In this document: one piece after another, positions 1 through 64,000 of the stretch
Layout: each line of letters begins with the position of its first letter
Numbering within the stretch: the stretch's first letter is position 1
Sequence record: LC494302.1
DNA length: 64,000 bases
Reading direction: 5' to 3' (one strand)
Origin: Escherichia phage SP27
Notes under the pieces: generated by a model
Database searches by the model: none
What the model saw: only the letters and a program-made list of their open reading frames with translations
Told to the model about the DNA's origin: nothing
Made by a program: the position numbers and the translations under genes

Positions 1-1
1 T

Positions 2-361
2 TGCATTACATTAAAAACACCTGTTAGTATTGTAATTAAAAAAAATAAAGATGATGAATTGACATTATCTATTGGTCGTGATAAAATCATTTTAAGTAAT
101 TTGTCTGAAGAAGAATTCTTTCAAAGAAGTACTATTATCGATATGAAAGATTTCACATATGAATCATTGGTTGAACTCAATACACGTTTTAACGATATTC
201 AGGAACGATTGCGACCAATTCTTCGTATCGAAGAAGAAGCCTGGATTGAAAGTATTAGGAAGATGCAAGAAATGTTGAAAGAAAATATTAACAATCTGGG
301 TAAAGCTACAATGGAATTTGGTAAAACTTTTAAACTGAACTTTTCAAAGGATCGTAAATGA
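2..361 (+). CDS. FQxST-motif family protein, 5' end cut by window edge
   Basis: Frame open from nt 2; motif SEEEFFQRSTII shared with paralogs; ATGA overlap with next gene. Confidence 0.6.
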   Translation, partial: CITLKTPVSIVIKKNKDDELTLSIGRDKIILSNLSEEEFFQRSTIIDMKDFTYESLVELNTRFNDIQERLRPILRIEEEAWIESIRKMQEMLKENINNLGKATMEFGKTFKLNFSKDRK

Positions 362-813
362 AAATTGATAATTTGATTCATGTTTTAGGATCTTTACATA
401 AAATATTATCACATCTACATGAGATAAAGAAACTGGGATTTAACATCTCAAATTCAATTGAAACTACATTTAAATATCAATCAATTACTGGTGATGGTTA
501 TTACATAATCGAATATACTTATGAAACCGATCCAGACTTCTATCCTCTTACGTTGAGAATTTATCCAACAAATCCGAGAGGAATTCACGACATATCATCA
601 ATTTCACTTGATCCAGATGGTGAAACGAGTATTGAATACAATAATGATTCAAAACCAGAATTTTACATTGATGATATTAAAATGATGTTCAACGATGAAT
701 ATGTTTTCCAACAAAGTACTGTGCATGATGTTGGAAGTACTAATGGACAATTTTGGAATACATGTTATTATCATATGATTGAAATTTGTAAATTATTAAA
801 AGGCGATGATTAA
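358..813 (+). CDS. FQxST-motif family protein
   Basis: 151-aa ORF, ATGA coupling; C-terminal NDEYVFQQSTVHD motif. Confidence 0.7.
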   Translation: MKIDNLIHVLGSLHKILSHLHEIKKLGFNISNSIETTFKYQSITGDGYYIIEYTYETDPDFYPLTLRIYPTNPRGIHDISSISLDPDGETSIEYNNDSKPEFYIDDIKMMFNDEYVFQQSTVHDVGSTNGQFWNTCYYHMIEICKLLKGDD

Positions 814-1196
814 TGAAATACAGCATTGAAGTACATTACACTACAGGGGACACTGAAACTGAAGATTCAGTTACCAATACATTGGATGTTCAATGGGAAT
901 CAAAGGATGAGGCAGTTGTAGCATTACAGTCTTTGAAAGAGCATTGGGTATTCTTTAAGAAACTCGATGATGCATATAGTAACGAACGTGCGACAATAAT
1001 CGATGAAGCCAAACATAAAGAATGGTTTGATCCAATGTCATGTGAATTCTCTTTCTTTGTAAAAATTGGAGATGAAAAAATTCCAGTACGTACACCGTGG
1101 AACGGCTACTTTGAAACTCTTCATAATGCACGAGTTGTCGCTGTTGATAATCCTGAACAAATCGATTTCGATTCATTGGACTGGAAAAAACTATGA
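813..1196 (+). CDS. hypothetical protein
   Basis: 127-aa ORF, TAATG coupling to upstream gene. Confidence 0.65.
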   Translation: MKYSIEVHYTTGDTETEDSVTNTLDVQWESKDEAVVALQSLKEHWVFFKKLDDAYSNERATIIDEAKHKEWFDPMSCEFSFFVKIGDEKIPVRTPWNGYFETLHNARVVAVDNPEQIDFDSLDWKKL

Positions 1197-1636
1197 CAGT
1201 ACTGCACCAATTGAAGAAGGTTAAGCATCCAGTTGTATATGAGGACTGGAAACGTCAGAAGCTGATGGGTGATTTTTATTTCCCAAAATCTAAAGTACTA
1301 GCAACGTCAAAAGCTATATACTTGAAATATAAGGATGAAGATTGTTTGTGTATTCAAATGGGATTCCATCCTAAAGTTGGTTTGTTTACAACAAATCAAA
1401 CATTTTATAAATTTAGAATTCAAAAAGATACATTTAGTATTCATATCGAAAAGCATGATGTACAAGATACAATTTATCGTGTGGAAAGTGAGCCTTTGAA
1501 TCTTGTTGAGATTCCGTACAATAATTTAGAAGAAATGTACTTTCAGCAGTTGACAATACAAGAAGACTTTGGTATGATAGGACTTCAAGAGTTAGAGATG
1601 ATTAAACAAATTCGTGATATCTACTTTAAGGAGTAA
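1193..1636 (+). CDS. FQxST-motif family protein
   Basis: 147-aa ORF, ATGA coupling; motif LEEMYFQQLTIQED. Confidence 0.7.
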   Translation: MTVLHQLKKVKHPVVYEDWKRQKLMGDFYFPKSKVLATSKAIYLKYKDEDCLCIQMGFHPKVGLFTTNQTFYKFRIQKDTFSIHIEKHDVQDTIYRVESEPLNLVEIPYNNLEEMYFQQLTIQEDFGMIGLQELEMIKQIRDIYFKE

Positions 1637-1638
1637 CT

Positions 1639-1782
1639 ATGCCAGTACGTAACAGTACTTCACGCTTTACGCTTCAACAGAAAGCAGATCTTTTGAATAT
1701 GGCAAACAAAGATTCTAATTTTCACTATCTAGTACTCGGTGGTTCAGTTGAAAAGATTGACCTACGTGAGTGTATGAAATAA
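1639..1782 (+). CDS. small hypothetical protein (47 aa)
   Basis: ATG 5 nt after AAGGAG; fills gap not covered by the 60-aa ORF track. Confidence 0.5.
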   Translation: MPVRNSTSRFTLQQKADLLNMANKDSNFHYLVLGGSVEKIDLRECMK

Positions 1783-1796
1783 CAAAAGGGGCTAAA

Positions 1797-1967
1797 ATGA
1801 GTTTACGTGAATCATGGGAACAATTTAAAGAAGAGATTGGTTATCGTGGTGTTAAGATTGAACCAATCAATCGTACTGAAAGCATCAAAGCTAGTACTAA
1901 TGGTACTACCTATGATCGTTATGATGAAAAGTATGGTTTACATTCTAAACCAAAGGATACTGAGTAA
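1797..1967 (+). CDS. small hypothetical protein (56 aa)
   Basis: Internal ATG of tracked ORF 1770..1967, preceded by AAGGGG. Confidence 0.5.
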   Translation: MSLRESWEQFKEEIGYRGVKIEPINRTESIKASTNGTTYDRYDEKYGLHSKPKDTE

Positions 1968-2110
1968 TGGTGTATACTAATATTTTTACTGGTATTATGC
2001 GTAAATTTATTAATGGTACTGGATACGTATCTAATGACAACGGTAGTACATGGGTAAAAAATAATACGTCTGAATCTTTAGTAAAAAGTCTTCCGTATTA
2101 TAAAGCTTGA
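1967..2110 (+). CDS. small hypothetical protein (47 aa)
   Basis: TAATG coupling; own translation MVYTNIFTGIMRKF...; below track threshold. Confidence 0.45.
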   Translation: MVYTNIFTGIMRKFINGTGYVSNDNGSTWVKNNTSESLVKSLPYYKA

Positions 2111-2135
2111 CACATGAAAATGGAGTATGTATAAT
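2107..2135 (+). promoter_or_regulatory. sigma70-like early promoter
   Basis: TTGACA-17 nt-TATAAT, 33 nt upstream of gene 2168. Confidence 0.6.
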
Positions 2136-2167
2136 ACTCCTATATTAATTAAACGAGGATATACGAA

Positions 2168-2740
2168 ATGGCTGGTGTTGATAAAATTTGTGAATTCAGT
2201 TCAGATTATGAAGGTTACGAAATGTACAAGTCCAAGCGTAATCACATCCAAGTACTGTCAAAGTACCGTAAAGAATTCAGAGGCCACAAAGCAACATTGT
2301 ATGTTTTTGAGAATGGATATTCTGAAGTTTTCACAAGTGGTGGGTACAGTACAGCTAACATGGCACATATCAACCCAAACCCAACTGAAGATGATTGGAA
2401 TAGTGGTAACGCTTTTCGTATTTCAATTTTGAATAAAATGAATCGTTACGACCGTTATTGTACATTCTTTGAAAATATTTCAGAATACAAGCAAGCATTA
2501 AAGAAATATAATCAACGCTTACTAATGAATTATGATTACATTCTTCATGTGCCAACTGTTCCAGGTCAGGTTAATGGTCTGTATACGAATAGTACACATG
2601 ATTTAACTGCGGTGAAGCGTCGCCTCAAACGTATGTTGGGTTGTCGTAATTTAACAATCAAGGTTGTGCGTAATGAATCAATGTATAACTTTTTAGATGT
2701 ACTACACTACACATTGAAGGATAATAATGGAAACGATTAA
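2168..2740 (+). CDS. hypothetical protein
   Basis: 190-aa ORF, GAGGA SD; overlapping ORF 2127..2432 judged spurious. Confidence 0.7.
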   Translation: MAGVDKICEFSSDYEGYEMYKSKRNHIQVLSKYRKEFRGHKATLYVFENGYSEVFTSGGYSTANMAHINPNPTEDDWNSGNAFRISILNKMNRYDRYCTFFENISEYKQALKKYNQRLLMNYDYILHVPTVPGQVNGLYTNSTHDLTAVKRRLKRMLGCRNLTIKVVRNESMYNFLDVLHYTLKDNNGND

Positions 2741-2924
2741 GTTTATGTTTGAGGTGTTTGTTGCATTCATCTTATGTGCTGTGTCTATTACTATTGCTTT
2801 AATCCCAGTAATCGTTTACCAAGTTAATGGTGGGACAGATCCAACAATTGATATTTTACTTCGTTGTTTCGGGTTTTTTATATGGTTGGCGATGTTTATG
2901 TACTACATGCATCTTGAGGATTGA
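2727..2924 (+). CDS. small membrane protein
   Basis: 65 aa with two hydrophobic helices. Confidence 0.6.
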   Translation: METIKFMFEVFVAFILCAVSITIALIPVIVYQVNGGTDPTIDILLRCFGFFIWLAMFMYYMHLED

Positions 2925-3757
2925 TTATGTCATTAGAAAAAATAATCATTTCTGAATTCCGAAAGTATATCATGGATTGTGATAGAGATGTACAGCGTAA
3001 GTTCAATGAGTACCTTGACAAATATCCGTATTTGATGTTTAATCCGTTTGAAACTGATGATGATTTATATCTTGGTTTTTACATAGGATTTACTCAACGA
3101 ATTCTTCATAAAGATGAAATGAAACAATCTGAGATTTGGGTAGAAACTGACTCATCCGAGTCTAATGTTTTTTATCTTTATACATATTATGCCGAAATTG
3201 TTAGAGATACGACACCTGATGGTTGTCTATTTGTACAATCTTCTGATATTGAAAGAATATATATCGAACCTGTATCTTTAGATATGGTTGCACAGCTTCC
3301 AACTATCCAACAGTTAGGTGCAGACGAATTAACTTATTCTGTATTTGAATATCTAGGTAGAGATGATTTGACTCAAGAAATTGATAAAATGGTTTCTAAA
3401 TATACTTCATCACTTATTTCGAATGGTAAACTTAAATTAGAACTAATTTTTGAAGATACTAGTATTAATCCAGTAAGAGGGGTTACAATTGGAAAAGTTA
3501 CCATACGTGTTGTTTACGATAATGAAGTACTAGGATATATTTCAAAACGTGGACATGATTTATGTATAATTAGTACATTCGTTATTTCTCGTAAAAAATG
3601 GAATGATTTAATGCAAAAAATCGTGGACGGCAGTAAAATTCGTGATATAATATGTAATGACATGGTAATTATGAATCCTGATGTTGACTGTGATGTATAT
3701 TTTCCAGTTCCTGGATTTACACGAGAAAACTTTAGTAAATTGAAGGATACGAAATGA
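2921..3757 (+). CDS. hypothetical protein
   Basis: 278-aa ORF, ATGA-type overlap. Confidence 0.7.
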   Translation: MIMSLEKIIISEFRKYIMDCDRDVQRKFNEYLDKYPYLMFNPFETDDDLYLGFYIGFTQRILHKDEMKQSEIWVETDSSESNVFYLYTYYAEIVRDTTPDGCLFVQSSDIERIYIEPVSLDMVAQLPTIQQLGADELTYSVFEYLGRDDLTQEIDKMVSKYTSSLISNGKLKLELIFEDTSINPVRGVTIGKVTIRVVYDNEVLGYISKRGHDLCIISTFVISRKKWNDLMQKIVDGSKIRDIICNDMVIMNPDVDCDVYFPVPGFTRENFSKLKDTK

Positions 3758-4044
3758 AAATTTTAGAAGTCTTGCTAGAAAAAGATGCATCTGGTACTCT
3801 TTATGTTGGTAATGAGTTCAGTCCAGATCCAATTGATATGTTACAGAGAATCCAAACACTGACTCAAAACATCTCGGTTAAAAAACCGTTTCAGAAAGAA
3901 TTGGAAATCTTTTGTGATAAAGATATTGAACAGCATGATAATGTGATTTCAGATATTAAAAGTCTATTGACAAAAAATGGTTATGTAGAGTATAATCCTC
4001 CTATCGTAATCGTTATTCCAGACTTCATGAAAGGAACAATCTAA
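3754..4044 (+). CDS. hypothetical protein
   Basis: 96-aa ORF, ATGA coupling. Confidence 0.65.
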   Translation: MKILEVLLEKDASGTLYVGNEFSPDPIDMLQRIQTLTQNISVKKPFQKELEIFCDKDIEQHDNVISDIKSLLTKNGYVEYNPPIVIVIPDFMKGTI

Positions 4045-4313
4045 TGACTAAAGACGAAATGAAATCTCACTTAAGCGAACTGAAGAAAGAACGTAAACTA
4101 GTACGTTTAGACTGGGATATCCTTAACAGGAAAGATGAGCAATCATATGCTAACTGGAGTTCTGATAAAGTACGAAATGACCGTTCTAAAGAAGATGCAA
4201 AGCAATTCATGGCATTATCGAAGCGACTATCATCTTTGAACAGTGAAATTACTGGCCTTCAGAAAGAGATCATTTCCATTCTTAAAGCGGAGATTGAATC
4301 ACTCTATGAATAA
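4044..4313 (+). CDS. hypothetical protein (charged, coiled-coil-like)
   Basis: 89-aa ORF, TAATG coupling, K/E-rich. Confidence 0.65.
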   Translation: MTKDEMKSHLSELKKERKLVRLDWDILNRKDEQSYANWSSDKVRNDRSKEDAKQFMALSKRLSSLNSEITGLQKEIISILKAEIESLYE

Positions 4314-4602
4314 ACATGAAGTAATTCATTTTGATGATAAGATCTATATTCCAAATATTGATAGTACTGAAACATATTACCTAATCAATAAGATTATGGC
4401 TGAAACAAATACGTGTTGTCGTCAACAGCCAGGAAAATATGAGTTCAGTCAGACTATTGGTTATTACCGATATGATATGTTAGAATCATTTACAATTGAT
4501 AAGTCTAAAGTTATTGACATTCTTGTACAGAATGGATATAATGAAGAACGTGTAAATAATACAGATTTACCAGTTTCAAAAATTGTTCTTTCTAATAATT
4601 AA
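4306..4602 (+). CDS. hypothetical protein
   Basis: Tracked ORF 4243..4602 trimmed to ATG 4306 (MNKHEV...) to limit overlap with upstream gene. Confidence 0.55.
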   Translation: MNKHEVIHFDDKIYIPNIDSTETYYLINKIMAETNTCCRQQPGKYEFSQTIGYYRYDMLESFTIDKSKVIDILVQNGYNEERVNNTDLPVSKIVLSNN

Positions 4603-4605
4603 ACA

Positions 4606-4634
4606 TTGGACAAGAACAGATATTGTGATATAAT
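4606..4634 (+). promoter_or_regulatory. sigma70-like promoter with extended -10
   Basis: TTGGAC-17 nt-TATAAT with TGA just upstream of the -10. Confidence 0.55.
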
Positions 4635-4717
4635 GTTTGTTATCGGCAGATATTAAAATGCAAACCATTCCTCAATGATGAGGGTTTTTCATAAAAAAGA
4701 AATAAAAGGGTATTAAA

Positions 4718-4927
4718 ATGGCTAAAGAAACTAACGCACAAGTACTAGATATCACCGACTTCGACCGCACTGTGAACTACATTCAATTCCAGATTCATCA
4801 AGCAGAAGAAGCTCTAGCAGTATTCCACGGTACTGGTGCAAGGCCAATCCGTTTTGCTCACTTGATTGCATGGAAGAAAAGTCTTCAAGAAGAACTATCT
4901 GAACTGCGTAAAGCAAATCGTAAGTAA
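4718..4927 (+). CDS. hypothetical protein
   Basis: 69-aa ORF between promoter 4606 and terminator 4939. Confidence 0.65.
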   Translation: MAKETNAQVLDITDFDRTVNYIQFQIHQAEEALAVFHGTGARPIRFAHLIAWKKSLQEELSELRKANRK

Positions 4928-4938
4928 TTTATCTTACC

Positions 4939-4966
4939 GCCTCATCATTTTTGATGGGGCATTTTA
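4939..4966 (+). terminator. intrinsic terminator
   Basis: 9-bp stem GCCTCATCA/TGATGGGGC (one G-U), TTTT loop, then ATTTTA. Confidence 0.6.
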
Positions 4967-4992
4967 ATCATATAAAGTAAGAGGATTTATAA

Positions 4993-5499
4993 ATGAGTGT
5001 TGAATATTGGTTTTTGTTTGTGTGTATTGGTACACTTGCATTAATCACCATTGGATTGATTTTCAATACCATGATTAGTGGAAGTAAGTACTTTAAGACA
5101 TTCCAACTTTTAATGTCTGCTATGCCATATAGTGCTGATGCCGAAAAAACAATTTCTCTAATTTTAGATAAGTTCGATGCAAATCTTTTGGTGGCTAAAA
5201 TTTCAGCATGTGATACAAATATTTCATTCTACTCGGTAGACACGGATCTAGATGGAATTGATACACAATACTCAAATCCAGTAGTTGCTGAAATTTTCAT
5301 TGGTTCAAAATATTATGCCTATGGATATGTAAGAAAATATTATTCAGAAGCAAAAGCTGAGTTGACGAAGAAGCGACCATCAATAAAAACTTTAAAACGC
5401 ATCATTGCGTTGGAAAAATCACTTCGTGGTCAAACAAGCGTTAATGAGCCACCATCAGTGATTAAATCCAAAAAAAGTAATGTTGTGGAGTTGGAGTAA
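4993..5499 (+). CDS. membrane-anchored hypothetical protein
   Basis: 168 aa, N-terminal TM helix, GAGGA SD. Confidence 0.65.
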   Translation: MSVEYWFLFVCIGTLALITIGLIFNTMISGSKYFKTFQLLMSAMPYSADAEKTISLILDKFDANLLVAKISACDTNISFYSVDTDLDGIDTQYSNPVVAEIFIGSKYYAYGYVRKYYSEAKAELTKKRPSIKTLKRIIALEKSLRGQTSVNEPPSVIKSKKSNVVELE

Positions 5500-5789
5500 T
5501 GGAACCAGAAAAATCAAGAAAAATTCTTATTGATGTCCAAACTAAATTACTAGATATTATGGAAATCATCAATGAGTTACCACAGGGTTATCAGTACAAA
5601 GTTCGTGAAATGTTATCTTGTGCCGAAACCGTTGTTTCTATGTACGATGATATTCAACATGGTATTATCCCTGATATTCTCAAAGATGACGTAAATATTA
5701 ACACTGAGGTAAAAGAAACTAAATTAGAATCAGAAACAGTATCTAATAAAAAAGTTCTAGACCTTAGTGGTATAAAAATTAATATCTAA
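5499..5789 (+). CDS. hypothetical protein
   Basis: 96-aa ORF, TAATG coupling. Confidence 0.6.
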   Translation: MEPEKSRKILIDVQTKLLDIMEIINELPQGYQYKVREMLSCAETVVSMYDDIQHGIIPDILKDDVNINTEVKETKLESETVSNKKVLDLSGIKINI

Positions 5790-5811
5790 AAAACATCCAA
5801 TAGGAGAAGTA

Positions 5812-5961
5812 ATGAGTAATCAAAAAATCGACTTAGTAGTAAAACTTCAAGAGATTCAAGCACTAGCTAAAGACCTTGATAACACACGTGCATCAGTAGT
5901 TGATTCACTATGTGCAACAATCCTGACTGTTTTTACAGATTACGAAAAGAAATCTGATTAA
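5812..5961 (+). CDS. small hypothetical protein (49 aa)
   Basis: AGGAGA SD, ATG 5812; own translation MSNQKIDLVVKLQE... Confidence 0.5.
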   Translation: MSNQKIDLVVKLQEIQALAKDLDNTRASVVDSLCATILTVFTDYEKKSD

Positions 5962-5975
5962 ACGTTACTTTGTAA

Positions 5976-6004
5976 ATACCCAGTACTTGACTGGGTATTT
6001 TTTT
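5976..6004 (+). terminator. intrinsic terminator
   Basis: ATACCCAGT/ACTGGGTAT 9-bp stem, then T7; loop region contains GTACTTGAC. Confidence 0.65.
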
Positions 6005-6015
6005 AAGGAAATAAA

Positions 6016-6408
6016 ATGACTGAATCAGAACTACACGAAATGATAGATTTCATTTATGAAATGGTACAAGATAAAAATAACATCAATACAATTGCATCAG
6101 GCCCAAGACAAATTGGTAACCAAATAACATATTCTTTGTCCTTATGGTTACACCCGTGCATTAAGGTTGATTGTTTGTATTTCCGTCCTGATATTGATGC
6201 TTATTATTTTGTCAATCATGATGCATTAATGAAACCACATAATCGTCCAGTTGATGATACCTTTGTGACACACCCATTTTACCTGGCTGATTCCGAAGAA
6301 GATGAGTTTCAAAAGAACACAACGTTAAGCCCAGGTGAAATTTGCATCCCTTACGTACTTAAAGATAAAATGAATCACATCACAGAAGTTATGAAAACAT
6401 GCTGGTAG
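6016..6408 (+). CDS. FQxST-family protein (divergent)
   Basis: 130 aa; motif DSEEDEFQKNTTLS about 35 aa from C-terminus. Confidence 0.65.
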   Translation: MTESELHEMIDFIYEMVQDKNNINTIASGPRQIGNQITYSLSLWLHPCIKVDCLYFRPDIDAYYFVNHDALMKPHNRPVDDTFVTHPFYLADSEEDEFQKNTTLSPGEICIPYVLKDKMNHITEVMKTCW

Positions 6409-6456
6409 ATGCAATGAAACTCTGATATAATACAAATAATGATAATAAGAGGATAT

Positions 6457-6675
6457 ATGAAATTTATTGATTTTGATATTTCTAAGGCCAAAGAATTATT
6501 TGTAAGAAATGAAGTTTATGATATCATGTTACATAACGGCACTGTACAAGAAGATGTTGTGTTGTTTTCGTTTGATGGTGAAAATCTCGAAACTATATAT
6601 AAATTCAGCAACTTAGATGGTGACTTTTGGGAAACCAGTGCTGTTAAAATGTATAGAATTAAAAAGGAGCATTAA
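6457..6675 (+). CDS. hypothetical protein
   Basis: Tracked ORF trimmed to ATG 6457 behind AAGAGGA; extended -10 TGATATAAT at 6423-6431. Confidence 0.55.
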   Translation: MKFIDFDISKAKELFVRNEVYDIMLHNGTVQEDVVLFSFDGENLETIYKFSNLDGDFWETSAVKMYRIKKEH

Positions 6676-6676
6676 C

Positions 6677-7165
6677 ATGCCAATTCGTGGTGTACCAGAA
6701 CCATTAATGGAAGTTATTAAGCATGTTCGCATTGGAGATCGAGAAGTTAATCTTCGCCGTAATAACATTTATTACTTTAAAACTTCAGAAATGAGTTCTG
6801 TACAGATTGTCATTGGTACATCTATTAAGATTACTCGTGTACTTGATGGTAGTACTGATTTCGTTGAATATAATGTACTTACTAACAAAGTAATACACAC
6901 ATATAAATGGAGTGGGTATAAAACTATTAAGTATGAGTTTGATGTTGCTAGAACTGAAGAAGAACGATTTATGTTAAGTACTATCAATCCAGCAAACTAC
7001 CCTGACCTTGATACATTTTTGCTAATTTTAAAACTGTATAATGAAGCAAATGGGAAAGCGAAGGAGTATGATAGAATTATGTATGAACGCAAAAAAGAAC
7101 GTGCTCAGAAAAGTTATGATCTTTATGATAACCCATATGTAAAATATAATAAGGGGAGAAAATGA
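6677..7165 (+). CDS. hypothetical protein
   Basis: Tracked ORF trimmed to ATG 6677 behind AAGGAG. Confidence 0.65.
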   Translation: MPIRGVPEPLMEVIKHVRIGDREVNLRRNNIYYFKTSEMSSVQIVIGTSIKITRVLDGSTDFVEYNVLTNKVIHTYKWSGYKTIKYEFDVARTEEERFMLSTINPANYPDLDTFLLILKLYNEANGKAKEYDRIMYERKKERAQKSYDLYDNPYVKYNKGRK

Positions 7166-7566
7166 ATAACGAAGTTCAAATTATCATAACTCCACCTATA
7201 CAAAGTCTTGATGTATCTATTAGTGATTTTTTAGAAAAATATTATGAATGGTTTAATAATGATAATACCATTTATAATCATTCATTACCAGATGGTTTCG
7301 TGGAGCTTATCGAATTAAATTCAAAATCACTATACTTCTGTGTTGAATACAATGATTATATGACAGATGAAGATTATCGCTTTCGTTGTACATTGTATCC
7401 GAATTATTTTTCAATAGGTTATAAAGATTACCAGTACTGTACCACTAACTATAGTGTTGAGGAAGAATTTCAGTACAATTTACTTTATCCTGATTTAGAT
7501 TATACGATTGCAGTACTGTTGACTAAAATCATGGATTTTTATAAAGATAAATATAATGCAGCCTAA
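7162..7566 (+). CDS. FQxST-family protein (divergent)
   Basis: 134 aa, ATGA coupling; motif SVEEEFQYNLLYPD. Confidence 0.65.
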   Translation: MNNEVQIIITPPIQSLDVSISDFLEKYYEWFNNDNTIYNHSLPDGFVELIELNSKSLYFCVEYNDYMTDEDYRFRCTLYPNYFSIGYKDYQYCTTNYSVEEEFQYNLLYPDLDYTIAVLLTKIMDFYKDKYNAA

Positions 7567-7741
7567 GACATTTGATGAGTGGTTTAATCTACACTATAAT
7601 ATAAATGCAGCAGATATATACTATTTTAAGCTTGAATTGTATATATCATTGCGTAACCCAATTGAGTACTATAACAACATTATCAATTGTGATGATTTTG
7701 GTACATATTTTAGTATAGCCGTTATGGATATTAAGAGATGA
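7556..7741 (+). CDS. hypothetical protein
   Basis: 61-aa ORF overlapping neighbours by a few nt. Confidence 0.5.
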   Translation: MQPKTFDEWFNLHYNINAADIYYFKLELYISLRNPIEYYNNIINCDDFGTYFSIAVMDIKR

Positions 7742-7917
7742 CACATGAAGAATGGATGGCAATGATGAAAAAACGTTATGACCAGTTTGGAAATGGATTT
7801 ATTGATGGTCATTTCGATATTTTACGAGACAAATATAAGTTCGAATCATATGTACTAGATGAGAATGGAAATCGTTGGTTCATCTATGAGCTTGCGGTTA
7901 GAGACAAAAAAATATAA
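7738..7917 (+). CDS. MTHEEW-family small protein (59 aa)
   Basis: Own translation MTHEEWMAMMKKRYDQFGNGF...WFIYELAVRDKKI; paralog of 7996, 8515, 9503, 9664. Confidence 0.6.
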   Translation: MTHEEWMAMMKKRYDQFGNGFIDGHFDILRDKYKFESYVLDENGNRWFIYELAVRDKKI

Positions 7918-7919
7918 TA

Positions 7920-7995
7920 ACCTTTTCCATTGTCCATTGCAATGCTTTCTTTACAGAAGAATAAATGAAACACTTAATTGAACTGGATACATAAA
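7920..7995 (+). pseudogene. remnant of a paralog of gene 8298..8513 (3' end only)
   Basis: Aligns to the last ~70 nt of 8298..8513 but has an in-frame TAA and no 5' part. Confidence 0.45.
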
Positions 7996-8172
7996 ATGAC
8001 ACATGAAGAATGGATAGAGTCACTAAAATATAAACATGATCATTTTGGATTTGGTATACGCCAAGGCCATTATGATGTTTTGAACGATAAAAAAACGTTC
8101 GAATCATTGGTTTTGGACGAAGATTCCAACCACTGGTTCATCTACGAGCTTGCTATTAGAGATAAAAAATAG
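7996..8172 (+). CDS. MTHEEW-family small protein
   Basis: Tracked ORF trimmed to MTHEEWIESL...; start context conserved with 8515. Confidence 0.65.
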   Translation: MTHEEWIESLKYKHDHFGFGIRQGHYDVLNDKKTFESLVLDEDSNHWFIYELAIRDKK

Positions 8173-8177
8173 TAAGA

Positions 8178-8513
<336 letters not shown>

Positions 8514-8514
8514 A

Positions 8515-8697
8515 ATGACACACGAAGAATGGATGTCCAAACAGCATAAAGAACATGACTGCTTTGGGAATGGCATTCGTCAGGTACATTATGATATATT
8601 AAGAGATGAAAATCTTTTCAGGTCATATGTTTTGGATACCAGAAAACCCTGGTTTATATGCGAACTGGCATTTAGAAAGTCAAATAATCAAAACTAA
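8515..8697 (+). CDS. MTHEEW-family small protein
   Basis: Tracked ORF trimmed to MTHEEWMSKQ... Confidence 0.65.
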   Translation: MTHEEWMSKQHKEHDCFGNGIRQVHYDILRDENLFRSYVLDTRKPWFICELAFRKSNNQN

Positions 8698-8713
8698 ACA
8701 AGGAATACAAAAA

Positions 8714-8932
8714 ATGGAAACAACTTTATTTGAAGTTATTCAATCATTAAAACCTGAAGATGAGGTTCAAGTACTACTACATGGTTATCGTGTAAAAGGT
8801 ACTGTGGTTTTAGTCAATGATACAACATTGGTTATTACAGAAACAAACCCATATGATAGTAATCAACTTGCCAATATCCATATCGATATCACTGGAATTA
8901 TTGGTGTCGGTGTATCTAAAACACTTGCATAA
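8714..8932 (+). CDS. hypothetical protein
   Basis: Tracked ORF 8606..8932 trimmed to ATG 8714 (METTLFEV) behind AAGGAA. Confidence 0.55.
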   Translation: METTLFEVIQSLKPEDEVQVLLHGYRVKGTVVLVNDTTLVITETNPYDSNQLANIHIDITGIIGVGVSKTLA

Positions 8933-8985
8933 ATCATTAATTCATTATATAATGATTATCACTGGTTCTAGATGAGGATAATATT

Positions 8986-9258
8986 ATGCATTTTGAAAAA
9001 TTCAACGTAAATCGTAACACACGCATTGAAGTTCTTTATGAAACTCAAGACACCATTAGTATTCGTACAAGTAGTGGGGATGTATATCATGACTGTACGA
9101 TTGGCTGGGAACAGGGAAGAACGCGTAGTGCAGTATTTGATAATTATCGCTTTTATCAAGGAGACACTACGATTTGGCCTGAATACGTAGAAGATATTGC
9201 GTTTGAAGATGAACATAAAGATGAATTTATCAAATTTAATCCTCAAACTGAATCATAA
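8986..9258 (+). CDS. hypothetical protein
   Basis: 90-aa ORF, GAGGA SD. Confidence 0.6.
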   Translation: MHFEKFNVNRNTRIEVLYETQDTISIRTSSGDVYHDCTIGWEQGRTRSAVFDNYRFYQGDTTIWPEYVEDIAFEDEHKDEFIKFNPQTES

Positions 9259-9262
9259 ATAA

Positions 9263-9391
<129 letters not shown>

Positions 9392-9395
9392 AAAT

Positions 9396-9497
<102 letters not shown>

Positions 9498-9502
9498 AAA
9501 CC

Positions 9503-9663
9503 ATGACGCATGAAGAATGGATGAATGACATTAATTTTAGATATGCAGGTTTCGGTAACTGGAGAAAGTATCATTGGGAAATCATGTCAGACCCAGCAGA
9601 ATACGATAAACTTATAAACCATGAAGCGTATCCGTGGTTCTTTATTGAAATAATGGTACGAAC

Positions 9664-9667
<4 letters not shown>
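9503..9667 (+). CDS. MTHEEW-family small protein (54 aa)
   Basis: Own translation MTHEEWMNDINFRYAGFGNW...PWFFIEIMVRT. Confidence 0.6.
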
Positions 9668-9829
<162 letters not shown>

Positions 9830-9837
9830 AAAAAAAG

Positions 9838-10247
<410 letters not shown>

Positions 10248-10251
<4 letters not shown>

Positions 10252-10275
10252 CTAAATAATTCAGTACTGAGGATA
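10248..10275 (+). promoter_or_regulatory. degenerate copy of the 9839/10318 promoter
   Basis: TTGACTAAATAATTCAGTACTG conserved, -10 replaced by GAGGATATT; followed by a 9-codon mini-ORF. Confidence 0.35.
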
Positions 10276-10308
10276 TTAATATGTTTAAAGATGAACGTCC
10301 AGATTTGT

Positions 10309-10346
<38 letters not shown>

Positions 10347-10349
10347 GAA

Positions 10350-10691
10350 TTCCACAATCAGACGTATATGGTGTAAGTTACGTCGATGCAATCCAGAACA
10401 AGATCTCTGGTACTCTAGGAAGTGGTGAATGTTAACCTAGACGGGTTTGATAATTGGACGATAGGCAATTATTACTTGACTAGCAGGTTGAAACTAGAGG
10501 TGACAGTCCTTCACCAAACTGGAAAACCGGATGGACTTTTATTTAAAAGGGTAAGGCGTGGAAATATGTTTACAGAAGTTGCTTTTAGTAGCCTGTACGC
10601 CCCACGTCAAGGTAGCCGAAAGGCAAGTTAAAACGGATGGTTATAAAGCTGAATTAACAGCGGCGTTTAAAAGCGTCACCATCCATTTTTT
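10350..10691 (+). ncRNA. candidate structured RNA (alternative: 69-aa GTG-start ORF 10422..10631)
   Basis: GC-elevated, between promoter 10318 and hairpin GGATGGT..ACCATCC+T7; several stems incl. GCC-GAAA-GGC; no good SD for the ORF. Confidence 0.3.
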
Positions 10692-10708
10692 TAATTAAAG
10701 TTGGTGAT

Positions 10709-11473
<765 letters not shown>

Positions 11474-11491
11474 TTCACATGATATAGGGTG

Positions 11492-12161
<670 letters not shown>

Positions 12162-12180
12162 AGAGGTACTTCGAGTATGC

Positions 12181-12304
<124 letters not shown>

Positions 12305-12307
12305 ATA

Positions 12308-12394
<87 letters not shown>

Positions 12395-12449
12395 GACTGC
12401 CAAACAGCTTGAAGTACTTTGTAGTGCTGCACCTATGCCGACACTTGGC

Positions 12450-12550
<101 letters not shown>

Positions 12551-12562
12551 TATCTTACTTCT

Positions 12563-12652
<90 letters not shown>

Positions 12653-12658
12653 TACACT

Positions 12659-13084
12659 ATGAAATACAACATTGTTAAAATGGTGAACTATGTATTAAAA
12701 AACAACGCATGGTCACTGCATGATGTACAATTAGAAGATATTGGTGAAGTTAGAGTATTTTGCTATGATCCAGATTTGAATCAAACCACAGATTTGAGTA
12801 AATGTTTTAATATTTTTCTTGGTTATGAATTCAATAATCATTTTTATTCATTTGATGTGTATTTTGAAAAAGTTATATTCAGAAGTTATGAATGTGATAA
12901 TGAAGATTATGATTATGATGATGAATCAATTGAATTGAATGTTAACGATATTGATACTGAAGAAAAATTCTTCCAGTACTGCCTCCTTAACGACATATTA
13001 GGATTAACATTTGAGGACATTAAAGCTATACTTAAAGTTCAAAAGTTGATTCCAGAAGAGGTACTAAATCCATTAAATGACTAG
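12659..13084 (+). CDS. FQxST-motif family protein (very acidic)
   Basis: 141 aa; motif DTEEKFFQYCLLND. Confidence 0.7.
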   Translation: MKYNIVKMVNYVLKNNAWSLHDVQLEDIGEVRVFCYDPDLNQTTDLSKCFNIFLGYEFNNHFYSFDVYFEKVIFRSYECDNEDYDYDDESIELNVNDIDTEEKFFQYCLLNDILGLTFEDIKAILKVQKLIPEEVLNPLND

Positions 13085-13442
13085 TCTAATAGTACGTATA
13101 ATGCAAGATGTTTGTAATAACCTTTATACAGGCAATTTTGACGATCCGAACATAAAAATATTATGTTATGATGGTTTTACAATGGTACATCCATCCTATT
13201 CAAATAATATCTACGTAGCATATACAGGTGAAAATCTATTATATCAATTTGATATATATAGTACAATGACAAAGATAATTTTGGATGCCTCTAAACCAGC
13301 AATCTTTATTGCTTCTCATGATTACCATTACACTGAAGAATCACTATTTCAGTACTCAATGATTAATGACATTGGTGGGTTGACATTGGATGAGGTTAAT
13401 GCTATACTAGCTGTCTCACGTTTGGTTAAAACCCACAATTAG
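13077..13442 (+). CDS. FQxST-motif family protein
   Basis: 121 aa; motif YTEESLFQYSMIND; tail aligns with 12659 paralog. Confidence 0.7.
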   Translation: MTSLIVRIMQDVCNNLYTGNFDDPNIKILCYDGFTMVHPSYSNNIYVAYTGENLLYQFDIYSTMTKIILDASKPAIFIASHDYHYTEESLFQYSMINDIGGLTLDEVNAILAVSRLVKTHN

Positions 13443-13451
13443 GAGATTCAT

Positions 13452-13643
13452 ATGTTCTGGAATTTATTATGCTTGTTTGGTCGTACATTGGTTCTTGCTA
13501 TTATTCATACACCTGGTATTCGTAATTATGTTTCTTATGAATTTAAGAAAAATTATCACAACAATACTGAAGTTCGTACAACTAAGATGTGCAAAGACTT
13601 CAAGGTAGATGTTCCACCATTCAAGAAGTACGAGGATGAATAA
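13452..13643 (+). CDS. hypothetical protein
   Basis: 63-aa ORF, AGGAGA SD. Confidence 0.6.
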   Translation: MFWNLLCLFGRTLVLAIIHTPGIRNYVSYEFKKNYHNNTEVRTTKMCKDFKVDVPPFKKYEDE

Positions 13644-13927
13644 TGGAATTCATTGTTGCACCTGATGAACTTAAAACATTCACGTTCAGAGATAATAACA
13701 ATTATCCTTATACAAATCATTCATTGAATTCATTACATGTTATTGCAATCATTGCATCTGAATACAGGGATAATCCATGTATTGATTTTAAAACCACTGA
13801 TGGCGAATATACATGGGTGTTCCCAAAAGATAAATATAGTTATCAAGGGGCAGTAGAAATTCGTGACTCGATTCTAAAACAAATCGAAGATGGAAATACT
13901 CATCCTAAACTAAACACTCAGTACTGA
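13643..13927 (+). CDS. hypothetical protein
   Basis: 94-aa ORF, TAATG coupling. Confidence 0.6.
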   Translation: MEFIVAPDELKTFTFRDNNNYPYTNHSLNSLHVIAIIASEYRDNPCIDFKTTDGEYTWVFPKDKYSYQGAVEIRDSILKQIEDGNTHPKLNTQY

Positions 13928-13930
13928 AAT

Positions 13931-13985
13931 CGTTTAACCCGATAGCTTCTAGTCAGTACTGATTCCTCCTTATGTATAGAAGCTA
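13931..13985 (+). terminator. long hairpin terminator
   Basis: 11-bp perfect arms GATAGCTTCTA/TAGAAGCTATC, loop contains CAGTACTG, then T6. Confidence 0.55.
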
Positions 13986-14116
13986 TCACTTTTTTACGTA
14001 TAATGATATTACCCTCAAATTCATTATATTCGTTACCCTCTAACAGTATCTTTTTATTCCTCTTGGATGCTGTAATTTAGAAGTTGACTTTTTAACTTCT
14101 ACTGTGTTATACTTAA

Positions 14117-14143
14117 GGCTGATTCGATGAATCGGCCTTTTTT
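14117..14143 (+). terminator. intrinsic terminator
   Basis: GGCTGATTC/GAATCGGCC 9-bp stem then T6. Confidence 0.65.
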
Positions 14144-14161
14144 CTTATATAGGTGAATGCA

Positions 14162-14581
14162 ATGAGTTATTTGTTTACTTTAATTGATAAGTATGTTGAC
14201 ATTGTATACCGTCAAGTTTGTAGTGATACGTTTGAAACAAAAAACCCAATTAGAGATGGCATTTTTGATGTTGTCGTTGGATCATTTTTGAATGGATACA
14301 CAGAGACATTATACAACAGTAATAATATTTTTATTTCAGTTCAATCCAGACATACATCAGACTATGCTGTTAGCATTGATATTTGGGAAAATAATATAGA
14401 AATAGATATAACGGAACATACTAACATTCATGTTGATGATACATTTAATCAATTAACTGAAGAAATGTACTTGCAGTTGAATTTTGTACATGATCTTACA
14501 AATATCAGTTATGATACATTAAGGAAAATATGTTTTCTTAGTGGGGTGATCCGTAGTAATATGAGTAAGGATAGGAAGTGA
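14162..14581 (+). CDS. FQxST-family protein (divergent)
   Basis: Tracked GTG ORF trimmed to ATG 14162 behind AGGTGA; motif LTEEMYLQLNFVHD. Confidence 0.65.
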   Translation: MSYLFTLIDKYVDIVYRQVCSDTFETKNPIRDGIFDVVVGSFLNGYTETLYNSNNIFISVQSRHTSDYAVSIDIWENNIEIDITEHTNIHVDDTFNQLTEEMYLQLNFVHDLTNISYDTLRKICFLSGVIRSNMSKDRK

Positions 14582-14582
14582 A

Positions 14583-14999
14583 ATGTTAAAAATTCCACCT
14601 AAGTCGTTAACACATCTTATTGAATGTGGTGTAATATTTTCCGAAGGTGATACCTCATCATACACATTGGTCGATGAACCTTATAATTTTTCATACCAAT
14701 CTTATAAAAATAATTCTAAAATTTCTTGTAGATATGCTGAAAACATATTAATAGATGTTTCGTTACATAATGTTCCGAAATTTTACATTGATATCTTTGG
14801 TGATTCTTTGACAATTCGAACATATGATTATTTTATTAATAAAGACCTCTTGAGTCTTCCAATTGAACATGATACTATAGATTCAGAGATGTTCTTTCAA
14901 CTATCAACAGTTTACGATTTACAGGGTTTAACTGTTGAGCAGTTGAATGGAATATTTGAGATTTCACGAAACATACGAAGCAGGAATAAAAATGTCTAA
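14583..14999 (+). CDS. FQxST-motif family protein
   Basis: 138 aa; motif IDSEMFFQLSTVYD. Confidence 0.7.
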   Translation: MLKIPPKSLTHLIECGVIFSEGDTSSYTLVDEPYNFSYQSYKNNSKISCRYAENILIDVSLHNVPKFYIDIFGDSLTIRTYDYFINKDLLSLPIEHDTIDSEMFFQLSTVYDLQGLTVEQLNGIFEISRNIRSRNKNV

Positions 15000-15393
15000 T
15001 ATTTTAAATGAAAAAACAGTTGATGTTGTTATTGGTGTTCTTAACACCGCAACTTCATTTCAGAAGAAACACAGTGTTGTATACTTTGGTGAAGATTGTT
15101 GGCTGAACTATACTAATAATTCGTTTATAATTCGTGTAGAGGCTGATGATATTGGATTAACCGTTCAGGTAGGATGTGCCAAAACTGACAAACAAATCAC
15201 TGTCATTGTTGATAAACTTACGTCTTCTTTTTATGATAGTATAGATGATTGTGAACACTATAGTTCAACATTTTATGATACAGAAGAAGAACATTTTATG
15301 GAAAGTACTGTTCAAGAGTTAGCTATTCCATATAAGCTAATGAAAGCCGTGAGTGATTTAATTTTAAAATATAAAAAAAATAGGAGTTACTAA
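14992..15393 (+). CDS. FQxST-motif family protein
   Basis: Tracked ORF trimmed to ATG 14992 (MSNILNEK); motif DTEEEHFMESTVQE. Confidence 0.7.
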   Translation: MSNILNEKTVDVVIGVLNTATSFQKKHSVVYFGEDCWLNYTNNSFIIRVEADDIGLTVQVGCAKTDKQITVIVDKLTSSFYDSIDDCEHYSSTFYDTEEEHFMESTVQELAIPYKLMKAVSDLILKYKKNRSY

Positions 15394-15839
15394 TGCAATT
15401 TAATGGTAAAGTTTCCAAAGTAGGTTTGGTTTTTGAAAACTGTGAATTTGTTGATATTGATGTAAAGAATGTTTTATGGATGCATATTGCTGATGAGAAG
15501 ACTCTTTGTAGCCGTTTTTCAAACGGACTGACAATTAGTACTGTTATCGGTGAGTTCGGTATTGCATTACGCAGCAATACACCATCGGATTTCATGGACA
15601 ACTCTACACTGTTAGACCGTTTAAAAATGCGTGACGTTACACACGTTTATCTATATGATACTAACGGTGTTGAACAGCGTTATGTAGTTGAATGGGCTAA
15701 TTATAACCTTAGTGATCAATATTCAGTAAACCAGCGTGTTCAAATCACCCCTGGTGGTAATATTGTGTTTGTTAGTTCAACTGGTAAATTAATCAGTGTA
15801 GATGATAAAAACATTGACCTATTCACAGCATATAACTAA
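15393..15839 (+). CDS. hypothetical protein
   Basis: 148-aa ORF, TAATG coupling. Confidence 0.65.
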   Translation: MQFNGKVSKVGLVFENCEFVDIDVKNVLWMHIADEKTLCSRFSNGLTISTVIGEFGIALRSNTPSDFMDNSTLLDRLKMRDVTHVYLYDTNGVEQRYVVEWANYNLSDQYSVNQRVQITPGGNIVFVSSTGKLISVDDKNIDLFTAYN

Positions 15840-15850
15840 TACGAGCTTCC

Positions 15851-16270
15851 ATGAAAACAATCAAAATTCATTTCAAAGACACTTGGACAGAAGTAAGTAC
15901 TGGTAATATTCAGGATATTTTATATAGTACTGAAACTATTCATGTTTATGATGAAGAGACTGCTTCCGAGCAGTTAAAAGTTTTGCATCGTAGTGTTGGT
16001 GTGCACACTGAATATGGCATTAAACATACTCGTGAATTACTTAATACTAATCACATTGAAACCCGTAAAGCAAACTTATCAAAAGAAGAAATGTTCGATT
16101 TCATCCTGAACCATAAAGTTCATATTGAGCCTGATGGGTCTATATGGGAGAACACTGCTGGACAAAAAGTGCTGAAAAAATATCATGTTTCAATTGATAA
16201 TGTAAAAATGTCAGGGTATGATTTGGAAGATGCAATTAATGAATATGTATCTAGGCAGAGGGCAAATTGA
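15851..16270 (+). CDS. hypothetical protein
   Basis: 139-aa ORF in gene train. Confidence 0.65.
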   Translation: MKTIKIHFKDTWTEVSTGNIQDILYSTETIHVYDEETASEQLKVLHRSVGVHTEYGIKHTRELLNTNHIETRKANLSKEEMFDFILNHKVHIEPDGSIWENTAGQKVLKKYHVSIDNVKMSGYDLEDAINEYVSRQRAN

Positions 16271-16641
16271 TGAGCTTGATAACATTTACAATTATTTGTT
16301 GCATTACTATTGTACTTTGTCGCCTGATTCATGTATACTCATATCATAAAGCGTTGCGAATCGAACAAGAGATTTACAACGAAAACCGAGAACCAGAACC
16401 AGTCAAGAAGCCACCATCACCTTATGGGTTGAAACGTGAGATGCATTCTCAAAGTAAAAAGTGGGGTTATGCAATTACTAAAAATGGCTACATCTATACT
16501 GCAAGTAATGGTTATTTTCAAATTCACCACGAATTAGAAGTGGCAGTTCAAATTTTGTGGGAGATGGAGGACATTGGTGGTTATGAGCGTACTAAGTTTG
16601 AATTCATATCAAATGATCCAGGAACTTCACGAGAAACATGA
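16270..16641 (+). CDS. membrane-anchored hypothetical protein
   Basis: ATG 16270 overlaps upstream TGA; N-terminal TM helix. Confidence 0.6.
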   Translation: MSLITFTIICCITIVLCRLIHVYSYHKALRIEQEIYNENREPEPVKKPPSPYGLKREMHSQSKKWGYAITKNGYIYTASNGYFQIHHELEVAVQILWEMEDIGGYERTKFEFISNDPGTSRET

Positions 16642-16675
16642 TATAATTGTTGATGTGGAGAAGAAGGAAGTCGTT

Positions 16676-16786
16676 ATGAAAAAGCAAGCATATAGAATTT
16701 TAGAAGACTTCCATCTAAAAGCATTTATAATGAAGTTCTGTACAGATGAACATCTTACCGGACGAGTAATACGTAAGGAGTTGTAA
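16676..16786 (+). CDS. small hypothetical protein (36 aa)
   Basis: ATG behind AAGGAAG; extended -10 TGATATAAT at ~16639; the long tracked ORF overlaps the upstream gene. Confidence 0.35.
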   Translation: MKKQAYRILEDFHLKAFIMKFCTDEHLTGRVIRKEL

Positions 16787-17128
16787 ATGAACTTAAGTTC
16801 AACAATTCAGTACTTGAGCAGTAACTTCGAGAAAATTATTTCTCGCGGTGGGATGATTGTACACCCAGAAACAGAGGAAATGTACATCATTGGATTTGAT
16901 AAAAATTCTTATGATCAAGTACTTGTAATTTCCAAGTTAGAAAGTTATAATGAAGTTGTTCAGTTTTGCTGTACCGAATTTGGTATCTATATTAAAGACG
17001 CTGAAACTAATACAATTTCGCATTATTTTTACCACACACTGATGGGTACTAAAGACTTCGGCTTGAAGTTCGATGATTTAGTACAATGTCACTATATGTT
17101 TAAAACCTTCCCAGCTAGTGGGCATTAA
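16787..17128 (+). CDS. hypothetical protein
   Basis: 113-aa ORF, AAGGAG SD. Confidence 0.6.
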   Translation: MNLSSTIQYLSSNFEKIISRGGMIVHPETEEMYIIGFDKNSYDQVLVISKLESYNEVVQFCCTEFGIYIKDAETNTISHYFYHTLMGTKDFGLKFDDLVQCHYMFKTFPASGH

Positions 17129-17141
17129 GGAGTATATCAAT

Positions 17142-17930
17142 ATGAGCAACATTTTCTTCAAAACTATTTCTTTCAAAAAAGCATCTTACTCCTACGCCTA
17201 CGTTGATGGTAAAGTGCTTAATATTGTACTGGATGGTGTTGACGTACCAGTTGAATTTAAAACACATGAAGAAGCAGTTGAAGGTGCTAAAGAATTGAAT
17301 TCAATTCTTAATGGTGAAGTAAGTCAAAAACAACATGTAAAATCTGATTTAGATGTACTTTTGGAAAAAATCAAAACTGGTGAAGTATTAGAAATTTTAG
17401 ACAACTGTAATGAAAAACTTCGTAATGTAGTTAATAATGTTCGTGACCAGATTCAAGAAAAAGCACTAGAGCAAGCATTCAAACATGTATCCAAGAATGC
17501 TGAATCTCGTATTGACGGTATGGTTAAAAATCTTGATGATGTACTATCTCATCTCTTTACTAAAGAATACGAACAAGAAGTTGAAGAAGAACCAGTAAAA
17601 GAAACTAAAAAAGAAAAACGTAGCTTTGGCTCAGGTGATGATGTGTTTGGTTTTACGAATGTCAGAACAAGTGCAGATGAACCAAAAGAAATTAGTGAGA
17701 TGCTCATTGGTGACATGACAACTAAGCAGCTTCGTAATGAAATTGACAAGTTTGTAACTAGTTGTATCAAATCAGAACGTGCACAAAGTATGTTTAAAAG
17801 CATTAGTGAGAACTTTGGTCCAGAAGCAACTGAGCAGGCACTAACTGCATTTAAAGAATTGATTTATAATGTAGCCATTAGCAATCCAGATAAAACACTT
17901 GAAGAAGTTCTACGTGACAATTTCAAATAA
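17142..17930 (+). CDS. hypothetical acidic coiled-coil-like protein
   Basis: Trimmed to ATG 17142 behind AAGGAG; 262 aa. Confidence 0.65.
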   Translation: MSNIFFKTISFKKASYSYAYVDGKVLNIVLDGVDVPVEFKTHEEAVEGAKELNSILNGEVSQKQHVKSDLDVLLEKIKTGEVLEILDNCNEKLRNVVNNVRDQIQEKALEQAFKHVSKNAESRIDGMVKNLDDVLSHLFTKEYEQEVEEEPVKETKKEKRSFGSGDDVFGFTNVRTSADEPKEISEMLIGDMTTKQLRNEIDKFVTSCIKSERAQSMFKSISENFGPEATEQALTAFKELIYNVAISNPDKTLEEVLRDNFK

Positions 17931-17945
17931 TTAGATAAAATTAAA

Positions 17946-17971
17946 GCCACTACAATGTAGTGGCTTTTTTT
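17946..17971. terminator. terminator between convergent genes
   Basis: GCCACTAC-AAT-GTAGTGGC then T7 on plus strand. Confidence 0.65.
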
Positions 17972-17972
17972 A

Positions 17973-19127
17973 TTATGCGTTGTAACCAACTATTACGACT
18001 GAGCAGTCAAGCGGTTCTACTACTTTAAGAATTACATTATCATCTTCATCCACTTGTATTTCACTATGAACTACATGATTGTCTGAAGAATATAATTGAA
18101 CTTGTGGTAGTGCTTTACCATGTTCAGTTACTGGAACTGAGATAGAGTACATAGAGTCTTCACCGAGAACCCACTCACTTAAAGTATATTCTTTATGGAA
18201 AGGAGTAGTATGCAGTGTTTTTCCGATTATACTCAAAGAAACAGGTAAATTATCAGTTTGATACACAGTAATATTACCTTCTGCGTCTACAGAAAGATCT
18301 ACACCAACTTGATATAAGTCACCACTGTATGCTTGAAGTGCTAAGTACTGTCCACGATCATGAACATCAAATGGAACAACCGCAGAAAATACACCTTCCG
18401 AAACAGGTTCAAATTGGGATAGAAGAACTGATGTAACAAAATCAATATCCTCACCACTTTCAAGAACATCAAATTCCACCACTTTAGTGTTATAATATGG
18501 AGAAGTGAGCGTAGCAGTACCTTTCCCTGATTGTGTGATAACATCAACTGGAATTGTAAATGCATCATTAACAAATTGGGTAGTAAAGTATTCTGTCCCG
18601 TCTGGTAATACGATTGTTATTACCATACCGTTAGTATCAATTTCTGAACCAGTGTTGAATAATTTACCACTAATTGAGTCATTACCAACAAATACTGGTG
18701 AAATGAGAATATTATCTATATCACGATCTATAATACCACATTCAGGTGTATACATATGATACAAGGTTTGTGAACTACCTAAAATTGTTTTATGTAGCAT
18801 AAATTTATATACAAATCCAGTATCAGTTTCTTGTGGCTCTTCAGAATATCCACGAACAAAGAAACAATTTTTATTAATTTCACTTAATAGTTGGTCATTA
18901 GTTTTATTGTAATTTAATATATAACCTTTATTATCTTTAGTTGTTATTTGTACTTTACGATATATTATATTAGTTCTTGGATCAACTAAATCATATAATC
19001 TATGGCTTCTTTGGCGATAGATTCTAATATTTTTTAGTCTAGTTCCATCGTTGAGGATTGCACCATCAACAACATAACCACATTCACCAAACTTATAGCG
19101 TCCAGCCGCAGCAATTGACCTTGACAT
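17973..19127 (-). CDS. beta-rich hypothetical protein, likely late/structural
   Basis: 384-aa ORF, only minus gene in the left 49 kb; GGAGGG SD and late-type promoter upstream. Confidence 0.75.
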   Translation of the reverse strand: MSRSIAAAGRYKFGECGYVVDGAILNDGTRLKNIRIYRQRSHRLYDLVDPRTNIIYRKVQITTKDNKGYILNYNKTNDQLLSEINKNCFFVRGYSEEPQETDTGFVYKFMLHKTILGSSQTLYHMYTPECGIIDRDIDNILISPVFVGNDSISGKLFNTGSEIDTNGMVITIVLPDGTEYFTTQFVNDAFTIPVDVITQSGKGTATLTSPYYNTKVVEFDVLESGEDIDFVTSVLLSQFEPVSEGVFSAVVPFDVHDRGQYLALQAYSGDLYQVGVDLSVDAEGNITVYQTDNLPVSLSIIGKTLHTTPFHKEYTLSEWVLGEDSMYSISVPVTEHGKALPQVQLYSSDNHVVHSEIQVDEDDNVILKVVEPLDCSVVIVGYNA

Positions 19128-19140
19128 TTATCCCTCCATT

Positions 19141-19170
19141 GGTATAATTATTATAACGTATTTATTATGC
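19141..19170 (-). promoter_or_regulatory. late-type promoter candidate
   Basis: Minus strand reads GCATAATAAATACGTTATAATAATTATACC; resembles T4 late TATAAATA and the RCC1-array cassette promoter. Confidence 0.45.
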
Positions 19171-19187
19171 ATATCCAAAAAATGAGC

Positions 19188-19216
19188 TTGACTGGTGTAT
19201 GATTTGGTGTTATCAT
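19188..19216 (+). promoter_or_regulatory. sigma70-like early promoter
   Basis: TTGACT-17 nt-TATCAT. Confidence 0.6.
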
Positions 19217-19243
19217 GTAGTGAATGAATAATGAGGTGTTTTT

Positions 19244-19828
19244 ATGAATGTTATTGATAATAGATTAGTACTGAAAAATGGAAAAATGACTGTTAAGTTA
19301 TATAAAGATGAAGCTGATTCTTTTATGGCAAAAGCGATTGAAAAATCAGAACGATATAAACTTTTGGCTCCAGCAAGTAAATCGCCATATGGTTTTAATC
19401 ATGCACATAGTCATTTTGTTGGTATGGTGTGTGAGCACGCATCTTTAGTACTTTTTAATGAAATTGAAAACAATACTGGTATTAAACTTAATATCGATCC
19501 AGCATTCCAAAATGAAGCACGTGACGGTGAATGTGATATTAAGGTAAACAACCTTCGTATTGAAGTAAAAGGTATCAAGTATAAATCATGGACTGACTTT
19601 GGACCATGTGTTAGTACTCGACAGTTAAAAAATATCCAGAAAAAAGCTGACGTAATACTATGGGTATTGTATAATGAGAAAAAACAAGAGTTCACGTTTG
19701 AGGGATTCAACTATGTAAAAGATATTAGTTCTATCCCAGTTATCCTCACTGGTGTACCAGGGCGACCAATGATTGAAAATCACCCAGTACTCGGTATTAT
19801 GAAACCACTACAGGAGTTACCATTGTGA
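19244..19828 (+). CDS. hypothetical protein with possible PD-(D/E)XK nuclease motif
   Basis: 194 aa; GECDIKVNNLRIEVKG fits D..(D/E)xK spacing; function tentative. Confidence 0.6.
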   Translation: MNVIDNRLVLKNGKMTVKLYKDEADSFMAKAIEKSERYKLLAPASKSPYGFNHAHSHFVGMVCEHASLVLFNEIENNTGIKLNIDPAFQNEARDGECDIKVNNLRIEVKGIKYKSWTDFGPCVSTRQLKNIQKKADVILWVLYNEKKQEFTFEGFNYVKDISSIPVILTGVPGRPMIENHPVLGIMKPLQELPL

Positions 19829-20052
19829 TTACTGCAACTGTATATCAAGATATCAATGAAGAATTTCATTCTAAAATTGCGTTCTTATCATTTCCTGTAC
19901 TCCCAGTAGTTGGGTCAACGTTGAATCTTACCATTTGTGGGTTTGAGAAATATTATAAAGTTCTAGATATTGAGTACTGTGCTGATGTATATTCATGTAA
20001 TAGTGAAATTGCAATTCCAGTATCAATCGATATTATTGTAAAAGAGGTTTGA
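19825..20052 (+). CDS. hypothetical protein
   Basis: 75 aa, GTGA overlap start, CAGGAG 8 nt upstream. Confidence 0.55.
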   Translation: MITATVYQDINEEFHSKIAFLSFPVLPVVGSTLNLTICGFEKYYKVLDIEYCADVYSCNSEIAIPVSIDIIVKEV

Positions 20053-20054
20053 TT

Positions 20055-20510
20055 ATGTTTAAGAATTTTATGGTTATCGTAGCAGTACTGTTTGGTACAT
20101 CATGTTTTATTTCCCCAGTACACGCAGAAGAACAACGTCAAACTATTAAAACTATTGGGACTGGTAAAACTCCCCCTAAACGTACTGCTGACGAATACAT
20201 GCCTGAAATGCGTGAACGTTATCGTCAGACATACAGGGAAAAACATGCTAATGATAAACCCATCAAGAAGCATAAATGGGAAGTTGTTAAATCTCCTTCA
20301 TTTTGTGCTGGATATGCTAAAGTAAAGATTGAGCAGCACAAAAACCAGTACTATAAAGATATGTATTACTTCTATGACTCCAGAATTTCTGACACAGATA
20401 TGATGGCAGGGAAGGTTGATAAAGAAGAATTTCTACAAGGCTATGATATGATGGACGATGACAAAATCATGGAATGCGTTGAAGTGTATGAAAAATACAG
20501 AGGCTTCTGA
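20055..20510 (+). CDS. secreted hypothetical protein
   Basis: ATG 20055 behind AGAGG; signal peptide ...FISPVHA-EEQ. Confidence 0.65.
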   Translation: MFKNFMVIVAVLFGTSCFISPVHAEEQRQTIKTIGTGKTPPKRTADEYMPEMRERYRQTYREKHANDKPIKKHKWEVVKSPSFCAGYAKVKIEQHKNQYYKDMYYFYDSRISDTDMMAGKVDKEEFLQGYDMMDDDKIMECVEVYEKYRGF

Positions 20511-20986
20511 TGTTAACAATAGTGTTGTTGGTAAGTCCATTTGTGTATTTTGTGCTGTATAATATTTTTAGTAATGCTAATCATTTTAAATATGCACAAA
20601 CAATTGCAAAGCATGAAGGTTTTTGGAATTTTTTCCCAGCATTACTATGCTCATATCTATACCATGAACGCTATTTCATTTTTCCTGAATATAAAAATTA
20701 TGGTTATGATTCTAAAGTAAATGGTATAATTGAGTACTGTATAAGAAATTATCTTAATAATAATGATAACGTCCAAGTAAGAATAGGAAATGGTAATATA
20801 TCAAGAATAGTTTTCATACCTGATATACAAGATCCAATATACTTATATCCATATGATTATAGTATTAGTGTAGGTTGTTCGATACATGGTAGTAAATCTA
20901 TGTACGATTACTTTATCTTACCACCAACACAAATTAGATTAATAGAAAAATATTTGAGGGAAAAGTTTGACAACAAAGATTCTTAG
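20510..20986 (+). CDS. membrane-anchored hypothetical protein
   Basis: 158 aa, TGATG coupling, N-terminal TM. Confidence 0.6.
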   Translation: MLTIVLLVSPFVYFVLYNIFSNANHFKYAQTIAKHEGFWNFFPALLCSYLYHERYFIFPEYKNYGYDSKVNGIIEYCIRNYLNNNDNVQVRIGNGNISRIVFIPDIQDPIYLYPYDYSISVGCSIHGSKSMYDYFILPPTQIRLIEKYLREKFDNKDS

Positions 20987-21027
20987 TATTATAATTAACA
21001 CACCAAGTAACCCAAGGGGGATGGAAA

Positions 21028-21486
21028 ATGGATGTATTAGCTACAAATTTCAAACGTAATGTTGAAGAGCGTGAAGGTTATTTTAGTATTAGTGAAGTTG
21101 TCGATGACAATTTTAAACAATACATTTTTAATAGTGCAATTAAATTAAAATGCACAAAAGATTCACCTGATCGTAGCTTTACTAAATGGATTGCGTATTG
21201 GGAAGATTCACCAGTTGCAATTGAAATGACTGTGATTACAACAGTACTTGAAACTGGTTACATCAAAGCCATTATAGTTGATAAGAAAGTCCGTACTCTT
21301 GATGAAATTAATCCATATCCAGCCCGAAATTCTAAAGTTTTTGGTGTATTGGTTGATGGTAAATTTATGATAGAAAAAGATGCAAAGGAATATGTAATTA
21401 ATAAACTTCAAACTACAGCAGAAAAAAAAGAAGTAGTGGATCAAAACTCAGTTGATGCAATCAAAAAAGCATGGGGACTAAAGTGA
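21028..21486 (+). CDS. hypothetical protein
   Basis: 152 aa, AAGGGGGA SD. Confidence 0.65.
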   Translation: MDVLATNFKRNVEEREGYFSISEVVDDNFKQYIFNSAIKLKCTKDSPDRSFTKWIAYWEDSPVAIEMTVITTVLETGYIKAIIVDKKVRTLDEINPYPARNSKVFGVLVDGKFMIEKDAKEYVINKLQTTAEKKEVVDQNSVDAIKKAWGLK

Positions 21487-21487
21487 T

Positions 21488-21910
21488 ATGTTCACACTAA
21501 GTAATGCAAAATATCTTTTTCTTATTGGTATTATTGGTTGGGTTATGGCTCCAGTGCTAAATGCACTGGGGTTTTCCGATGAACATAAACTTGTAAATGT
21601 TTCAGGTTTAATTCAGGGTATTTCATGGTATACATTAATTACATTTTCAGTGTGCATCAATACATTTGCCCGTGATTATCGACGTTTGTTATATCTGAAA
21701 GTATTTGGAACTACACGATATAGTTTTGTTTACACTTTCATTTTATTACCGTGCATGTTATATGCATTTGTATTTGATTACTATACATATCTATGGGTAT
21801 GTGGAACTATGTTTGTTATGTTGGAATACATCAGAACTGTTCAAAACTCATATGCCGATGAGTTTCATGATCTAGAAGTTAAACGAAAATTAACGGAGCT
21901 AAACAAATGA
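21488..21910 (+). CDS. multi-pass membrane protein
   Basis: 140 aa with ~4 hydrophobic helices. Confidence 0.65.
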   Translation: MFTLSNAKYLFLIGIIGWVMAPVLNALGFSDEHKLVNVSGLIQGISWYTLITFSVCINTFARDYRRLLYLKVFGTTRYSFVYTFILLPCMLYAFVFDYYTYLWVCGTMFVMLEYIRTVQNSYADEFHDLEVKRKLTELNK

Positions 21911-22332
21911 GAGGCTATAATAAGATTTGTATTTTTGTATTTTTAGTTTGTGCATTCAATTCGTTTGGTTACTACTGTACAGAAAATAATATTTCATATG
22001 GTTTAAATCCTTTGTGGTTTACAATTTCCAATGTAGCACAAATTGGTATTGCTCTTATGTCTGCACTTATGTTCTGTCCAATTGTCACTATGGATACGGA
22101 TCATGAAAGGCTTGGATTTCTCCGTGATACTGGAGACGAACCTTACAGTAGATTGATTGTGTTGTATCCATTTATTGTTATTTTAGGTACTAACATCCAA
22201 CTTGGGTCATTATCTAATAGTGTTACATCAGCAGCTATTGCTATATTTGCATTCACATTTTTTATGGTACACAAATCAGTACTTAATTGGTATATCACAA
22301 AAATGGCAGAAGAAGGTACTAAAAATACTTGA
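21907..22332 (+). CDS. multi-pass membrane protein
   Basis: 141 aa, ATGA coupling, ~4 hydrophobic helices. Confidence 0.65.
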   Translation: MRGYNKICIFVFLVCAFNSFGYYCTENNISYGLNPLWFTISNVAQIGIALMSALMFCPIVTMDTDHERLGFLRDTGDEPYSRLIVLYPFIVILGTNIQLGSLSNSVTSAAIAIFAFTFFMVHKSVLNWYITKMAEEGTKNT

Positions 22333-22357
22333 CATAATTTAGTATGTTATATATAAT
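22329..22357 (+). promoter_or_regulatory. sigma70-like early promoter
   Basis: TTGACA-17 nt-TATAAT overlapping stop of 21907..22332. Confidence 0.65.
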
Positions 22358-22391
22358 TATTTTGTTAAAAACAAATTAGAGTAAGGAACTT

Positions 22392-22643
22392 ATGAACATC
22401 GATACGGTCAAAGAACTTAGTGCTGCACTAATTAAGAATGAAGAAGTTTGTGAAGAACTTCGCAGTACTATCAAAGTTGAGTACGCACGACTCCAAGGTA
22501 TGCTTCAAGAATCAGAATGGGTAGTAACTAAATCTATCGAAGCAATCTATAAGGATATCGAATCCCTTTTCAACAAGAAAAGTAAGATTGAATCTGATTC
22601 ATATAACAAACGTAAAGAGTTATCTACTGCACTTGGTATCTAA
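22392..22643 (+). CDS. hypothetical protein
   Basis: 83 aa, AAGGAA SD. Confidence 0.65.
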   Translation: MNIDTVKELSAALIKNEEVCEELRSTIKVEYARLQGMLQESEWVVTKSIEAIYKDIESLFNKKSKIESDSYNKRKELSTALGI

Positions 22644-22649
22644 AAGTAT

Positions 22650-22678
22650 TTGACATAACAAATAATATGGAGTACAAT
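22650..22678 (+). promoter_or_regulatory. sigma70-like early promoter
   Basis: TTGACA-17 nt-TACAAT. Confidence 0.65.
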
Positions 22679-22717
22679 GTGCTCCTAATTTAATTATCAG
22701 CTAGAAAGGAAAACATT

Positions 22718-22978
22718 ATGAAATCTATTCTCGTTGCAGTTAACCTAGTTGCTTCCCCATCTTTCAACTTCAAACAAGTGGTTGCTGATAATCTGAAGAA
22801 GATCTGTCCAAACGCTGAATTAACTTTCTGTGTGTTTGATTCAGAAAAAGTAACTAAAGTTGATCTAAACTATCTTTTGAACGAAGTAAAAAGCGTTTCT
22901 GGTGAAAGTAACTTAAAAGTTCTTCATGATATTGCTGATGATTATGATGATACACTTGTAATTTCGGAGAAATTCTAA
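22718..22978 (+). CDS. hypothetical protein
   Basis: 86 aa, AAAGGAAA SD. Confidence 0.65.
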   Translation: MKSILVAVNLVASPSFNFKQVVADNLKKICPNAELTFCVFDSEKVTKVDLNYLLNEVKSVSGESNLKVLHDIADDYDDTLVISEKF

Positions 22979-22983
22979 ATAAA

Positions 22984-23403
22984 ATGTTTAGATTTCTTCA
23001 GTACTTAATCATTAAATTTTTTGGCTATTATACGATTGAAGGCAAAGCTACACTCGCACATAGAATCTTTGTAGCATTATGTACGGGTGATTATGACGTA
23101 TTGAATAAGTACTGTAAATCTAAAGCATGTATTGATATAATGGCACTTCGTATCTATGAGTGCCGTTCCAATAGATACAATTTTTACCAATACAGATTTG
23201 ATGAAAAAGAATTTGATAGCATCAAAATGCTTAAGAATTTATGTAACAATAAAAAGAATATGCATATATCAGAATTTGTTGCTTTGTATTTTTATTTAAA
23301 AAGTTCATTGTATATGAACACAATGCAAAGATTCGATACTAGAATTAATGTATTCACCGATAAAGAATTTTATATATACGATAAATTCTTAGATAAGGTT
23401 TAA
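22984..23403 (+). CDS. hypothetical protein
   Basis: 139-aa ORF, weak SD. Confidence 0.55.
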   Translation: MFRFLQYLIIKFFGYYTIEGKATLAHRIFVALCTGDYDVLNKYCKSKACIDIMALRIYECRSNRYNFYQYRFDEKEFDSIKMLKNLCNNKKNMHISEFVALYFYLKSSLYMNTMQRFDTRINVFTDKEFYIYDKFLDKV

Positions 23404-23404
23404 T

Positions 23405-23902
23405 ATGACAACTGTTTATATTGATAAACGATTAAATTTATTGATTACCGATTCTAGAGTTACGTCAACTATACCACGAAACTTATTTGGTTTTTTCCCA
23501 CTAAGACCAAAATATCAATATGGAGTTGTTAATCAAAAAACTTTATATGTACATGACCGTTTATTCAGTGCTAGTGGGGTAGTAAGTGAAATTGATAAAG
23601 TACTGGATTGGTTAATTAATAAAGTACCAGTTATACCTGACAGAAAGTTAAGTTGCCATTGTGTGCTTCTTTCTAAAGATTATGTTATTCATATGATTTT
23701 AACTAAAGGAAAGTTTATTAAAAAACTTGAATATCTACATGAAGACTACACTTTCTTTATGGGAAGTGGTGGAGAATACATGCTAGATGCTGCTATTCAT
23801 GAAGAACATACAACTTTATATGATAAAGTGTTTAGTACTTTCATGGATGTGCACAACCATGATTGCTTCACAGATGATAATATTAATGTATATCGATTTT
23901 GA
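23405..23902 (+). CDS. possible HslV/proteasome-beta-like Ntn hydrolase
   Basis: Starts MTT (Thr after Met), later FMGSGGEYM resembles HslV GSGG motif; similar size (165 aa); weak by-eye similarity only. Confidence 0.5.
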   Translation: MTTVYIDKRLNLLITDSRVTSTIPRNLFGFFPLRPKYQYGVVNQKTLYVHDRLFSASGVVSEIDKVLDWLINKVPVIPDRKLSCHCVLLSKDYVIHMILTKGKFIKKLEYLHEDYTFFMGSGGEYMLDAAIHEEHTTLYDKVFSTFMDVHNHDCFTDDNINVYRF

Positions 23903-23923
23903 TTTCGTCATTAGGAGATGTAA

Positions 23924-24889
23924 GTGAAAAAGCTTGATTTAAATACAATTGCCGAAGAAGTTCTGGATGAATGTTTTGCTAATGAAGAAGTCAACACACT
24001 AGAAGCCTTAGATTTCGTTGAAGATAAAGATGATAATGAAGGTAAAGTACAAAGCAGTTTCAAATATAATATTACACTTAAGCGACCACCAAATGTTTCC
24101 AATGAAGATCTAATTCGTGATATTCAAGCTGGTATCAATGTAAAGAAAAACACTGAACTGTTAGTTCGTTACAATTATGGACTGATTATTGATGTAGCAA
24201 GTAAATGTACTTGTTATATCCCATTTGAAGATAAGATTTCATATGGTGTTGAGGGGTTCATGAGAGCACTAAAAACCTTTGATCTTAATAAGAATGTTAA
24301 GTTCATTACCTATGCTTCTTCTAGTATTTACATGACAGTCTATAACGAAAGTTCTGACGCTAACTATATGGTACACTTCCCACGTTATATGAGTGTTCAT
24401 AAGATCAAAGTAAAAAGATTCTGCCAGGAATATATGCGTAAACATGGTGTTCGCCCAACACCTGAAATAATCTCAGAGGGTACTGGGATTGAGATTCAGC
24501 ATGTTAATAATTGTTTATTATTTCAAAGCGAATACACTTCACTGGATGCACCATTAGACGGTGTTACAGATGGTACATTAGGTGACATTATTCATTCACC
24601 TGCTTCTGATTTTAACCTCAATGTTGATAGTATCCGTGCACCTTTACGTTATGCTATCAATGAACTGACTAACGAATTGAGTACTAAAGAACGTGAGATT
24701 ATCCAGCGTGTTCATGGTCTAGGTGAATATGAACCTGAAACGCTTCGTGAGATTGCTGATAATGGTTTTGTTGATGATAATGGAAAATATGTTAAATCCC
24801 GTTCATCAATACACCGAAAGTACAGTGAAGCTATGCAAAAGCTTAAGAAGTTAGTACTTGCAAAAGGGTACGAATACGAAGATTTCTAA
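23924..24889 (+). CDS. sigma-70 family RNA polymerase sigma factor
   Basis: 321 aa; region-2-like YNYGLIIDVASK...EGFMRALKTFD...FITYASSSIY, region-4-like LSTKEREIIQRVHGLG...TLREIAD; GTG start behind AGGAG. Confidence 0.8.
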   Translation: MKKLDLNTIAEEVLDECFANEEVNTLEALDFVEDKDDNEGKVQSSFKYNITLKRPPNVSNEDLIRDIQAGINVKKNTELLVRYNYGLIIDVASKCTCYIPFEDKISYGVEGFMRALKTFDLNKNVKFITYASSSIYMTVYNESSDANYMVHFPRYMSVHKIKVKRFCQEYMRKHGVRPTPEIISEGTGIEIQHVNNCLLFQSEYTSLDAPLDGVTDGTLGDIIHSPASDFNLNVDSIRAPLRYAINELTNELSTKEREIIQRVHGLGEYEPETLREIADNGFVDDNGKYVKSRSSIHRKYSEAMQKLKKLVLAKGYEYEDF

Positions 24890-24897
24890 AGAACAAG

Positions 24898-24923
24898 GGT
24901 TGGCTTATGCCAACCTTTTTTTT
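24898..24923 (+). terminator. intrinsic terminator of sigma gene
   Basis: GGTTGGC-TTAT-GCCAACC then T8. Confidence 0.75.
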
Positions 24924-24944
24924 ATGGGATGAAGTAAAAGTTTG

Positions 24945-24953
24945 TGATATAAT
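24945..24953 (+). promoter_or_regulatory. extended -10 promoter candidate
   Basis: TGATATAAT, no clear -35; precedes ORF-free structured region. Confidence 0.4.
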
Positions 24954-24959
24954 TATCTT

Positions 24960-25445
24960 GTACAATTCTGTTGGCATGATATTCATGTACCTGATCCACT
25001 CGAAAACGTAGAGGGCAGTTGAGCAGTCCGACAGTGCGAACAGCAAAAGAAACCCGTTAGATGTGGGCATAGTTTGAACCCCTCACGGCAATGCGGCTGT
25101 ATAAAGAACCACGTTAGGATAGCTGGTGGTTCCTTGATAGACATATAAGGATAACACCTTACGAATTATCTAAGGGAGAGTTATCGAATTTTGTACAGGA
25201 AAGTTGCGTCCAAAATTTGAGTACTCACATTAAGTATTTGATTGCATAGATACTTAATGAAGATACACTATGTTTAAAAGTGTAGACCGTCATATGAAAC
25301 TGAAGTAGAGAGAAACAGGATGACCCGCTTTCGCACTCGTTATGAGTAATCTTCAATGCAATAGCTCTGATACCATCAGCGTCAAATTTCCCTCCTTGTG
25401 GGGGGAAGAAAAATCCCTTCCTCAAATCCCGTCAATATTAAAAGT
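24960..25445 (+). ncRNA. candidate large structured RNA (about 480 nt, class unknown; strand uncertain)
   Basis: Stops in all plus frames, GC higher than flanks, many nested stems (GAACCAC/GTGGTTC, GATAAC[CCTTA..TAAGG]GTTATC, TAAGTAT/ATACTTA, TTCCCTCC/GGGGGGAA). Confidence 0.35.
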
Positions 25446-25447
25446 CC

Positions 25448-25476
25448 TTGACAGTTATTAATCATTCGCGTAGAAT
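25448..25476 (+). promoter_or_regulatory. sigma70-like promoter
   Basis: TTGACA-17 nt-TAGAAT; drives 25541-26767 operon. Confidence 0.65.
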
Positions 25477-25540
25477 ACGTAGTATTAGAAGCGAACAGAC
25501 ATCTCGAAGAGATGGATGATTAACCATTAAGGAATATCAA

Positions 25541-25750
25541 ATGAATTCAGTAATCTTTTTAGTAGTCGCTTTCTCTGTTAATTCCGGTGTACAAATAACC
25601 CCAATGAATTCCATGAATCAATGCATAGCAGTACGTGATAGTACATACGAACAAGTAAACAAAGATATTTGGATTACAGTTAGTAAAGAACAAATGTGGT
25701 GTTACAATAGTAATACTAACACAAAGCTTATTGTAGGACAAACTCAATGA
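25541..25750 (+). CDS. small secreted/anchored protein
   Basis: 69 aa, AAGGAA SD, hydrophobic N-terminus. Confidence 0.55.
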   Translation: MNSVIFLVVAFSVNSGVQITPMNSMNQCIAVRDSTYEQVNKDIWITVSKEQMWCYNSNTNTKLIVGQTQ

Positions 25751-25977
25751 GTTATGGCGTTCGTTTTGAGATTCGTTCTATTGTCATCAATGCAGAGAAA
25801 CAAGTATCGTTGGATGGTGATATACGTGAAATTTATCTATCATGTATCCGTGCGAAATCTGAAGCAGATGCCTTAGTACAAATGTATAGTTTTAACTTTT
25901 CAAATGGATTCTATTTGGTACGAGTTATTGAAGTGAAAAAAGTACTTATTGGTTGTAGCATAGAAGGATTAATGTAA
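25747..25977 (+). CDS. small protein, SExDAL family
   Basis: ATGA coupling; IRAKSEADALVQMY resembles 30024 IRALSEVDALFKLF. Confidence 0.55.
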   Translation: MSYGVRFEIRSIVINAEKQVSLDGDIREIYLSCIRAKSEADALVQMYSFNFSNGFYLVRVIEVKKVLIGCSIEGLM

Positions 25978-25978
25978 A

Positions 25979-26767
25979 ATGAGCACTATAGATGAACTGA
26001 TTCGACGGAATTCAAAATATTACCAACCATCAGAAATTGTAGGTAACATTACCAAATCAGAGTTTGGTCCAAATACTCGAAAACTCATTCATGTAATGTC
26101 ACGTGATGGCTTTAAATGTGATTGTTGCGGTGAATCTAATGTAGTATTCACTTTACACAAGCACAGTACTAAAGATCGTTATAAATTCAGACCTTATGTA
26201 CTTAAAGGGAAACGCCTTGTACGCATGACGTTAGACCATAATGTACTGGACTGTCTTCAGGGCGGTAATGATAAAGAGAACATGACTGCACTGTGTGAAG
26301 ATTGTAACGCATTACGCCAGCATAAGTTTGCTGAATACAGTGAGTTTAAACACTGGTATCATAACGCGGATCGTTCAATCGAGCCTGACGTTAACTACTG
26401 CTTCATTGAGTACATTAAGAATGCCAAAGATACATACATTCTTAAATCAATGTCACCTATTACCGTGTTTCCTGAGAACCTATTCACTACATTAAAGAAT
26501 AGTTTTATTGTAGGTGATATTGATGCATTCAAGTATTTTGACAAAGGTGCAAAACATTTTGAAATTCAATGTCTTAGTACTGCACTATGTGAACTCATTA
26601 AAATTTACATAAAAGAGTATTTGGGTATTGACAATGTACGTGTACCAGAGTATACTTTTTCTATTGAATTCGATTGTGAATCAATCAAAGAGTTTGGAAT
26701 TCTTTTCAATAAACAAATAGAACTTGCAATTCAAAACGAAATCAAGTACTATACTACTAACATTTAA
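25979..26767 (+). CDS. HNH endonuclease (free-standing)
   Basis: CDCCG...TLDHNVLDCLQGGNDKENMTALCEDCNALRQ = Cys pairs plus H-N-N of the beta-beta-alpha-Me fold in the N-terminal half. Confidence 0.8.
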   Translation: MSTIDELIRRNSKYYQPSEIVGNITKSEFGPNTRKLIHVMSRDGFKCDCCGESNVVFTLHKHSTKDRYKFRPYVLKGKRLVRMTLDHNVLDCLQGGNDKENMTALCEDCNALRQHKFAEYSEFKHWYHNADRSIEPDVNYCFIEYIKNAKDTYILKSMSPITVFPENLFTTLKNSFIVGDIDAFKYFDKGAKHFEIQCLSTALCELIKIYIKEYLGIDNVRVPEYTFSIEFDCESIKEFGILFNKQIELAIQNEIKYYTTNI

Positions 26768-26782
26768 TCAGAGGAAATTATC

Positions 26783-26965
26783 ATGCAAATTATCATTCTT
26801 ATCGTTGGCATCATGCTGGGTGTTTACGGTCACTCCTGGATGAACGAGAAGTTTCCTAATACGCGTCCTGAGTATTGCAGTTCTAATGTATTCCAGAATG
26901 GTGAGAAACCAAAGGAAAGCATTGGTAAAAAGCTGGATAAAGTACTTGATGTGATCAATGAATAA
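26783..26965 (+). CDS. small membrane-anchored protein
   Basis: 60 aa, AGAGGAAA SD, N-terminal TM. Confidence 0.55.
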   Translation: MQIIILIVGIMLGVYGHSWMNEKFPNTRPEYCSSNVFQNGEKPKESIGKKLDKVLDVINE

Positions 26966-26975
26966 GGGCCATAAA

Positions 26976-27176
26976 ATGTTTAAACCGAATTCCAATGTTG
27001 GTAAGAAAGTTCAATTACTTGAAGATGTATCCACCATGAGTGGAATTTTCCCAAGAGGTCACATCATGACTATTATTGCCGAAACATCCCGTGGGTGGGA
27101 TTTGGAAGATGCTGATGGTAATCGCATCCTTGAGGCTGGATTCTATGGTCATCGTGAATATAAAATCGTTGATTAA
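26976..27176 (+). CDS. hypothetical protein
   Basis: Trimmed to ATG 26976 behind AAGGG; 26958 also possible. Confidence 0.55.
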   Translation: MFKPNSNVGKKVQLLEDVSTMSGIFPRGHIMTIIAETSRGWDLEDADGNRILEAGFYGHREYKIVD

Positions 27177-27185
27177 GGATACAAC

Positions 27186-27269
27186 ATGACTTTAGAGATT
27201 GTCTTTGGTATTGTTAGCTTAGTCGTCTGTGTGGGTTGGTTTGGGTATCTGATGATTTTTAGTGATTAA
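27186..27269 (+). CDS. 27-aa hydrophobic peptide
   Basis: AAGGA SD; own translation MTLEIVFGIVSLVVCVGWFGYLMIFSD. Confidence 0.45.
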   Translation: MTLEIVFGIVSLVVCVGWFGYLMIFSD

Positions 27270-27272
27270 TAC

Positions 27273-27300
27273 TTGACATAAGATATCAGTACTGTATAAT
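27273..27300 (+). promoter_or_regulatory. early promoter with CAGTACTG dyad in spacer
   Basis: TTGACA-taagataTCAGTACTG-TATAAT. Confidence 0.65.
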
Positions 27301-27345
27301 GTTTATATCAAACGAAATCCACTTTAACAAATGATAGGAAATATT

Positions 27346-27624
27346 ATGTCTTTTTCTAAAGAAGAACGTGACCTTATTAAAAAAGCAATTTGGTTTTATG
27401 CTAATGAAGGGAAGTGCGATGAAGAAAAAGCACGTGAACTGTGTAATATTCTTGAGAAGAAACAAGAACTGAAAGTGTATCGTATCCGTGATTTGGATGA
27501 AGGGGATCGTATTGTCCTAGCTGAAACAAAAGAAGAAGCAGAACAAATCTTCACTGATAAAAACGAAAATCCACATTGGATGGAAGAAGTCTGTGATGTT
27601 AAAAAAGGTACTTATATCGATTGA
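27346..27624 (+). CDS. hypothetical acidic protein
   Basis: Trimmed to ATG 27346 behind AGGAAA. Confidence 0.6.
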   Translation: MSFSKEERDLIKKAIWFYANEGKCDEEKARELCNILEKKQELKVYRIRDLDEGDRIVLAETKEEAEQIFTDKNENPHWMEEVCDVKKGTYID

Positions 27625-27649
27625 CAGTACTGAATAATAGCAGTATTAT
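27621..27649 (+). promoter_or_regulatory. promoter with GTACTGAAT abutting -35
   Basis: TTGACA-GTACTGAATaatagcag-TATTAT; overlaps stop of 27346..27624. Confidence 0.55.
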
Positions 27650-27662
27650 GTTTTATATAAAA

Positions 27663-27722
27663 GGGAATGCAGTGAAAGGAAAGACAGCATAATCGTACTC
27701 GTCACTGCGTTCCCGCCCTTTT
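27663..27722 (+). terminator. 13-bp hairpin plus T-run, just downstream of promoter 27621
   Basis: GGGAATGCAGTGA/TCACTGCGTTCCC (one G-U), 26-nt loop, then GCCCTTTT. Confidence 0.55.
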
Positions 27723-27743
27723 AAATTAAATGAGGAATTAACT

Positions 27744-28052
27744 ATGTTTCAAACTAACACTCAAGGTTTTGTAATCATCGATTTGAATCAAAACAGCGGT
27801 TATTGGATGAAACCTACTGACGCATGTATGCAGTTTGATTTTTTAGGTTACAGGATTAGTGTAAGTACTGGTGCTTCTGTACTGAGAGGTGGTTGTATCG
27901 TTGAACATCTGGTAACTGATCCAGAAGGTCGTGAGTATGAAATCGCAGGTTCAGTACAAGATGCCATTATGTTTGTATGTCAGCGTGAAATGAATGGTTC
28001 GAATTCAAATGCACTGACTCATGCTCTTTCTCAAGAAGTGGAGGTTCGTTAA
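27744..28052 (+). CDS. hypothetical protein
   Basis: 102 aa, GAGGAA SD. Confidence 0.65.
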   Translation: MFQTNTQGFVIIDLNQNSGYWMKPTDACMQFDFLGYRISVSTGASVLRGGCIVEHLVTDPEGREYEIAGSVQDAIMFVCQREMNGSNSNALTHALSQEVEVR

Positions 28053-28297
28053 TGAAATACATTGTAGCAGTACTCGTCGCATTTCTACTCACTGCATGTG
28101 ATGCTTCTACCAAAGAACGTACAAGTGATTTTGTTCTACCTGCTGAATTAAAAGAAGCAGGGTGTAAGATTTATCGTATGCAACAAGATGGTGCTGGTGC
28201 AACTTTATACACTGTGTACTGTCCTAATGCAAATACAAGTACTGGATACACTAGCGGTAAAACACGAATCAACACTTCCGTAATTCATGGAGAATAA
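28052..28297 (+). CDS. lipoprotein
   Basis: Signal peptide with lipobox LLTAC; TAATG coupling. Confidence 0.7.
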   Translation: MKYIVAVLVAFLLTACDASTKERTSDFVLPAELKEAGCKIYRMQQDGAGATLYTVYCPNANTSTGYTSGKTRINTSVIHGE

Positions 28298-28299
28298 CA

Positions 28300-28668
28300 A
28301 TGAGCCTTGATACAACACGTGCAGCAGATTTATTAACTCGTCTGAATGATGAAGAATATCTTGCTGAGATAAAGTACAAGCTTGACAAACTTGTTCGAAG
28401 TGCTGAAGTAATTGAAGTTGAAGGTCACTTACCGATGGATCAATACCATAGGTTCAAGGAAGATATGGTTTATTATCCTAATGAAATTTGGATTGAGTGG
28501 CAACATTGGACTAACAAAACTCTTCGCATTGAAGGGTATTGTGTGAAGTATGAAAGTTCACCTGGTGATGTTACAAAAACTCTATCAATTTGGTGTACAA
28601 AAACAAATGAACTCGTTGAGGTGAATTTGAATTATATGAATGGATTCCGTTGGGGTGATGTTAAATGA
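28300..28668 (+). CDS. hypothetical protein
   Basis: 122 aa, GGAGA SD. Confidence 0.65.
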   Translation: MSLDTTRAADLLTRLNDEEYLAEIKYKLDKLVRSAEVIEVEGHLPMDQYHRFKEDMVYYPNEIWIEWQHWTNKTLRIEGYCVKYESSPGDVTKTLSIWCTKTNELVEVNLNYMNGFRWGDVK

Positions 28669-28940
28669 TTAAAAAACTCTTGACTGGAATCATTGTGTGC
28701 AGTACAATGTTTCTTACAGCATGTAATGATGACGGCAGGTTTAGTGCAAAAGACTTAGTTCGTCAGGATTGTACATTCACAGGTAAGTCTTTTATTAACG
28801 AGTATGAAATATGTACACAATCAGGTCGTATCTGTGGTGGTTGGGAAAAACGTCAGGAGCGATTGTATGTATATGAATGCCCTGGACATCACAACAAAGT
28901 ACTAAGCACACACAAACTTGTTTATGATAAGGTTGAATAA
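28665..28940 (+). CDS. lipoprotein
   Basis: Signal peptide with lipobox FLTAC; ATGA coupling. Confidence 0.7.
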   Translation: MIKKLLTGIIVCSTMFLTACNDDGRFSAKDLVRQDCTFTGKSFINEYEICTQSGRICGGWEKRQERLYVYECPGHHNKVLSTHKLVYDKVE

Positions 28941-29155
28941 TGACTACCAATGAAATGATGCAGGTTATTTGGGATAAAGGTTGTGATATTAAAATCACTA
29001 GTACTGATGTTCGTGTATTCAAAACTGAATATATGGAGTACTTGGACCTTGATACTTATAATAATATTGTATCAATTGAACACAAAGGTGCAGTACTGGA
29101 AACCATTGACGTAGTACTCAAGAAAGCTACCGACCTATTAGGAGTGGCAGTGTGA
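28940..29155 (+). CDS. hypothetical protein
   Basis: 71 aa, TAATG coupling. Confidence 0.6.
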   Translation: MTTNEMMQVIWDKGCDIKITSTDVRVFKTEYMEYLDLDTYNNIVSIEHKGAVLETIDVVLKKATDLLGVAV

Positions 29156-29298
29156 ATAACAAAGAGTGGGAAGATTACCGCAAGAAGTGCAGGGAGTTTG
29201 ATAAAGAACTTACTGGTACAGTGAATGCAGTAATGTGGGTATCTGTAATTATTGCAGTTCTTGCGTTGGGTGCTATTATTATTAATAAATTATTCTAA
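29152..29298 (+). CDS. 48-aa C-terminally anchored membrane peptide
   Basis: GTGA overlap start, GGAG 7 nt upstream; own translation ...VMWVSVIIAVLALGAIIINKLF. Confidence 0.45.
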   Translation: MNNKEWEDYRKKCREFDKELTGTVNAVMWVSVIIAVLALGAIIINKLF

Positions 29299-29308
29299 GG
29301 CGAATATC

Positions 29309-29509
29309 ATGTTTACTTTATATCTCGCAGTAGTTCTCACCAATGGTGAAATCACTCGTACTATTGGTGAAGGTGTATATAAAACACCAGACCAGTGCTA
29401 CTCTGCCACTCATTGGCCTCGCGATAGTGGGGATGAAACTCGCACTGAATTCAAATGCATGAAAGTAAAAGGTGATTTTGTTAACCTTAAGGTTATCGAG
29501 GCGAAATAA
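29309..29509 (+). CDS. small secreted/anchored protein
   Basis: Tracked ORF trimmed to ATG 29309 (MFTLYLAVV...). Confidence 0.5.
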   Translation: MFTLYLAVVLTNGEITRTIGEGVYKTPDQCYSATHWPRDSGDETRTEFKCMKVKGDFVNLKVIEAK

Positions 29510-30027
29510 TGGATATTAATGAGTTGTTGAAATTAGTGTTTAATCGTGAACGCCGCGATACAAGACCAATTGAATATCAAGATGTGATACGCATTGAAAC
29601 TGATTTCTGTTATGGTAAAACAACTCATGACCTTTTGAATCTCTCTGGAAAACGCTATGCTGATGTTTGTTTTTCAGAGAGAAGTGATGGTTCAGAAATA
29701 ACGAGTACTGATATTGTTTGTTACGCACGCAGTGCTGATAAATCTTATGAAATAGAACTTATATATTCCCCTAGTTCTAAAACAAATCATCACCGCCATA
29801 TTTTATATGATGTTTATACACCACCTGGTATTGCTGAATATTTTGTTATTGATTATAGTACTGAAGAAAATGTGTTTCAACAAAGTTTGATTCATAACTT
29901 TGAGGTGAATGATCCATTAGTACCAAAGTTGTTCAAACTACTTGACACCATAGATGTTGATTTTGAATTTGTTATGTGCATTAGAACTTCTTTATTCAAT
30001 GAATTCATGGAACTTTTTAATATATGA
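29509..30027 (+). CDS. FQxST-motif family protein
   Basis: 172 aa; motif STEENVFQQSLIHN. Confidence 0.7.
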   Translation: MDINELLKLVFNRERRDTRPIEYQDVIRIETDFCYGKTTHDLLNLSGKRYADVCFSERSDGSEITSTDIVCYARSADKSYEIELIYSPSSKTNHHRHILYDVYTPPGIAEYFVIDYSTEENVFQQSLIHNFEVNDPLVPKLFKLLDTIDVDFEFVMCIRTSLFNEFMELFNI

Positions 30028-30245
30028 ATAGATACTATGTTGTGTATGAACACGTCTCTGAATTTAATAACATACGCGGGTTTTCCAGAGTAGTCACCAA
30101 GATGGATGTATTCATTCGTGCTCTTAGTGAAGTAGATGCACTGTTTAAATTGTTTGATGAAATTACAAAGTATAACACACCTAAAACACACCGCTATGTG
30201 GAAACTGTACATAGCATTATGCTAACTGAAAGTGATGAGGAATGA
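30024..30245 (+). CDS. small protein, SExDAL family
   Basis: 73 aa, ATGA coupling; IRALSEVDALFKLF. Confidence 0.55.
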   Translation: MNRYYVVYEHVSEFNNIRGFSRVVTKMDVFIRALSEVDALFKLFDEITKYNTPKTHRYVETVHSIMLTESDEE

Positions 30246-30248
30246 TAA

Positions 30249-30467
30249 ATGAATTTATATCTAGTTGAAGGTTTAGTACAAGTCTATAAACCAGAAGGTG
30301 AAGGTCAACGTTTTTCACACGTAGAAGAATTTAAGTACGTTGTACAGGCTGATGGTCAGTACGATGCGGAAATTCAAGTAGATGAATCATTCCGTAAGAA
30401 AAATGAAATTGGTAAATTTCAATACCAGAACTTACAATATAAAGTATGGCCTAGTATAAATGACTAA
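30249..30467 (+). CDS. small protein, SExDAL-like
   Basis: 72 aa, GAGGAA SD; VQADGQYDAEIQV. Confidence 0.55.
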   Translation: MNLYLVEGLVQVYKPEGEGQRFSHVEEFKYVVQADGQYDAEIQVDESFRKKNEIGKFQYQNLQYKVWPSIND

Positions 30468-30675
30468 GATGTGGTGGTGTCATGGTGTATATAACGTGTA
30501 TGTAAATGGTAGATATAAAATGTCTAGTACCTATGCAAGACGTGTTAATGCGAACAACCAAGTTGATGCTGCTTGTGAGATCATTGAGTGGTATGCTGAG
30601 TTCAATGCACCTGACTATATGTACGAAATAGTTACAATAAATGTTGTACAAATCGATACATCTTTGATACAATAA
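30460..30675 (+). CDS. small protein, SExDAL-like
   Basis: 71 aa, 8-nt overlap, weak SD; NANNQVDAACEII. Confidence 0.45.
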   Translation: MTKMWWCHGVYNVYVNGRYKMSSTYARRVNANNQVDAACEIIEWYAEFNAPDYMYEIVTINVVQIDTSLIQ

Positions 30676-30708
30676 CCACATCAAAAAAAATTGCATCTGA
30701 GGATACTT

Positions 30709-31371
30709 ATGTTAGTTAATCTTAATTTCATCACTTCACCTGACTGGGCATTACGTGGAGTTTCTTTAAACTTCAAGGAAACTATGTTTGACTACATTGG
30801 TGAGTGTACATTGGTAAATGCAACTTTTGATCCAAATCATCCGTTTTGGGCTGAAATTCATGATCCAAATGTAAACAACAATACATCTGTTATGACTATT
30901 GTCCAGACTAAACATGCAGGTATCCTTGCAGGTTATCGACCTGCACATGCAATTGAACACTTCACTGATTACGATGTCGTGGATGAATACCCAATGATCC
31001 ATGAAGATGGAAGTCTATACACATCTGAAGACTTCCGTGCTATCTTTAATAGTACTGATGATATTCTACCAAGTGGACGTCCACGTCCTGAGTCTTATCT
31101 TATGCATCCATCTTATGGTGTAGCAGATACGCTTGAACAGATTATGAATAAGTACAAGAACCTAATTGAAGGTCCAGAAGAAATTGTCCTGTGCTATCAC
31201 CCAGTACTGAAGTCTGAACAACCAAAGGATGGTGGATGGCGTTGGCATAAGAATGGTGAGTATATCGGTACTAAACGAAGTAAAGAACGTTTTGAGTACT
31301 TGTGTGATGAGCCAGATGTTGATGTGGTTTTGTGTTATAATTTTATTAAGGTGAAAAAGAAATGTATCTAG
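30709..31371 (+). CDS. hypothetical protein
   Basis: Tracked TTG ORF trimmed to ATG 30709 behind TGAGGA. Confidence 0.65.
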   Translation: MLVNLNFITSPDWALRGVSLNFKETMFDYIGECTLVNATFDPNHPFWAEIHDPNVNNNTSVMTIVQTKHAGILAGYRPAHAIEHFTDYDVVDEYPMIHEDGSLYTSEDFRAIFNSTDDILPSGRPRPESYLMHPSYGVADTLEQIMNKYKNLIEGPEEIVLCYHPVLKSEQPKDGGWRWHKNGEYIGTKRSKERFEYLCDEPDVDVVLCYNFIKVKKKCI

Positions 31372-31604
31372 TACTAAGTTTTGTTGTTGCACTATTGTTT
31401 ATGTTCTATCCTACACTAGTGGCATTAGCCACTAGACGAACGATGGTAGATCTCACTACTGTATTCTTGCTAAACGTGGCATTAGTACTGGTGTCTATTA
31501 TCATTCCAGTGAGCTTTACAGTTATTGATATTATTTCGGTATTACTCTTCGTGTTAAGTTATCTTATGCTTATTGAAGAAACAAATGTTGACAAACGTTC
31601 GTAG
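31362..31604 (+). CDS. small membrane protein
   Basis: 80 aa, 2-3 TM helices. Confidence 0.6.
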   Translation: MYLVLSFVVALLFMFYPTLVALATRRTMVDLTTVFLLNVALVLVSIIIPVSFTVIDIISVLLFVLSYLMLIEETNVDKRS

Positions 31605-31615
31605 TACTGTATAAT
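31588..31615 (+). promoter_or_regulatory. early promoter with TAGTACTG in spacer
   Basis: TTGACA-16 nt-TATAAT embedded in 3' end of 31362..31604. Confidence 0.6.
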
Positions 31616-31661
31616 GGTTCCTGTAGTCTGAAACTTAACACTTAAACTTGAGGTAAAAAAT

Positions 31662-31988
31662 ATGCTATCAGTACTAATTTCAATTCCGTCTTTAATTCTG
31701 ATTTGGCTTCTGGTTTACGAATGCTTTATTACTGATGATAATGATAAAAAAGAGTTCTCTGAGTTGTTTATGCTTGATTCGCCGATTGTGCGTATTTTCT
31801 ATACAGTCGTTGTGGTTTCAGTAATTGTATGGGTTTTGAGTTTTATCTTCCCACTCGGTGCAGTAGTTAAAACTTTGGATTTAGTTGAGAACTTTGTTGC
31901 AATTATGTGGCTAATCAAAGCACTATTTGCAGGAAATGTTAAAATTTGGATTGATATTATCAAATTCAAGTTCACGAATAAGATGTAA
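31662..31988 (+). CDS. membrane protein
   Basis: 108 aa, GAGG SD, 3 TM helices. Confidence 0.65.
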   Translation: MLSVLISIPSLILIWLLVYECFITDDNDKKEFSELFMLDSPIVRIFYTVVVVSVIVWVLSFIFPLGAVVKTLDLVENFVAIMWLIKALFAGNVKIWIDIIKFKFTNKM

Positions 31989-32012
31989 CAGTGAAAATAT
32001 CTCTATAGTATT

Positions 32013-32049
32013 AAATACTTCTGTACATATATATAGTACAGAAGTATTT
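32013..32049. terminator. 37-bp near-perfect palindrome / hairpin
   Basis: AAATACTTCTGTAC-atatatata-GTACAGAAGTATTT; weak T-run follows. Confidence 0.5.
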
Positions 32050-32066
32050 CTCGTTAGAGGTTTGTT

Positions 32067-32426
32067 ATGAAGAGTTATATAAAATTAATAGCACTTGTGT
32101 GTGCATTATTTTCATGTTTTAGTTATGGTGCAGCAGCAGAAACATATTGTCGTAGTACTAAGGGAACGTGGCATGTATTGACTAACGACCCTAGAAATGG
32201 TAAAAATATAGTTGTTGATGGTGTGATTTATCGTTTTAAAGTAGAAAGTATTATCGGTAATAAAAAAATCTCGACTTATAGAGATGATTCTGGTACATTA
32301 GCAAACGTAATATTAATTGTAGACCCAAGAACTGGTAATGGTGATATCTATATAGTAATTTACTTGGACTCATCGGTACGCCGTGACCTAGATATAGATA
32401 AATTGAACTTACACTGTGAAATATAG
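32067..32426 (+). CDS. secreted protein (paralog of 32818)
   Basis: Signal peptide ...FSYG-AAAE; shares DG..Y.F core with 32818. Confidence 0.65.
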   Translation: MKSYIKLIALVCALFSCFSYGAAAETYCRSTKGTWHVLTNDPRNGKNIVVDGVIYRFKVESIIGNKKISTYRDDSGTLANVILIVDPRTGNGDIYIVIYLDSSVRRDLDIDKLNLHCEI

Positions 32427-32437
32427 GACTTAAAAAA

Positions 32438-32815
32438 ATGGTAAACACTATTTTACTTTTGTTGTTGAATATTCCAATTATTCTGTCTTTTTTAATTTCT
32501 ATTTTTATGGCAGGATATTGTTTAGTTGCAGTAATTCATTTCATTTTAACAAACAAATATGTCCTAATTTCTAAGCTTGATTCTATTTTTGCTTGCGATT
32601 CGATTGCTTATAACTTGTGGTTAATTTGTTCTTGCATTATGGGAGTAACTTTCCTTCTGTATGTATTTGATGTCCTTGACCAAAAGTTCGTATACATCAG
32701 TACTGGATTGGCTCTTTATCCTGCTACGTGGTACTTGATTTACGTTGGTGATATATGGTATAGTACTTATAAAGAATATCAGTACAAGAAATCACTTAAC
32801 GTTGGAGGAAAATAA
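32438..32815 (+). CDS. multi-pass membrane protein
   Basis: 125 aa, 3-4 TM helices. Confidence 0.65.
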   Translation: MVNTILLLLLNIPIILSFLISIFMAGYCLVAVIHFILTNKYVLISKLDSIFACDSIAYNLWLICSCIMGVTFLLYVFDVLDQKFVYISTGLALYPATWYLIYVGDIWYSTYKEYQYKKSLNVGGK

Positions 32816-32817
32816 TC

Positions 32818-33192
32818 ATGAAAATTATTTTATTTTTTGTATGTATGTTAATGTGTGGATTGTCATATGCTGAACCATTGGAAGGTTTAGTTTGTACAGA
32901 TGGTAATATTAAACATATCTATCAAGGTGATAGTGACGATCGAGATATTGTATATATTGATGGACAATCATATACGTTTGTTAAAGAGCATACAGTAGGC
33001 GACATTAGCTTCACTGAGTTTTCTAACGACACAGACCCTAACTTCTTAGCGTTTATTGAAGTAGATGTATATGAAGATAGTAATGGCACACAATATGCTA
33101 AATTAGTTATGATGCGTCGTGGTGCTAAAGAAACTAGTTTTGGTGGCTTGTGTAAATATAAGGATTGGTATTATGTTGATTTATCAAAGTGA
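32818..33192 (+). CDS. secreted protein (paralog of 32067)
   Basis: Signal peptide ...GLSYA-EPLE; GGAGGA SD. Confidence 0.65.
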   Translation: MKIILFFVCMLMCGLSYAEPLEGLVCTDGNIKHIYQGDSDDRDIVYIDGQSYTFVKEHTVGDISFTEFSNDTDPNFLAFIEVDVYEDSNGTQYAKLVMMRRGAKETSFGGLCKYKDWYYVDLSK

Positions 33193-33364
33193 TAATATTC
33201 GTGTTATGCAGCATCCCTACTTACAAATCTTTGATGTGCAGCAGTATATGGAAGGTGATGACCCAAGAACCTATGGTCGTAAGTATGATTACTTCACTGT
33301 AAAGCAGTGTAAAAATATTAACGAAGTACGACAATTAGTTCAAGAACTTCAAAACAAAGGTTGA
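33173..33364 (+). CDS. hypothetical protein
   Basis: Tracked GTG ORF trimmed to ATG 33173 behind AAGGA; stop TGA lies in the TTGAC of the next cassette. Confidence 0.5.
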   Translation: MLIYQSDNIRVMQHPYLQIFDVQQYMEGDDPRTYGRKYDYFTVKQCKNINEVRQLVQELQNKG

Positions 33365-33390
33365 CTTCGGTCAGCCTTTTTTGTTATAAT
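33359..33390 (+). promoter_or_regulatory. fused terminator/early-promoter cassette (-35 inside hairpin)
   Basis: GGTTGAC-TTCG-GTCAGCC, T6, then TATAAT 18 nt after TTGACT. Confidence 0.7.
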
Positions 33391-33418
33391 TCTCTTAATA
33401 AATTAGAGGATTTTAATT

Positions 33419-33859
33419 ATGTATGTATATCGTTTTGAACTTAAATTTAGTTACATTGAACCTAACTTAGATCCTGCACGAACTGTAGGTCCGTTTGCAC
33501 GGTATTCAACCAGATACAGTACTAAAAATGGATTTGACCGTTTGCTTATGACTACACCTTCTCAATTCCAACCTGAACCAACTGAGGATGGGATCTATTC
33601 AATCAAAAGTGGATGGGTATTTGGCTGTCAAAGTTTGAAAGATTTGTTCAGATTCTTCACTATGGACTTGGGTAAATTGCATCGTGCTGGGTTTGCTATA
33701 TCTGTATATGAAGTTCCAGACCACCATGTAGACATTGGTCGTAATCAGGTTCAGTACTATTGCGGTAGTGCTAAATTAGTTCGTATCATGTCAGTTAAGG
33801 AAGCAAAGGATGAGTTCCGACAAAGTAAAAGAGAAACACATGAGGTAATATATGGATAA
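33419..33859 (+). CDS. hypothetical protein
   Basis: 146 aa, AGAGGA SD. Confidence 0.65.
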   Translation: MYVYRFELKFSYIEPNLDPARTVGPFARYSTRYSTKNGFDRLLMTTPSQFQPEPTEDGIYSIKSGWVFGCQSLKDLFRFFTMDLGKLHRAGFAISVYEVPDHHVDIGRNQVQYYCGSAKLVRIMSVKEAKDEFRQSKRETHEVIYG

Positions 33860-34196
33860 AACTCAAATAGAATTAAAGAAATTTGTTTCATTCTATCTTC
33901 CTGATGACCCACGTAATTCACAAAAAGATATTGAATATTATAATATCCTATCTAAACAGTTAATGAGAAAGTTTCAACAGTGTTTAACTATATTCAATAC
34001 AGATGGAAGACGTAGATACCGAATCGTTTCAATGAATGATGAAAACGCAAATTTCTTTGATTACGATGTAGTTTTTAGAGCATATAATGATGATCGTATA
34101 AAATTAAATTATGATCAAATTATACTTGACCTGAATGTTATATGTGTTATAATCACTCACGTAGCCGAACTTAATGGTTTTAAAGAATGGTATTGA
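33852..34196 (+). CDS. hypothetical protein
   Basis: 114 aa, GAGG SD, 8-nt overlap. Confidence 0.6.
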   Translation: MDKTQIELKKFVSFYLPDDPRNSQKDIEYYNILSKQLMRKFQQCLTIFNTDGRRRYRIVSMNDENANFFDYDVVFRAYNDDRIKLNYDQIILDLNVICVIITHVAELNGFKEWY

Positions 34197-34210
34197 ATAG
34201 AGGATAACAT

Positions 34211-34477
34211 ATGAAGCTTAAATTACAATATAATGGATTTACTTTACGTAATGATACTGAATTTATTAATCGTTCTCCTGGTGCTGAACTGTTTTTACGA
34301 GAGATGAACATTCCTTTCATCATTACTACAGTGGGCGACCGTGAAGTTCTACAATATGCAGAGCATCCGATTATTGATGTTCCTTGGTACTCTGAGCATA
34401 TGTACATGGATATGGCACGTCGCTACAACTGTAAGTTCGTAGTTGAAGGTGATAAAATTACAGTCGAATTTAAATAA
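34211..34477 (+). CDS. hypothetical protein
   Basis: 88 aa, AGAGGA SD. Confidence 0.6.
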   Translation: MKLKLQYNGFTLRNDTEFINRSPGAELFLREMNIPFIITTVGDREVLQYAEHPIIDVPWYSEHMYMDMARRYNCKFVVEGDKITVEFK

Positions 34478-34489
34478 GGTAAATTAAAA

Positions 34490-34783
34490 ATGATCAGTAC
34501 TTCAGTTAATGAAAGCATCGTCGCTGACGTAGAAATGGTTAAAGAATGTGCAGATGAAACTCTTCGTGATATGTACATTAATGATTTAATTACTGAATAC
34601 GGTAGTCGTGGTGTACACGAATTTATTCGTTTAAGTGGAGAGTTGATGAAAAATCGAATTCGTATGAAGCTTAACGTACATCCAAAAGCATGGGCATTTA
34701 CATTAAAATACGCAGAAGATATTGTTAATTTGCGTCGAACTGAAGTATATGAACGTTTGCACAATGGTATGTTAGATAAATGA
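34490..34783 (+). CDS. hypothetical protein
   Basis: 97 aa, AAGG SD; antisense ORF 34423..34764 judged spurious. Confidence 0.6.
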   Translation: MISTSVNESIVADVEMVKECADETLRDMYINDLITEYGSRGVHEFIRLSGELMKNRIRMKLNVHPKAWAFTLKYAEDIVNLRRTEVYERLHNGMLDK

Positions 34784-34792
34784 TTGTAAAAT

Positions 34793-34819
34793 AGGAATTC
34801 TTAAATGAATTCCTTTTTG
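34793..34819 (+). terminator. intrinsic terminator
   Basis: AGGAATTC-TTAAAT-GAATTCCT then T5. Confidence 0.65.
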
Positions 34820-34835
34820 TTTATAAGGTATAGTA

Positions 34836-35057
34836 ATGAAATATATAGTACTTGTACTGATATTATTCAGTACTGTTGTAAGTGCTAAACAAAAAGAATA
34901 TGTTAAATGTATAAATTATGAAGAGAAATATGTTGAAACATATAAAAAAAGTATAATTAAAAACGTTTCGATTACTAACAGAGCAACAATCATTGTACTT
35001 AAAAATGGGTTAATTATGCTATATAAACCACACGTTAAATGTGAAATTATTAATTGA
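34836..35057 (+). CDS. small secreted protein
   Basis: Signal peptide ...STVVSA-KQKE. Confidence 0.6.
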   Translation: MKYIVLVLILFSTVVSAKQKEYVKCINYEEKYVETYKKSIIKNVSITNRATIIVLKNGLIMLYKPHVKCEIIN

Positions 35058-35064
35058 GGAAATT

Positions 35065-35637
35065 ATGAATCGTAAAGGTCGTTTTAAAGTATCAAAAAAG
35101 AACAAAAGTTCTAGGTTTAAACCTATTGTTTTAACAGTTAAATCTAACAAAGATTTAACTGCACTTAGTAAAAAGATAATTTCATCTAAGATTGAAGTAT
35201 CATACGTAAATTCATTAAAATATATGAATGTCAAACCACTGGACCAACTCATTTCACTTATATTTGAACGTAATGATTTTGAGATATCAGTAGATGATTA
35301 TAGAGCCTATAATGCTGGTTTCATTAATGTTACTTGTAATAAAAAACTAACTGAGTTGGAAAATTTGTCATGTATAATAAATCTAGATAAAGGTGTTGTG
35401 AAGTACCATTTTGTACATTTCACTAATATCAATAATGGAATGGGTGTACAATCCAGACCTATAGTGCCTACGTGTGATGTTACTAAATTAGCAAAGCTCA
35501 ATGATGAAGAATATTTTCAAGAAAGCATTGTAACTGAGCATTTAGATGATATAATAGCTACTTACAAAGAATGCATATGGGTGTTGAATGCTATAAAACC
35601 TAAATTGTGTTTAATGAATATTGTTCGTGATTTATGA
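35065..35637 (+). CDS. FQxST-motif family protein
   Basis: Trimmed to ATG 35065 behind TGAGGAA; motif NDEEYFQESIVTEH. Confidence 0.7.
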   Translation: MNRKGRFKVSKKNKSSRFKPIVLTVKSNKDLTALSKKIISSKIEVSYVNSLKYMNVKPLDQLISLIFERNDFEISVDDYRAYNAGFINVTCNKKLTELENLSCIINLDKGVVKYHFVHFTNINNGMGVQSRPIVPTCDVTKLAKLNDEEYFQESIVTEHLDDIIATYKECIWVLNAIKPKLCLMNIVRDL

Positions 35638-35650
35638 ATGGGGAATCGTA

Positions 35651-36094
35651 ATGAGTTGGGTAAATGTTAATAGTATTGAACTTAACGAACAAGATATTTT
35701 TGCATTTGTAAATTTAACTAATAACACAGTACTAAAAGGGCGTTTGTTCAGTGCTAGTGATGGGTACAAATGGATCTCTTTGATGGATGATAGTGGTGTG
35801 ATTTATAATGTAATGCAATTACCCCAATGGGTATATAGTAACACTGCTGACGATGTTCTTACCGCAGTTATGCGTGAGTTTGAAAAACTCCCAGGTGGTG
35901 ATATCAAAAACAAAGTTTTTAATGCAGAACGTAAAAATTATACAGCACAGCAGTTGGAATCCGTTGCCATTGCTGCTTATCAAGCTGCTATTAAGAAGCC
36001 AGAGTGCGTTATTCTTAAGTATGTACCAGACTTAAAACTTACGTTGGAAGACATGGATGCATTCATTTTTACATCTGAACTTGATCAGTACTAA
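35651..36094 (+). CDS. hypothetical protein
   Basis: Trimmed to ATG 35651 (MSWVNVNS...). Confidence 0.65.
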   Translation: MSWVNVNSIELNEQDIFAFVNLTNNTVLKGRLFSASDGYKWISLMDDSGVIYNVMQLPQWVYSNTADDVLTAVMREFEKLPGGDIKNKVFNAERKNYTAQQLESVAIAAYQAAIKKPECVILKYVPDLKLTLEDMDAFIFTSELDQY

Positions 36095-36102
36095 TTTAAC
36101 TT

Positions 36103-36131
36103 TGGGACAACCATTCTTATTATGATATAAT
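36103..36131 (+). promoter_or_regulatory. sigma70-like promoter with extended -10
   Basis: TGGGAC-17 nt-TATAAT preceded by TGA. Confidence 0.55.
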
Positions 36132-36210
36132 GTTTTATGTCATTCGATATAAATGACAAACGGAACTATAAATATTATAGTAAAATTTATCTCTTATAGG
36201 AGTTATAAAA

Positions 36211-36594
36211 ATGGTTGATAAATGGAATAAGAAAGATCCATCACATGATGTTGATATTTCTGGTCTAGACAATGCACATAAGCACAAGTATCTAGATTCA
36301 CTAGGTCTTCTAAAACCAGACCAAAGTCTTGCACATGATCGTCCATCCCGTGAAAAAGCATTTAGCCTAGAATCACTAGGTCATGAGCTTAATCGTGTGT
36401 TTGAGGATCACCCAATCTATGTACGTGATATTATCGAGAAACTTAAAGTAACTCCTAAAGAGCACTTTAAAGCAACTGTACACTCTGCATTCCGTGCATT
36501 ACATGAATCTCTAAAGAAAACTCACAATCTTCGTAAAATTCATGATGAAATCGTGAATGCAATCGAAAGTGAAAAACATAAGTTCAAGAAGTAA
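36211..36594 (+). CDS. hypothetical protein (paralog of N-part of 36840)
   Basis: 127 aa; KYLDSLGLLKPDQ and ...IIEKLKVTPKEHFKATV align with 36840. Confidence 0.65.
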   Translation: MVDKWNKKDPSHDVDISGLDNAHKHKYLDSLGLLKPDQSLAHDRPSREKAFSLESLGHELNRVFEDHPIYVRDIIEKLKVTPKEHFKATVHSAFRALHESLKKTHNLRKIHDEIVNAIESEKHKFKK

Positions 36595-36600
36595 TAAAAA

Positions 36601-36633
36601 GGGTTGACTAAGGTCAGCCCTTTGTTGTATCAT
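36601..36633 (+). promoter_or_regulatory. fused terminator/early-promoter cassette
   Basis: GGGTTGAC-TAAG-GTCAGCCC, TTTGTTG, TATCAT 18 nt after TTGACT. Confidence 0.65.
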
Positions 36634-36662
36634 AACTTCTCAATATAACTGAGGTATCATAT

Positions 36663-36776
36663 ATGCAAGGTTTAAAATTTGTAGTTGCTGCACTCATCGC
36701 CGCAGTACTGGTTGGTGGTGTATTCTATGTAGTGGATCAAAAAGTAAATCCACCTGCACAAGAACAATCTAAGTAA
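36663..36776 (+). CDS. 37-aa single-TM peptide
   Basis: GAGG SD; own translation MQGLKFVVAALIAAVLVGGVFYVVDQKVNPPAQEQSK. Confidence 0.5.
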   Translation: MQGLKFVVAALIAAVLVGGVFYVVDQKVNPPAQEQSK

Positions 36777-36784
36777 CAAAATAA

Positions 36785-36822
36785 GGTTGACTTCGGTCAG
36801 CCTTTTCTTTATACTATAAATA
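36785..36822 (+). promoter_or_regulatory. fused terminator/early-promoter cassette plus TATAAATA late-type box
   Basis: GGTTGAC-TTCG-GTCAGCC, TTGACT-17-TATACT, then TATAAATA at 36815-36822. Confidence 0.6.
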
Positions 36823-36839
36823 TAGACATAGAGAAAAAA

Positions 36840-38117
36840 ATGAAATCTATGGAGAGAAATCAAATGCCAAGTAATTTTACTGATAAAAATGGTGGTAACA
36901 TGGCTGGTCACTCTGATAAATGGAGTGAACGCAACCGCCGTCCAAATAGTTATCAAGCAGGTCAAGGTTCACGTGGATCACGTAACCAAGGAACTGGTCT
37001 AGCTGGTAAAGCAAACGCAGAAGCAGGTGAAGTTAAGAGTACTGAGAACATGACTGAGCTAGAAAAGCTACGTTATGTTAATTCATTGGGACTTCTTAAT
37101 GCTACACAAAAACAACGCCTAGCTGATATGGAACGTGAAGAAAAAGAAAAGTCTGCTCCTGCGAAAGAAGAACCAAAACAAGAAGCACCAAAGGCGGTTA
37201 ACCCTGTCAAAGAACTGTCTGATAAGTTAGGTAAGATTTTTGCTAATAAACCACAACTTATCCAAGGTATTGTGAAAGAATTGCAATCTGTACCTAAAGA
37301 AGAATTAAAAGTCAAAGCACAAGCTGTGCTTGATGCAATGAGTGGAAATACCAGTACTGAACCAACTGAAGTATTCAGTACTATAATGCGTGCACTTGAA
37401 GGTACGCAACAAGGTGATGTGCCTGCACAAGAGGAAGTAAGTCTTGAAAGCGTACTTAAAACATTTGATAGTATTGGTAAAGAAGACCGTGCTAATGCTC
37501 AACAAGTTAAGAATGTACTAGCTAAGTTAGAAAACCGTCTGGAAGGTAAAGACGATAAGATTAAATTAGTATCTGATGCAGTTAACGATGCACTTAAATC
37601 TTATGTACAAGGTGAAAAGAGTCGTTTTGTAACTGCAATGGATGCTGCATTCAATACTATGAAAAAGTATGAAGCTGATCATGGTGAGAAGGTTACACGA
37701 GATGGTTATCTGATGCGTGATGATGAAGAAGGTGCAGTAGAACAGAACGATGTTCATTCAGACGAAGAAATTGATGACATGGAAGCTGAACTGTCACAAG
37801 ACCGCCAAATGACTGAAAAATCCCATAACGAACTACAGAAATTAATGCAATGGGTTGCAGATGTTGGTGAAAAAGCTGGTGCTGATAAGAAGAGTATAAA
37901 TCGAAATCTTAGTTGGATTAAAGATAAAGTTGGTAACAACGCTCGTAAACTACAAAAAGCGTGGACTGATGTAGTGAATGGTGCTGTTGATATTGATGTT
38001 GAATCCGGTGAGGCATATGATTATGCATTGACTACACTTGATGACTCTTTCCGTGATTACGAAAATGGAAATGTAACTCCTTGGGAAAAGGACATCATGA
38101 GCAAATACGGTAAATGA
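36840..38117 (+). CDS. large charged hypothetical protein (start may be 36864)
   Basis: 425 aa, K/E/D-rich; N-part paralogous to 36211..36594; antisense ORFs judged spurious. Confidence 0.7.
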   Translation: MKSMERNQMPSNFTDKNGGNMAGHSDKWSERNRRPNSYQAGQGSRGSRNQGTGLAGKANAEAGEVKSTENMTELEKLRYVNSLGLLNATQKQRLADMEREEKEKSAPAKEEPKQEAPKAVNPVKELSDKLGKIFANKPQLIQGIVKELQSVPKEELKVKAQAVLDAMSGNTSTEPTEVFSTIMRALEGTQQGDVPAQEEVSLESVLKTFDSIGKEDRANAQQVKNVLAKLENRLEGKDDKIKLVSDAVNDALKSYVQGEKSRFVTAMDAAFNTMKKYEADHGEKVTRDGYLMRDDEEGAVEQNDVHSDEEIDDMEAELSQDRQMTEKSHNELQKLMQWVADVGEKAGADKKSINRNLSWIKDKVGNNARKLQKAWTDVVNGAVDIDVESGEAYDYALTTLDDSFRDYENGNVTPWEKDIMSKYGK

Positions 38118-38127
38118 TAAAACAAAA

Positions 38128-38159
38128 GGTTGACTTCGGTCAGCCTTTTTTTGTAAATA
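38128..38159 (+). promoter_or_regulatory. fused terminator/promoter cassette (weak -10, TAAATA)
   Basis: GGTTGAC-TTCG-GTCAGCC, T7, then GTAAATAC. Confidence 0.55.
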
Positions 38160-38188
38160 CAAAAGAGGAATTAAGAAGAGGGATTACA

Positions 38189-38440
38189 ATGAAAAAATAT
38201 ATTATATTTGGAATTGTATTATTTTCCAGTACTGCTTATGGTGCAGATTATCATTGCTCCGTAGCAAGGCAGGATTTCAGAAATGGGGAGTTCTATACTA
38301 CCTCATACACAAAAGGAATAATACACGACACCGACAGAACTATTGGATTTAATGCGTTTGACAACAAAGATTCATATACTTCAGGTATACTATCTGAGCG
38401 TAAGACTGATGTAATGGGAATAGAAAAAGAGTTTCGGTGA
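38189..38440 (+). CDS. small secreted protein
   Basis: Trimmed to ATG 38189 behind AGAGGGA; signal peptide ...SSTAYG-ADYH. Confidence 0.6.
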   Translation: MKKYIIFGIVLFSSTAYGADYHCSVARQDFRNGEFYTTSYTKGIIHDTDRTIGFNAFDNKDSYTSGILSERKTDVMGIEKEFR

Positions 38441-38450
38441 TTCCGTGGCA

Positions 38451-38774
38451 ATGTGTAATGACATTGAAAGTACTAAAACAATTTATTATAATAATGAACG
38501 TAACTATCGTTTTCATAATTTAACCACAAATAAAAGTTTACTATTTTACAATTGTAAAGAAGTAATACTCCCATCAGACAATAGCTGTACTCCAACTAAT
38601 CAACCCCCAGCACAATGTAATACTCCCTCTGAACCTGATAAAAATAAAAAAGACAAAGATAAAGATAAAAAAGAAGACAAAAAACCTTTAAAAGATAAAA
38701 AGAAAGATAAAAAACCTAATCCGTTTAAAAATAATAAACCAGCACAACCCGATATGACGTGTAAAATAAAATAA
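38451..38774 (+). CDS. hypothetical protein with K/D-rich low-complexity tail
   Basis: ATG 38451; no clear SD; PDKNKKDKDKDKKEDKKPLKDKKKDKK tract. Confidence 0.45.
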   Translation: MCNDIESTKTIYYNNERNYRFHNLTTNKSLLFYNCKEVILPSDNSCTPTNQPPAQCNTPSEPDKNKKDKDKDKKEDKKPLKDKKKDKKPNPFKNNKPAQPDMTCKIK

Positions 38775-38783
38775 GGATATATA

Positions 38784-39203
38784 ATGAAAAAGATTTTTTT
38801 AAGTATTATTTTAGTACTTTTTAGTTTTAATGTATATGCAGCAGATGCTAAACAGGTTGCTAATACAGTAAAAGATGTTATAGTAGACAATGCTCCTACC
38901 TTAGAGGAAATTGGGGTAAAAACTTGTGATATAGTAATATATAATTTAGTTAATGATGAACGAGTTATGTTGAATACGTATGAACAAGTAGTCCCATTGG
39001 TTGAATCTGGTGATGCTTTTAGCTTTACATATAAAGTTAAATTAACAGGAGGGGTTGAAGTTAATCTTGACATTGATACCGCTTCAGTACTAAAAGATAA
39101 ACTAGGATATGTGTTCAATCGTATTCGTGAAGAAGGTCATCTTAAGTATGTTTATGAAAGTAAAATACTAAAACGTGCAATAGTTATAGAAAACTGTAAA
39201 TGA
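38784..39203 (+). CDS. secreted protein
   Basis: AAGGA SD; signal peptide ...SFNVYA-ADAK; antisense 172-aa ORF judged spurious. Confidence 0.65.
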   Translation: MKKIFLSIILVLFSFNVYAADAKQVANTVKDVIVDNAPTLEEIGVKTCDIVIYNLVNDERVMLNTYEQVVPLVESGDAFSFTYKVKLTGGVEVNLDIDTASVLKDKLGYVFNRIREEGHLKYVYESKILKRAIVIENCK

Positions 39204-39212
39204 TAATAAAAG

Positions 39213-39244
39213 GGTTGACTTCGGTCAGCCTTTTTTGTTATGAT
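39213..39244 (+). promoter_or_regulatory. fused terminator/early-promoter cassette
   Basis: GGTTGAC-TTCG-GTCAGCC, T6, TATGAT 18 nt after TTGACT. Confidence 0.65.
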
Positions 39245-39272
39245 GTTGATATTAACTACAGAGGATAAAGTA

Positions 39273-39914
39273 ATGACTAAGCAAGAAATATTCAAAACTT
39301 TAATTGACATTTTGCGTCCATCAAAAACTCGTTGTGCGATGGAGTTTGATATTCCTTATGCTGAACGCGTAATCTTTCCACAAGTTAAAGCTGCTGGACT
39401 TACTTTGCTTGGAATGGGGATGTACTCTGTAGTAGTTGAACATAAAAACTATCCTGGACGAGCATTTAAAGTAACCACTTCACGCTGGGATGGTTTTCGT
39501 GCTTATGCAAAGTACTGCATTGAAAACGCAGGAACCAAGTTTCTTCCAGTGATCTACAGTGCCAACGAACAAGGAAACTTTGGATGGTATGAGATGGACA
39601 AGTACTATCCTATAATTAAACAAAAAAATAATTATGATGACTTTGTTAGTACTAAAATTGGAGATTTATATTCTTATGCACATGCTGGTCAGTACGCTAC
39701 TTCAGTGAATGATATGCGTGGAAATTCTGAAGAGATTGCTATTGCGACGGTCGCTGCTAACATCATGAAAGAGTTTCACGGGCGTTTTGTACCAGACATT
39801 CATTCAAGTAATGTAATGATGGATAAAGATGGGAATGTATTCATTACTGATCCTCTTTCGTGTGATGTGCGTAGAGAAATACCAATTACTGAAGAAGATC
39901 CAGTTTTTTATTGA
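39273..39914 (+). CDS. protein-kinase-like fold protein (APH/LPS-kinase type)
   Basis: Trimmed to ATG 39273 (downstream of cassette -10); RAFKV lysine, catalytic DIHSSNVMMDKDGNVFITDP resembles D-L-H-x-G-N ... I-D. Confidence 0.6.
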   Translation: MTKQEIFKTLIDILRPSKTRCAMEFDIPYAERVIFPQVKAAGLTLLGMGMYSVVVEHKNYPGRAFKVTTSRWDGFRAYAKYCIENAGTKFLPVIYSANEQGNFGWYEMDKYYPIIKQKNNYDDFVSTKIGDLYSYAHAGQYATSVNDMRGNSEEIAIATVAANIMKEFHGRFVPDIHSSNVMMDKDGNVFITDPLSCDVRREIPITEEDPVFY

Positions 39915-39939
39915 CAGAACTGATGTTCTGATGTATTCT
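39911..39939 (+). promoter_or_regulatory. sigma70-like promoter
   Basis: TTGACA-17 nt-TATTCT overlapping stop of 39273..39914. Confidence 0.5.
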
Positions 39940-39975
39940 TAATAAACCATAAAAATTGCGGTAAAGGATAAAATC

Positions 39976-40257
39976 ATGCGTTCATTTGAAAACTTAATAG
40001 GTAAGCATCTTTTATCTGAAATTGATGCAGACGTTAAAGAATTATCCAAATCAAAAAGTTACATTCATTTGGATGAACTATTTGTTAAGTACGGTGAGAT
40101 TGGTTTTAAGTCATTATTTGTTTTTACTATGAAAGTACATAGTTTAAAGTACTTCGATTTGAGTGCTAAAGATGGTGAACCGAATCTATATTACATGTAT
40201 TACCTTAAGAACAAAGATGAAGCTAATACATTACTCTCTGAATATATATTGGGGTAA
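39976..40257 (+). CDS. hypothetical protein
   Basis: 93 aa, AAGGA SD. Confidence 0.6.
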   Translation: MRSFENLIGKHLLSEIDADVKELSKSKSYIHLDELFVKYGEIGFKSLFVFTMKVHSLKYFDLSAKDGEPNLYYMYYLKNKDEANTLLSEYILG

Positions 40258-40259
40258 AA

Positions 40260-40598
40260 ATGGAACAATATTTTGAATTAATAAACAAAGTATCATTTTA
40301 TGTAGTATCTTTGGTTTGGGTGTATTATATGTTTTGCTACATTATTGCATTCTTCCGATACACTACTTTATATGAACGTATCTACTATGATGCCCCAATT
40401 TCATTCTTGATGTTTTGTGCATGTACGTGGGGAATATTAGAAGTACTGATATGTGGGTATAGTACTGATGAATTAAATCTGGTATCGGTCTTGACTGGGT
40501 TTTCATTTGTTGTTATGATAGCTGCCGTTCCAGTATGGTTGTTCTTTGGACTAGTTCATCGCATTGATATATGGCGTTCTAATATCCCTGAAAAGTAA
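40260..40598 (+). CDS. small multi-pass membrane protein, family TM-R.N.P (member 1)
   Basis: 112 aa, ~3-4 TM; C-terminus RSNIPEK. Confidence 0.7.
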   Translation: MEQYFELINKVSFYVVSLVWVYYMFCYIIAFFRYTTLYERIYYDAPISFLMFCACTWGILEVLICGYSTDELNLVSVLTGFSFVVMIAAVPVWLFFGLVHRIDIWRSNIPEK

Positions 40599-40607
40599 GG
40601 ATTGGTA

Positions 40608-40949
40608 ATGATTTATTACACTAACATGTTTGCCTATGCTGTTGCTTGCATTTACATTGTTTACTTCTTATTTGGTGGAGTACTGTGCTTCTTTAAGTAC
40701 AAAACGTTGTTCAACCGAATGTACCCAAATCATCCAATTGTAGTTGTACTTTTGATTCTTTCAGTTTCTCAAATAATCGTTGAAACTACAATGGGTATCA
40801 GTAGTGTACATTATAGTTTTGGTACTATAGTAATTATTACTATGCTTATTGCATACATTTTAGTACTTGGATATGGTATCTTTGGTAATATTGGTATGAA
40901 AATGTATCATCGAATTAAAACATTACGTGATAATCTACCGGAGCGTTGA
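40608..40949 (+). CDS. small multi-pass membrane protein, same family (member 2)
   Basis: ATG 40608 behind AAGGAT; C-terminus RDNLPER. Confidence 0.7.
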   Translation: MIYYTNMFAYAVACIYIVYFLFGGVLCFFKYKTLFNRMYPNHPIVVVLLILSVSQIIVETTMGISSVHYSFGTIVIITMLIAYILVLGYGIFGNIGMKMYHRIKTLRDNLPER

Positions 40950-40950
40950 T

Positions 40951-41295
40951 ATGTATAATTTGAACCTAATCTCATATATTATAACAACACTGTTTACATT
41001 CTATGCCTTTGTTGGTATAATCCTACTGTACTTTAAATTTTATAAAGTGTTTAACCGTTTCTATCCTTCAATGGAGAATGAGTTTTTCTTTGTGTTGTAC
41101 GTATGTTACACATTCATGGCTACATGTTTCACTGTAGTCGATGGTGTCATCGGCATTAAAACTGCTGCACCAAATGGTAGTACGCTGGTTGCATTTATTC
41201 TTACCGGATTCCTTGCAACTTATATTGCCTTCATTGCAACATGGTCAGTGGTTGAATTTCTCTTGCGACTACGAAAGAATATGCCGAATCGATAG
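40951..41295 (+). CDS. small multi-pass membrane protein, same family (member 3)
   Basis: ATG 40951 behind GGAG; C-terminus RKNMPNR. Confidence 0.7.
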   Translation: MYNLNLISYIITTLFTFYAFVGIILLYFKFYKVFNRFYPSMENEFFFVLYVCYTFMATCFTVVDGVIGIKTAAPNGSTLVAFILTGFLATYIAFIATWSVVEFLLRLRKNMPNR

Positions 41296-41304
41296 GAGAC
41301 ATAT

Positions 41305-41559
41305 ATGTTTGCATTGCGTAACAAAAACACTAAAGAAATATTATGTTTAGATACCGTATGGGATTGTGCGGGATCAACTACAGTTCTTGAAGAAGGAACT
41401 GGATATTGCGTGTTTGTTGTACATGATAGGAATGAACTCGAATTATTACTTGCTGAGTTCAATGCTGGTGGTAATCCTAACAGTACTGAATACCCTGAGA
41501 TTATCAATCCAGCACCACCAGGCTCTTATGAAATTCTACAACTGTGGGAGTTGAAGTAA
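41305..41559 (+). CDS. hypothetical protein (paralog of 43431)
   Basis: 84 aa, AGGAGA SD; MFALRNKN.. versus MYALYNKE.. Confidence 0.6.
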   Translation: MFALRNKNTKEILCLDTVWDCAGSTTVLEEGTGYCVFVVHDRNELELLLAEFNAGGNPNSTEYPEIINPAPPGSYEILQLWELK

Positions 41560-41939
41560 TGCGTCAAATGCACAAAGTAACCGAGCTAAACAAGCGTCTG
41601 GTTAAACAATCAATGTTCGAGGATAAAGAGTCTTATTATAACTTTAAACGTGCAGTAGAGGCTGCTATCCACATTCAGAAGCTTAAAGAACGTGGTTGTA
41701 TTATTCTGGAAAATGGTTCGGAAGTTGTAACGGATGACTTTAGTGTAGCGTTTGATGTTTCACCTGACGGGACGCTATCAATGCCCCGCTTAGGAACTGG
41801 AAACATGACTGTTTGGGTTGGCTTCACTATGGGGAATGTACCTGGTACTGTGTACGTAGATGATGCGGAATTGAAAGACAGTTTCAAAAACTTATCGTAC
41901 CTTGAACCACAATACGCACATGAAATGAATTTATTTTGA
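41559..41939 (+). CDS. hypothetical protein
   Basis: Trimmed to ATG 41559 (TAATG coupling, GGGAG SD). Confidence 0.6.
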   Translation: MRQMHKVTELNKRLVKQSMFEDKESYYNFKRAVEAAIHIQKLKERGCIILENGSEVVTDDFSVAFDVSPDGTLSMPRLGTGNMTVWVGFTMGNVPGTVYVDDAELKDSFKNLSYLEPQYAHEMNLF

Positions 41940-41940
41940 G

Positions 41941-41998
41941 TTGACAAACACATTCAGTACTGTATAATGTTTATCAAGGGGATGAACTTCTCATCCCC
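41941..41998 (+). promoter_or_regulatory. early promoter with CAGTACTG dyad followed by stem-loop
   Basis: TTGACA-aacacatTCAGTACTG-TATAAT, then GGGGATGA-ACTTC-TCATCCCC. Confidence 0.6.
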
Positions 41999-42015
41999 AC
42001 AATCGAGGAATTGTC

Positions 42016-42570
42016 ATGATTACTTTTAAGAAAACTGCTAACCACATCCATGAAATCTACATTAACGGTCACAAAGCTGGCCTTCTTCGTTTACTCGCCC
42101 ATCACCCTGATGCTACCGTATCTGATAATGAACCTAAAGATTGGCGTGTCTTTTTCTTTGGAAAGTACAGTGATTTTCAAGTATCAAACCTGAAGAACAT
42201 TCGTTCAGTATGCACGTTAACTGAAATTAAAGAAAAGTTAGCACAAGCATTGAAAACTAATCCAGATGGTGTTCTTCCACCTGATAACTTTGTAGAGAAA
42301 GGTTATGCCTTAGCTCATTTCAAAGATGGTACTATTCAATCTATCAGTACTGAATATGAATATCATTGGACTGAGTACTTCACTTATGGTTCGAGTAATA
42401 CATTGATGGATTCACGTAGTAAATTGGAAGAAGTACTGACTCGTATGAATGAACGCGAGCGTCAGTTATATGACAAACCAGAAATGTGGAGTTCAACTTA
42501 CATTGACCGTATTGACTATGTTATTATGACTCCAATCTTTGACACTGCTTACTATGATTCTTTGAAATAA
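42016..42570 (+). CDS. hypothetical protein
   Basis: 184 aa, GAGGAA SD. Confidence 0.65.
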   Translation: MITFKKTANHIHEIYINGHKAGLLRLLAHHPDATVSDNEPKDWRVFFFGKYSDFQVSNLKNIRSVCTLTEIKEKLAQALKTNPDGVLPPDNFVEKGYALAHFKDGTIQSISTEYEYHWTEYFTYGSSNTLMDSRSKLEEVLTRMNERERQLYDKPEMWSSTYIDRIDYVIMTPIFDTAYYDSLK

Positions 42571-42581
42571 GGATAACTTAT

Positions 42582-42758
42582 ATGAAACTACGTACTCGTA
42601 ATCGACTGATGGATGCACTGTACCATGAACAGCTTTCACTGAATGAAGTGAAGCGTCAGTTAATGTACACATATCAGTTTCCCGCTCGCATTGCAAAACA
42701 ACGTGCTAAAGAATTGCTGAAAGAAGCAATAGAGTACTGGGAATCTGATTCGTACTAA
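42582..42758 (+). CDS. 58-aa helical basic protein (possible DNA binder)
   Basis: AAGGATA SD; own translation MKLRTRNRLMDALYHEQLSLNEVKRQL...; function speculative. Confidence 0.5.
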   Translation: MKLRTRNRLMDALYHEQLSLNEVKRQLMYTYQFPARIAKQRAKELLKEAIEYWESDSY

Positions 42759-42797
42759 TATTACGTGATATGTCACGTTAATTAAGTGAGGCGATAA

Positions 42798-43049
42798 ATG
42801 AAAATATTATTAGTTCTAATACTACTAATAGTTTTACCATTTACTTTAGTATCCCCTGGACTTGCATGGAATGTATTTGTGTACTTAGTATGTACTATTG
42901 TAGTAAATGGTATCTTGTTCTTAGTTCTATTCATAAATGGAATAGGACACGGTGGAGGATGGACCAGTACTGCTGATATCGTACATAAAACCACTATGTC
43001 TTTATTTGTAATGTGGAATTTGTTCTGGACTTGGTTTGTGTTCTTCTAA
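42798..43049 (+). CDS. small membrane protein
   Basis: 83 aa, 3 TM helices, GTGAGG SD. Confidence 0.6.
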   Translation: MKILLVLILLIVLPFTLVSPGLAWNVFVYLVCTIVVNGILFLVLFINGIGHGGGWTSTADIVHKTTMSLFVMWNLFWTWFVFF

Positions 43050-43057
43050 TTAAAAAT

Positions 43058-43429
43058 ATGAATATAGATTTGAAAGGTGCAACCCGAACTGTTATCCTCA
43101 TTGGGGAATACGCTATCAAGATTCCAACCTTCAAAAGCTGGAAGTTATTCCTAACTGGAATGATAGCTAACCTCAATGAACGTTCATGGATGCAGTACTC
43201 CAATCGTAGTGATAGTGGTATCTGCCCTACTTTGTGGTCATCATGTACAGGACTAGTAACTGTACAGAAACGTTGTAAGCCAGTTCAACATAGGGGTTTA
43301 TTTTGGGTGGAGTTGTGTGCTTTAGCATTGAATTCAGAGTTAAGTACTGACTTCTTTTATTCAGATGCGAAGCCAGAAAACTTTGGTTATCTGAATGGTA
43401 AGTTAGTTAAACTTGATTATGGAGATTAA
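43058..43429 (+). CDS. minimal protein-kinase-like protein (123 aa)
   Basis: Trimmed to ATG 43058; YAIKIP lysine, catalytic DAKPENFG, DYG (DFG-like) at extreme C-terminus. Confidence 0.6.
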   Translation: MNIDLKGATRTVILIGEYAIKIPTFKSWKLFLTGMIANLNERSWMQYSNRSDSGICPTLWSSCTGLVTVQKRCKPVQHRGLFWVELCALALNSELSTDFFYSDAKPENFGYLNGKLVKLDYGD

Positions 43430-43430
43430 G

Positions 43431-43700
43431 ATGTACGCACTGTATAATAAAGAAAAGAAACGATTTGCTAAGGTTGAAATTTCGATTGATACCTTTGATA
43501 TGTTGGAGTACTGTATTGTGACGGACCTATATGCTAACTTGTATTACGTTCTTGATGACGTATCAGTACTGCAACGATTGCTTGAGAATTCCAAAAGTCA
43601 ATGCCAGGGCATCCATGATGGTTCATCTTATGAAACACCTGAGTGTTCCTACGGCTATCTGGACGGGTATGAGATTGTGAAGTTGGGGATTGTTGAATAA
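43431..43700 (+). CDS. hypothetical protein (paralog of 41305)
   Basis: Trimmed to ATG 43431 behind TGGAGA. Confidence 0.55.
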   Translation: MYALYNKEKKRFAKVEISIDTFDMLEYCIVTDLYANLYYVLDDVSVLQRLLENSKSQCQGIHDGSSYETPECSYGYLDGYEIVKLGIVE

Positions 43701-43706
43701 AGAAAA

Positions 43707-43739
43707 GGGTTGACTACGGTCAGCCCTTTTTGCTATAAT
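43707..43739 (+). promoter_or_regulatory. fused terminator/early-promoter cassette
   Basis: GGGTTGAC-TACG-GTCAGCCC, T5, TATAAT 18 nt after TTGACT. Confidence 0.7.
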
Positions 43740-43767
43740 CATTTCATCGAAACGAGAGGATGAATAC

Positions 43768-44283
43768 ATGACACGCATTAACTTAGTACACGTTAAAGAA
43801 CTTGCTGACCAACATCTGATGGCTGAATATCGTGAACTCCCACGTGTATTTGGTGCTGTACAAAAACACGTTCAAGCACGTAAGCGTGTACGTGATTTCA
43901 AAATTAACAGTACTTATCTGTTAGGTTCAGGTCATGTGACATTCTTTTACGACAAGTTGCTGTACTTACAGAAGCGTCATATCGATATTGTTAACGAATG
44001 TTTGCGTCGTGGTATGAAGATTCAAAACACTGAAGTAAACGACATTAGCGGCTTCCCTGCTGAGTTTTGTAATGACTACGTACCAACGGAGTCAGAGATT
44101 AAAATGTCTCGTGATCGTTTGATTGAGAAGCTCCAGATGAAGCCTACGTGGTATAAGTTTACTGATGTTGAATGTCCACAGTACGTTAAAGATATGCAGA
44201 ACGTAAGTAGTAAGAACGAATCTAGTACTGATATGTTCGACGAAATTGAAGAACAAATCAAAGATGAAATGAATAATTATTAA
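43768..44283 (+). CDS. denV: pyrimidine dimer DNA glycosylase (T4 endonuclease V homolog)
   Basis: [30 protein letters not shown]...KRVRDFKI...[10 protein letters not shown] nearly identical to my recollection of T4 EndoV; extra acidic ~35-aa tail. Confidence 0.93.
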
Positions 44284-44289
44284 AGGAAA

Positions 44290-44310
44290 GGGTTGACTTC
44301 GGTTACACAA
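44290..44310 (+). promoter_or_regulatory. degenerate copy of the hairpin/promoter cassette
   Basis: GGGTTGACTTCGGTTAC: left arm and loop kept, right arm and T-run lost. Confidence 0.35.
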
Positions 44311-44321
44311 AGGAACATAAC

Positions 44322-44516
44322 ATGTTATTAGTATATTCAACGCGTTTCTGGATTTCTTTTATTGTACTATCGCTAATCGGCTTCGGTTTGAGTATACTCT
44401 TTTCGTGGGATGAATTGGGTACATGGTATTATGAAGTCCCGTGGTACATGAAGATAGCTCCTTGTTATGCGGCATTGTTCGTGTCATTCCTTATTGTTGT
44501 CTTCAGCGAGGATTAG
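44322..44516 (+). CDS. small membrane protein
   Basis: 64 aa; PWYMKI segment resembles 46911 member (PWYMKV). Confidence 0.55.
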   Translation: MLLVYSTRFWISFIVLSLIGFGLSILFSWDELGTWYYEVPWYMKIAPCYAALFVSFLIVVFSED

Positions 44517-44567
44517 TTGATGTAGTATGTGCTACACCAAAGTATTTGGATATTTTAGATATAAACA

Positions 44568-44596
44568 TTGACACCTGTTATATCTTTCTGTATTAT
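44568..44596 (+). promoter_or_regulatory. sigma70-like early promoter
   Basis: TTGACA-17 nt-TATTAT. Confidence 0.6.
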
Positions 44597-44622
44597 GTAC
44601 ATCACCAAATGAGGAATACAAC

Positions 44623-44982
44623 ATGGCATCTTTAAGTGAAATCGCAGAATACAACCCACTAACAATCTCAACAATTCAACGTACAAAAACTTTTTATTTC
44701 CGTCCTGCTGATGGATGGAAACGTGGAATGAATGGTGACTATCGAGTACTGGAAGATTCACTAATCGAGCGTATCAACTCTGAACTACAGAAGTATGAAG
44801 GTGTTAAAGTTGTGCGTTCAACTTCTCGTTATTTTGAGTACTACATTGAGTCTTCAACTGTAAATGAAAACTCATCATTATCGGTGGACAACACTGATAT
44901 TCTTCGTAATGCAGTTGGTATGTTATGCAACATTGCAGAAGAAATGGGATTAACTATTAGTACTATGAGTGAGTTGGAATAA
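44623..44982 (+). CDS. hypothetical protein
   Basis: 119 aa, GAGGAA SD. Confidence 0.65.
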   Translation: MASLSEIAEYNPLTISTIQRTKTFYFRPADGWKRGMNGDYRVLEDSLIERINSELQKYEGVKVVRSTSRYFEYYIESSTVNENSSLSVDNTDILRNAVGMLCNIAEEMGLTISTMSELE

Positions 44983-44988
44983 CATAAA

Positions 44989-45021
44989 GGGTTGACTTCG
45001 GTCAGCCCTTTTTGCTATAAT
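44989..45021 (+). promoter_or_regulatory. fused terminator/early-promoter cassette
   Basis: GGGTTGAC-TTCG-GTCAGCCC, T5, TATAAT; almost identical to 43707 copy. Confidence 0.7.
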
Positions 45022-45049
45022 TATTTCATCAACTGAAGAGGGTAAAGAA

Positions 45050-45820
45050 ATGACCAGAGAAGCACGCAGCATTCAAATTCAGAAAAACTTCAACTCCATG
45101 ATGGTTGCTCTTGAGTGTTTGCTCGATGATAGCAGTACTGTAAAAAGTATGGTTGTCAGTGGTGCTCCTGGTGTTGGTAAGACTTACACCTTGTCCCAAC
45201 GTCTCCAGAAGGCTCATGACGCAGCAGAATGGAACGTAGCTACTATCAGTGGTAAGATGACTACACTGGCTCTGTACGAAGTTCTGTACAAGAATCGTCA
45301 CAGCACCAACGTGTTAGTACTGGATGATATGGACAGCATCTTTGATTCTGAAGACGGTATGAACCTGCTCAAAGCTGTTTTGGATAGTGGTAAGCGTACT
45401 GTATCTTATATGACTAGCTCTAAGTACTTGAGCACTAACGGCATTCCTAATAGCTTTGATTTTAATGGTCGCATCGTATTCATTACTAACAAAGATTTAG
45501 CGTTAGATGCTAAAGCTAAAACTAAAATGTCTGCTCATTATGCTGCTCTTATGTCTCGTTCTGTGTACGTGGATTTACAGATTCAGACTAAAAGTGATAT
45601 CATGATTCATATTGAAAATGTAATGACTAAGACTAATATCCTTGCATCTAAAGGTGTTAACAGTAACGGTAGTAAAGCAATTCTGAACTGGATGTTAAAA
45701 CATGAAGATAATCTTCGTGCACCATCCCTGCGTATGCCTTTGTTGATTTCAGCAGTATATAACAACAATCCGTATGATTGGGAAGAACAATGTGAAAACT
45801 TGTTCCTTGAGAAAATCTAA
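45050..45820 (+). CDS. P-loop AAA-type ATPase
   Basis: Walker A GAPGVGKT, Walker B VLVLDDMD; 256 aa. Confidence 0.8.
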   Translation: MTREARSIQIQKNFNSMMVALECLLDDSSTVKSMVVSGAPGVGKTYTLSQRLQKAHDAAEWNVATISGKMTTLALYEVLYKNRHSTNVLVLDDMDSIFDSEDGMNLLKAVLDSGKRTVSYMTSSKYLSTNGIPNSFDFNGRIVFITNKDLALDAKAKTKMSAHYAALMSRSVYVDLQIQTKSDIMIHIENVMTKTNILASKGVNSNGSKAILNWMLKHEDNLRAPSLRMPLLISAVYNNNPYDWEEQCENLFLEKI

Positions 45821-45829
45821 TTACATATG

Positions 45830-45858
45830 TTGACAGTACTACCATAGTGTAGTACTAT
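45830..45858 (+). promoter_or_regulatory. promoter with two AGTACT boxes
   Basis: TTGACA-GTACTaccatagtgtAG-TACTAT. Confidence 0.55.
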
Positions 45859-45887
45859 AACTTAATATTCACCACCGGAGATACGAT

Positions 45888-46229
45888 ATGCTTGAGTTTT
45901 TTAATTCAGATACAATGCTTGGTATCACGCTAATTTACATGTTTGTATTCTTGTTTTATCATTCAATTGTAATTAGTCTTTGGTATTTTAAAAGGAAAGT
46001 TGTTTTTAAATTGTATTCGTATGATAATGTACTCTTAGTAGTATATAGCATTATACAAGGTGGGTTTATTTTATTTGGTGTGATGACATATGTGATTTAC
46101 ATGTTACAAATTGATAATACACCACACATTACACAATATGTTGTGTTTTCAGGACTAATCGTCTGGTTATTGGTGTGTACTCTGTATTTTATTATTAAAG
46201 CTCGTGATAACTTTAAATGGGGATTCTAA
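45888..46229 (+). CDS. small multi-pass membrane protein, TM family (member 4)
   Basis: 113 aa; MLEFFNSDTM.. start near-identical to next gene; WYFKRK after TM1. Confidence 0.7.
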   Translation: MLEFFNSDTMLGITLIYMFVFLFYHSIVISLWYFKRKVVFKLYSYDNVLLVVYSIIQGGFILFGVMTYVIYMLQIDNTPHITQYVVFSGLIVWLLVCTLYFIIKARDNFKWGF

Positions 46230-46567
46230 TGTTAGAATTTTTTAAATCAGATACAATGATTAGTATTACTTTGATTTATCTGTTTGGTTTTTTCTTTTAT
46301 CATGCACTAGTTGTAGTACTATGGTATTTTAAAAAGAAAATTGTTTTTAAACTGTATCCAGTGAGGAATTCATCACTAGTTCTTTACACACTTGTTCAAG
46401 GTTTGTTTGCAATTGTTGGTCTTATGGCACACTTAATTTATTGTGCCAATCCTCACTTGAACTCAATCTCACAATATATTGTATTCTTTGGGTTGTTCAT
46501 TTGGTTAGTTGTATACTTAATCCATCTCATTATTCATGGTAGAGATAAAATTCGCGGAGACTTCTAA
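46229..46567 (+). CDS. small multi-pass membrane protein, TM family (member 5)
   Basis: TAATG coupling; MLEFFKSDTM... Confidence 0.7.
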   Translation: MLEFFKSDTMISITLIYLFGFFFYHALVVVLWYFKKKIVFKLYPVRNSSLVLYTLVQGLFAIVGLMAHLIYCANPHLNSISQYIVFFGLFIWLVVYLIHLIIHGRDKIRGDF

Positions 46568-46914
46568 TGTTTGAAGCTTATCTTGAGTTTTTAAGGAGTA
46601 GTCCAGTTGCACATTCACTTGCAGGGATTATTCTAACAACTTATGTATCATTTTGGGTAGTTATGTTTCTAGGATGGTATTTTAAACGACAATTCTATAA
46701 ACGTAATGGTGAAGATTTTATGAATTCTGTCATTAATCAATCGTTGTTTGCATCAACATTGATTGCATGTATTGTAGCAACACTCACAGGAAAGGTACTA
46801 CCAGCTTTTTCCGCAGTTTACGGCACACTTGGGATGATATGTTTAACTTTTATATTGACCATTAAAATTTGTTGTGTTATGATTGAACTTCGAAATAAGA
46901 TACCGGAGGAATGA
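46567..46914 (+). CDS. small multi-pass membrane protein, TM family (member 6)
   Basis: TAATG coupling; C-terminus LRNKIPEE links both arrays. Confidence 0.7.
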   Translation: MFEAYLEFLRSSPVAHSLAGIILTTYVSFWVVMFLGWYFKRQFYKRNGEDFMNSVINQSLFASTLIACIVATLTGKVLPAFSAVYGTLGMICLTFILTIKICCVMIELRNKIPEE

Positions 46915-47249
46915 TGGAGTACTTTATTGATTTACTGCCGTGGTATATGAAAGTTAGTACCATGTACTATATTATTAGTGCTGGATTCTACTTTCTGATG
47001 TGGTTCTTTAAACGACCAATTTCAGTATTCATCGCTGATAACATGTTGCAATTAAAATTACACGCATGGTTTGGTATGGCGATGATTATGCCTATTATTC
47101 ACTACTCAATGATTAGTAGAGGTTTCCGTTCTAATGGTGAACCAATTGTATTAGTATTCTATTGGGGTTCAACTATTGCATATGTAAGTTTGTTGTTGTT
47201 CCCAGTCGTTCATAAGTTACGTGCTAAAGTTCCTGATGCGAGGTACTAA
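46911..47249 (+). CDS. small multi-pass membrane protein, TM family (member 7)
   Basis: ATGA coupling; C-terminus LRAKVPDARY. Confidence 0.7.
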   Translation: MMEYFIDLLPWYMKVSTMYYIISAGFYFLMWFFKRPISVFIADNMLQLKLHAWFGMAMIMPIIHYSMISRGFRSNGEPIVLVFYWGSTIAYVSLLLFPVVHKLRAKVPDARY

Positions 47250-47563
47250 TGGATATAGTAACATTGATTTACACGTTGTATTCATTCTATTTCATTATGT
47301 GTTGGGTTGGATTTTTATTTGTACTCAAGATGTTTGATTATGTTGAAAAACAGATAAAAGAATTTTGTATTCCTTTTATCGGTTCAACCATTATTAGTGT
47401 TTCTTGTGTGTATTTTTTGGTTTTTGATCCACCAGATAACACTGCAATGATTGACTTGATGTTACTACCAACAACTGTTACTTTTTTATGTAGTCTGATG
47501 CCGCCGATTAGCCGTGGACTAACAGAATTTAGACGCAATCAAAAGCGTAAACGAGGGATGTAA
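47249..47563 (+). CDS. small multi-pass membrane protein, TM family (member 8)
   Basis: TAATG coupling; basic tail RRNQKRKRGM. Confidence 0.65.
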   Translation: MDIVTLIYTLYSFYFIMCWVGFLFVLKMFDYVEKQIKEFCIPFIGSTIISVSCVYFLVFDPPDNTAMIDLMLLPTTVTFLCSLMPPISRGLTEFRRNQKRKRGM

Positions 47564-47931
47564 TGGAAATTGCTCTTATTATCTTAACTGCTATGCTGTT
47601 TATTAGTACTGTGGTTATAATTGGTAAATTCTTTTGTGTATCATTTTTAGAAACGGTATACGATGAAATTGCTGATGATTATGAATTACAAGCCGGATTT
47701 TTCATTACGTATTGGCTTAGTTTATTTTGTCTAGTCATTGCTTGGATTTTACATATCTTTAAATGGGGTATGGTAGACGGTGATCCTATTATGGCAATTA
47801 TTGTTCTAGTGTTTGGTATCCTTGGTGGTGCAGTGCATAATCTAATGGTTATCTGGCAAACTGTTCAATATGTTTTGGTTCCCTATTTCGAAAAGATGCA
47901 CAGTACAATTAAAAAACGTAAACGAGGTTAG
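47563..47931 (+). CDS. small multi-pass membrane protein, TM family (member 9)
   Basis: TAATG coupling; basic tail KKRKRG. Confidence 0.65.
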   Translation: MEIALIILTAMLFISTVVIIGKFFCVSFLETVYDEIADDYELQAGFFITYWLSLFCLVIAWILHIFKWGMVDGDPIMAIIVLVFGILGGAVHNLMVIWQTVQYVLVPYFEKMHSTIKKRKRG

Positions 47932-47932
47932 T

Positions 47933-48295
47933 ATGAACGGGATAGAATTATCTTTCGTTGGTCAATTACTAGTAATGGCGTATACATTTATCTTCTCACT
48001 GAATGCATTCGTGTGCATTGGGAAGTACTTCCATAAGCGACCATTATCAAATATATATGATGTAATCCAAAAGAGATATAGTCCAGCATATACTGTGTTG
48101 GGTACAGTATTCAATTTTGGTTTTATTGTATTAATAATTGGACTGTTCACATCCTCTTTGAATACAATAACCTTCGGTCTTATGATATGTTCATTGGTAT
48201 TAGCCGTAATTATATGTTGTTTAGTACTGCACCTTGTGGTACTATTGTATATAAAGATCTCTGAAATCCACCAACGTTTGGGTATGAGGAAATAA
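47933..48295 (+). CDS. small multi-pass membrane protein, TM family (member 10)
   Basis: Trimmed to ATG 47933 behind GAGG. Confidence 0.65.
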   Translation: MNGIELSFVGQLLVMAYTFIFSLNAFVCIGKYFHKRPLSNIYDVIQKRYSPAYTVLGTVFNFGFIVLIIGLFTSSLNTITFGLMICSLVLAVIICCLVLHLVVLLYIKISEIHQRLGMRK

Positions 48296-48296
48296 T

Positions 48297-48668
48297 ATGA
48301 GTTACCGTGAGATATTTTCCATTATTTCAATTATTATGTTCAGTACTGGAACACTGGTATGGTTATTATACTTCTTCTGTATTAATCCAGTGTATAATAT
48401 GTTATGTAATATTAAATCAAGTGCCGGATATATCACTTTTATGGTCTTTATGGGATATTATTGTCTAAGCATTTTAGGTGTTGTTTTGGTTGTTATATTT
48501 GATGTGGGACCAAATAGTGATGGTATGGAAATACATGAATTAATAACCATGTTTGGATGTATGATACCAACAGCACTACTGTTTGTAGCTACTGGTAGTG
48601 GATTGATAAAATTATATAATTATTTAAAATCCATTCATAATTCCATTCATAATAAGCGTATGTCATAA
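48297..48668 (+). CDS. small multi-pass membrane protein, TM family (member 11)
   Basis: 123 aa, AGGAAA SD. Confidence 0.65.
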   Translation: MSYREIFSIISIIMFSTGTLVWLLYFFCINPVYNMLCNIKSSAGYITFMVFMGYYCLSILGVVLVVIFDVGPNSDGMEIHELITMFGCMIPTALLFVATGSGLIKLYNYLKSIHNSIHNKRMS

Positions 48669-48675
48669 TAAAAAA

Positions 48676-48697
48676 TCCAGTACTATTAAGTACTGGA
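48676..48697 (-). terminator. hairpin acting as minus-strand terminator (A6 on plus = T6 on minus)
   Basis: TCCAGTACT-ATTA-AGTACTGGA; T-run only on minus-strand side. Confidence 0.45.
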
Positions 48698-48710
48698 TGT
48701 ATAAGGAGTT

Positions 48711-49373
48711 ATGATGAAATCAAAATTAGGTTTGTTTTATAAAAACTATTTTGTTAAACAACGTAAATTTATAAAAAAATATTTCTCTGGCGAGAAGTCT
48801 AGTCCTATAATCTTTAAAAGACCAAGTTATAATACTTACTTAGCTGGTGCTAAACAGTCTAAGAAATTTATTACTCTTTTACATAAAAACAAAATTAAAG
48901 CTTCTTATGTTGAAACGAGAAGAAACTCATCAATAACTCCTGGTGATTTTATTGAGTACGGATGTTTCAATATTAAGTACAATGATAATACATACTTTAT
49001 GGATATTGATTGTAATACATCCAATCTTTTTAACATTGTAGTAAATCCATTAAAACAATATAATGTTTATGGTGATTCTATTATCAAATTAATCAAAAAC
49101 AAAGATAGCTTTGATTTTGAAATAAATGTTTTAGATGATAATTTTGACGAAGTACCAGTAAACCCTGAAATCTGTGATATTTTAAACAGTTTAAAAGGTA
49201 GTACCTACACTATATCATCTGATTTAATGTTTCAGTACTCATTAATCCATAAAGATATTGAAAAGTATATTGAATGCTCCAGAATTTTGAATTTTCTCTA
49301 TGATGAATTTAAAAAGAGTTCTAAAATAACTGCATACACTTTGTACAATATTCCTAAAATGGTGAATCTTTAA
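48711..49373 (+). CDS. FQxST-motif family protein
   Basis: 220 aa, AAGGAG SD; motif SSDLMFQYSLIHKD; last plus-strand gene. Confidence 0.65.
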   Translation: MMKSKLGLFYKNYFVKQRKFIKKYFSGEKSSPIIFKRPSYNTYLAGAKQSKKFITLLHKNKIKASYVETRRNSSITPGDFIEYGCFNIKYNDNTYFMDIDCNTSNLFNIVVNPLKQYNVYGDSIIKLIKNKDSFDFEINVLDDNFDEVPVNPEICDILNSLKGSTYTISSDLMFQYSLIHKDIEKYIECSRILNFLYDEFKKSSKITAYTLYNIPKMVNL

Positions 49374-49777
49374 CAAATACAGTACTGGCAACTCCACCGT
49401 CTGTAATATATTGTCCAGTACTGTAAATTTGTATACCATCGGTTAAGTAAGTTCTGTATAAAGTTGCTGTAACATATACGTTATTCATATTCATCTCTAT
49501 TGGTAGTACACATTTGGTATAGGCCGACACATCTGTTTGTGTACCTATACCCAATTGACCTGCGTTATCGCCTGTGTTATTACCAGTTGCGTAAACACCC
49601 AATGAAGTTATAATATGATTAGAAAAATATGAATAACCCAAACTCTTGAGATTCTCTACTGTACAACGTACCATCTGACATAAGGGCAAAAACTGTTGTA
49701 TCAGATGAAGCTATTTTTGTTACAGAAGGTTGTATGTTCTGTTTTGATGATGTGATAATTCTTCGAAAGGGTAGCAT
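49354..49777 (-). pseudogene. collapsed RCC1-like paralog (first blade fused out of frame to last blades)
   Basis: ATG 49777 gives MLPFRRIITSS...DGTLYS then stop at 49619; other frame (49354..49689) encodes C-terminal blades GVYATGNNTGDNAGQLGIG. Confidence 0.55.
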
Positions 49778-49849
49778 TGTATCCTCCAAATGTAAATCGT
49801 TATTATATTTAGGACAAAAAAATGCCAGTACAAGGCACTGGCATAAAAT
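49778..49849 (-). promoter_or_regulatory. array cassette, diverged copy
   Basis: Minus strand: GCCAGTGCCTTGTACTGGC, T7, TAAATATAATA, GGAGGA, ATG. Confidence 0.5.
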
Positions 49850-51019
49850 CTAAGCAGAAGGCATATCCTTCATCTTAATAAATGAAAATTGTGTACCAGT
49901 ATTTGTGGTTTGATCAGTAAAATATGAATTACTACCAGCCCAGTACAATTCATTATTAACTATACAATATATAACAGAACTCGAACTCTGTGAATACACA
50001 CGACTTATATTTGATGGTTCTACTCCAGTACTGAACTGAACCGAACCCAACTGTGAACTTGGTATCACATCAGTTGGTCTACCTAAACCATTAACACCAG
50101 CCCCACCACCACATGTATATACCCCAGTACTATCAGTTGATATATTAACATAACCATTTCCAGCATTTTCAAATAGTATTTCACTGGGAACAACACCAAA
50201 TCCTGTAAGATCTATTTTCCTGAATGTAGTATAAACCGTAGAACCGCCAACACCTCTTCCACCATAATCATTAGAACCAGCCATATAGATACTATATCCA
50301 GAACTTCCTAAACATAATAACTGTACGTTGTCATATAATATTTGCATAGATATAACGTTATCAGGAATACTCAATACCGTAAAAGTAGTTAAAGAAGAAC
50401 TTCCAATATTACTACCAACCGATGTTCCACATCTGTAGTACTTACCGCCCTTTATATAATGGAATGATGAACCACCTAATTTATGTGCTCCTATTGCACT
50501 TACCTCAGTATCTATGAGAATGGGAGATACAACTTTGTTATTAACACCTAACTCAGATCTACTGTTCATACCGAACCCATATAAACGACCATCTAACATC
50601 AATATTAGTGTACTACCTGATGTACCCGCTGATGTAAATTCTATATTCTTTATCTGTGACACGTCAATACCTACAAATAATGAAGTTACTTCAGTCCAGT
50701 TAACATATGAACCACTAGCCCCAAAATATCCACCCATGTATAGTCCGGCACAATATAACTTATTATCAACCGTCTTTATTAATGTACCGGATACACACGC
50801 CCAAAAATCATCAACTTCATAGGGTACATGTACCCAACCACCTAATACATCACTATCATTCCCTGTTCCTAATTTGTAGTTCGATCCAGAACCACGCATA
50901 TACATATTCCCTGTACTATAAAGTAATCCGACATGTAATTGACTACCATCCAATTTCTTTATTTCGGGAAGAGTTGGTTTAATATTTCCGTACTTTAACA
51001 TTCTTCCAAAAGGTAACAT
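49850..51019 (-). CDS. RCC1-like repeat protein with MLPF tag
   Basis: Trimmed to MLPFGRMLKYGNIKP; blades with GSNYKLGTGN, GMNSRSELGVNN. Confidence 0.8.
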   Translation of the reverse strand: MLPFGRMLKYGNIKPTLPEIKKLDGSQLHVGLLYSTGNMYMRGSGSNYKLGTGNDSDVLGGWVHVPYEVDDFWACVSGTLIKTVDNKLYCAGLYMGGYFGASGSYVNWTEVTSLFVGIDVSQIKNIEFTSAGTSGSTLILMLDGRLYGFGMNSRSELGVNNKVVSPILIDTEVSAIGAHKLGGSSFHYIKGGKYYRCGTSVGSNIGSSSLTTFTVLSIPDNVISMQILYDNVQLLCLGSSGYSIYMAGSNDYGGRGVGGSTVYTTFRKIDLTGFGVVPSEILFENAGNGYVNISTDSTGVYTCGGGAGVNGLGRPTDVIPSSQLGSVQFSTGVEPSNISRVYSQSSSSVIYCIVNNELYWAGSNSYFTDQTTNTGTQFSFIKMKDMPSA

Positions 51020-51097
51020 AATTCCTCCTTTATTCATTATACTATATTTAATACAAATAAGAAAGCCAGTACAAAGTACTGGCATAGTTTTATAGTA
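51020..51097 (-). promoter_or_regulatory. array cassette (hairpin terminator + late-type promoter + SD)
   Basis: Minus: GCCAGTAC-TTT-GTACTGGC, TTTCTTATTTGTATTAAATATAGTATAATGAATAAAGGAGGAATT-ATG. Confidence 0.7.
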
Positions 51098-52207
51098 TTA
51101 TTTCGGCATTGTAATTGCAGACCATGAGTTCGTGGTAATAGGACCTGGTACATACAAAAAAGAACCACAAGCATAAATTTGATTATTACCATCAAATACT
51201 ATACTAAAATGTGCACATGTGTATAATGATGATTTTTCTGGGTTGTAATTATCTAAAGTTAGTGTATTGGTGAATCTACTCAAACCACCTCCCGAACCAT
51301 TTCTACCAAATTCACCAGTACTGTATATCTTTCCTTCGGTTGTTGCGTACATATTAACATATGAAGTCGCACTTGATTTTGATATTTTATGTATCTTACT
51401 ATCAATAGTAGTGGAGTTAAATGCAAATGGATATACTTGTGTGTTCGTTGTAATACCGTTACCAAGTTGACCAATATACTGCCAACCTGCGTTGTATATA
51501 TTGCTGGCTGAATAAGCAAGAGTACCAGTACTGTTACCACCAAATAGTTTAACACTTGTTAACCTGCTTACTAGTGTAGTATACTGTCCTGGACTTACGC
51601 CAAGTGAACCATACCCACTGCTCCCGCAACCGAGAAGTTCATTATTTGATGTTAATATTAATGTGTTATTCTGTGTACCCAATATATCAAGAACTGTATT
51701 AGCTCCGGTATTAATAACTGAAACAAAAGTACTCTGAGCCGTGGAATACCCACCACCGAGTGAATAGTTACCATTCATGCCTCTACCATAAACAATCGAA
51801 CCACTAGCATCAACGTAGTGCATTGTATCTGCACCAATTGATATCATTTTAATATTAGATATATGTGGAAATGAAGAAGTAACATTCAAACCACCCAACG
51901 GAATCATAGTATTTCCTGTGCCTAATTGTGTGGTAACTCCATGCATTATGAATTCTTCACCCTTGAGATAAAGAATATTGTACGCACCAGCCCATGCATC
52001 AGTAACACCTTCTGAAATTAATATCCAAGTATTTCTTGTTGCTGTATTTTCAACGTTTAACTGCAAATACGTATTAACCCCACAACCATAAAGTGAGCCA
52101 TCGCCATAGAGGACGTACAAATTATCAAGACCGCACAGTACTTTCTTTATCTTTGGAGCTTCAGGTGCAATATTTCCGTACTTAACCATTCTAGCAAAAG
52201 GTAACAT
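51098..52207 (-). CDS. RCC1-like repeat protein with MLPF tag
   Basis: MLPFARMVKYGNIAP; GSSGYGSLGV, IGQLGNGI; SD directly after upstream stop (no cassette). Confidence 0.8.
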   Translation of the reverse strand: MLPFARMVKYGNIAPEAPKIKKVLCGLDNLYVLYGDGSLYGCGVNTYLQLNVENTATRNTWILISEGVTDAWAGAYNILYLKGEEFIMHGVTTQLGTGNTMIPLGGLNVTSSFPHISNIKMISIGADTMHYVDASGSIVYGRGMNGNYSLGGGYSTAQSTFVSVINTGANTVLDILGTQNNTLILTSNNELLGCGSSGYGSLGVSPGQYTTLVSRLTSVKLFGGNSTGTLAYSASNIYNAGWQYIGQLGNGITTNTQVYPFAFNSTTIDSKIHKISKSSATSYVNMYATTEGKIYSTGEFGRNGSGGGLSRFTNTLTLDNYNPEKSSLYTCAHFSIVFDGNNQIYACGSFLYVPGPITTNSWSAITMPK

Positions 52208-52217
52208 AAATTCCTCC

Positions 52218-53397
52218 TTAAATTTGTGGCAATTGGTATTCAGTTAAAGTCCATGTACCAACAACTGTCCCTACTGGAGACATACCAGTGTAGTATAATT
52301 TCCCATTCACATATGCAAATAATGCATTGTCATTCGCAGCAACCAACGATGTTGACGGATCATAAACTACAGAATTTGGAAATTGTGCTTGGACGAAAAT
52401 TGAAGCATTATTAGATGAATTGTTACCAAGCTGTCCATAATTATTATACCCTGTTCCAAAAATACGACTTCCATTTCTATATAATAATCCCCTAGGATTT
52501 TGTGAATATGTTTGTATAAATTCAAAATCGGAAACATTAGTTAATTGTAAATAAGTACTTTGTGGCGTTAAAGATATCTTATTAGTATTAGATAGAACAC
52601 CATTTCCTAATTGTCCGTGAATTTTGTGACCCTACACCATATAGCGGATAAGTATTATCTACATTAAGAACTATACCCAACATATTGTTATATGAAATTA
52701 TATCAACGGGGTACTGGCCTGTAGGAAAACTATACTTTGTCCAACTCGTCAAAGTATCAGTAGCAGAACCAGTTAACAATGTACCAGTACTAGTTTTACC
52801 ACATCGCCATACTGAATTATCATTTTTAATTATCCAAGTCGGACTATTGAAAAATGAACTAACCTTTTTAACATTAATATTAACCTGTGTAAATGATGTA
52901 AGTGTAGATGAACTACTACCCAACTCATAGGTCGAATTATCACCTATTGCGTAAAGAACACTATCATTTGTTAGTAAAAACATATTACGAACATTTGGAT
53001 ATATCTCCTTGATATTATCCACATTAAAACCTGAAAAATAAGACGTACAATCAACAAATGTAGTACTTTGAACTGCACTAGATGTACCAGTCCAAAGGTT
53101 CCAACCTGCATAATAAAATTTATTATCATTGGTCTGAACTAAGCTATATGAAGCATTCCTTGTGCACCAAAAATTTTTCACATTTTGCATTAAGCGAACC
53201 CATTTGGTCTGTGTCGTTGTATTTCCAAGACCGAATATACCAGCATTGTTACCGCCAATACCCCACAAATCACCGTTCTTATACAGAATCATCAATGTGT
53301 TGTTGGTAAAAGCCGATGGTGCTTGCATTTTAATTACACTAGATTCATATATAGGTGCTATATTCCCGTACTTAACCATTCTTGCAAAAGGTAACAT
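52218..53397 (-). pseudogene. RCC1-like paralog interrupted by a +1 frameshift
   Basis: Frame A MLPFARMVKYGNIAP... stops at 52588; +1 frame continues HGQLGNG...GYNNYGQLGNNS... to TAA 52218; shift near A4 run 52622-52625. Confidence 0.6.
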
Positions 53398-53505
53398 AAA
53401 TCCCTCCTTTATTCATTATACTATATTTAATACAAAAAGAAATGCCAGTATCAAGTACTGGCATTATGTTAATTAATAGTGTCTTTCTAAACACATTTCG
53501 TGCCT
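53398..53505 (-). promoter_or_regulatory. array cassette (longer copy)
   Basis: Same hairpin/promoter/SD plus ~37 extra nt after upstream stop. Confidence 0.7.
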
Positions 53506-54681
53506 TTATTCAGGTAGTACCAATTTCTTCATTGTAACTTGTTGTGTACCTGGACTCTGTTCCTGAAACATAGACCCGTTACCACACCAGTACACCTCAT
53601 TAGTCCCCACTAACGCGTATAACACACCAGAACCACCTTGTACTGAAAATGCATTAACATCTGGTGCAACATCCATATCCTCATATTGTACCTGGTGGTA
53701 ATAAGATCTTTCTGATGCAGTAGTAACAGGCCAACCAAGAGGAACACCACTACCACATGTATAAAGTTTACCATTCTGTGTCATTGCCATTATAAAATAA
53801 TTCAAACTGTGATTGTTCATCGACCCAGCATCTGGTATAATACCACTAATTTCGGGAGTAGCACTAAATGGACTCATTGTAACCTTCGTGTCTCCATACC
53901 CAATTCCTAAACAATAATCAGTGTTTATCCCAGCAGTATATACTCTAATATTACCCTTATTCGATGTAAGTACTGAAGTCGTCAAATTAGTACATGAAAT
54001 ACCAATAACTGTTCCAGATATATCAGTACTTACTGTAAATGTGGATAGTTTAGATGCACTTGTACCTAGGTTATAACTTGCGTTATTACCACATCTGTAA
54101 TATTGACCATTTTTAACATAATGTAAAGCACCACCAAAGTGTGTACCAGCAATCATAGTAACACCAGTATCAATCTTAATCGGTGTCGCTTTTGCACCAG
54201 AAACACCCAGTTCACCTCCAGTATTACTACCTATCCCGTATAAATCACCATTGCTTAACATAATTAATAAAGTACCATTTGAAGCGACAGTCTCAGTAGA
54301 AGCTATATCTTGAACTGTAGTAAGGCTTGGTATTGTAGACAATATTGATGTAATATTTGTCCATCCTGGAACAGGCGATTTGACCACACCAAGGTATCCC
54401 ATTTGTCCTGCTAAGTAAAATTCTCCTTCAGTCGTAAGTATAATGGTCCCTGCGGATAAACACCAAACATTAGCAACTTTATATGGACACTGTATCCATC
54501 CATTTTGTAAATACGCAGTACTATCATTTCCTAGCCTATATTGTGCACCATTACCACGTAGATATAAATTGCCACTATCGAACAACATACCCACATGTGT
54601 TGTAGATGTAGCAATCTTCAGTACACCCGAAGGTGCTGGTTTAACATTCCCGTACTTAACCATTCTTGCAAAAGGTAACAT
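53506..54681 (-). CDS. RCC1-like repeat protein with MLPF tag
   Basis: MLPFARMVKYGNVKP; GSNTGGELGVSG. Confidence 0.8.
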   Translation of the reverse strand: MLPFARMVKYGNVKPAPSGVLKIATSTTHVGMLFDSGNLYLRGNGAQYRLGNDSTAYLQNGWIQCPYKVANVWCLSAGTIILTTEGEFYLAGQMGYLGVVKSPVPGWTNITSILSTIPSLTTVQDIASTETVASNGTLLIMLSNGDLYGIGSNTGGELGVSGAKATPIKIDTGVTMIAGTHFGGALHYVKNGQYYRCGNNASYNLGTSASKLSTFTVSTDISGTVIGISCTNLTTSVLTSNKGNIRVYTAGINTDYCLGIGYGDTKVTMSPFSATPEISGIIPDAGSMNNHSLNYFIMAMTQNGKLYTCGSGVPLGWPVTTASERSYYHQVQYEDMDVAPDVNAFSVQGGSGVLYALVGTNEVYWCGNGSMFQEQSPGTQQVTMKKLVLPE

Positions 54682-54753
54682 AAATTCCTCCTTTATTCAT
54701 TATACTATATTTAATACAAAAAGAAATGCCAGTACTTGAGTACTGGCTTTATG
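54682..54753 (-). promoter_or_regulatory. array cassette
   Basis: GCCAGTACT-CA-AGTACTGGC hairpin, conserved promoter/SD block. Confidence 0.7.
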
Positions 54754-55905
54754 TCAATAAACATCCCAAGGTAATGGTGTCTTTCTAAACCCATACCTAG
54801 TTGCGTTCTGCCCATCTCCGGCAATGTATCTACCGGTCCCACACTGATATAATTCAGTACTGCTACATATCGCACCACCAATAGTACCACTACACCACTG
54901 TGTTATATTAGAATATAATATTGGTAAATCACTACATTTGGTATATAATGCAACAGTGGCAGCCCCGCTCGGACCACCAAACACACTTCGGTTCGAACCC
55001 GTGTAATATATGCCATCTGGACTCATAAATGCAGATGTATAAGTTGTACTGCAATCCACTGGACTTCTTATATTATTAAGATCGCTTGGGTATGCTCTAG
55101 CACCATATGTGTATACATTACCAGCAGTAGTAATACCATTACCTAACTGACCATCATTTTGTCCACCACATGTAACCAACGATGCAGTACCGGAAACAAT
55201 TGCAGTAGCATTATACGAAGTACCTATAGCAATAGAAGCACCCGCCCTTTGGGATGGGGTAGGAACTGCGGCTGCGTTCCCCTGACCTAATTCACCATTG
55301 ACATTTCTTCCCCATCCATATACCGAGGTGGTATCTAATTGACATAGTACTGTACCATAACTAAACGTATATCGTATATCTTTCACAGCCGATGGTAAAC
55401 CACTAACTTTAGTTGCAACACTAATAACTCCAGAAACACCAGTAACTCCAGCGTTTGCGTTCATATTACGTCCATATGCGTATAAAGAACCATCAGCAGT
55501 TTTAATATGCATCATGCCATCTGTGCAATATAATGCATCGATGCTATCCACTACAACCGCTCCCATACTAGACGTTATATCGTTCCACCCAAGCGTTGTA
55601 GTACTAGAAATTAAGTTATTTCCGGCGTAAAGTATTCTATTATCATTTGTAACAACTACAGTATAATTGGTAGTAACGCCAATTAATCTAACATTCTCAT
55701 GTATCTTAGACCACATTCCTATTGAATTTGTGTTAGCGTCCAGAAATCCCAACTGACCAGCGGTATTATATCCAATACCCCACACATCACCTTCACTGTC
55801 CAATAACACTTCATGTGAAAAGCCAATCTTAAAATCTTTTATTGTAGGAACTACTGGAACTGGTGCAATATTCCCGTACTTAACCATTCTTCCAAAAGGT
55901 AACAT
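54754..55905 (-). CDS. RCC1-like repeat protein with MLPF tag
   Basis: MLPFGRMVKYGNIAP; GYNTAGQLG, WGRNVNGELGQGN, GQNDGQLGNG. Confidence 0.85.
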   Translation of the reverse strand: MLPFGRMVKYGNIAPVPVVPTIKDFKIGFSHEVLLDSEGDVWGIGYNTAGQLGFLDANTNSIGMWSKIHENVRLIGVTTNYTVVVTNDNRILYAGNNLISSTTTLGWNDITSSMGAVVVDSIDALYCTDGMMHIKTADGSLYAYGRNMNANAGVTGVSGVISVATKVSGLPSAVKDIRYTFSYGTVLCQLDTTSVYGWGRNVNGELGQGNAAAVPTPSQRAGASIAIGTSYNATAIVSGTASLVTCGGQNDGQLGNGITTAGNVYTYGARAYPSDLNNIRSPVDCSTTYTSAFMSPDGIYYTGSNRSVFGGPSGAATVALYTKCSDLPILYSNITQWCSGTIGGAICSSTELYQCGTGRYIAGDGQNATRYGFRKTPLPWDVY

Positions 55906-55977
55906 AATTCCCCTCCTTATTCATTATACTATATTTAATACAAATAAGAAAGCCAGTATCAAGTACTGGCCTATATT
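55906..55977 (-). promoter_or_regulatory. array cassette
   Basis: Conserved hairpin/promoter/SD block. Confidence 0.7.
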
Positions 55978-56715
55978 TTAGACTGAATTGTTAGGATAAT
56001 ATCTCCCACGTCCCCATATTATTCGCACAGCACCACCACCAGCAGCCGTATAAGAAAAATTATCCCATATACTACCACCACCACCATACATCTTACCAGC
56101 ACCACCACTACCAGCACCACCATTATATGAACCATCGTATCTACCGCCAATACCATTAGCACCTTGAACAATGATACCAGTACCACCACCCGTACCAATG
56201 AACGAGGTATTATAGAATGCACCACCACCACCGCCGCCGCCAGCACCATTTTCACCAGTGATTGCATCTCCGTTACCACCTTTACCAGTGTAGCCACCAG
56301 CACCACCACCAATGACTGCACCACCACTTACACCAGCGTTGCCCCCATTACCACCACCATCATTAATAGCGTTAGCAGCTTTCCCACCTAGTCCACCAAC
56401 CCTATATTCACCAGTGAAGCTAACACATAGTTTTTCAGTTCCACGATATAAACCGTTTTCAACTGCTGTAGTAGTGTTGGGATGTGTAAGAGAAACACTT
56501 AAGTACTCACCACTAGTAACCGGAATATTATTACGCCACGATAAGCCGCCACCAGCACCACGTTGACCACCCGGCGAAATAACACATACTGATATTTCGG
56601 TAACGCCAGCAGGAACTGTAAATTGTGTTGTTCCTATTGTCGTGATTAATTGTTCACCATCTGGCTTATATTCAATTTTATTCCCGTACTTTACCATTCT
56701 TCCAAAAGGTAACAT
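55978..56715 (-). CDS. glycine-rich protein carrying the same MLPF tag
   Basis: Trimmed to MLPFGRMVKYGNK; FTVPAGVTEISV..., long GGxGG tracts, ends GGGAVRIIWGRG...; no RCC1 blades. Confidence 0.75.
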   Translation of the reverse strand: MLPFGRMVKYGNKIEYKPDGEQLITTIGTTQFTVPAGVTEISVCVISPGGQRGAGGGLSWRNNIPVTSGEYLSVSLTHPNTTTAVENGLYRGTEKLCVSFTGEYRVGGLGGKAANAINDGGGNGGNAGVSGGAVIGGGAGGYTGKGGNGDAITGENGAGGGGGGGAFYNTSFIGTGGGTGIIVQGANGIGGRYDGSYNGGAGSGGAGKMYGGGGSIWDNFSYTAAGGGAVRIIWGRGRYYPNNSV

Positions 56716-56786
56716 ACTTCCTCCTTTATTCATTATACTATATTTAATACAAATAAGAAAGCCAGTACTCAGTACTGGCTATTATA
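56716..56786 (-). promoter_or_regulatory. array cassette
   Basis: Conserved hairpin/promoter/SD block. Confidence 0.7.
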
Positions 56787-57974
56787 TTATAATTGTCGGG
56801 GTGTATCTAGTACATATCTAGTTGTACTAGGACCACCATCATCATAAGTTCCGGTTGAATATATATTTTTCATATCAGTTAGAAATGTACGATATGAACC
56901 TCTATATATTTTTATTTTATCATACATAGAATATGTTATTTGTGTAGGCATTGGACATGCAGTAAACTTACCAACAGTTGCACTAGTACCAATACCCAAT
57001 GAACCAGCATAACTACTGGCATTTAAACCAGTTGCATATACACCAGTACTCGTAATTAGTATACTAGATTGTGGTGGGTATCCAGTATGAATTGAATACA
57101 AAGTACCGGGTGGTAACGTCGTACTGTTATTTCCTAAAACTCCATTAACAGAGCTAGATGTAGTGTTATTTCCCCATGCCCCATTATTAGCTAACCCACC
57201 GACAAGGAACTGACGTGCTCCTGTATTTGGATTTTCAACTAAAGCACTTACTGCACCAGTTGAGCATCCTGTGTATTGTAACGTTTTTGTGTATGTTGTA
57301 TTTGGTTGATATAAAGTATATTGATTATATGAAGTCCATGTAGTCGCGGAACTTATACCGGATGTAACACCACCAATATATAAATTATTTTGTTTATCAA
57401 ACAACAATACACAGTTATTTGTTGACTGTATTTGTGCAATATCAACATTAGGTGTGACCGCTTTTACAAATGAACCATCGGTTATTTCATAAGTAGTTCC
57501 CGTTCCATCGGCGAATTGTCTAGCACTGTTCCACCCTGTACTCCATATTGTATTATTGTCCATTAAGAAAGTAAACCACGTAGTACCTCCATACATCTGT
57601 TTAATTGAAGTACTTGAACTTTGTGTGTACAAATTTTGAATATATTGGTTATAACTTAAAAACGTAGTAGTACTAGTTGATAAACCAATATGACTACCAT
57701 ATCCACAGTAATAATAATTTGAGTCATTGTCTTTTACTAATAAAGTTCCTTGTGTAAGCCAGCAATCGTTAACGTTTTCTCTAATTAATGTCCATGATTT
57801 TAATGCAGTGTTGTTTCCTCTACCGAATTTCCCAAAACTATTATTCCCACGTGCATATAGTTGACCATCCGTATACAGAACCACAACATCTAAATCAGTT
57901 GGGATTATTTTCTTAATTTGAAGTGGTACTGGGGCAATATTCCCATAATTCATCATTCTTGCAAAAGGTAACAT
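56787..57974 (-). CDS. RCC1-like repeat protein with MLPF tag
   Basis: MLPFARMMNYGNIAP; GNNSFGKFGRGN, GWNSARQF. Confidence 0.8.
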   Translation of the reverse strand: MLPFARMMNYGNIAPVPLQIKKIIPTDLDVVVLYTDGQLYARGNNSFGKFGRGNNTALKSWTLIRENVNDCWLTQGTLLVKDNDSNYYYCGYGSHIGLSTSTTTFLSYNQYIQNLYTQSSSTSIKQMYGGTTWFTFLMDNNTIWSTGWNSARQFADGTGTTYEITDGSFVKAVTPNVDIAQIQSTNNCVLLFDKQNNLYIGGVTSGISSATTWTSYNQYTLYQPNTTYTKTLQYTGCSTGAVSALVENPNTGARQFLVGGLANNGAWGNNTTSSSVNGVLGNNSTTLPPGTLYSIHTGYPPQSSILITSTGVYATGLNASSYAGSLGIGTSATVGKFTACPMPTQITYSMYDKIKIYRGSYRTFLTDMKNIYSTGTYDDGGPSTTRYVLDTPRQL

Positions 57975-58045
57975 AAATTCCTCCTTTATTCATTATACTA
58001 TATTTAATACAAATAAGAAAGCCAGTATCAAGTACTGGCATTAAA
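57975..58045 (-). promoter_or_regulatory. array cassette
   Basis: Conserved hairpin/promoter/SD block. Confidence 0.7.
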
Positions 58046-59194
58046 TCATTGTATAAATGACATATCAACTTCTGTATAACTAAGAATGTTTTGTCCAGCA
58101 ATTCCCCCCATTACTACCATAGCATACCCACAATAATATAATTGCTCAGTGTCCGTAAGTATAAGTGAACCAGATGGAGTGCGTACCAAATTACACGAAC
58201 TATTAAACGAAGTATACGAAGGAGTATATGAGTACTGATTAATATTATTACCAACACCTAATTGACCAAATCCATTCGACCCAGATGCGTATAGAACTTC
58301 ATCACCTTTAGCTATATGTGATGCCATGTTACTAACACACGTATATAGAGTATAAACTCCTGAACTCAATAATGTCGGAGTTTTGTATTGTATATCGGTA
58401 GATGAAGAAGTACCACCTGTGCCAAATTCGTTCCCGTATTGTGCACCGAACTGTTTACCACAAGCGTACAAATTATTATCCGATTTAATAAAAAATGTAC
58501 TTTGATAACTTACATCAAAATCTATAACATCCGAAGCAATCATCGTCACCCCAGTAATAGAAGTTTGATTACCTGTACCTAACTGATAGTAATAGTTAAA
58601 ACCACAACCCCATAAAGTATTATCTTCTTTTAGGTATATGTTACCAACTGCCTTTTTAACCGAAGTTATAGTATCTACCCTTTTGAATGTGTTAAAAGAA
58701 TTAATGTTTGTACCATCACCAAATGATGATAGGTTCGAGTTATTGTTAACTCCACAACAATACAACGTACCATCGTTTGTTATCAAATTCACCTTCATAT
58801 CATTAAAACTACTCATGTATTTTATATCAGAAACATTAATACCACCTGATGTTATCCACGTAGTACAGTCCGTCCACAAAGTTTTTGTATCAGTTACACC
58901 AGTGAATGCCTTCGTGTTACCAGTGATAAAAACTTTTCCAGTACCTTTCTCTTCATACAATTGACAACTACTACTGTTATCTTCCAATAGAACTCGTTTA
59001 ACATTCTCCGCACAAAGAATAAATTTACTCGATGCTACACCTGTACCAGTACCCCAATTCGTCGAAGAAGATGCATACAACTTATTAGTATAAGTATCAT
59101 GAAGATACATAGAATCACTTGAATATATTTTAAAACGCCTATCCTTACCAGGGGCAATATTCCCATAATTCATCATTCTTACAAAAGGTAACAT
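58046..59194 (-). CDS. RCC1-like repeat protein with MLPF tag
   Basis: MLPFVRMMNYGNIAP; GFNYYYQLGTGN, GSNGFGQLGVGN. Confidence 0.8.
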   Translation of the reverse strand: MLPFVRMMNYGNIAPGKDRRFKIYSSDSMYLHDTYTNKLYASSSTNWGTGTGVASSKFILCAENVKRVLLEDNSSSCQLYEEKGTGKVFITGNTKAFTGVTDTKTLWTDCTTWITSGGINVSDIKYMSSFNDMKVNLITNDGTLYCCGVNNNSNLSSFGDGTNINSFNTFKRVDTITSVKKAVGNIYLKEDNTLWGCGFNYYYQLGTGNQTSITGVTMIASDVIDFDVSYQSTFFIKSDNNLYACGKQFGAQYGNEFGTGGTSSSTDIQYKTPTLLSSGVYTLYTCVSNMASHIAKGDEVLYASGSNGFGQLGVGNNINQYSYTPSYTSFNSSCNLVRTPSGSLILTDTEQLYYCGYAMVVMGGIAGQNILSYTEVDMSFIQ

Positions 59195-59265
59195 ATTTCC
59201 CTCCTTTATTCATTATACTATATTTAATACAAATAAGAAAGCCAGTACAGTGTACTGGCATTATA
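59195..59265 (-). promoter_or_regulatory. array cassette
   Basis: Conserved hairpin/promoter/SD block. Confidence 0.7.
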
Positions 59266-60405
59266 TTATTTCCACGGTAGAAGTGAATCAGGAACCCTTG
59301 TTGGTACAGTAGTTGAAGACATTCCAGTAAGATTGGGTACACCACATGTGTATAAATTATTATATTCGTCAACTAACATCGTATAAGAATAGCTCTTACA
59401 AAAACTACTAAGATTACTACCTTCTAATGCAGTAAGATCCATTTCAGCGAATGATGTTATATACATATCAGTTGTACCAATACCACATTGACCATTTGAA
59501 TTAAGGCCACATGAAAATAACTTATTATTATTATTAATTATACAGGATGGTCCGGTAAGGTTTGTCCCAAGCTCACCCACCAACTCCACTTCTCCTTGGA
59601 ATGATAAATTTGGAATTAATGTACTCATTGGGGCTACTGACCTATTTCCTGTACCTGCTTGTCCATAGTCGTTAATAGATGCAACTTTAACATTACCATC
59701 ATTAAGAAATATATAAGAAGTTTCATTTGTATTGACTGCTTTAATTGCATTACTAATCGAAGTATCTTGTGTAAATGTGAGCAAGTTTTGTGTCGTCGTT
59801 CCTGATACAAACGTTCTACCTGCATACCAATATGAACCATCATTTAGTACTAATCCAGTACTATATATTGCACAACCAGCACTGATAACATTTTCTATTG
59901 TACTATAGGTGAATCGTGAAACGCTTGAAGTTGATCCATTCCCAAAAACACCACCAGTACCAGCACCACAGTAGAACCACTTTCCATTTTTTAAAAATAC
60001 ACGCATACACGAAGATATCACAACACTATCAATATCATCTGCACTGACACCGAAATCAGTAAAGTTCTGTGTTATATCAACCCAAACGCCGTTAGTGTTT
60101 GAAGATAGTATTGGAATAACAGTACGTCTACCAGTGTACCAAATAGTACCATCTTTCTTTATAGCAATTGTTCCTTGTACCCCACCCCAATATCGTGTAA
60201 CATTTGAGTTGACAAGAGTCCATTCAGTTGAAGAGTCCAATGAACCATTACCACTTTGTCCATATGCTGAAGAACCAAACCAATATAGATTGCCATTTGT
60301 GTGTAAATAAAATTTGGCATCAGCAGAACATTGTAACCTGTTTTTAGGTAGAATCAGTTCAGGTGCGATATTCCCGTACTTAACCATTCTTGCAAAAGGT
60401 AACAT
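59266..60405 (-). CDS. RCC1-like repeat protein with MLPF tag
   Basis: Tracked ORF reads through the cassette; trimmed to MLPFARMVKYGNIAP at 60405; GLNSNGQCGIGT, NDYGQAGTGN. Confidence 0.8.
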   Translation of the reverse strand: MLPFARMVKYGNIAPELILPKNRLQCSADAKFYLHTNGNLYWFGSSAYGQSGNGSLDSSTEWTLVNSNVTRYWGGVQGTIAIKKDGTIWYTGRRTVIPILSSNTNGVWVDITQNFTDFGVSADDIDSVVISSCMRVFLKNGKWFYCGAGTGGVFGNGSTSSVSRFTYSTIENVISAGCAIYSTGLVLNDGSYWYAGRTFVSGTTTQNLLTFTQDTSISNAIKAVNTNETSYIFLNDGNVKVASINDYGQAGTGNRSVAPMSTLIPNLSFQGEVELVGELGTNLTGPSCIINNNNKLFSCGLNSNGQCGIGTTDMYITSFAEMDLTALEGSNLSSFCKSYSYTMLVDEYNNLYTCGVPNLTGMSSTTVPTRVPDSLLPWK

Positions 60406-60475
60406 ATTCCCTCCTTTATTTGTTATACTATATTTAATACAAATAAGAAAGCCAGTACTCTGTACTGGCATTATG
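60406..60475 (-). promoter_or_regulatory. array cassette
   Basis: Conserved hairpin/promoter/SD block. Confidence 0.7.
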
Positions 60476-61585
60476 TTATTTTGGTAAATCAATTTTAGTA
60501 AAGACTGCAACATCCTCGATTGCACCTGGAATGGCGTAATACGATCCAGTACTATACACATCTCCATTTTTGGTTAATATCGATGTCAAACCATCACTAA
60601 AAAGAACATCCCTAATCTCACTAACTTCAACGGGTAATTGTAAATTGGTAGCACTATATATAGCACCAGTTTGAGAATTGTTTAATCCCAAACCACGGTT
60701 CGCCCCAACACCCTTCTGATATGTACTAGTAATTACCATTTGTGTAGCAGTATTTAAGGCAGGTGAATTCGTCATAAACAACGGAGAACTATTAGGCAAA
60801 GTACTTAAAGGAACTGCACGGAATGTAGTCGTACCTGAACTAAGAAAGTTTGGAGTTTGACCACATACGAAATATGATGTACCATTATAGTAATTTAATG
60901 CATTACCACCAATGGCTGCATCGATTACACCAGAACTACGCAATCCCCAAGTGTTAATTTGTGTTTGGTTCCCCGTACCATGCTGCCCACTACTATTCCA
61001 TCCAGAACTATATAGCTTATTATCTAATGTAAGATACATACTATCATTCGCATTGGTCATTACTTTACGAACGTTCGTAGCACATTGAGTTAATGTGTAA
61101 ATTGATGATGAACCAATACCCAAAGAACCACGATATCCATTATCTCCTGCACCATAGAGTACTGAATTAGTGCTAAGTACAAATATTAAACCATTTGTAC
61201 ATACAATATTAGCAATTTCACTTACTGGTATAGCATTGGTAAACCAATTAGTTCTTTCAACTAATACAGTACTGTAAGAAGTAGTTGTAGAAGATGAGAA
61301 CCAGTACGTTTGACCTGATGTCCATATCGTATTATCATTTTTAATAATAACAAGTGTACGATCACCCACGAAAAAATTAGAAACATCTGCACTTACTAAT
61401 GTCCACGAAGACACCGTGTTGGTATTACCATTTCCAGATTCACCACCTTGATTTCTACCTATGTAATATAAATCATGTGAATCAGTCAATAAGAATTGGC
61501 CTTGGGTAGAAGCACCAACTTTAATTATTTTTTTAGGACCAGGGACAATATTTCCATACATAATCATTCTTCCAAAAGGTAACAT
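60476..61585 (-). CDS. RCC1-like repeat protein with MLPF tag
   Basis: Trimmed to MLPFGRMIMYGNIVP; GRNQGGESGNGN, GWNSSGQHGTGN; SD directly after upstream stop. Confidence 0.8.
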   Translation of the reverse strand: MLPFGRMIMYGNIVPGPKKIIKVGASTQGQFLLTDSHDLYYIGRNQGGESGNGNTNTVSSWTLVSADVSNFFVGDRTLVIIKNDNTIWTSGQTYWFSSSTTTSYSTVLVERTNWFTNAIPVSEIANIVCTNGLIFVLSTNSVLYGAGDNGYRGSLGIGSSSIYTLTQCATNVRKVMTNANDSMYLTLDNKLYSSGWNSSGQHGTGNQTQINTWGLRSSGVIDAAIGGNALNYYNGTSYFVCGQTPNFLSSGTTTFRAVPLSTLPNSSPLFMTNSPALNTATQMVITSTYQKGVGANRGLGLNNSQTGAIYSATNLQLPVEVSEIRDVLFSDGLTSILTKNGDVYSTGSYYAIPGAIEDVAVFTKIDLPK

Positions 61586-61593
61586 ATTCCCTC

Positions 61594-62796
61594 CTATTGT
61601 TGCCATAACTGCGATGGCATTAATGTTAGTGTAGTAATACTATAAGTGCCATCTGGCAATCTACCACCATTTCCATTCCAGCCACCACATGCATATAATT
61701 TATAATCTTTAGTAATTATTATGGTTCTGCTCCAATCTTTAGATGCCATAAGAACATTGTCATAACCACTACTTATTGCACTAAGATTAAAAATATTCCA
61801 AGTTCTAACTAATGTATTAGTTCCATTACCTTCTTGACCATATGAGTTAGCACCACTACTTCTAACATATGGTGCGTATTGTGCCATAGGTGCACCAATT
61901 GATGCATTTCCCATATTACTTGGACAAATAAAAGTACTGTACTTACTTACATCAACCGTGACCGATGTGTTCCTAATTGGTGTTAGCTGATTTACCGATG
62001 TAGTCGTACCATTACCAGCTTGTCCAGAACTGTTAGCCCCGCTATAATATACAGACCCACCAGTAGTAAACCACCAAGTAACATCGTATGTAGTACTAAT
62101 ATGTTCTACATTACTAATCACGAATTTGTTCAAATATACAACAGAACTACCACCACATCCACTTTCACCAAAGTTATCCTTACCACAAAACCATGCATCT
62201 TTATTTGATTTGATATAGTGCGTTCCTTGTAATGAACATGCCATATGTGTAACTTCACCCATATTAGTCATAACTGTGAGTGTAGGGATGGAATTTTTAT
62301 TCCCAGAGCCACATTCACCATTAGTATTTCTTCCACACGCAATTACTCTACCATCGGTTAATAATATTCTAGTACTTTCACCTATATATACACTCTTGAT
62401 CATATTAGCCATAACACCTATTTTATTAAATGCAACAGTAACATCAGTCCATGTTGTCAAATAACCATTAACAGGTGTTGCATCTCCATAATCAGAAAAT
62501 GCACCAACCGACCCAGTGTAGTATATTTTATTATCCAAATCAATCATCAATGAACCTTGAACACCAAGCCAAAAGGCTGCACAGTTCCTTGCAAGTACTG
62601 TAAATGACGAAACTGCTGCTGAATTCCCAAGACCAAATTGATAAAAGTTATTACTACCATAACCATATAAAGTATTAGTTGGGTTATGGAGATACATACA
62701 GTTTGTATAATGTTGTTGTAAAACATCTGAGAACTCTACAGGTTCTGGACCTGGTGCAATATTTGCGTACTTAACCATTCTTCCAAAAGGTAACAT
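61594..62796 (-). CDS. RCC1-like repeat protein with MLPF tag
   Basis: MLPFGRMVKYANIAP; GRNTNGECGSGN, GANSSGQAGNGT, GANSYGQEGNGT. Confidence 0.85.
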   Translation of the reverse strand: MLPFGRMVKYANIAPGPEPVEFSDVLQQHYTNCMYLHNPTNTLYGYGSNNFYQFGLGNSAAVSSFTVLARNCAAFWLGVQGSLMIDLDNKIYYTGSVGAFSDYGDATPVNGYLTTWTDVTVAFNKIGVMANMIKSVYIGESTRILLTDGRVIACGRNTNGECGSGNKNSIPTLTVMTNMGEVTHMACSLQGTHYIKSNKDAWFCGKDNFGESGCGGSSVVYLNKFVISNVEHISTTYDVTWWFTTGGSVYYSGANSSGQAGNGTTTSVNQLTPIRNTSVTVDVSKYSTFICPSNMGNASIGAPMAQYAPYVRSSGANSYGQEGNGTNTLVRTWNIFNLSAISSGYDNVLMASKDWSRTIIITKDYKLYACGGWNGNGGRLPDGTYSITTLTLMPSQLWQQ

Positions 62797-62867
62797 ATTT
62801 CCCTCCTTTATTCATTATACTATATTTAATACAAAAAGAAATGCCAGTATCAAGTACTGGCATAATA
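62797..62867 (-). promoter_or_regulatory. array cassette
   Basis: Conserved hairpin/promoter/SD block. Confidence 0.7.
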
Positions 62868-64000
62868 TTATCGGTTAAATTTAAAATCTGTTATGTGTGT
62901 CCATGTATGATTTAATGGGGTACTCATTGGTGTAAAGCCAGCAGGGTCTGACAAAGCTGTACCACGTGCGTACATAAATTGATTGCCAGTACAATCCATT
63001 ATAGCATAAGAACGTGTTGCTGTGCCACATTTGAACCCAACTGCACTACTTGGGGTCGGTAATACTTCAAATGTAGGTGCATTTGAACTACCACCCCCAT
63101 CTTTTGTTCCAGCTATGTACAGAACTCCATTAGTATCAATGATTAAGTTAGTCCAATATGCTTGTTCTCGACCAGCATAAAAATATGTTAAATCACCGGG
63201 TACAAATGGTAACGTTCCTTTATATATTGTGGTATTAACATTCACTGGTGCACCAGCTACACCCCATGAACTCATATAGTTTCTCCCACTTGCGTAGAAT
63301 GTAGTTCCTTTACCGTAAAGTATTAATGTTGCTTGACTTGTTCGCATTGCATTATATTCAAACTCAGGATCATCAGTAGCGTCCTTAAAAATCTGTGTCC
63401 ATGTTGTTATATTGCCAGTAGTTGTAACACCCATTTGATAATAATAATTATCACCAGTAGCATAGAATTCTTTAGGGCCAGTTTGTACAATTGCATTCCC
63501 ATTAGTTAACCAAAAATCTAATGTATTAGTCTTGATCTTGGTTGGTGTGTAATTCGCCACGGTATTTCCTTTTCCGAAATAACCATTAGCGTTATTTCCA
63601 TGACCCCATAAATCACCATTAGTTGTGCGTAGGAATAATGTACCAGTATTGAATCCAACTTTTTCTATAGTACTTATGTCAATACCAACAGTCGTGTACT
63701 TCGTTGTAAAATCTTGAAAAGTACTCCAATAATTAGATGAACCATTAAACATGGTTTGTCTACCAGTGTACTTCACTTTATTATCGTTAGTGATAAGTAA
63801 TGTCCCCCACACTGACGCGAACATTAACTTAACATTTTCCATAACAAAGTATGGCTTACCGTATGCTGACGCGGTAGTGTTTAAACCTAATAGTTGTCCA
63901 TCATTACTACAACCCCATACTTCGCCGTTATCCAAAAGCATCAACATAGTAGGTTTGCCGGATGATACATCCAAAAAGAAATCTTTTGGTGTTGGTACAC
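62868..64000 (-). CDS. RCC1-like repeat protein, 5' end beyond window
   Basis: Frame stays open to nt 64000; WGCSNDGQLLG, GHGNNANGYFGKGN. Confidence 0.7.
   Translation of the reverse strand, partial: VPTPKDFFLDVSSGKPTMLMLLDNGEVWGCSNDGQLLGLNTTASAYGKPYFVMENVKLMFASVWGTLLITNDNKVKYTGRQTMFNGSSNYWSTFQDFTTKYTTVGIDISTIEKVGFNTGTLFLRTTNGDLWGHGNNANGYFGKGNTVANYTPTKIKTNTLDFWLTNGNAIVQTGPKEFYATGDNYYYQMGVTTTGNITTWTQIFKDATDDPEFEYNAMRTSQATLILYGKGTTFYASGRNYMSSWGVAGAPVNVNTTIYKGTLPFVPGDLTYFYAGREQAYWTNLIIDTNGVLYIAGTKDGGGSSNAPTFEVLPTPSSAVGFKCGTATRSYAIMDCTGNQFMYARGTALSDPAGFTPMSTPLNHTWTHITDFKFNR

Follow-up and report, generated by a model that had tools for sequence, protein, structure and literature searches.

One divergent family of small three-pass membrane proteins in two gene arrays of Escherichia phage SP27 and other RaK2-like jumbo phages

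Jumbo phages of the RaK2-like group are candidate agents for phage therapy, and a function is known for only a minority of their genes; about 10% of these genomes has been reported to consist of paralogues (PMC3622015). Behind a gene for a NrdC.10-like ATPase, several of these phages encode runs of "putative membrane proteins": GAP32_522/523/525-527, CBB_539-545, Serratia BF gp384-389, and RaK2 ORF309-316. The annotators of GAP32 and CBB had already called these genes membrane proteins with three transmembrane (TM) helices, according to TMHMM/Phobius, and for CBB some of them, four genes, were entered as BLASTP paralogues (PMC5259590 Table S1). Otherwise the members have been handled as separate hypothetical proteins, which PHROGs divides into at least eleven families, and those of Asteriusvirus, including a trio upstream of the ATPase, were annotated plainly as "hypothetical protein". 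We found in earlier work on these genes no unifying family, no analysis of topology, synteny, or evolution, and no function.

Three further systems invite comparison. Superinfection-exclusion proteins such as T4 Imm are small, early, non-structural phage proteins of the inner membrane with two or three TM helices; the gene for Imm is present in single copy, not as an array. Class I holins, of the lambda S type, are proteins of about 105 residues with three TM helices, an N-out/C-in orientation, and a charged cytoplasmic C-terminus. NrdC.10 of T4 and RB3, 323 residues long, carries a soluble N-terminal domain of about 76 residues ahead of its AAA+ core; its gene lies near denV amid early accessory genes, and T4-type phages have no membrane-protein genes after it.

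The window analyzed here, 64,000 nucleotides of Escherichia phage SP27 (LC494302.1), comes from an Asteriusvirus, a RaK2-like jumbo coliphage with about 98% identity to phage G17. The first-pass annotation, made from the sequence alone, described eleven related membrane-protein genes in two translationally coupled arrays, the larger behind an AAA-type ATPase gene, and this arrangement is upheld. All eleven reading frames are present and intact on the plus strand, as a trio and an octet 4.6 kb apart in separate transcription units, in an accessory region of kinase, DenV, and ATPase genes. In order along the window, the features are:

39210..39244, plus strand: terminator-promoter cassette, hairpin GGGTTGACTTCGGTCAGCC with the -35 element TTGACT inside it, a T-run, then TATGAT
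39240..39914, plus strand: T7 gp0.7-like protein kinase, opening the trio's unit (phrog_15752, E=1.2e-98; G17 and phAPEC6 annotations)
40260..40598, plus strand: family member 1, 112 aa, 3 TM, tail RSNIPEK, dN/dS 0.20
40608..40949, plus strand: family member 2, 113 aa, 3 TM, tail RDNLPER, dN/dS 0.14
40951..41295, plus strand: family member 3, 114 aa, 3 TM, tail RKNMPNR, hhalign 67 to members 1/2, dN/dS 0.22
44987..45021, plus strand: terminator-promoter cassette AAGGGTTGACTTCGGTCAGCCCTTTTTGCTATAAT, start of the ATPase-octet unit, where the G17 annotators place a terminator
45050..45820, plus strand: NrdC.10-type AAA+ ATPase, short form, Walker A GAPGVGKT, Walker B VLVLDD
45830..45858, plus strand: predicted promoter-like site TTGACA-17-TACTAT with the inverted repeat GTACTAC/GTAGTAC inside
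45888..46229, plus strand: family member 4, 113 aa, 51% identity to member 5
46229..46567, plus strand: family member 5, 112 aa, 51% identity to member 4
46567..46914, plus strand: family member 6, 115 aa, tail RNKIPEE, hub of profile links
46914..47249, plus strand: family member 7, 111 aa with the ATG start used in G17, 112 aa with a start at 46911, hhalign 50 to member 6
47249..47563, plus strand: family member 8, 104 aa, tail RRNQKRKRGM
47563..47931, plus strand: family member 9, 122 aa, tail KKRKRG
47933..48295, plus strand: family member 10, 120 aa, hhalign 55 to member 9
48297..48668, plus strand: family member 11, 123 aa, final gene of the octet unit, hhalign 42 to member 9
48675..48698, no strand assigned: hairpin ATCCAGTACT-ATTA-AGTACTGGAT, end of the octet unit, an annotated terminator in G17

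Plain BLAST connects only the trio and the pair of members 4 and 5. Profile methods reach further: an iterated HMM seeded with the trio recruited all eleven before the best reversed or shuffled decoy. In profile-profile comparison of orthogroups by hhalign, a chain of links scoring 29 to 67, against 26.2 for the top of 506 reversed controls, runs from the trio through members 4 and 5 to member 6 and on to member 7, and from member 6 through member 9 to members 8, 10, and 11. HMMs built with the orthogroup under test left out scored the members at 18.8 to 51.8 bits, with best reversed decoys at 11.5 to 15.6 bits; the lowest value belongs to member 7, which hhalign links to member 6 at a score of 50. 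Scanned in all six frames, the complete window returned precisely these eleven and no others. By profile comparison, then, the eleven proteins are a single family, as the first-pass annotation had proposed, and a rapidly diverging one, with paralogue identities of 13-24%, a mean column identity of 16%, and no invariant column. PHROGs 16874, 13405, and 19792, labelled "membrane protein", belong to the same family, which is spread over at least eleven PHROGs including 19285, 19454, 19046, 27396, 33258, 26405, and 27618. The three-TM annotation and a partial listing of paralogues were known before; the merging of at least eleven clusters of "hypothetical" or "membrane" proteins into one family, with predicted topology, motifs, genomic position, and birth-and-death evolution, is new. 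The result is a well-delimited paralogue family of a kind common in jumbo phages; it demonstrates no new mechanism. A proposed relative of member 7, ORF 44322, does share the segment PWYMK with it, but 13% of shuffles produce a 5-mer in common, and this ORF goes unmatched by the family HMM in the six-frame scan; the resemblance is at chance level.

The SP27 members span 104-123 residues, within the approximately 100-130 that characterize the family, and each has three hydrophobic helices and a basic C-terminal tail. Three TM helices are predicted in 76 of 81 family members, so that the original estimate of three to four is right as to multi-pass character and too high at its upper end. An AF2 model of member 6, with helices at residues 2-11, 13-38, 42-53, 55-74, and 82-111, is consistent with this prediction. 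Lysine plus arginine averages 0.2 in the N-terminus, 2.6 in loop1, 0.7 in loop2, and 4.9 in the C-tail across the 81 members, a distribution that implies a periplasmic N-terminus and a cytoplasmic C-terminus. The aromatic patch noted after TM1 corresponds to a conserved triad, [W/Y][F/L/Y]F, at the predicted cytoplasmic end of that helix. The basic tail is likewise general, although the proposed form R.N[ILM]P[EN][KR] describes only five of the eleven, the remainder being KRKRG-like. TM2, the periplasmic loop2, and TM3 are the most variable segments, while the cytoplasm-facing loop1 and C-tail are better conserved; no conserved polar or charged residue occurs within the TM helices of family members.

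Size, helix number, predicted orientation, and basic cytoplasmic C-terminus all coincide with class I holin architecture, and lysis-timing proteins akin to holins or antiholins must be considered. We regard this explanation as very improbable. None of the 81 members matches a Pfam or PHROG holin family, there are eleven copies, and the genes occupy early-type units beside a host-takeover kinase and DenV, with no endolysin or spanin among the neighboring genes. The family as a whole has no Pfam match among the 81 members searched.

Gene structure is tight. Junctions within the octet are one-nucleotide overlaps (TAATG), four-nucleotide overlaps (ATGA), or one-nucleotide gaps; the trio has a nine-nucleotide and a one-nucleotide gap. 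A Shine-Dalgarno (SD)-like motif lies 7-11 nucleotides upstream of every one of the eleven frames. Compared with ph0011, dN/dS is 0.13-0.33 for all eleven at dS of 0.2-1.3, which indicates purifying selection. The very low conservation among paralogues and the lack of any database function might suggest hydrophobic frames that stay open because the DNA is AT-rich, or duplicates in decay, but this idea is effectively refuted by the intact frames with their SD sites, by the dN/dS values, and by retention of orthologues across genera whose ATPases are only 47-70% identical; the split copy CBB_540/541 shows what decay looks like.

Six copies of the terminator-promoter cassette, with -35 and -10 elements near consensus, mark unit boundaries in the window, that at 39210..39244 starting the unit of kinase and trio and further ones occurring at 33356, 36599, 38125, 43705, and 44987. 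The promoter-like site at 45830..45858 falls in the gap that separates the ATPase gene from the octet. At the far end, the hairpin at 48675..48698 has a T-run on the minus strand alone; annotated terminators flank ATPase and array in both G17 and Munch. Both arrays lie within sigma-70-type transcription units, which, to judge from promoter consensus, are probably early. The phAPEC6 orthologues, gp012c-017c and gp028c-029c, do not appear in the accessible portion of that phage's virion-proteome table, which jumps from gp010 to gp035c, and to that extent the proteins would seem to be non-structural.

The adjoining ATPase matches PHROG 1250, has both Walker motifs, and is modeled with confidence as a two-domain AAA+ protein of ring-type fold. 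Its match covers profile positions 77-326 only; the N-terminal domain of T4 NrdC.10 is missing. Over the AAA+ core the two proteins share about 38% identity and both Walker motifs, and both genes sit near denV among early accessory genes. The suggestion that co-occurrence be checked in other genomes gave a clear answer: in 13 of 13 RaK2-like loci fetched (loci centered on the ATPase, plus G17, ph0011, and phAPEC6), the ATPase gene is followed directly by an array of 4-11 members, often with stop and start overlapping or one to two nucleotides apart. Such adjacency raises the possibility of a hetero-oligomeric inner-membrane assembly (a phage-built platform, translocator, or channel) whose subunits or modules would work with the ATPase or anchor it through their basic tails. 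Stop/start overlaps would favor equimolar synthesis, positional orthology is collinear among Asteriusvirus, Turkey5, and RaK2, the better conserved segments are the cytoplasmic ones, and the fold of the ATPase is that of an AAA+ ring protein. We nevertheless think this unlikely. Array copy number varies from 4 in Munch to 10-11 in Hallingskeid, the trio lies apart in its own unit, and there is no conserved polar or charged TM residue to line a pore. The NrdC.10 family, which tblastn picked up in about 1,300 phage records, is common in phages that lack such partners; no array stands beside the homologues of T4, RB3, PA5oct, BUDD, or two metagenomic phages. In CRJP21 the homologue of member 5 is 99% identical and the ATPase only 59%, and in ph0011 identity is 73-88% for array members against 59% for the ATPase, whose dS is 2.6. 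ATPase alleles are thus, on comparison of these sequences, exchanged independently of the array, which together with the many array-less homologues weakens a functional link. The specific version in which the tails would recruit the ATPase to the membrane, with the array as interchangeable subunits of a translocation or remodeling machine peculiar to RaK2-like phages, is more doubtful still, though any joint action would provide a first insight into what the NrdC.10 family does.

A search of 1.84 billion cluster representatives gave 59 matches, one of them spurious, and the family does not extend beyond RaK2-like phages. Its members are 20-39% identical to their RaK2 orthologues, compared with 70% for the ATPase and 82% for DenV. 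The pair of members 4 and 5 varies in presence among phages about 97-99% identical, and close relatives such as phAPEC6 have just one of the two. The paralogues are old, but local gain and loss of copies goes on, in a birth-and-death mode. "Massive tandem amplification," as the locus had been described, is not borne out, and recent amplification for dosage is rejected, since the paralogues are so divergent and have positional orthologues in other genera; "unusual" was an overstatement, given the share of paralogues reported for RaK2-like genomes and the prior GAP32 and CBB annotations. The same evidence bears on a further possibility, that bulk early insertion of small three-pass proteins changes the inner membrane (its permeability, its proton motive force, its curvature, or its lipid domains) in favor of the long infection cycle of a jumbo phage, with sequence mattering little beyond hydrophobic architecture. 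Very low constraint apart from architecture, many copies behind predicted strong promoters, a conserved interfacial aromatic belt, and an amphipathic basic tail are all consistent with it. Maintenance of positional orthologues over long divergence, at the dN/dS values above, indicates instead that each copy is constrained in its own sequence and not simply kept for dosage, and we judge such membrane conditioning improbable.

The reading we favor, tentatively, is a diversified set of early envelope-targeting proteins for exclusion or anti-defense, rather than a single machine. The genes would be expressed early by host RNA polymerase and their products inserted into the inner membrane, where the diversified TM2-loop2-TM3 hairpin of each paralogue might engage a distinct target, either the route by which competing phages enter or a host defense or abortive-infection effector bound to the membrane; the ATPase may do no more than share the operon. 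Low identity to RaK2, variability of the hairpin, changing copy number, the variable presence of members 4 and 5, and clade restriction are counted as arms-race-like evolution, and the ATPase alleles of CRJP21 and ph0011 and the array-less NrdC.10 homologues as independence of the array. T4 Imm would work in a similar way, a comparison offered as a lead; the family matches neither Pfam Imm_superinfect nor the corresponding PHROG and has no sequence relationship to Imm. No homology links a member to exclusion or anti-defense, and an annotated "superinfection immunity protein" of Erwinia phage Hallingskeid (L009, 4634-4909) is not matched by the family HMM. Also counting against the proposal, dN/dS below 1 throughout gives no direct sign of positive selection, ATPase adjacency is kept in all RaK2-like genera examined, and conserved gene order, one-to-one orthology, and one-nucleotide stop/start overlaps fit subunits of a complex equally well. 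With 4-12 genes per phage, probably early and probably acting on the host envelope, the set is compact enough to test; should its products turn out to be exclusion or anti-defense factors, they would be relevant to host range and to competition among phages in cocktails.

The coupling of the genes also leaves a mark on the proteins. At 46 of the family's 55 tightly coupled junctions, the final codons of one gene double as the SD for the following cistron, CCGGAG encoding Pro-Glu and CGAGG encoding Arg-Gly, which places the extreme tail under dual constraint.

All eleven ORFs that the first-pass annotation had placed in two tandem arrays, a trio (40260, 40608 and 40951, members being named by their starts) and an octet (45888, 46229, 46567, 46911, 47249, 47563, 47933 and 48297), are present at the positions it gave. 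Compared pair by pair with BLAST, the trio members match one another significantly (E 1e-9 to 1e-5), as do 45888 and 46229 (51% identity), but no other pair does; PHROGs spreads the eleven over eight different families, so the assertion that they form one family needed profile methods with controls for hydrophobic composition. By such methods, the members do align above reversed and decoy controls. Iterative HMM building that started with nothing but the trio ranked all eleven above every reversed or shuffled decoy, the best of which reached 16.6 bits. When a member's own orthogroup was omitted from the HMM, window members still scored 18.8-51.8 bits; the top-scoring reversed family sequences reached 11.5-15.6. 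For hhalign comparisons of orthogroup profiles, the control ceiling was 26.2, the maximum of 506 comparisons with reversed profiles. The trio scored 29 against 45888/46229, which scored 32 against 46567; 46567 scored 50 against 46911 and 29 against 47563; and 47563 scored 55, 42 and 30 against 47933, 48297 and 47249, respectively. A six-frame scan of the whole 64 kb, using the 81-sequence family model, matched exactly these eleven. The eleven-member family is real, with its two halves joined by modest but above-control links.

No further small TM ORF of the region connects to the family by hhalign. ORF 44322, said earlier to share a PWYMK segment with member 46911, is not matched by the family HMM, and the resemblance is no more than chance would give: 13% of shuffles produce a 5-mer in common. 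The three-TM protein of the GAP32_509 type, whose gene in GAP32, CBB and BF precedes a second AAA gene, scores no higher than 22 by hhalign, under the control maximum. ORF 42798 (42798-43049, plus strand) encodes an 83-residue two-TM protein unrelated to the three-TM family, to which hhalign does not connect it; its sole hhalign link is RaK2 ORF298 (34). Even its Turkey5 counterpart is 95% identical (dN/dS 0.13); the protein is much more constrained than the family members, for which identity to Turkey5 is 28-52%.

Each of the eleven ORFs has a Shine-Dalgarno (SD)-like purine tract 7-11 nt 5' of its start. For member 46911, the G17 annotation takes the second ATG, 46914, which fits the SD spacing better. 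Octet genes had been described as joined by overlaps; TAATG 1-nt overlaps and one ATGA 4-nt overlap are indeed found, but two junctions are 1-nt gaps, and the trio junctions are gaps of 9 nt and 1 nt. The proposed tail motif R.N[ILM]P[EN][KR] occurs in five of the eleven members and is missing from the other six. Across the whole family, the final codons also supply the SD of the following gene at 46 of 55 tightly coupled junctions, as where CCGGAG encodes Pro-Glu or CGAGG encodes Arg-Gly. Members that end an array nevertheless retain basic tails, which makes tail basicity a feature of the protein too. Measured against ph0011 (dS 0.2-1.3), dN/dS is 0.13-0.33 for all eleven members, slightly higher than the 0.09-0.19 of neighboring genes. 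Every copy is therefore under purifying selection and the genes are functional; that the ORFs are not genes at all is very improbable. In CBB, one family member is broken into two short ORFs of 62 and 53 residues, CBB_540/541 (11111-11463 of the CBB locus, L008), an apparent pseudogenization showing that copies can decay.

The products are small proteins, and the earlier count of three to four TM helices narrows to three hydrophobic helices, found in 76 of the 81 family members; their predicted multi-pass character stands. Mean K+R content is 0.2 for the N-terminus, 2.6 for loop 1, 0.7 for loop 2 and 4.9 for the C-terminal tail, a distribution from which the positive-inside rule predicts insertion with the N-terminus periplasmic and the C-terminus cytoplasmic. 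Conserved columns are few: an aromatic triad, [W/Y][F/L/Y]F, at the predicted cytoplasmic end of TM1, a second Tyr/Phe about six residues later, and, in the tail, Arg/His followed by Lys/Arg. The family alignment contains no conserved polar residue within the helices. Least conserved are TM2, the predicted periplasmic loop 2, and TM3. The AF2 model of 46567 (pLDDT 72.6) places helices at residues 2-11, 13-38, 42-53, 55-74 and 82-111.

This is an old family, restricted to one clade. Pfam searches with the eleven window members and the 81 family members gave scattered sub-threshold matches to unrelated TM families and no recurrent family, while PHROGs divides the 81 among at least 11 separate clusters, three of them labeled merely "membrane protein". 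With the 46567 model, Foldseek found nothing in the PDB (best E=9.3) and only the family itself in BFVD. Whether the profile was built from 11 or from 81 sequences, a word-indexed search over 5.8 billion proteins brought up close RaK2-like relatives and nothing else. Searched exhaustively with the HMM, 1.84 billion representatives gave 59 hits, all but one of them 56-141 residues long (most 99-130); the exception, P0049 (1437 residues, 15 stretches), is repetitive, eukaryote-like sequence and a spurious match. By tblastn at E<=1, one member matched only jumbo phages of Escherichia, Klebsiella, Salmonella and Erwinia, and the relatives in phage phi92 hinted at by "Phi92_gp231/233" notes in the ph0011 record did not turn up, there being no match outside RaK2-like phages. 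Literature on nrdC.10, phAPEC6, RaK2 paralogs and the transcriptomes of these genera provided no functional or expression data, and a preprint on the PhiKZ EPI vesicle proved unrelated to the family.

By megablast, window 40000-49000 is 96-98% identical to vB_EcoM_G17, Sharanji, UB, 121Q, PBECO4 and phAPEC6, which belong to Asteriusvirus, RaK2-like jumbo myoviruses with genomes of some 350 kb; the G17 record has "hypothetical protein" for every gene of the two arrays. We compared thirteen homologous loci, from G17, Turkey5, RaK2, GAP32, XbC2, Serratia BF, CBB, Hallingskeid, Munch, EJP2, Kaldavass, KP13-7 and ph0011. The association of array with ATPase holds in all thirteen, where the ATPase gene is followed by 4-11 members, its stop often overlapping the first member's start or lying 1-2 nt away. 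Gene positions correspond one to one in the window, Turkey5 and RaK2, apart from local duplications and losses such as 45888/46229 (window), 10869/11189 (Turkey5) and 11207/11570 (RaK2). Only one of the 45888/46229 pair occurs in phAPEC6, slurp01, E9.1 and PBECO4, which are otherwise 96-97% identical. Members share 20-39% identity with their RaK2 counterparts, compared with 70% for the ATPase and 82% for DenV; the family evolves fast, and copy number turns over. In Mimasvirus and Eneladusvirus the array is broken by the gene for a conserved, soluble, non-TM protein of about 255 residues, GAP32_524 (11479-12243 of the GAP32 locus, L005), with orthologs in CBB, BF, XbC2 and Kaldavass. A second ATPase here would have meant a duplicated ATPase-array unit, but the protein proved no relative of the ATPase (BLASTP E=1.8, no Pfam match).

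The ATPase (45050-45820) belongs to PHROG 1250, the T4 NrdC.10 family. Its match spans profile positions 77-326 only, so that, unlike T4 NrdC.10, it lacks the soluble N-terminal domain; its AF2 model is confident (pLDDT 93.7). Translational coupling, conserved gene order and universal adjacency argue for a hetero-oligomeric assembly in the membrane that works together with the ATPase, the main rival explanation, but copy number varies and the trio lies apart, and we give this perhaps one chance in several. No family members follow the NrdC.10 homologs of T4, RB3, PA5oct, BUDD and two metagenomic phages that carry the short form. Within Asteriusvirus, the ATPase has two alleles about 59% identical (dS 2.6) between flanking genes 73-99% identical, which indicates replacement by recombination. 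The allele other than that of the window occurs in ph0011 (8448-9221 of its locus, L017), CRJP21, WPEC3, UE-S1 and JNE01. Member 46229 is 99% identical in CRJP21, yet the ATPase is the other allele; in ph0011, ATPase dS is 2.6 and array dS 0.2-1.3. Alleles have thus been exchanged without change in the array. Physical linkage is conserved, but nothing shows co-evolution.

Fast divergence, gene birth and death, a variable hairpin predicted to face the periplasm, and independence from the ATPase allele lead us to favor, tentatively and at somewhat less than even odds, a diversified set of envelope-directed accessory proteins, which might act in superinfection exclusion or neutralize membrane-bound defense effectors. 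General conditioning of the membrane seems unlikely as an account of the same proteins, and a holin-like function decidedly more so. Parts of the family were on record: the CBB paper lists CBB_539/540/541/543 as paralogs (PMC5259590 Table S1), the RaK2 paper counts about 10% of RaK2 genes as paralogs (PMC3622015), and the GAP32, BF, CBB and Kaldavass records have "membrane proteins", GAP32 adding "3 transmembrane domains". The analysis adds to this by uniting all members, the Asteriusvirus trio included, in one family; by giving its predicted topology and motifs; by showing that sequence coding for the tail also serves as SD, that members are positional orthologs, and that they turn over; and by describing the relation, or lack thereof, of the arrays to the NrdC.10 ATPase. 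The result is a well-delimited, uncharacterized paralog family, such as jumbo phages commonly have, with no new mechanism shown.

Both arrays lie in transcription units defined by a repeated 27-nt cassette, AAGGGTTGACTTCGGTCAGCCCTTTTT, present in six copies where none is expected by chance.

Terminator-promoter cassettes and promoter-like site
33356-33382, plus strand, terminator-promoter cassette
36599-36625, plus strand, terminator-promoter cassette
38125-38151, plus strand, terminator-promoter cassette
39210-39236, plus strand, terminator-promoter cassette
43705-43731, plus strand, terminator-promoter cassette
44987-45013, plus strand, terminator-promoter cassette
45830-45858, plus strand, promoter-like site TTGACA-17-TACTAT between the ATPase gene and the first octet gene

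The -35 hexamer lies inside the terminator hairpin and is followed by an extended -10 (TGcTATAAT). Terminators are annotated at equivalent positions in the G17 and Munch records. The trio unit is headed by a T7 gp0.7-like kinase (phrog_15752), and the octet unit begins with the ATPase and closes with a hairpin at 48675-48698. These near-consensus sigma-70 promoters suggest early transcription of both units by the host polymerase; the literature yielded no transcriptome of these phages. The spacer of the promoter-like site holds a perfect 7-bp inverted repeat, GTACTAC...GTAGTAC, a candidate operator or RNA hairpin; in most other genera, ATPase and array adjoin without a gap. Read on the minus strand, the cassette yields a recurring spurious peptide, ADRSQPF, in several ORFs. 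Between cassette and ATPase (about 45021-45050 in the window), G17 carries two extra genes absent from the window (11049-12396 of its locus, L001), of 79 and 372 residues, the latter "similar to RaK2_00499". In phAPEC6, a different insert, gp019c ("exonuclease ABC C subunit") and gp020c, occupies the same spot, which appears prone to insertions.

The phAPEC6 orthologs of the family are gp012c-017c and gp028c-029c. The available part of the phAPEC6 virion-proteome table includes none of them, its rows jumping from gp010 to gp035c, which points to non-structural proteins. The ortholog of virion protein gp035c ("chromosome segregation protein") is a 425-residue protein at window 36840-38117 (plus strand), whose N-terminal motif, SDKWSERNRRPNSYQAGQGSRGSRNQG, recurs nearly unchanged in a 174-residue protein of an unrelated metagenomic phage contig (L018, 7276-7800). 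A second, larger paralog family, of RCC1-repeat proteins, begins at 49850-51085 (minus strand) and continues downstream on that strand; annotators call its members "DNA condensation protein" or "regulator of chromosome condensation", and several (gp003-gp010) belong to the phAPEC6 virion proteome. Within the window, GC skew flips near 50 kb.

Follow-up and report, generated by a model that had tools for sequence, protein, structure and literature searches.

The row of 13 minus-strand genes at 49354-64000 of the window (the 64,000 nucleotides of Escherichia phage SP27 analysed here) belongs to an Asteriusvirus and has been published as its "RCC1 / DNA-condensation protein" array. The short N-terminal peptide shared by the genes heads four or more unrelated folds, and it does so in no fewer than four genera of Rak2-like phages. 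While the gene row has already been reported, the shared label and its spread over unrelated folds apparently have not. We propose, with a probability of about 0.5, that this tag is a short docking ('address') peptide by which exchangeable binding heads are mounted on the outside of the virion.

A minus-strand array of tagged propeller genes

The array resides in the genome of a jumbo coliphage of the Rak2-like group that shares 96-98% identity with E9.1, phAPEC6 and 121Q. ORF listing, motif scan and Pfam searches bore out the original prediction of ten intact RCC1-like propeller genes, one of which runs past the window edge, together with a glycine-rich gene and two damaged copies, one frameshifted and the other collapsed. 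An assembly artefact, named in that prediction as a possible refutation, is excluded, since 36 independent phage records contain the array. In the ORF listing and a six-frame motif scan, the pattern LPF.R[MI] occurred 12 times in the 64 kb, without exception on the minus strand (49777 to 62796) and as the first codons of a gene, the corresponding ATGs lying at 62796, 61585, 60405, 59194, 57974, 56715, 55905, 54681, 53397, 52207, 51019 and 49777.

The outermost propeller gene (62868..64000, minus strand; Pfam RCC1 and RCC1-like domain) starts beyond position 64000, and its 100% identical E9.1 orthologue has the N-terminus MLPFGRMLNYGNEAP. It is followed on the same strand by five tagged RCC1-like propeller genes identified by ORF, Pfam and motif scan, which encode proteins of 400 aa (61594..62796; MLPFGRMVKYANIAP; cassette upstream), 369 aa (60476..61585; MLPFGRMIMYGNIVP), 379 aa (59266..60405), 382 aa (58046..59194) and 395 aa (56787..57974). 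Phage 121Q is devoid of the 58046..59194 gene at that position, and its flanking blocks overlap by ~120 nt at the cassette. The next minus-strand gene (55978..56715) codes for a tagged glycine-rich protein of 245 aa (MLPFGRMVKYGNKIE) that is not a propeller and yielded no Pfam match. Five further minus-strand genes, lettered F to J, are 99-100% identical to phAPEC6 genes whose products are present in virions (PMC7247149 Table 1). Four of them code for tagged RCC1-like propellers, namely 54754..55905 (383 aa; 100%, gp005; Pfam), 53506..54681 (391 aa; 100%, gp006; Pfam), 51098..52207 (369 aa; 100%, gp009; Pfam) and 49850..51019 (389 aa; 99%, gp010), and the fifth, at 52218..53397, is the frameshifted copy. 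The latter carries a 1-nt insertion near 52618, followed by 137 open codons in the +1 frame up to 52220-52218, and its 269-aa product (53397-52588) is equal to gp007. The row ends with a collapsed minus-strand pseudogene (49354..49777; motif scan), which bears the decayed tag MLPFRRIITSS and is ~0.7 kb shorter than the E9.1 copy, itself also broken. The flanking gene at 48711-49373, checked for positional homology with the tailspike island of RaK2, is Asteriusvirus-specific.

Paralogues annotated as 'RCC1-like / DNA condensation protein' have been published for 121Q, PBECO4, phAPEC6 and GAP32 (gp001), their copy number and detection by mass spectrometry (MS) being noted and a role in DNA organization proposed (PMC5259590, PMC7247149). 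These are the same genes as those of the window, and the original claim that nothing like them had been described was too strong, since the multi-copy array and its virion association were on record for 121Q, PBECO4 and phAPEC6. The published accounts include neither the shared N-terminal peptide, nor its presence on non-RCC1 virion proteins, nor the cassette described below; of the CBB paralogues, only 536/537 and 549/553 are tabulated (PMC5259590). Text searches of the literature, incomplete in their coverage, turned up no mention of MLPF in a phage context or of an N-terminal motif conserved among paralogues of jumbo phages, and an earlier report is possible. An 'RCC1' lead in a prasinovirus paper was rejected, RCC there being the strain prefix of the Roscoff Culture Collection.

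One N-terminal peptide on unrelated folds

The tag spans 12-15 residues and reads MLPFxRMxxYGN in the window and, more broadly, M-[LI]-P-F-x-R-[MIL]-h-x-Y-[GA]-N(-I-A-P). The pattern originally proposed for it fits most gene starts, the exceptions being NVKP at 54681 and NKIE on the glycine-rich gene. Comparison of tag and body conservation, as had been suggested, returned 81% versus 21% identity among nine full-length paralogues. Across 52 tagged proteins from five phages, P3 and F4 are invariant despite the use of four and two codons, respectively, while Y10 and N12 are kept in 47 and R6 in 42. At the DNA level, TTA CCT TTT ... AGA ATG is invariant in 11 tag copies of the window; across genera, the tag displays synonymous variation (CCT/CCA/CCG/CCC, TTT/TTC, TAT/TAC and AGA/AGG), and the peptide is conserved while the DNA upstream of the genes is not. 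The tag is maintained by selection acting at the amino-acid level.

Searching with the tag by tblastn returned matches only in Rak2-like jumbo phages of ~310-386 kb (60 records). Tag carriers include Asteriusvirus, CBB, Serratia BF, EJP2 and fENko-Kae01, and the bodies behind the tag are RCC1 (26 proteins), Kelch (3), Laminin_G_3 (3), glycine-rich or unassigned. One carrier, CBB_144, is a solitary gene located between nrdD and nrdG. Two of the same bodies are present in rV5-like phages, where they are devoid of the MLPF tag and carry a different N-terminal sequence, M-x-E-h-h...G; the first 50 kb of PVP-SE1 contain a single ORF with this second tag and thus no array. A scan of IMG/VR with the tag DNA returned only 121Q itself, and a phmmer search with one full-length propeller recovered few relatives, the paralogues having diverged too far.

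The RCC1-like nature of the propeller bodies was upheld by Pfam, AlphaFold2 (AF2) and Foldseek. PF00415 and/or PF13540 scored above the gathering threshold in all ten propeller proteins scanned (nine intact plus the edge-cut one), and PF25390 matched significantly by E-value (1e-17 to 1e-30), its scores falling short of the 150 bits required at full length. The AF2 model of a propeller (pLDDT 89.8, pTM 0.87, 27 strands) adopts a seven-bladed fold whose best Foldseek matches are UVR8, the RLDs of RPGR and HERC2, and RCC1 (E 1e-21 to 1e-14; TM ~0.65-0.76; 15-18% identity to RCC1 in the Foldseek alignment). Orthologue variability by strand or loop class amounted to 1.1 versus 1.6 differences. Residues 1-20 of the propeller model have a pLDDT of 47-66 and no secondary structure; in the model of the glycine-rich protein (pLDDT 93.3), residues 1-7 fall below 50 and the first strand begins at residue 20. 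The latter protein is predicted to have a TNF-like plus glycine-rich fold common to solved phage tail-fibre and tail-tip proteins. Both models thus place the tag as a flexible or disordered N-terminal extension outside the folded body. The tag is real and modular, in support of the original description of a constant peptide on variable bodies. That the tag might close the propeller as a 'Velcro' strand was rejected, as it is unstructured in both models and is also found on non-propeller bodies.

Regulatory cassettes and shuffling between close relatives

The region may be viewed as a row of self-contained late-gene modules, most of which would combine the N-terminal peptide and a variable all-beta binding body with a terminator hairpin, a promoter of T4-late type and a strong Shine-Dalgarno site. 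In the cassette at 55906..55972 (minus strand; alignment), an 8-bp hairpin (GCCAGTA..TACTGGC; predicted fold of -18.5 kcal/mol) is followed by a U-run, the block GTATTAAATATAGTATAATG, whose late-promoter-like TTAAATA lies 26 nt upstream of the ATG, and then AAGGAGG ahead of the start codon. Further minus-strand copies lie at 62797-62863, 60406-60469, 59195-59259, 57975-58039, 56716-56780, 54682-54747, 53398-53465 and 51020-51083, and a degenerate one precedes the collapsed gene (49778-49844, minus strand), so that almost identical cassettes stand ahead of 9 genes, or 10 with the degenerate copy at 49777. The window holds 22 terminator-like sites (6.4 +/- 2.7 expected), 10 matches to the hairpin pattern (9 in the array and 1 at 17946; 0.08 expected) and 9 matches to the 20-mer promoter block (0.06 expected), which is identical in 8 copies; a hairpin with U-run is found at 10 intergenic sites. 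The TTAAATA block resembles ATAAATA, the late-promoter motif reported for CBB (PMC5259590). At the level of consensus, the genes are therefore predicted to be bracketed by their own promoter and intrinsic terminator, and the original statement that each gene stands behind a late-type promoter holds, as a consensus match, for 9-10 of the 12 genes. It fails for those starting at 61585 and 52207, which keep the tag but lack the cassette. Each has a Shine-Dalgarno site alone, immediately behind the preceding coding sequence, that of 61585 lying inside the end of the upstream gene.

Among genomes whose backbones are 96-98% identical, the order of the array genes varies, and a comparison of copy number and order in relatives, another of the checks first suggested, revealed copies gained, lost, replaced and reordered between near-identical phages. 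Wherever megablast blocks shared with phAPEC6, E9.1 or 121Q break off, they do so within the cassette or the tag (58041; 60362-61598; 51029/53507), with overlaps of 108-120 nt. Because cassette and tag together form a ~110-nt repeat, homologous recombination between copies could add, delete, reorder and swap heads. Morons and promoter-stem-loop (PeSL) cassettes mediate modular shuffling in T4-type genomes, and the array resembles them in the promoter and terminator around its genes and in the use of the repeated regulatory segment as recombination junction. It differs in that its promoter looks late rather than early and in that its repeat reaches into the coding sequence, such that recombination would always regenerate an in-frame tagged protein. 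With label and regulatory cassette joined in one repeat, recombination might make the 350-kb phage a natural platform for cassette exchange (display), and we infer an adaptive role for the shuffling of heads.

Virion association and candidate roles of the tag

Virion MS, proposed as a check of the original prediction, was available from published work and placed the proteins in virions. Detected were phAPEC6 gp003, 005, 006, 007, 009 and 010 (PMC7247149 Table 1) and, in CsCl-purified particles, CBB_144, 536, 537, 548, 549, 551 and 552 (PMC5259590 Table 4); the fENko-Kae01 proteome sample was ultrafiltered rather than gradient-purified phage. Tagged proteins are strongly over-represented in purified virions (7/8 versus 55/554, p = 5e-7; 6/8 versus 62/551, p = 4e-5), and the truncated 269-aa propeller gp007 is still found there. 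MS of particles reports presence, not position, and the low coverage of the phAPEC6 proteins (3-17%, 1-5 peptides; PMC7247149) points to small copy numbers and leaves some room for co-purification.

If the tag is a docking label, it would insert non-covalently into one common class of sites outside the particle (fibre, 'hair' or branching scaffold), for which all paralogues would compete. Each virion would then present a mixture of lectin-like or protein-binding heads, which may help adsorption to varied cell-surface or environmental ligands. The logic of a conserved docking end joined to variable binding domains, put forward from the outset, matches established receptor-binding protein (RBP) systems, in which second RBPs bear conserved N-terminal docking peptides of 7-11 residues (PMC6872550), experimentally validated since (PMC13352976). 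The tailspikes of RaK2 provide a further precedent, as they share N-terminal peptides, albeit other ones. In the branched systems of the Klebsiella KP32/KP34/Menlow/PhiK64-1 groups and of K1E, K1-5 and SP6, the peptide is the attachment element, the body confers specificity and modules are exchanged horizontally (PMC6872550). As in these phages, one short N-terminal peptide specific to the lineage recurs on several virion proteins of a single phage, the rest of each protein being unrelated or divergent. Unlike them, the Rak2-like phages carry small monomer-sized propellers, lectin-like and glycine-rich domains rather than trimeric beta-helix depolymerases, in up to ~16 copies per genome and with a terminator/promoter cassette per copy, and the system is known from genes and virion MS rather than from a tail location. 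The window contains no docking partner or T4gp10-like branching candidate, and propellers of ~40 kDa cannot themselves be the ~119-nm 'hairs' of CBB and phAPEC6. Speaking against docking, the tag is not used (tblastn and N-terminal comparison) by RaK2, the phage whose fibre apparatus has been studied best within the clade.

The main rival, which we regard as rather unlikely, is internal packaging. Internal proteins of T4 (IPI-III, Alt) bear a capsid-targeting sequence, and their loci are hyperplastic in T4-type phages. By analogy, the tag would steer the proteins into the prohead core, and they would be packed in the head, possibly in the 'inner body' that phAPEC6 possesses, and injected with the DNA as diversifying inhibitors of host defences. 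The architecture would be the same, with a constant extreme N-terminal peptide of ~10-15 residues (~10 in T4) on hypervariable bodies that end up in the particle, and a plastic locus. Propellers of the RCC1, Kelch and BLIP-II types are classic examples of proteins that inhibit or link other proteins; inside cells, those of RCC1 and Kelch type also typically serve as platforms for protein interaction, and an injected-effector role would therefore fit equally well. Rak2-like phages are moreover distant relatives of T4 with a gp21-like prohead protease and scaffold (gp227c and gp226c in PMC7247149 Table 1), and the low abundance of the proteins in virions (PMC7247149) is in line with packaging. 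Arguing against it, no consistent prohead-protease site of the (L/I)-x-E type follows the tag; Glu is absent from the Asteriusvirus tags, occupies position 9 in only 14 of the 52 tags compared across genera, and is missing from the first 30 residues of many of the proteins. Nor are the bodies small and basic, being 25-42 kDa, near-neutral and rich in Ser, Thr, Asn and Gly; one of them is folded like external tail-fibre and tail-tip proteins of solved structure, and the Laminin-G-like ones are typical surface lectin modules.

Far less probable is that the tag has no address function, its constancy being a by-product of concerted evolution (gene conversion between cassettes) and translation-initiation constraints, and virion association a property of the bodies. 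Cassette and first seven codons are indeed almost identical at the DNA level within the window, and recombination does occur in the cassette/tag segment. Such an origin is at odds with the synonymous variation beneath a peptide conserved across genera, where upstream DNA is not, with the tags of the cassette-less genes at 61585 and 52207 and of the solitary CBB_144, with the arrival of four unrelated folds and a truncated propeller in the virion, and with the decay of the tag in the dead copy at 49777.

Finally, that RCC1-type 'DNA condensation proteins' organize the packaged 350-kb genome, as suggested by Pfam and PHROG names, presence in virions and the speculation that RCC1-like proteins might build an ordered DNA structure (PMC7247149), is unsupported and highly improbable: the name was transferred from eukaryotic RCC1, the depletion of Lys and Arg (0.45x and 0.62x; pI 5.1-9.2) argues against DNA binding, Kelch, lectin-like and fibre-like bodies bear this tag as well, and the absence of such proteins from CBB (PMC5259590) together with the free turnover of copies between near-identical phages is hard to reconcile with a core packaging role.

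Returning to the docking label, a tentative generalization is that large myoviruses use short lineage-specific N-terminal labels as a general plug-in mounting system, in which heads labelled MLPFxRhhxYGN (RCC1, Kelch, LamG-like and glycine-rich) may form a 'hairy' decoration or accessory adhesin layer of Rak2-like phages, and rV5-like phages may mount the same bodies with M-x-E-h-h...G. The parallel tag of the latter hints at a wider principle. A misleading annotation in dozens of jumbo-phage records is turned into a testable structural role, that of modular, tag-addressed virion proteins, and the 12 residues of the tag offer a concrete handle with which to locate the unexplained "hairy" appendages on phAPEC6 and CBB and to find their docking partner. 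Were the tag sufficient for incorporation, it would provide a ready-made display and engineering tag for jumbo phages and would explain surface or host-range variation by cassette exchange.

A recurrent array of tagged propeller genes

Megablast with the array (49354-64000) matched 36 phage records. All are jumbo phages (about 310-386 kb) of Escherichia or Salmonella and belong to the genus Asteriusvirus (Rak2-like jumbo myoviruses); the top match was vB_EcoM_E9.1 (95.8% identity over 83%), followed by phAPEC6, SHEFM2K, slurp01, PBECO4 and 121Q. The array thus recurs as a real part of these genomes, which excludes the assembly artefact named as a refuting outcome in the original prediction. 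The pattern LPF.R[MI] has 12 matches in the 64 kb, all on the minus strand (49777-62796) and each opening a gene. A strong AGGAGG Shine-Dalgarno (SD) site lies 5-8 nt before the Met of MLPF, which was therefore taken as the start in place of the longer ORFs of the mechanical list. A thirteenth gene extends past the edge of the window; its E9.1 orthologue is 100% identical and carries the tag, the N-terminal peptide shared by these genes. RCC1, RCC1_2 or RCC1-like domains were matched in nine intact genes and in the edge-cut gene. The remainder includes a collapsed copy with a decayed tag (49777-49354, minus strand) and a non-propeller, glycine-rich gene (55978-56715, minus strand). Across nine full-length paralogues, mean identity is 81% in the tag (minimum 67%) versus 21% in the remaining body (maximum 33%), bearing out the predicted array of tagged RCC1-like genes with divergent bodies; the regular expression proposed for the tag held overall and needed small corrections.

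Copy 53397 (genes are named by the position of their ATG) carries a frameshifting 1-nt insertion near 52618, after which 137 codons remain open in the +1 frame (52218-52634, minus strand) in this AT-rich genome. The frameshift of this 269-aa copy is common to phAPEC6 and 121Q, no obvious slippery site was found there, and it is either recent, tolerated or bypassed. The GenBank record of phAPEC6 (MK817115; L001 14668-16694, 19181-20325 and 22683) under-annotates the array: the tagged glycine-rich gene encodes 244 aa but is annotated as a 303-nt ORF (gp004), and no CDS is annotated for the tagged genes whose starts lie at locus positions 16623, 20252 and 22683. A mass spectrometry (MS) search that relied on this annotation for its database could therefore not have detected these proteins.

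The AlphaFold2 model of the 55905 protein, computed from an input of 17 sequences (paralogues and orthologues), reached a pLDDT of 89.8 and a pTM of 0.87, with 27 strands spanning residues 21-376; its closest PDB structures are UVR8, the RPGR RLD, HERC RLDs and RCC1. The array propellers are RCC1-like and seven-bladed. They are near neutral (pI 5.1-9.2), with ~6% K+R and ~40% S+T+N+G. Compared with the window's remaining ORFs, the array is depleted in Glu (0.29x), Lys (0.45x), Asp (0.56x) and Arg (0.62x) and enriched in Gly (2.8x), Thr (1.8x), Trp (1.64x), Ser (1.5x) and Asn (1.3x), a composition of the fibre/adhesin type and not of the DNA-condensing type. Six tRNA genes, Gly(TCC), Ser(TGA), Ser(ACT), Met, Asn(GTT) and Thr(TGT), lie at 8200-12642 on the plus strand; those other than Met cover four of the five most enriched amino acids, and Trp, the third most enriched, has no tRNA among the six.

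Positions 1-49000 are plus-strand and contain numerous small ORFs and the six tRNA genes, as well as an AAA ATPase and a sigma-70-family gene. This content resembles that of the putative early region adjoining the clusters of tagged genes in phage CBB (PMC5259590). The sign of the GC skew reverses at ~49-50 kb, consistent with the strand switch. The sigma-70-family gene (23924-24889, plus strand; regions 2, 3 and 4) is probably the counterpart of the sigma factor that phAPEC6 and CBB are reported to encode. Two neighbouring small multi-pass membrane-protein-like ORFs of 141 and 123 aa (47870-48668, plus strand) converge on the array; in CBB, the stretch between the two tagged-gene clusters encodes a series of small "putative membrane proteins" (CBB_539-547). 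Just past the array in E9.1 and outside the window (L002 23219-28010), ~22 tandem plus-strand ORFs of ~60-70 aa (CDS0639-0660) begin right after the divergent array end and may constitute another paralogous mini-gene array.

The tag as a separate module in Rak2-like phages

Within the window the tag is carried by both the propellers and the glycine-rich protein. In both AlphaFold2 models it is unstructured and of low confidence before the first strand (residues 1-20 of the propeller at pLDDT 47-66; residues 1-7 of the glycine-rich protein below 50), which rules out that it forms the closing strand of the propeller. A tblastn search with a 22-residue tag consensus matched 60 records, all from Rak2-like jumbo phages, with 5-16 places per genome in Asteriusvirus, 10-14 in Salmonella phages Munch, 7t3 and SE_PL, ten in Klebsiella fENko-Kae01, eight in Erwinia Hallingskeid, five in CBB and two in GAP32, and with further matches in Serratia BF, Yersinia fHe-Yen9-04, Erwinia pEa_SNUABM phages and Xanthomonas XbC2. 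Direct reading of N-termini yielded 14 tagged genes in EJP2 and, in fENko-Kae01, 12 plus one GTG-started glycine-rich gene. CBB_144, 536, 537, 548, 549, 550, 551 and 552 all start MLPF[SPAT]R..[EKQ]Y[GA]N, and Serratia BF gp371-378 start MLPFPIIS or MLPFARIVEYGN. Pfam assigned 26 of 41 tagged proteins to RCC1-like, three to Kelch and three to Laminin_G_3; the remainder, including the glycine-rich family, had no match. In rV5-like phages and further large myoviruses, the glycine-rich body and a LamG-like one are present without the MLPF tag, and alignments to these untagged homologues begin after residue 17-21.

Across 52 tags, P3 and F4 are invariant, with four and two codons used, respectively; Y10 and N12 are each found in 47, R6 in 42 and G11 in 40, again with synonymous variation, and position 9 varies freely (E, K, N, T and others). 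Since synonymous variation is present and the DNA upstream of the tag is not conserved between genera, selection acts on the peptide itself and not just on the DNA.

A regulatory cassette that borders the exchanges

A nearly identical ~65-nt segment precedes nine array genes and consists, in order, of an 8-bp hairpin (GCCAGTA-loop-TACTGGC), a U-run, GTATTAAATATAGTATAATG, AAAGGAGG and the ATG; a degenerate tenth copy of this cassette precedes the collapsed gene 49777. The window holds 22 terminator-like sites versus 6.4 +/- 2.7 expected, ten matches to the hairpin pattern (nine in the array, one at 17946) versus 0.08 expected, and nine matches to a cassette 20-mer versus 0.06 expected; the hairpin forms in the predicted fold. 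TTAAATA, 26 nt upstream of the ATG in the cassettes and 24 nt upstream in the solitary tagged CBB_144, resembles, by consensus, ATAAATA, a late motif that has been reported in front of structural genes in CBB and GAP32 (PMC5259590). No cassette precedes genes 61585 and 52207, each of which is probably transcribed together with the gene upstream of it, so that the proposal of a promoter before each gene stands for nine genes, and in degenerate form for a tenth, but not for these two.

In the predicted RNA fold of 55906-55950 (minus strand) and of equivalent cassettes, base pairs form between the purine-rich SD region and the U-rich tract that follows the hairpin (z = -2.3); speculatively, the SD might be masked in read-through transcripts and free in those from the internal promoter. 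The array-external hairpin lies 3′ of a solitary, untagged 384-aa minus-strand gene (17946-19200) amid the plus-strand region; it belongs to the array-terminator family with compensatory stem changes (GCCACTA...TAGTGGC). The gene has ATAAATA ~32 nt upstream of its ATG and no Pfam match.

Gene sets and orders differ among phAPEC6, E9.1, 121Q and the window (for example, A-B-C-D in the window versus D'-C'-B-A in phAPEC6), with shared segments 95-99% identical and some positional alleles just 52-88% identical. Every boundary of the megablast blocks falls within the cassette or the tag (58041; 60362-61598; 51029 joined to 53507, a two-gene indel), and the blocks overlap by 108-120 nt at the sites of extra or missing genes in 121Q. 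Cassette and tag are thus the recombination substrate and, as this repeat reaches into the ORF, each exchange regenerates an in-frame tagged gene.

Virion association and place on the particle

Window genes 55905, 54681, 53397, 52207 and 51019 are 99-100% identical to gp005, 006, 007, 009 and 010 of phAPEC6, in which ESI-MS/MS identified 62 virion proteins, including "DNA condensation proteins" gp003, 005, 006, 007, 009, 010, 549 and 551 at 3-17% coverage (PMC7247149 Table 1). CsCl-purified CBB virions contained 55 proteins, including CBB_144, 536, 537, 548, 549, 551 and 552 (PMC5259590 Table 4), all of which are tagged. Tagged proteins are enriched in virions of both CBB (7/8 vs 55/554, p = 5e-7) and phAPEC6 (6/8 vs 62/551, p = 4e-5). 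The RCC1-like GAP32 gp001, matched by the tag search, is a reported structural protein (PMC5259590), and fENko-Kae01 has a tagged glycine-rich protein whose annotation cites identification by LC-MS/MS, though from a preparation purified by ultrafiltration only. The frameshifted 269-aa product, with roughly five of seven blades, was detected in phAPEC6 virions as gp007, which suggests that incorporation depends on the N-terminal part.

Three lines favour an exterior location. The RCC1-like, Kelch and ConA/LamG-like bodies are binding platforms of adhesin-like composition, and the architecture matches the conserved-peptide docking of secondary receptor-binding proteins (RBPs). Docking peptides of 7-11 residues, varying by phage group, occur in K1E, K1-5, SP6 and KP34-like phages (PMC6872550), and conserved docking peptides of RBPs have been validated by experiment (PMC13352976). 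In RaK2, of the same clade, tailspikes share two different short N-terminal peptides (fibre/tailspike region L014 12765-35683, ORF525w-534): M.N.LIQPKGSVSK in ORF526w, 527w, 529w and 530w, and MSLSNLS.SN..L(I/L)..G.F in ORF531w-534, in agreement with the conserved peptides modelled in PMC6872550. Unexplained hair-like appendages decorate the tail and capsid of phAPEC6 and CBB (PMC7247149; PMC5259590). The hair proteins were expected by the CBB authors among the CBB proteins missing from GAP32 (PMC5259590), and of the six such proteins detected by MS, five are tagged. The tagged proteins are not large enough to form the ~119-nm shafts of the hairs, but they could decorate them.

The main rival, which we regard as unlikely, is a capsid-targeting signal akin to the CTS of T4, marking internal, injected proteins. 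It would account for a constant N-terminal peptide on hypervariable bodies and is consistent with T4 ancestry, but the (L/I)-x-E protease site is not consistently present, the tagged proteins are neither small nor basic, and the one body with a fibre fold is at odds with it. Concerted evolution alone cannot explain the constancy of the tag, which is conserved across genera with synonymous change and is found at cassette-less and solitary genes. Nothing measured supports a role in DNA condensation.

Outside the Rak2-like clade, a second N-terminal tag, M-x-E-[LMI]-[LMI]...G, heads the same bodies. Of 120 homologues of the glycine-rich body from metagenomes or phages, 38 start in this way (P0023-P0138; background 0.0025 per position), with examples such as MLELLAVSG, MIELLAISG and MFEMMLATS (PVP-SE1 gp19, L006 3998-4840) and further loci at L007 2953-3690 and L013 1387-2109 (EspYZU08). 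The LamG-like "virion structural protein" of rV5-like phages has the same start (MNEMLMLGQ in CR3 gp255, L012 2468-3118), and MSFG.PVRNG or MS.RY.GGF opens the proteins of smaller groups. A single second-tag ORF was found within the initial 50 kb of PVP-SE1. These starts suggest shared bodies that carry address labels specific to each lineage.

The array and its MS detection have been published (PMC5259590, PMC7247149), and later genome papers label these genes chromosome-condensation regulators. The CBB paralogue table pairs 536/537 and 549/553 only, and our literature search found no description of the shared N-terminal peptide. As the concept of short docking peptides is already known, the tag system is a new variation on that principle, distinguished by a different tag on different, non-depolymerase bodies, a copy number of up to about 16 and a recombination cassette of its own, throughout an entire clade of jumbo phages.

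Follow-up and report, generated by a model that had tools for sequence, protein, structure and literature searches.

Near-identical intergenic cassettes with predicted terminator and late-type promoter elements in an RCC1-like gene array of Escherichia phage SP27

The stretch of Escherichia phage SP27 DNA analysed here (64,000 nucleotides of record LC494302.1, hereafter the window) belongs to an Asteriusvirus jumbo coliphage of the 121Q/PBECO4/phAPEC6 group. An array of minus-strand genes was found in which nine near-identical cassettes of 64-67 nt and one decayed copy lie between the genes from 49778 to 62861 (Table 1). The array genes encode RCC1-like β-propeller paralogs with approximately 20% identity to one another (mean of 20% past alignment column 20), and gene G gave no RCC1 match. 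In gene J, the RCC1 reading frame resumes past a frameshift over the 370 nt that the called ORF leaves out. Cassettes were in place as the sequence-only reading had described them, but the array is longer than it had stated since one more array gene runs past the end of the window. Tandem RCC1-like ('DNA condensation') arrays have already been noted in 121Q, PBECO4 and phAPEC6 (PMC7247149; PMC5259590) at the same locus and with the same protein family, and their tandem duplication and virion association were already reported. The phAPEC6 array proteins gp003, 005, 006, 007, 009, 010, 549 and 551 were detected in virions by ESI-MS/MS, as was gp077 (PMC7247149).

Table 1. Coordinates of array genes, cassettes, cassette-free junctions and the related box in the window.
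Feature	Position	Strand	Details
ATAAATA-CGT-TATAAT box	19150-19166 (TAAATA-N3-TATAAT 19150-19164)	-	upstream of gene 17973..19127
Array gene running off window	62868..>64000	-	RCC1-like; 3' end matches gene L (label used here) of phage E9.1
Cassette 5' of gene E	62797-62861	-	hairpin 62843-62861, TAAATA 62823-62828, TATAAT 62814-62819, SD 62802-62806
Gene E	61594..62796	-	400 aa, RCC1-like; starts MLPFGRMVKYANIAP
Cassette-free junction E to A	61586-61593	-	stop TAG overlaps SD: TAGGAGGG; TAGGAGGGAAT-ATG
Gene A	60476..61585	-	369 aa, RCC1-like
Cassette 5' of gene F	60406-60469	-	hairpin 60451-60469, TAAATA 60431-60436, TATAAC variant 60422-60427
Gene F	59266..60405	-	379 aa, RCC1-like
Cassette 5' of gene B	59195-59259	-	
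Gene B	58046..59194	-	382 aa; 7-bladed RCC1-like propeller from ~residue 20 (AF2 model)
Cassette 5' of gene C	57975-58039	-	
Gene C	56787..57974	-	395 aa, RCC1-like
Cassette 5' of gene G	56716-56780	-	precedes member not RCC1-like
Gene G	55978..56715	-	245 aa, glycine-rich; phrog_4474, function unknown
Cassette 5' of gene H	55906-55971	-	
Gene H	54754..55905	-	383 aa, RCC1-like; homolog of phAPEC6 gp005 (virion, MS)
Cassette 5' of gene I	54682-54748	-	loop 4 nt (TCAA)
Gene I	53506..54681	-	391 aa, RCC1-like; homolog of phAPEC6 gp006 (virion, MS)
Cassette 5' of gene J	53398-53462	-	
Gene J	52218..53397	-	called ORF 269 aa (52588-53397)
Cassette-free junction J (remnant) to M	52208-52217	-	TAAGGAGG; TAAGGAGGAATTT-ATG
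Gene M	51098..52207	-	369 aa, RCC1-like
Cassette 5' of gene K	51020-51083	-	
Gene K	49850..51019	-	389 aa, RCC1-like
Diverged tenth cassette, 5' of broken terminal copy D	49778-49842	-	second box decayed to TAACGA
Terminal decayed copy D	49354..49777	-	frameshifted, truncated RCC1 remnant

The cassette reads in order GCCAGTAC-loop-GTACTGGC, a T-rich tract, TTAAATA-TAG-TATAAT, GGAGG and ATG TTA CCT TTT. The multiple alignment of cassettes that the sequence-only reading had suggested showed that the hairpin arms, TAAATA, GGAG and ATGTTACCTTTT were invariant, and TATAAT was kept in 8 of the 10 window cassettes. The diverged tenth cassette keeps the hairpin, TAAATA and GGAGG. A 31-nt core, GTATTAAATATAGTATAATGAATAAAGGAGG, had nine minus-strand matches at up to 3 mismatches (six of the nine exact) and none in 100 dinucleotide shuffles, which agrees with the claim of about ten near-identical repeats as nine close copies and a diverged one. 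Repeat search produced two families, one of 135 nt with nine copies and one of 81 nt, present 11 times, that spans the N-terminal coding part of the array genes, and the repeats are spaced by approximately 0.8-1.3 kb. Both of the junctions said to be free of a cassette were also found.

Folding predicted a hairpin in all ten cassette copies, and the terminator scan gave the cassette hairpins 7-11 predicted pairs, G-T included, with a T-tract behind them. The proposal of a hairpin terminator was supported by scoring of hairpin and T-tract, which gave 22 terminator-like sites compared to 6.4 expected, and equivalent hairpins are already annotated as ARNOLD terminators in the G17 GenBank record. 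The cassette hairpin with its U-tract is thus a candidate intrinsic terminator that would end the upstream transcript. The U-tract is interrupted (UUUCUUAUUU), so that read-through past the hairpin is possible, and since several junctions have no cassette, the claim that every gene is an insulated unit did not stand. The word CAGTACTG is over-represented in the window (38 occurrences against 0.76 expected), EJP2 and the window group have in common the sequence of the stem and not just its pairing, and the loops flip orientation at orthologous junctions, where 10 of 15 have a reverse-complement partner against 2.4 expected. These observations would fit a hairpin that is not mainly a terminator but a sequence-specific site made from CAGTACTG, for protein binding, cruciform formation or as a recombination hotspot, or else an RNA-stability or processing element. 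Such a role in place of termination was considered unlikely, as each hairpin has a T-tract at the correct distance and stands directly after a stop codon, and the array-head promoter, with no gene upstream, carries no hairpin, as is expected if the hairpin is a terminator. The two roles are mutually compatible. In non-coding chloroplast DNA, hairpin-associated minute inversions flip the loop between short perfect inverted repeats and leave the stems unchanged; the cassette loops likewise flip to the reverse complement with stems fixed, but here the flips sit in a putative phage terminator hairpin.

The TAAATA of the cassette core TTAAATA matches a genus-wide motif, ATAAATA, which was independently predicted as a late motif in the Rak2-like phages CBB and GAP32 (PMC5259590). 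In the first 200 kb of phAPEC6, ATAAATA is depleted, with only 41 copies on both strands compared to 102-155 copies for each control 7-mer of the same composition without the TAAATA core. Of these copies, 27 are placed so that an ORF begins 16-64 nt further downstream, a position taken by 6-18% of the control 7-mer copies, and the overlapping word TAAATAA behaves alike, with 40 copies of which 47% are upstream of ORF starts. Genes downstream of ATAAATA in phAPEC6 encode the major capsid protein, scaffold, protease and baseplate and include those for 15 MS-confirmed virion proteins. The window itself has three ATAAATA copies ahead of an SD-ATG, and in each case the gene that follows encodes a homolog of a virion protein. 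The recurrence of the box claimed upstream of gene 17973..19127, which encodes a virion structural protein homologous to phAPEC6 gp077, was confirmed with an exact TAAATA-N3-TATAAT, and a search of the window found no other exact copy outside the array. The (A)TAAATA core is shared with late genes of the genus, but the composite TTAAATA-N3-TATAAT is not general: TTAAATA is rarely found ahead of ORFs anywhere but in the array, other late promoters have ATAAATA and most of those in the genus are without the TATAAT that is fixed 3 nt downstream of the array core. Judged by its sequence, the cassette promoter would be a late-type element without -35 and with a TAAATA core. It resembles the T4 late promoters (TATAAATA; gp55/gp33/gp45-dependent) as a short A/T-rich -10-like element without -35, and both these and the CBB/GAP32 ATAAATA (PMC5259590) as an element 25-50 nt upstream of structural genes. 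In addition, a gp55-family late sigma occurs in SP27 relatives, as in the T4 late system, and phAPEC6 gp237c matches late-sigma PHROGs. Unlike the T4 late and CBB/GAP32 motif, (T)ATAAATA, the array core is TTAAATA.

Alternatively, TATAAT, a perfect hexamer, could be a -10 element of the sigma-70 type. If it were the -10 for host sigma-70 or for a phage RpoD-like sigma, the array would be early or middle and not gp55-type late. The perfect hexamer in 8 of 10 window copies (TATAAT or TATGAT in EJP2) and the RpoD-like sigma with regions 2, 3 and 4 that the phage encodes (window 23924-24889) speak for this assignment. However, a -35 element is missing from the cassettes (the hexamer at 17-nt spacing is TTTCTT), as is a TG extension, and early promoters of the same window look different (TTGACT-N17-TGTATAAT). 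With a start 7 nt past TATAAT, the leader would be only approximately 10 nt long and would begin with the SD. The array products are virion proteins, their genes are opposite in orientation to the flanking early genes, and TAAATA is kept in both cassette lineages, the array head and the decayed copy while the second box varies. An early or middle array is thus improbable, and the late-type reading is preferred.

The repeat continues into the coding sequence, where the first 12-15 codons or so form a shared head, MLPF-x-RM-x-x-YGNIAP. Codons 2-6, 9 and 12 are invariant across 11 paralogs (TTA, CCT, TTT and AGA each 11 times), and synonymous sites are frozen within codons 2-12, whereas conserved residues outside the head use 3-5 different codons. 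The first 44 nt of gene C are identical to those of gene B in relatives. The AF2 model of the gene B protein had a mean pLDDT of 90.6 for the propeller and below 50 for residues 1-17, which in this prediction are a low-confidence, flexible tail outside the propeller fold. The non-RCC1 gene G bears the same tail, and the N-terminal motif persists in homologs down to 37% identity. The peptide is probably a tag, shared by the array proteins, that docks or targets them for incorporation into the virion.

Cassettes of the same genome had an identity of 0.85-0.87, but window and EJP2 cassettes only 0.64, although the A, B and L orthologs of the two phages have protein identities of 80% or more. Cassettes that are alike within a genome and unlike between species indicate concerted evolution. 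Purifying selection for expression (terminator, promoter and translation initiation) could give the same identity, with recombination incidental and of no evolutionary part: the invariant alignment columns are the functional boxes, loops vary freely with stems fixed, and distant homologs retain the N-terminal peptide as a protein sequence. Selection as the whole explanation was nevertheless considered quite unlikely. In the other late promoters of this phage, the likeness is limited to the 7-nt core and does not extend over 65 nt. Within a genome, neither synonymous sites nor spacers vary, yet the cassette as a whole is not the same in EJP2 as in the window group. Recombination is also recorded in the repeats themselves. 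Cassette sub-variants are combined as a mosaic, and three array indels, scored without direction as insertion is indistinguishable from deletion, had crossovers inside the repeat: F=C vs F=B=C and B=C vs B=O=C between the SD spacer and codon 15, and G=H vs G=P=H in or 5' of the hairpin.

Eight related genomes each contained 10-15 array genes of varying content and order, with approximately 40 paralog types overall at an 80% amino-acid threshold. Together with the in-repeat crossovers, these differences uphold the proposed role of the repeats as recombination substrates. Shuffling and replacement were evident, but the suggested accordion-like gain and loss was not, since the fairly constant gene number points to constrained replacement and not to free expansion and contraction. 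Gain or loss of a cassette, of which loss had been proposed, was supported at gene A, which has a cassette upstream in 121Q and phAPEC6 and none in five other genomes. Public assemblies of repeat arrays can hold errors, and in the phAPEC6 record a 2.4-kb stretch is duplicated with 100% identity across the record junction, which lies within a cassette at the start of the record. Even so, misassembly of short reads at the repeats is a very improbable source of the differing array content. The order E.A=F=B=C recurs in the independent isolates window, E9.1, SHEFM2K and PBECO4, the B(/O) block heads the array in both 121Q and phAPEC6, the differences involve unique paralog types besides reordering, and a typical read is longer than the repeats (approximately 115 bp).

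Among known systems, the promoter-early stem-loop (PeSL) cassettes of T4-like phages (Arbiol, Comeau & Krisch 2010, PMC2839356; Comeau et al. 2014, PMC4122927) come closest. Both are small intergenic units repeated many times in a variable region, with the order terminator stem-loop, A/T-rich stretch, promoter, SD and ATG, and in either system a flanked gene has expression signals of its own. Close relatives likewise differ in both by insertion, deletion or replacement of whole genes with crossovers inside the cassette, which in PeSL fall between -10 and ATG, between SD and -10 or in the loop (PMC2839356; PMC4122927) and in the SP27-type array from SD to codon 15 or in the hairpin. Unlike PeSL, which carries a strong sigma-70 early promoter and flanks unrelated ORFans, the array cassette has the putative late-type element described above, its repeat reaches 35-45 nt into the coding sequence and encodes the shared N-terminal peptide, and its cargo is a tandem family of virion-associated paralogs. 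The array genome is an Asteriusvirus of approximately 350 kb, whereas the PeSL phages belong to the Tequatrovirus, RB49 and KVP40 groups. True PeSL-like early cassettes are present on the opposite strand of the same SP27 window. In the literature searched on the 121Q, PBECO4 and phAPEC6 arrays, no description was found of the intergenic cassette, the shared N-terminal peptide, concerted cassette evolution or recombination breakpoints.

Overall, the repeat is best read, with a probability of approximately 70%, as a composite regulatory cassette in the intergenic space, fused to a coding head common to the array genes. The hairpin GCCAGTAC-loop-GTACTGGC and U-tract would end the transcript of the upstream gene. 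The TTAAATA core, a variant of ATAAATA and counterpart of T4 TATAAATA, would be read by a gp55-type late sigma as a promoter without -35, and transcription would probably start at the A/T-rich TATAAT. A strong GGAGG Shine-Dalgarno would follow, and the first 12-15 codons would supply a flexible N-terminal peptide. Most virion-associated RCC1-like paralogs of the array would thus be self-contained, insulated late modules. The 100-115 bp or so of near-identical DNA at each module start would act as a homologous recombination site, at which whole genes may be deleted, inserted, replaced or relocated between and within related phages; the same recombination would homogenise the cassettes, and may go beyond ordinary homology-driven exchange. 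Finally, a dozen very different virion propeller genes are separated by near-identical units of approximately 65 bp with putative terminator and late promoter, and the array is a late-gene variant of a recombination mechanism already described in T4-like phages.

A search with the 31-nt core of the cassette showed nine matches on the minus strand of the window and none in 100 shuffles. Listing of each ATGTTACCTTTT start together with the 110 nt upstream of it found 11 genes, nine of which had a cassette of 64-67 nt upstream, and the other two, at the E.A and J.M junctions (61586-61593 and 52208-52217), had only a Shine-Dalgarno (SD) sequence adjoining the upstream stop codon. A tenth, diverged cassette (49778-49842) precedes a truncated and frameshifted remnant, and one more array gene, L, runs off the window at 64000. 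In the alignment of the ten copies, each could be assigned a hairpin, a TAAATA element, a second box and an SD. The coordinates and the description of the repeated cassettes in the sequence-only reading were correct according to the core matches, the start listing and this alignment. Overall, the array carries one conserved intergenic unit in many copies, with a predicted stem-loop terminator directly followed by promoter, SD and ATG, which is the arrangement of the promoter-early stem-loop (PeSL) cassettes of T4-like phages. Literature searches found neither an earlier description of the cassette nor an Asteriusvirus transcriptome; the papers searched on this phage group noted the RCC1 array and tandem duplication, and none of them described the cassette. 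Comparison of the cassette with Rfam gave nothing above noise (sole match at E = 0.96), and a scan of IMG/VR with a degenerate cassette pattern matched 121Q only and showed no new lineages.

Recent duplication as the source of the cassette identity was ruled out since amino-acid identity among the paralogs is only about 20% (average past column 20 among the 11 window paralogs). Codons 2, 3, 4, 6 and 12 are nevertheless each a single codon in 11/11 window paralogs (TTA, CCT, TTT, AGA and AAT, respectively) and Lys9 is AAG in all eight copies that have Lys at that position, whereas at conserved Gly, Leu and Pro positions in the rest of the proteins 3-5 different codons are used. EJP2, a more distant species, was found to have its own homogeneous cassette (CCAGTAC-loop-GTACTGG, T7, GTAAATAC-AT-TATAAT, TTGGAG). 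Cassettes of one genome had an identity of 0.85-0.87, and those of the window and EJP2 only 0.64, although the orthologous A, B and L proteins of the two are at least 80% identical. Such homogeneity within genomes with divergence between species is, at the level of sequence, a signature of concerted evolution.

The shared N-terminal tag of the array proteins is MLPFGRMVKYGNIAP. Its motif, M[LI]PF-x-R-x-x-x-YGN, is kept in homologs down to 37% identity and is limited to array genes, the non-RCC1 gene G included, and the peptide is under selection at the protein level as well. Gene G (55978-56715, minus strand; 245 aa, glycine-rich, phrog_4474) has the same cassette and N-terminal peptide as the rest of the array, which indicates that this 'head' is portable onto an unrelated domain. 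Pfam matches to RCC1, RCC1_2 and RLD were found in the paralogs, with PF00415 and PF13540 above the cut-offs in several, and no RCC1-type Pfam match was found in gene G or in gene 17973..19127. The AF2 model of gene B (mean pLDDT 90.6, pTM 0.87) showed a seven-bladed propeller fold starting from about residue 20, with UVR8, RPGR, the RLD of HERC2 and RCC1 as best Foldseek matches (E about 1e-18 to 1e-13, TM-scores 0.6-0.75). A role of the 15 N-terminal residues as a 'velcro' strand of the propeller was rejected, as AF2 put this segment outside the fold with pLDDT <50 (residues 1-17).

Eight array proteins (gp003, 005, 006, 007, 009, 010, 549 and 551) were detected in phAPEC6 virions by ESI-MS/MS and so was gp077 (PMC7247149). 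The latter (384 aa) is the phAPEC6 homolog of window gene 17973..19127 and belongs to a PHROG named 'virion structural protein'. GAP32 has a single RCC1-like protein, which is also a virion protein (PMC5259590). That the RCC1 proteins are the 'hairy' whiskers is unlikely since CBB has whiskers and no RCC1 homolog (PMC5259590). The name 'DNA condensation' is a database name inherited from eukaryotic RCC1, and no result here supports a guanine-nucleotide exchange or chromatin activity. Gene J (52218-53397, minus strand) is frameshifted, its called ORF ending at 269 aa and the next 370 nt being RCC1 sequence in another frame. The same frameshift was present in 121Q, G17, SHEFM2K and phAPEC6, and a 30-kDa product (gp007) was seen in virions; the frameshift may be programmed, or the truncation may simply be tolerated.

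Terminator-like sites numbered 22 in 15 kb compared with 6.4 expected in a consensus scan, with every cassette hairpin among them, and RNA folds recovered the hairpin in 10/10 cassette copies. As in an intrinsic terminator, a G+C-containing stem-loop followed by a U-tract lies just past the stop codon, and the GenBank record of G17 annotates the equivalent hairpins as ARNOLD terminators of -10 to -13 kcal/mol. At the array head, the promoter carries TAAATA-N3-TATAAT, the SD and the N-terminal parts and lacks the hairpin, an absence which fits the terminator role since no gene lies upstream there. Sequestration of the SD by pairing of the U-tract with GGAGG in read-through RNA, as in T4 genes e and soc, was unsupported; the predicted pairing has only -5.7 to -7.1 kcal/mol, which is weak and not better than in shuffles (z -0.7 to -1.2).

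The loops of the hairpins were found to be reverse-complemented at orthologous junctions between phages. A reverse-complement partner exists for 10 of the 15 distinct loops compared with 2.4 expected (P about 3e-4), and these flips are minute inversions, each at a perfect palindrome of 7-8 bp. Each arm of the cassette hairpin is one half of a palindromic octamer, CAGTACTG, which occurs 38 times in the window (0.76 expected; 38 reached by 0/100 shuffles); the first 200 kb of phAPEC6 have 87 copies. The octamer was located just upstream of the -10 of early promoters (e.g. 9853, 10332, 27287 and 41955) and is common inside ORFs. The positions of these and other features are listed in the table below.

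Positions of array genes, loops, boxes and cassettes in the window
Feature	Position	Strand	Remark
Array genes E, A, F, B, C	61594..62796, 60476..61585, 59266..60405, 58046..59194, 56787..57974	-	
Array genes H, I, M, K	54754..55905, 53506..54681, 51098..52207, 49850..51019	-	
Loop upstream of G	56769-56771 (TGA)		pairs TGA/TCA and TTT/AAA between phages
Loop upstream of I	54736-54739 (TCAA)		pair TCAA/TTGA between phages
Loop upstream of C			pair CTTGA/TCAAG between phages
Loop TTT	51073-51075		among loops compared with other phages
ATAAATA box	36168-36174	+	upstream of gene 36211..36594; inside otherwise early region
ATAAATA box	36816-36822	+	upstream of gene 36840..38117; inside otherwise early region
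AAGGGTTGACTTCGGTCAGCCCTTTTTGCTATAAT cassettes	33351-33401, 36594-36644, 36777-36827, 38120-38170, 39205-39255, 43700-43750, 44982-45032	+	

The cassette promoter lacks both a TG extension and a -35 element (TTTCTT stands at the 17-nt spacing), and a sigma-70 promoter scan was at chance (71 sites compared with 74 expected). A strong sigma-70 early promoter with -35 and -10, as in PeSL, was therefore not present in the cassette, which has a late-type core, TAAATA; early promoters of the opposite strand differ clearly (TTGACT-N17-TGTATAAT). The late motif was surveyed on both strands of the first 200 kb of phAPEC6 with ORFs of at least 60 aa. Genes for the major capsid protein, scaffold, protease and baseplate wedge, and for many virion proteins confirmed by MS, have ATAAATA 25-50 nt ahead of their ATG. 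The word is rare in these 200 kb, with only 41 copies compared with 102-155 for 7-mers of the same composition without the TAAATA core, and 27 of the 41 lie 16-64 nt upstream of an ORF compared with 6-18% for the control 7-mers. Overall, a TATAAATA-like -10 element without a -35 was enriched before structural genes, as for late promoters of the T4 type, and ATAAATA has been predicted as late promoter in CBB and GAP32 (PMC5259590). A late sigma of the gp55 family was found in a relative, with phAPEC6 gp237c matching the late-sigma PHROGs phrog_12791 and phrog_234; the gene lies outside the window and was seen in phAPEC6 only.

Three ATAAATA copies of the window stand before an SD and ATG, and each of them precedes a gene for a homolog of a virion protein. 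The phAPEC6 homologs of genes 36211..36594 and 36840..38117 are gp037c and gp035c, both virion proteins by MS. The cassette itself has TTAAATA, a variant that stands before ORFs almost only in the array. The resemblance of TAAATA to the T4 late promoter in the sequence-only reading was supported for the core, which belongs to the late type and stands as ATAAATA upstream of ORFs in phAPEC6. Its recurrence outside the array held for the exact TAAATA-N3-TATAAT only at gp077 and at its window homolog 17973..19127 (box at 19150-19164, minus strand); as a general late promoter the exact form was rejected in the first 200 kb of phAPEC6, where the general element is the (A)TAAATA core. A T4-like start about 6 nt past the element would fall in TATAAT and leave a leader of about 20 nt, which is more plausible than the leader of about 10 nt expected if TATAAT were the -10 element.

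Megablast of 49000-64000 against a phage collection matched 36 Escherichia/Salmonella jumbo phages, which belong to the Asteriusvirus group of 121Q, PBECO4, phAPEC6 and G17. The top match, vB_EcoM_E9.1, had 95.8% identity with a query coverage of only 83%, and the other relatives covered 27-61% of the query; this patchy coverage suggested a variable locus. In the window, about 49 kb of small plus-strand genes are followed by the minus-strand array. Six tRNA genes (Gly, two Ser, Met, Asn and Thr) are clustered at 8200-12642 (plus strand), and an RpoD-like phage sigma gene with regions 2, 3 and 4 is located at 23924-24889 (plus strand). The number of array genes was 10-15 across the compared genomes.

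Array maps of the window and its relatives. Letters are paralog types at an 80% amino-acid threshold; '=' is a junction with cassette, '.' a junction without it and '~' a promoter box with the hairpin pattern unmatched
Genome	Array
Window	(L)=E.A=F=B=C=G=H=I=J.M=K.D
E9.1	N=L=E.A=F=B=C=G=H=I.K.D
SHEFM2K	N=L=E.A=F=B=C=e=H=J.K.D
PBECO4	E.A=F=B=C=e=H=g~h.D
G17	b=E.A=c=B=O=C=G=I.d.J.K.D
121Q	B=O=A=F=C=G=P=H=I'=J.M.D
phAPEC6	B=i=O=A=j.c=C=G=H=I=J.M=K.D
EJP2	largely different gene set

Comparison of junctions placed the crossover for three events. The F=C junction of 121Q is the same as F=B of E9.1 through codon 15 and the same as B=C from the SD spacer onward, and B=C of E9.1 compared with B=O=C of G17 again gave a crossover interval from the SD spacer to codon 15. 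For G=H compared with G=P=H of 121Q, the switch was in or 5' of the hairpin. Whole genes are therefore inserted, deleted or replaced among close relatives with crossovers inside the cassettes, as known for PeSL, in agreement with the gain, loss and shuffling of genes proposed from the sequence alone. In addition, the variable parts of the cassette (type of U-tract, TATAAT or TATAAC, SD spacer) are mixed as a mosaic, the relocated gene B of 121Q has a chimeric N-terminus, and the cassette of gene A is present in 121Q and phAPEC6 and absent in the other genomes. The main arrangements recur in independent isolates. In the phAPEC6 record (MK817115.1), the array gene pair i=O stands at both start and end as 2.4-kb copies with 100% identity, joined inside a cassette exactly at the record origin with part of the SD missing; this is probably an untrimmed assembly overlap caused by repeats. 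A decayed copy, D (49354-49842, minus strand), closes every array. It has a broken gene and has lost the second promoter box, with the hairpin, TAAATA and SD kept, and the window copy is shorter than those of E9.1 and 121Q through an internal deletion. Overall, the interpretation in the sequence-only reading was supported where it could be tested, and its claims on transcription are what we infer from the motifs.

The nearest known system is the PeSL of T4-like phages, in which a stem-loop terminator and a strong early promoter are repeated in hyperplastic regions and modules are shuffled by crossovers that fall either in the loop or in the stretch from the -10 to the ATG, with formation of mini-circles (PMC2839356; PMC4122927). 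The SP27 cassette shares the terminator-promoter unit and the module shuffling. However, it does not have an early promoter of the sigma-70 type, it extends into the coding sequence, and the genes that it carries are virion paralogs. The plus-strand early region contains another family of repeated cassettes, AAGGGTTGACTTCGGTCAGCCCTTTTTGCTATAAT. In these units a TTGACT -35 lies within the stem of the terminator hairpin and is followed by a TATAAT -10, and hairpins homologous to them are annotated in G17 as terminators of -17 kcal/mol. These units, as overlapping terminators and early promoters, are by their sequence true PeSL-like elements.

A further reading, which we consider unlikely (probability of about 0.15), is that the locus is a dedicated 'plug-and-play' diversification system for binding modules displayed on the virion, including a recombination hotspot at the CAGTAC hairpin. 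The conserved flexible N-terminal peptide would fit any propeller, or an unrelated domain such as gene G, into a common socket of the particle, and each module would be autonomous through its terminator/late-promoter cassette. At the palindromic CAGTAC hairpin, recombination would be actively targeted, e.g. through cruciform cleavage or a CAGTACTG-binding factor, with the loop flips as its footprint, and this would lift the rate of module exchange well above that of ordinary homologous recombination.

None of these points overturns current understanding. Handles for engineering may follow, as modules could be swapped at the cassettes and foreign proteins could be brought to virions with the N-terminal peptide. 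Asteriusvirus virions have 10-15 very divergent propeller proteins, and each array gene seems to form an exchangeable module for late expression that bears the common N-terminal tag. The swaps of whole modules at the cassettes, by which relatives differ, give a concrete mechanism for the diversification of such arrays. Finally, the PeSL idea is extended from early ORFans to late structural genes, and ATAAATA is supplied as a putative late-promoter consensus for Asteriusvirus.
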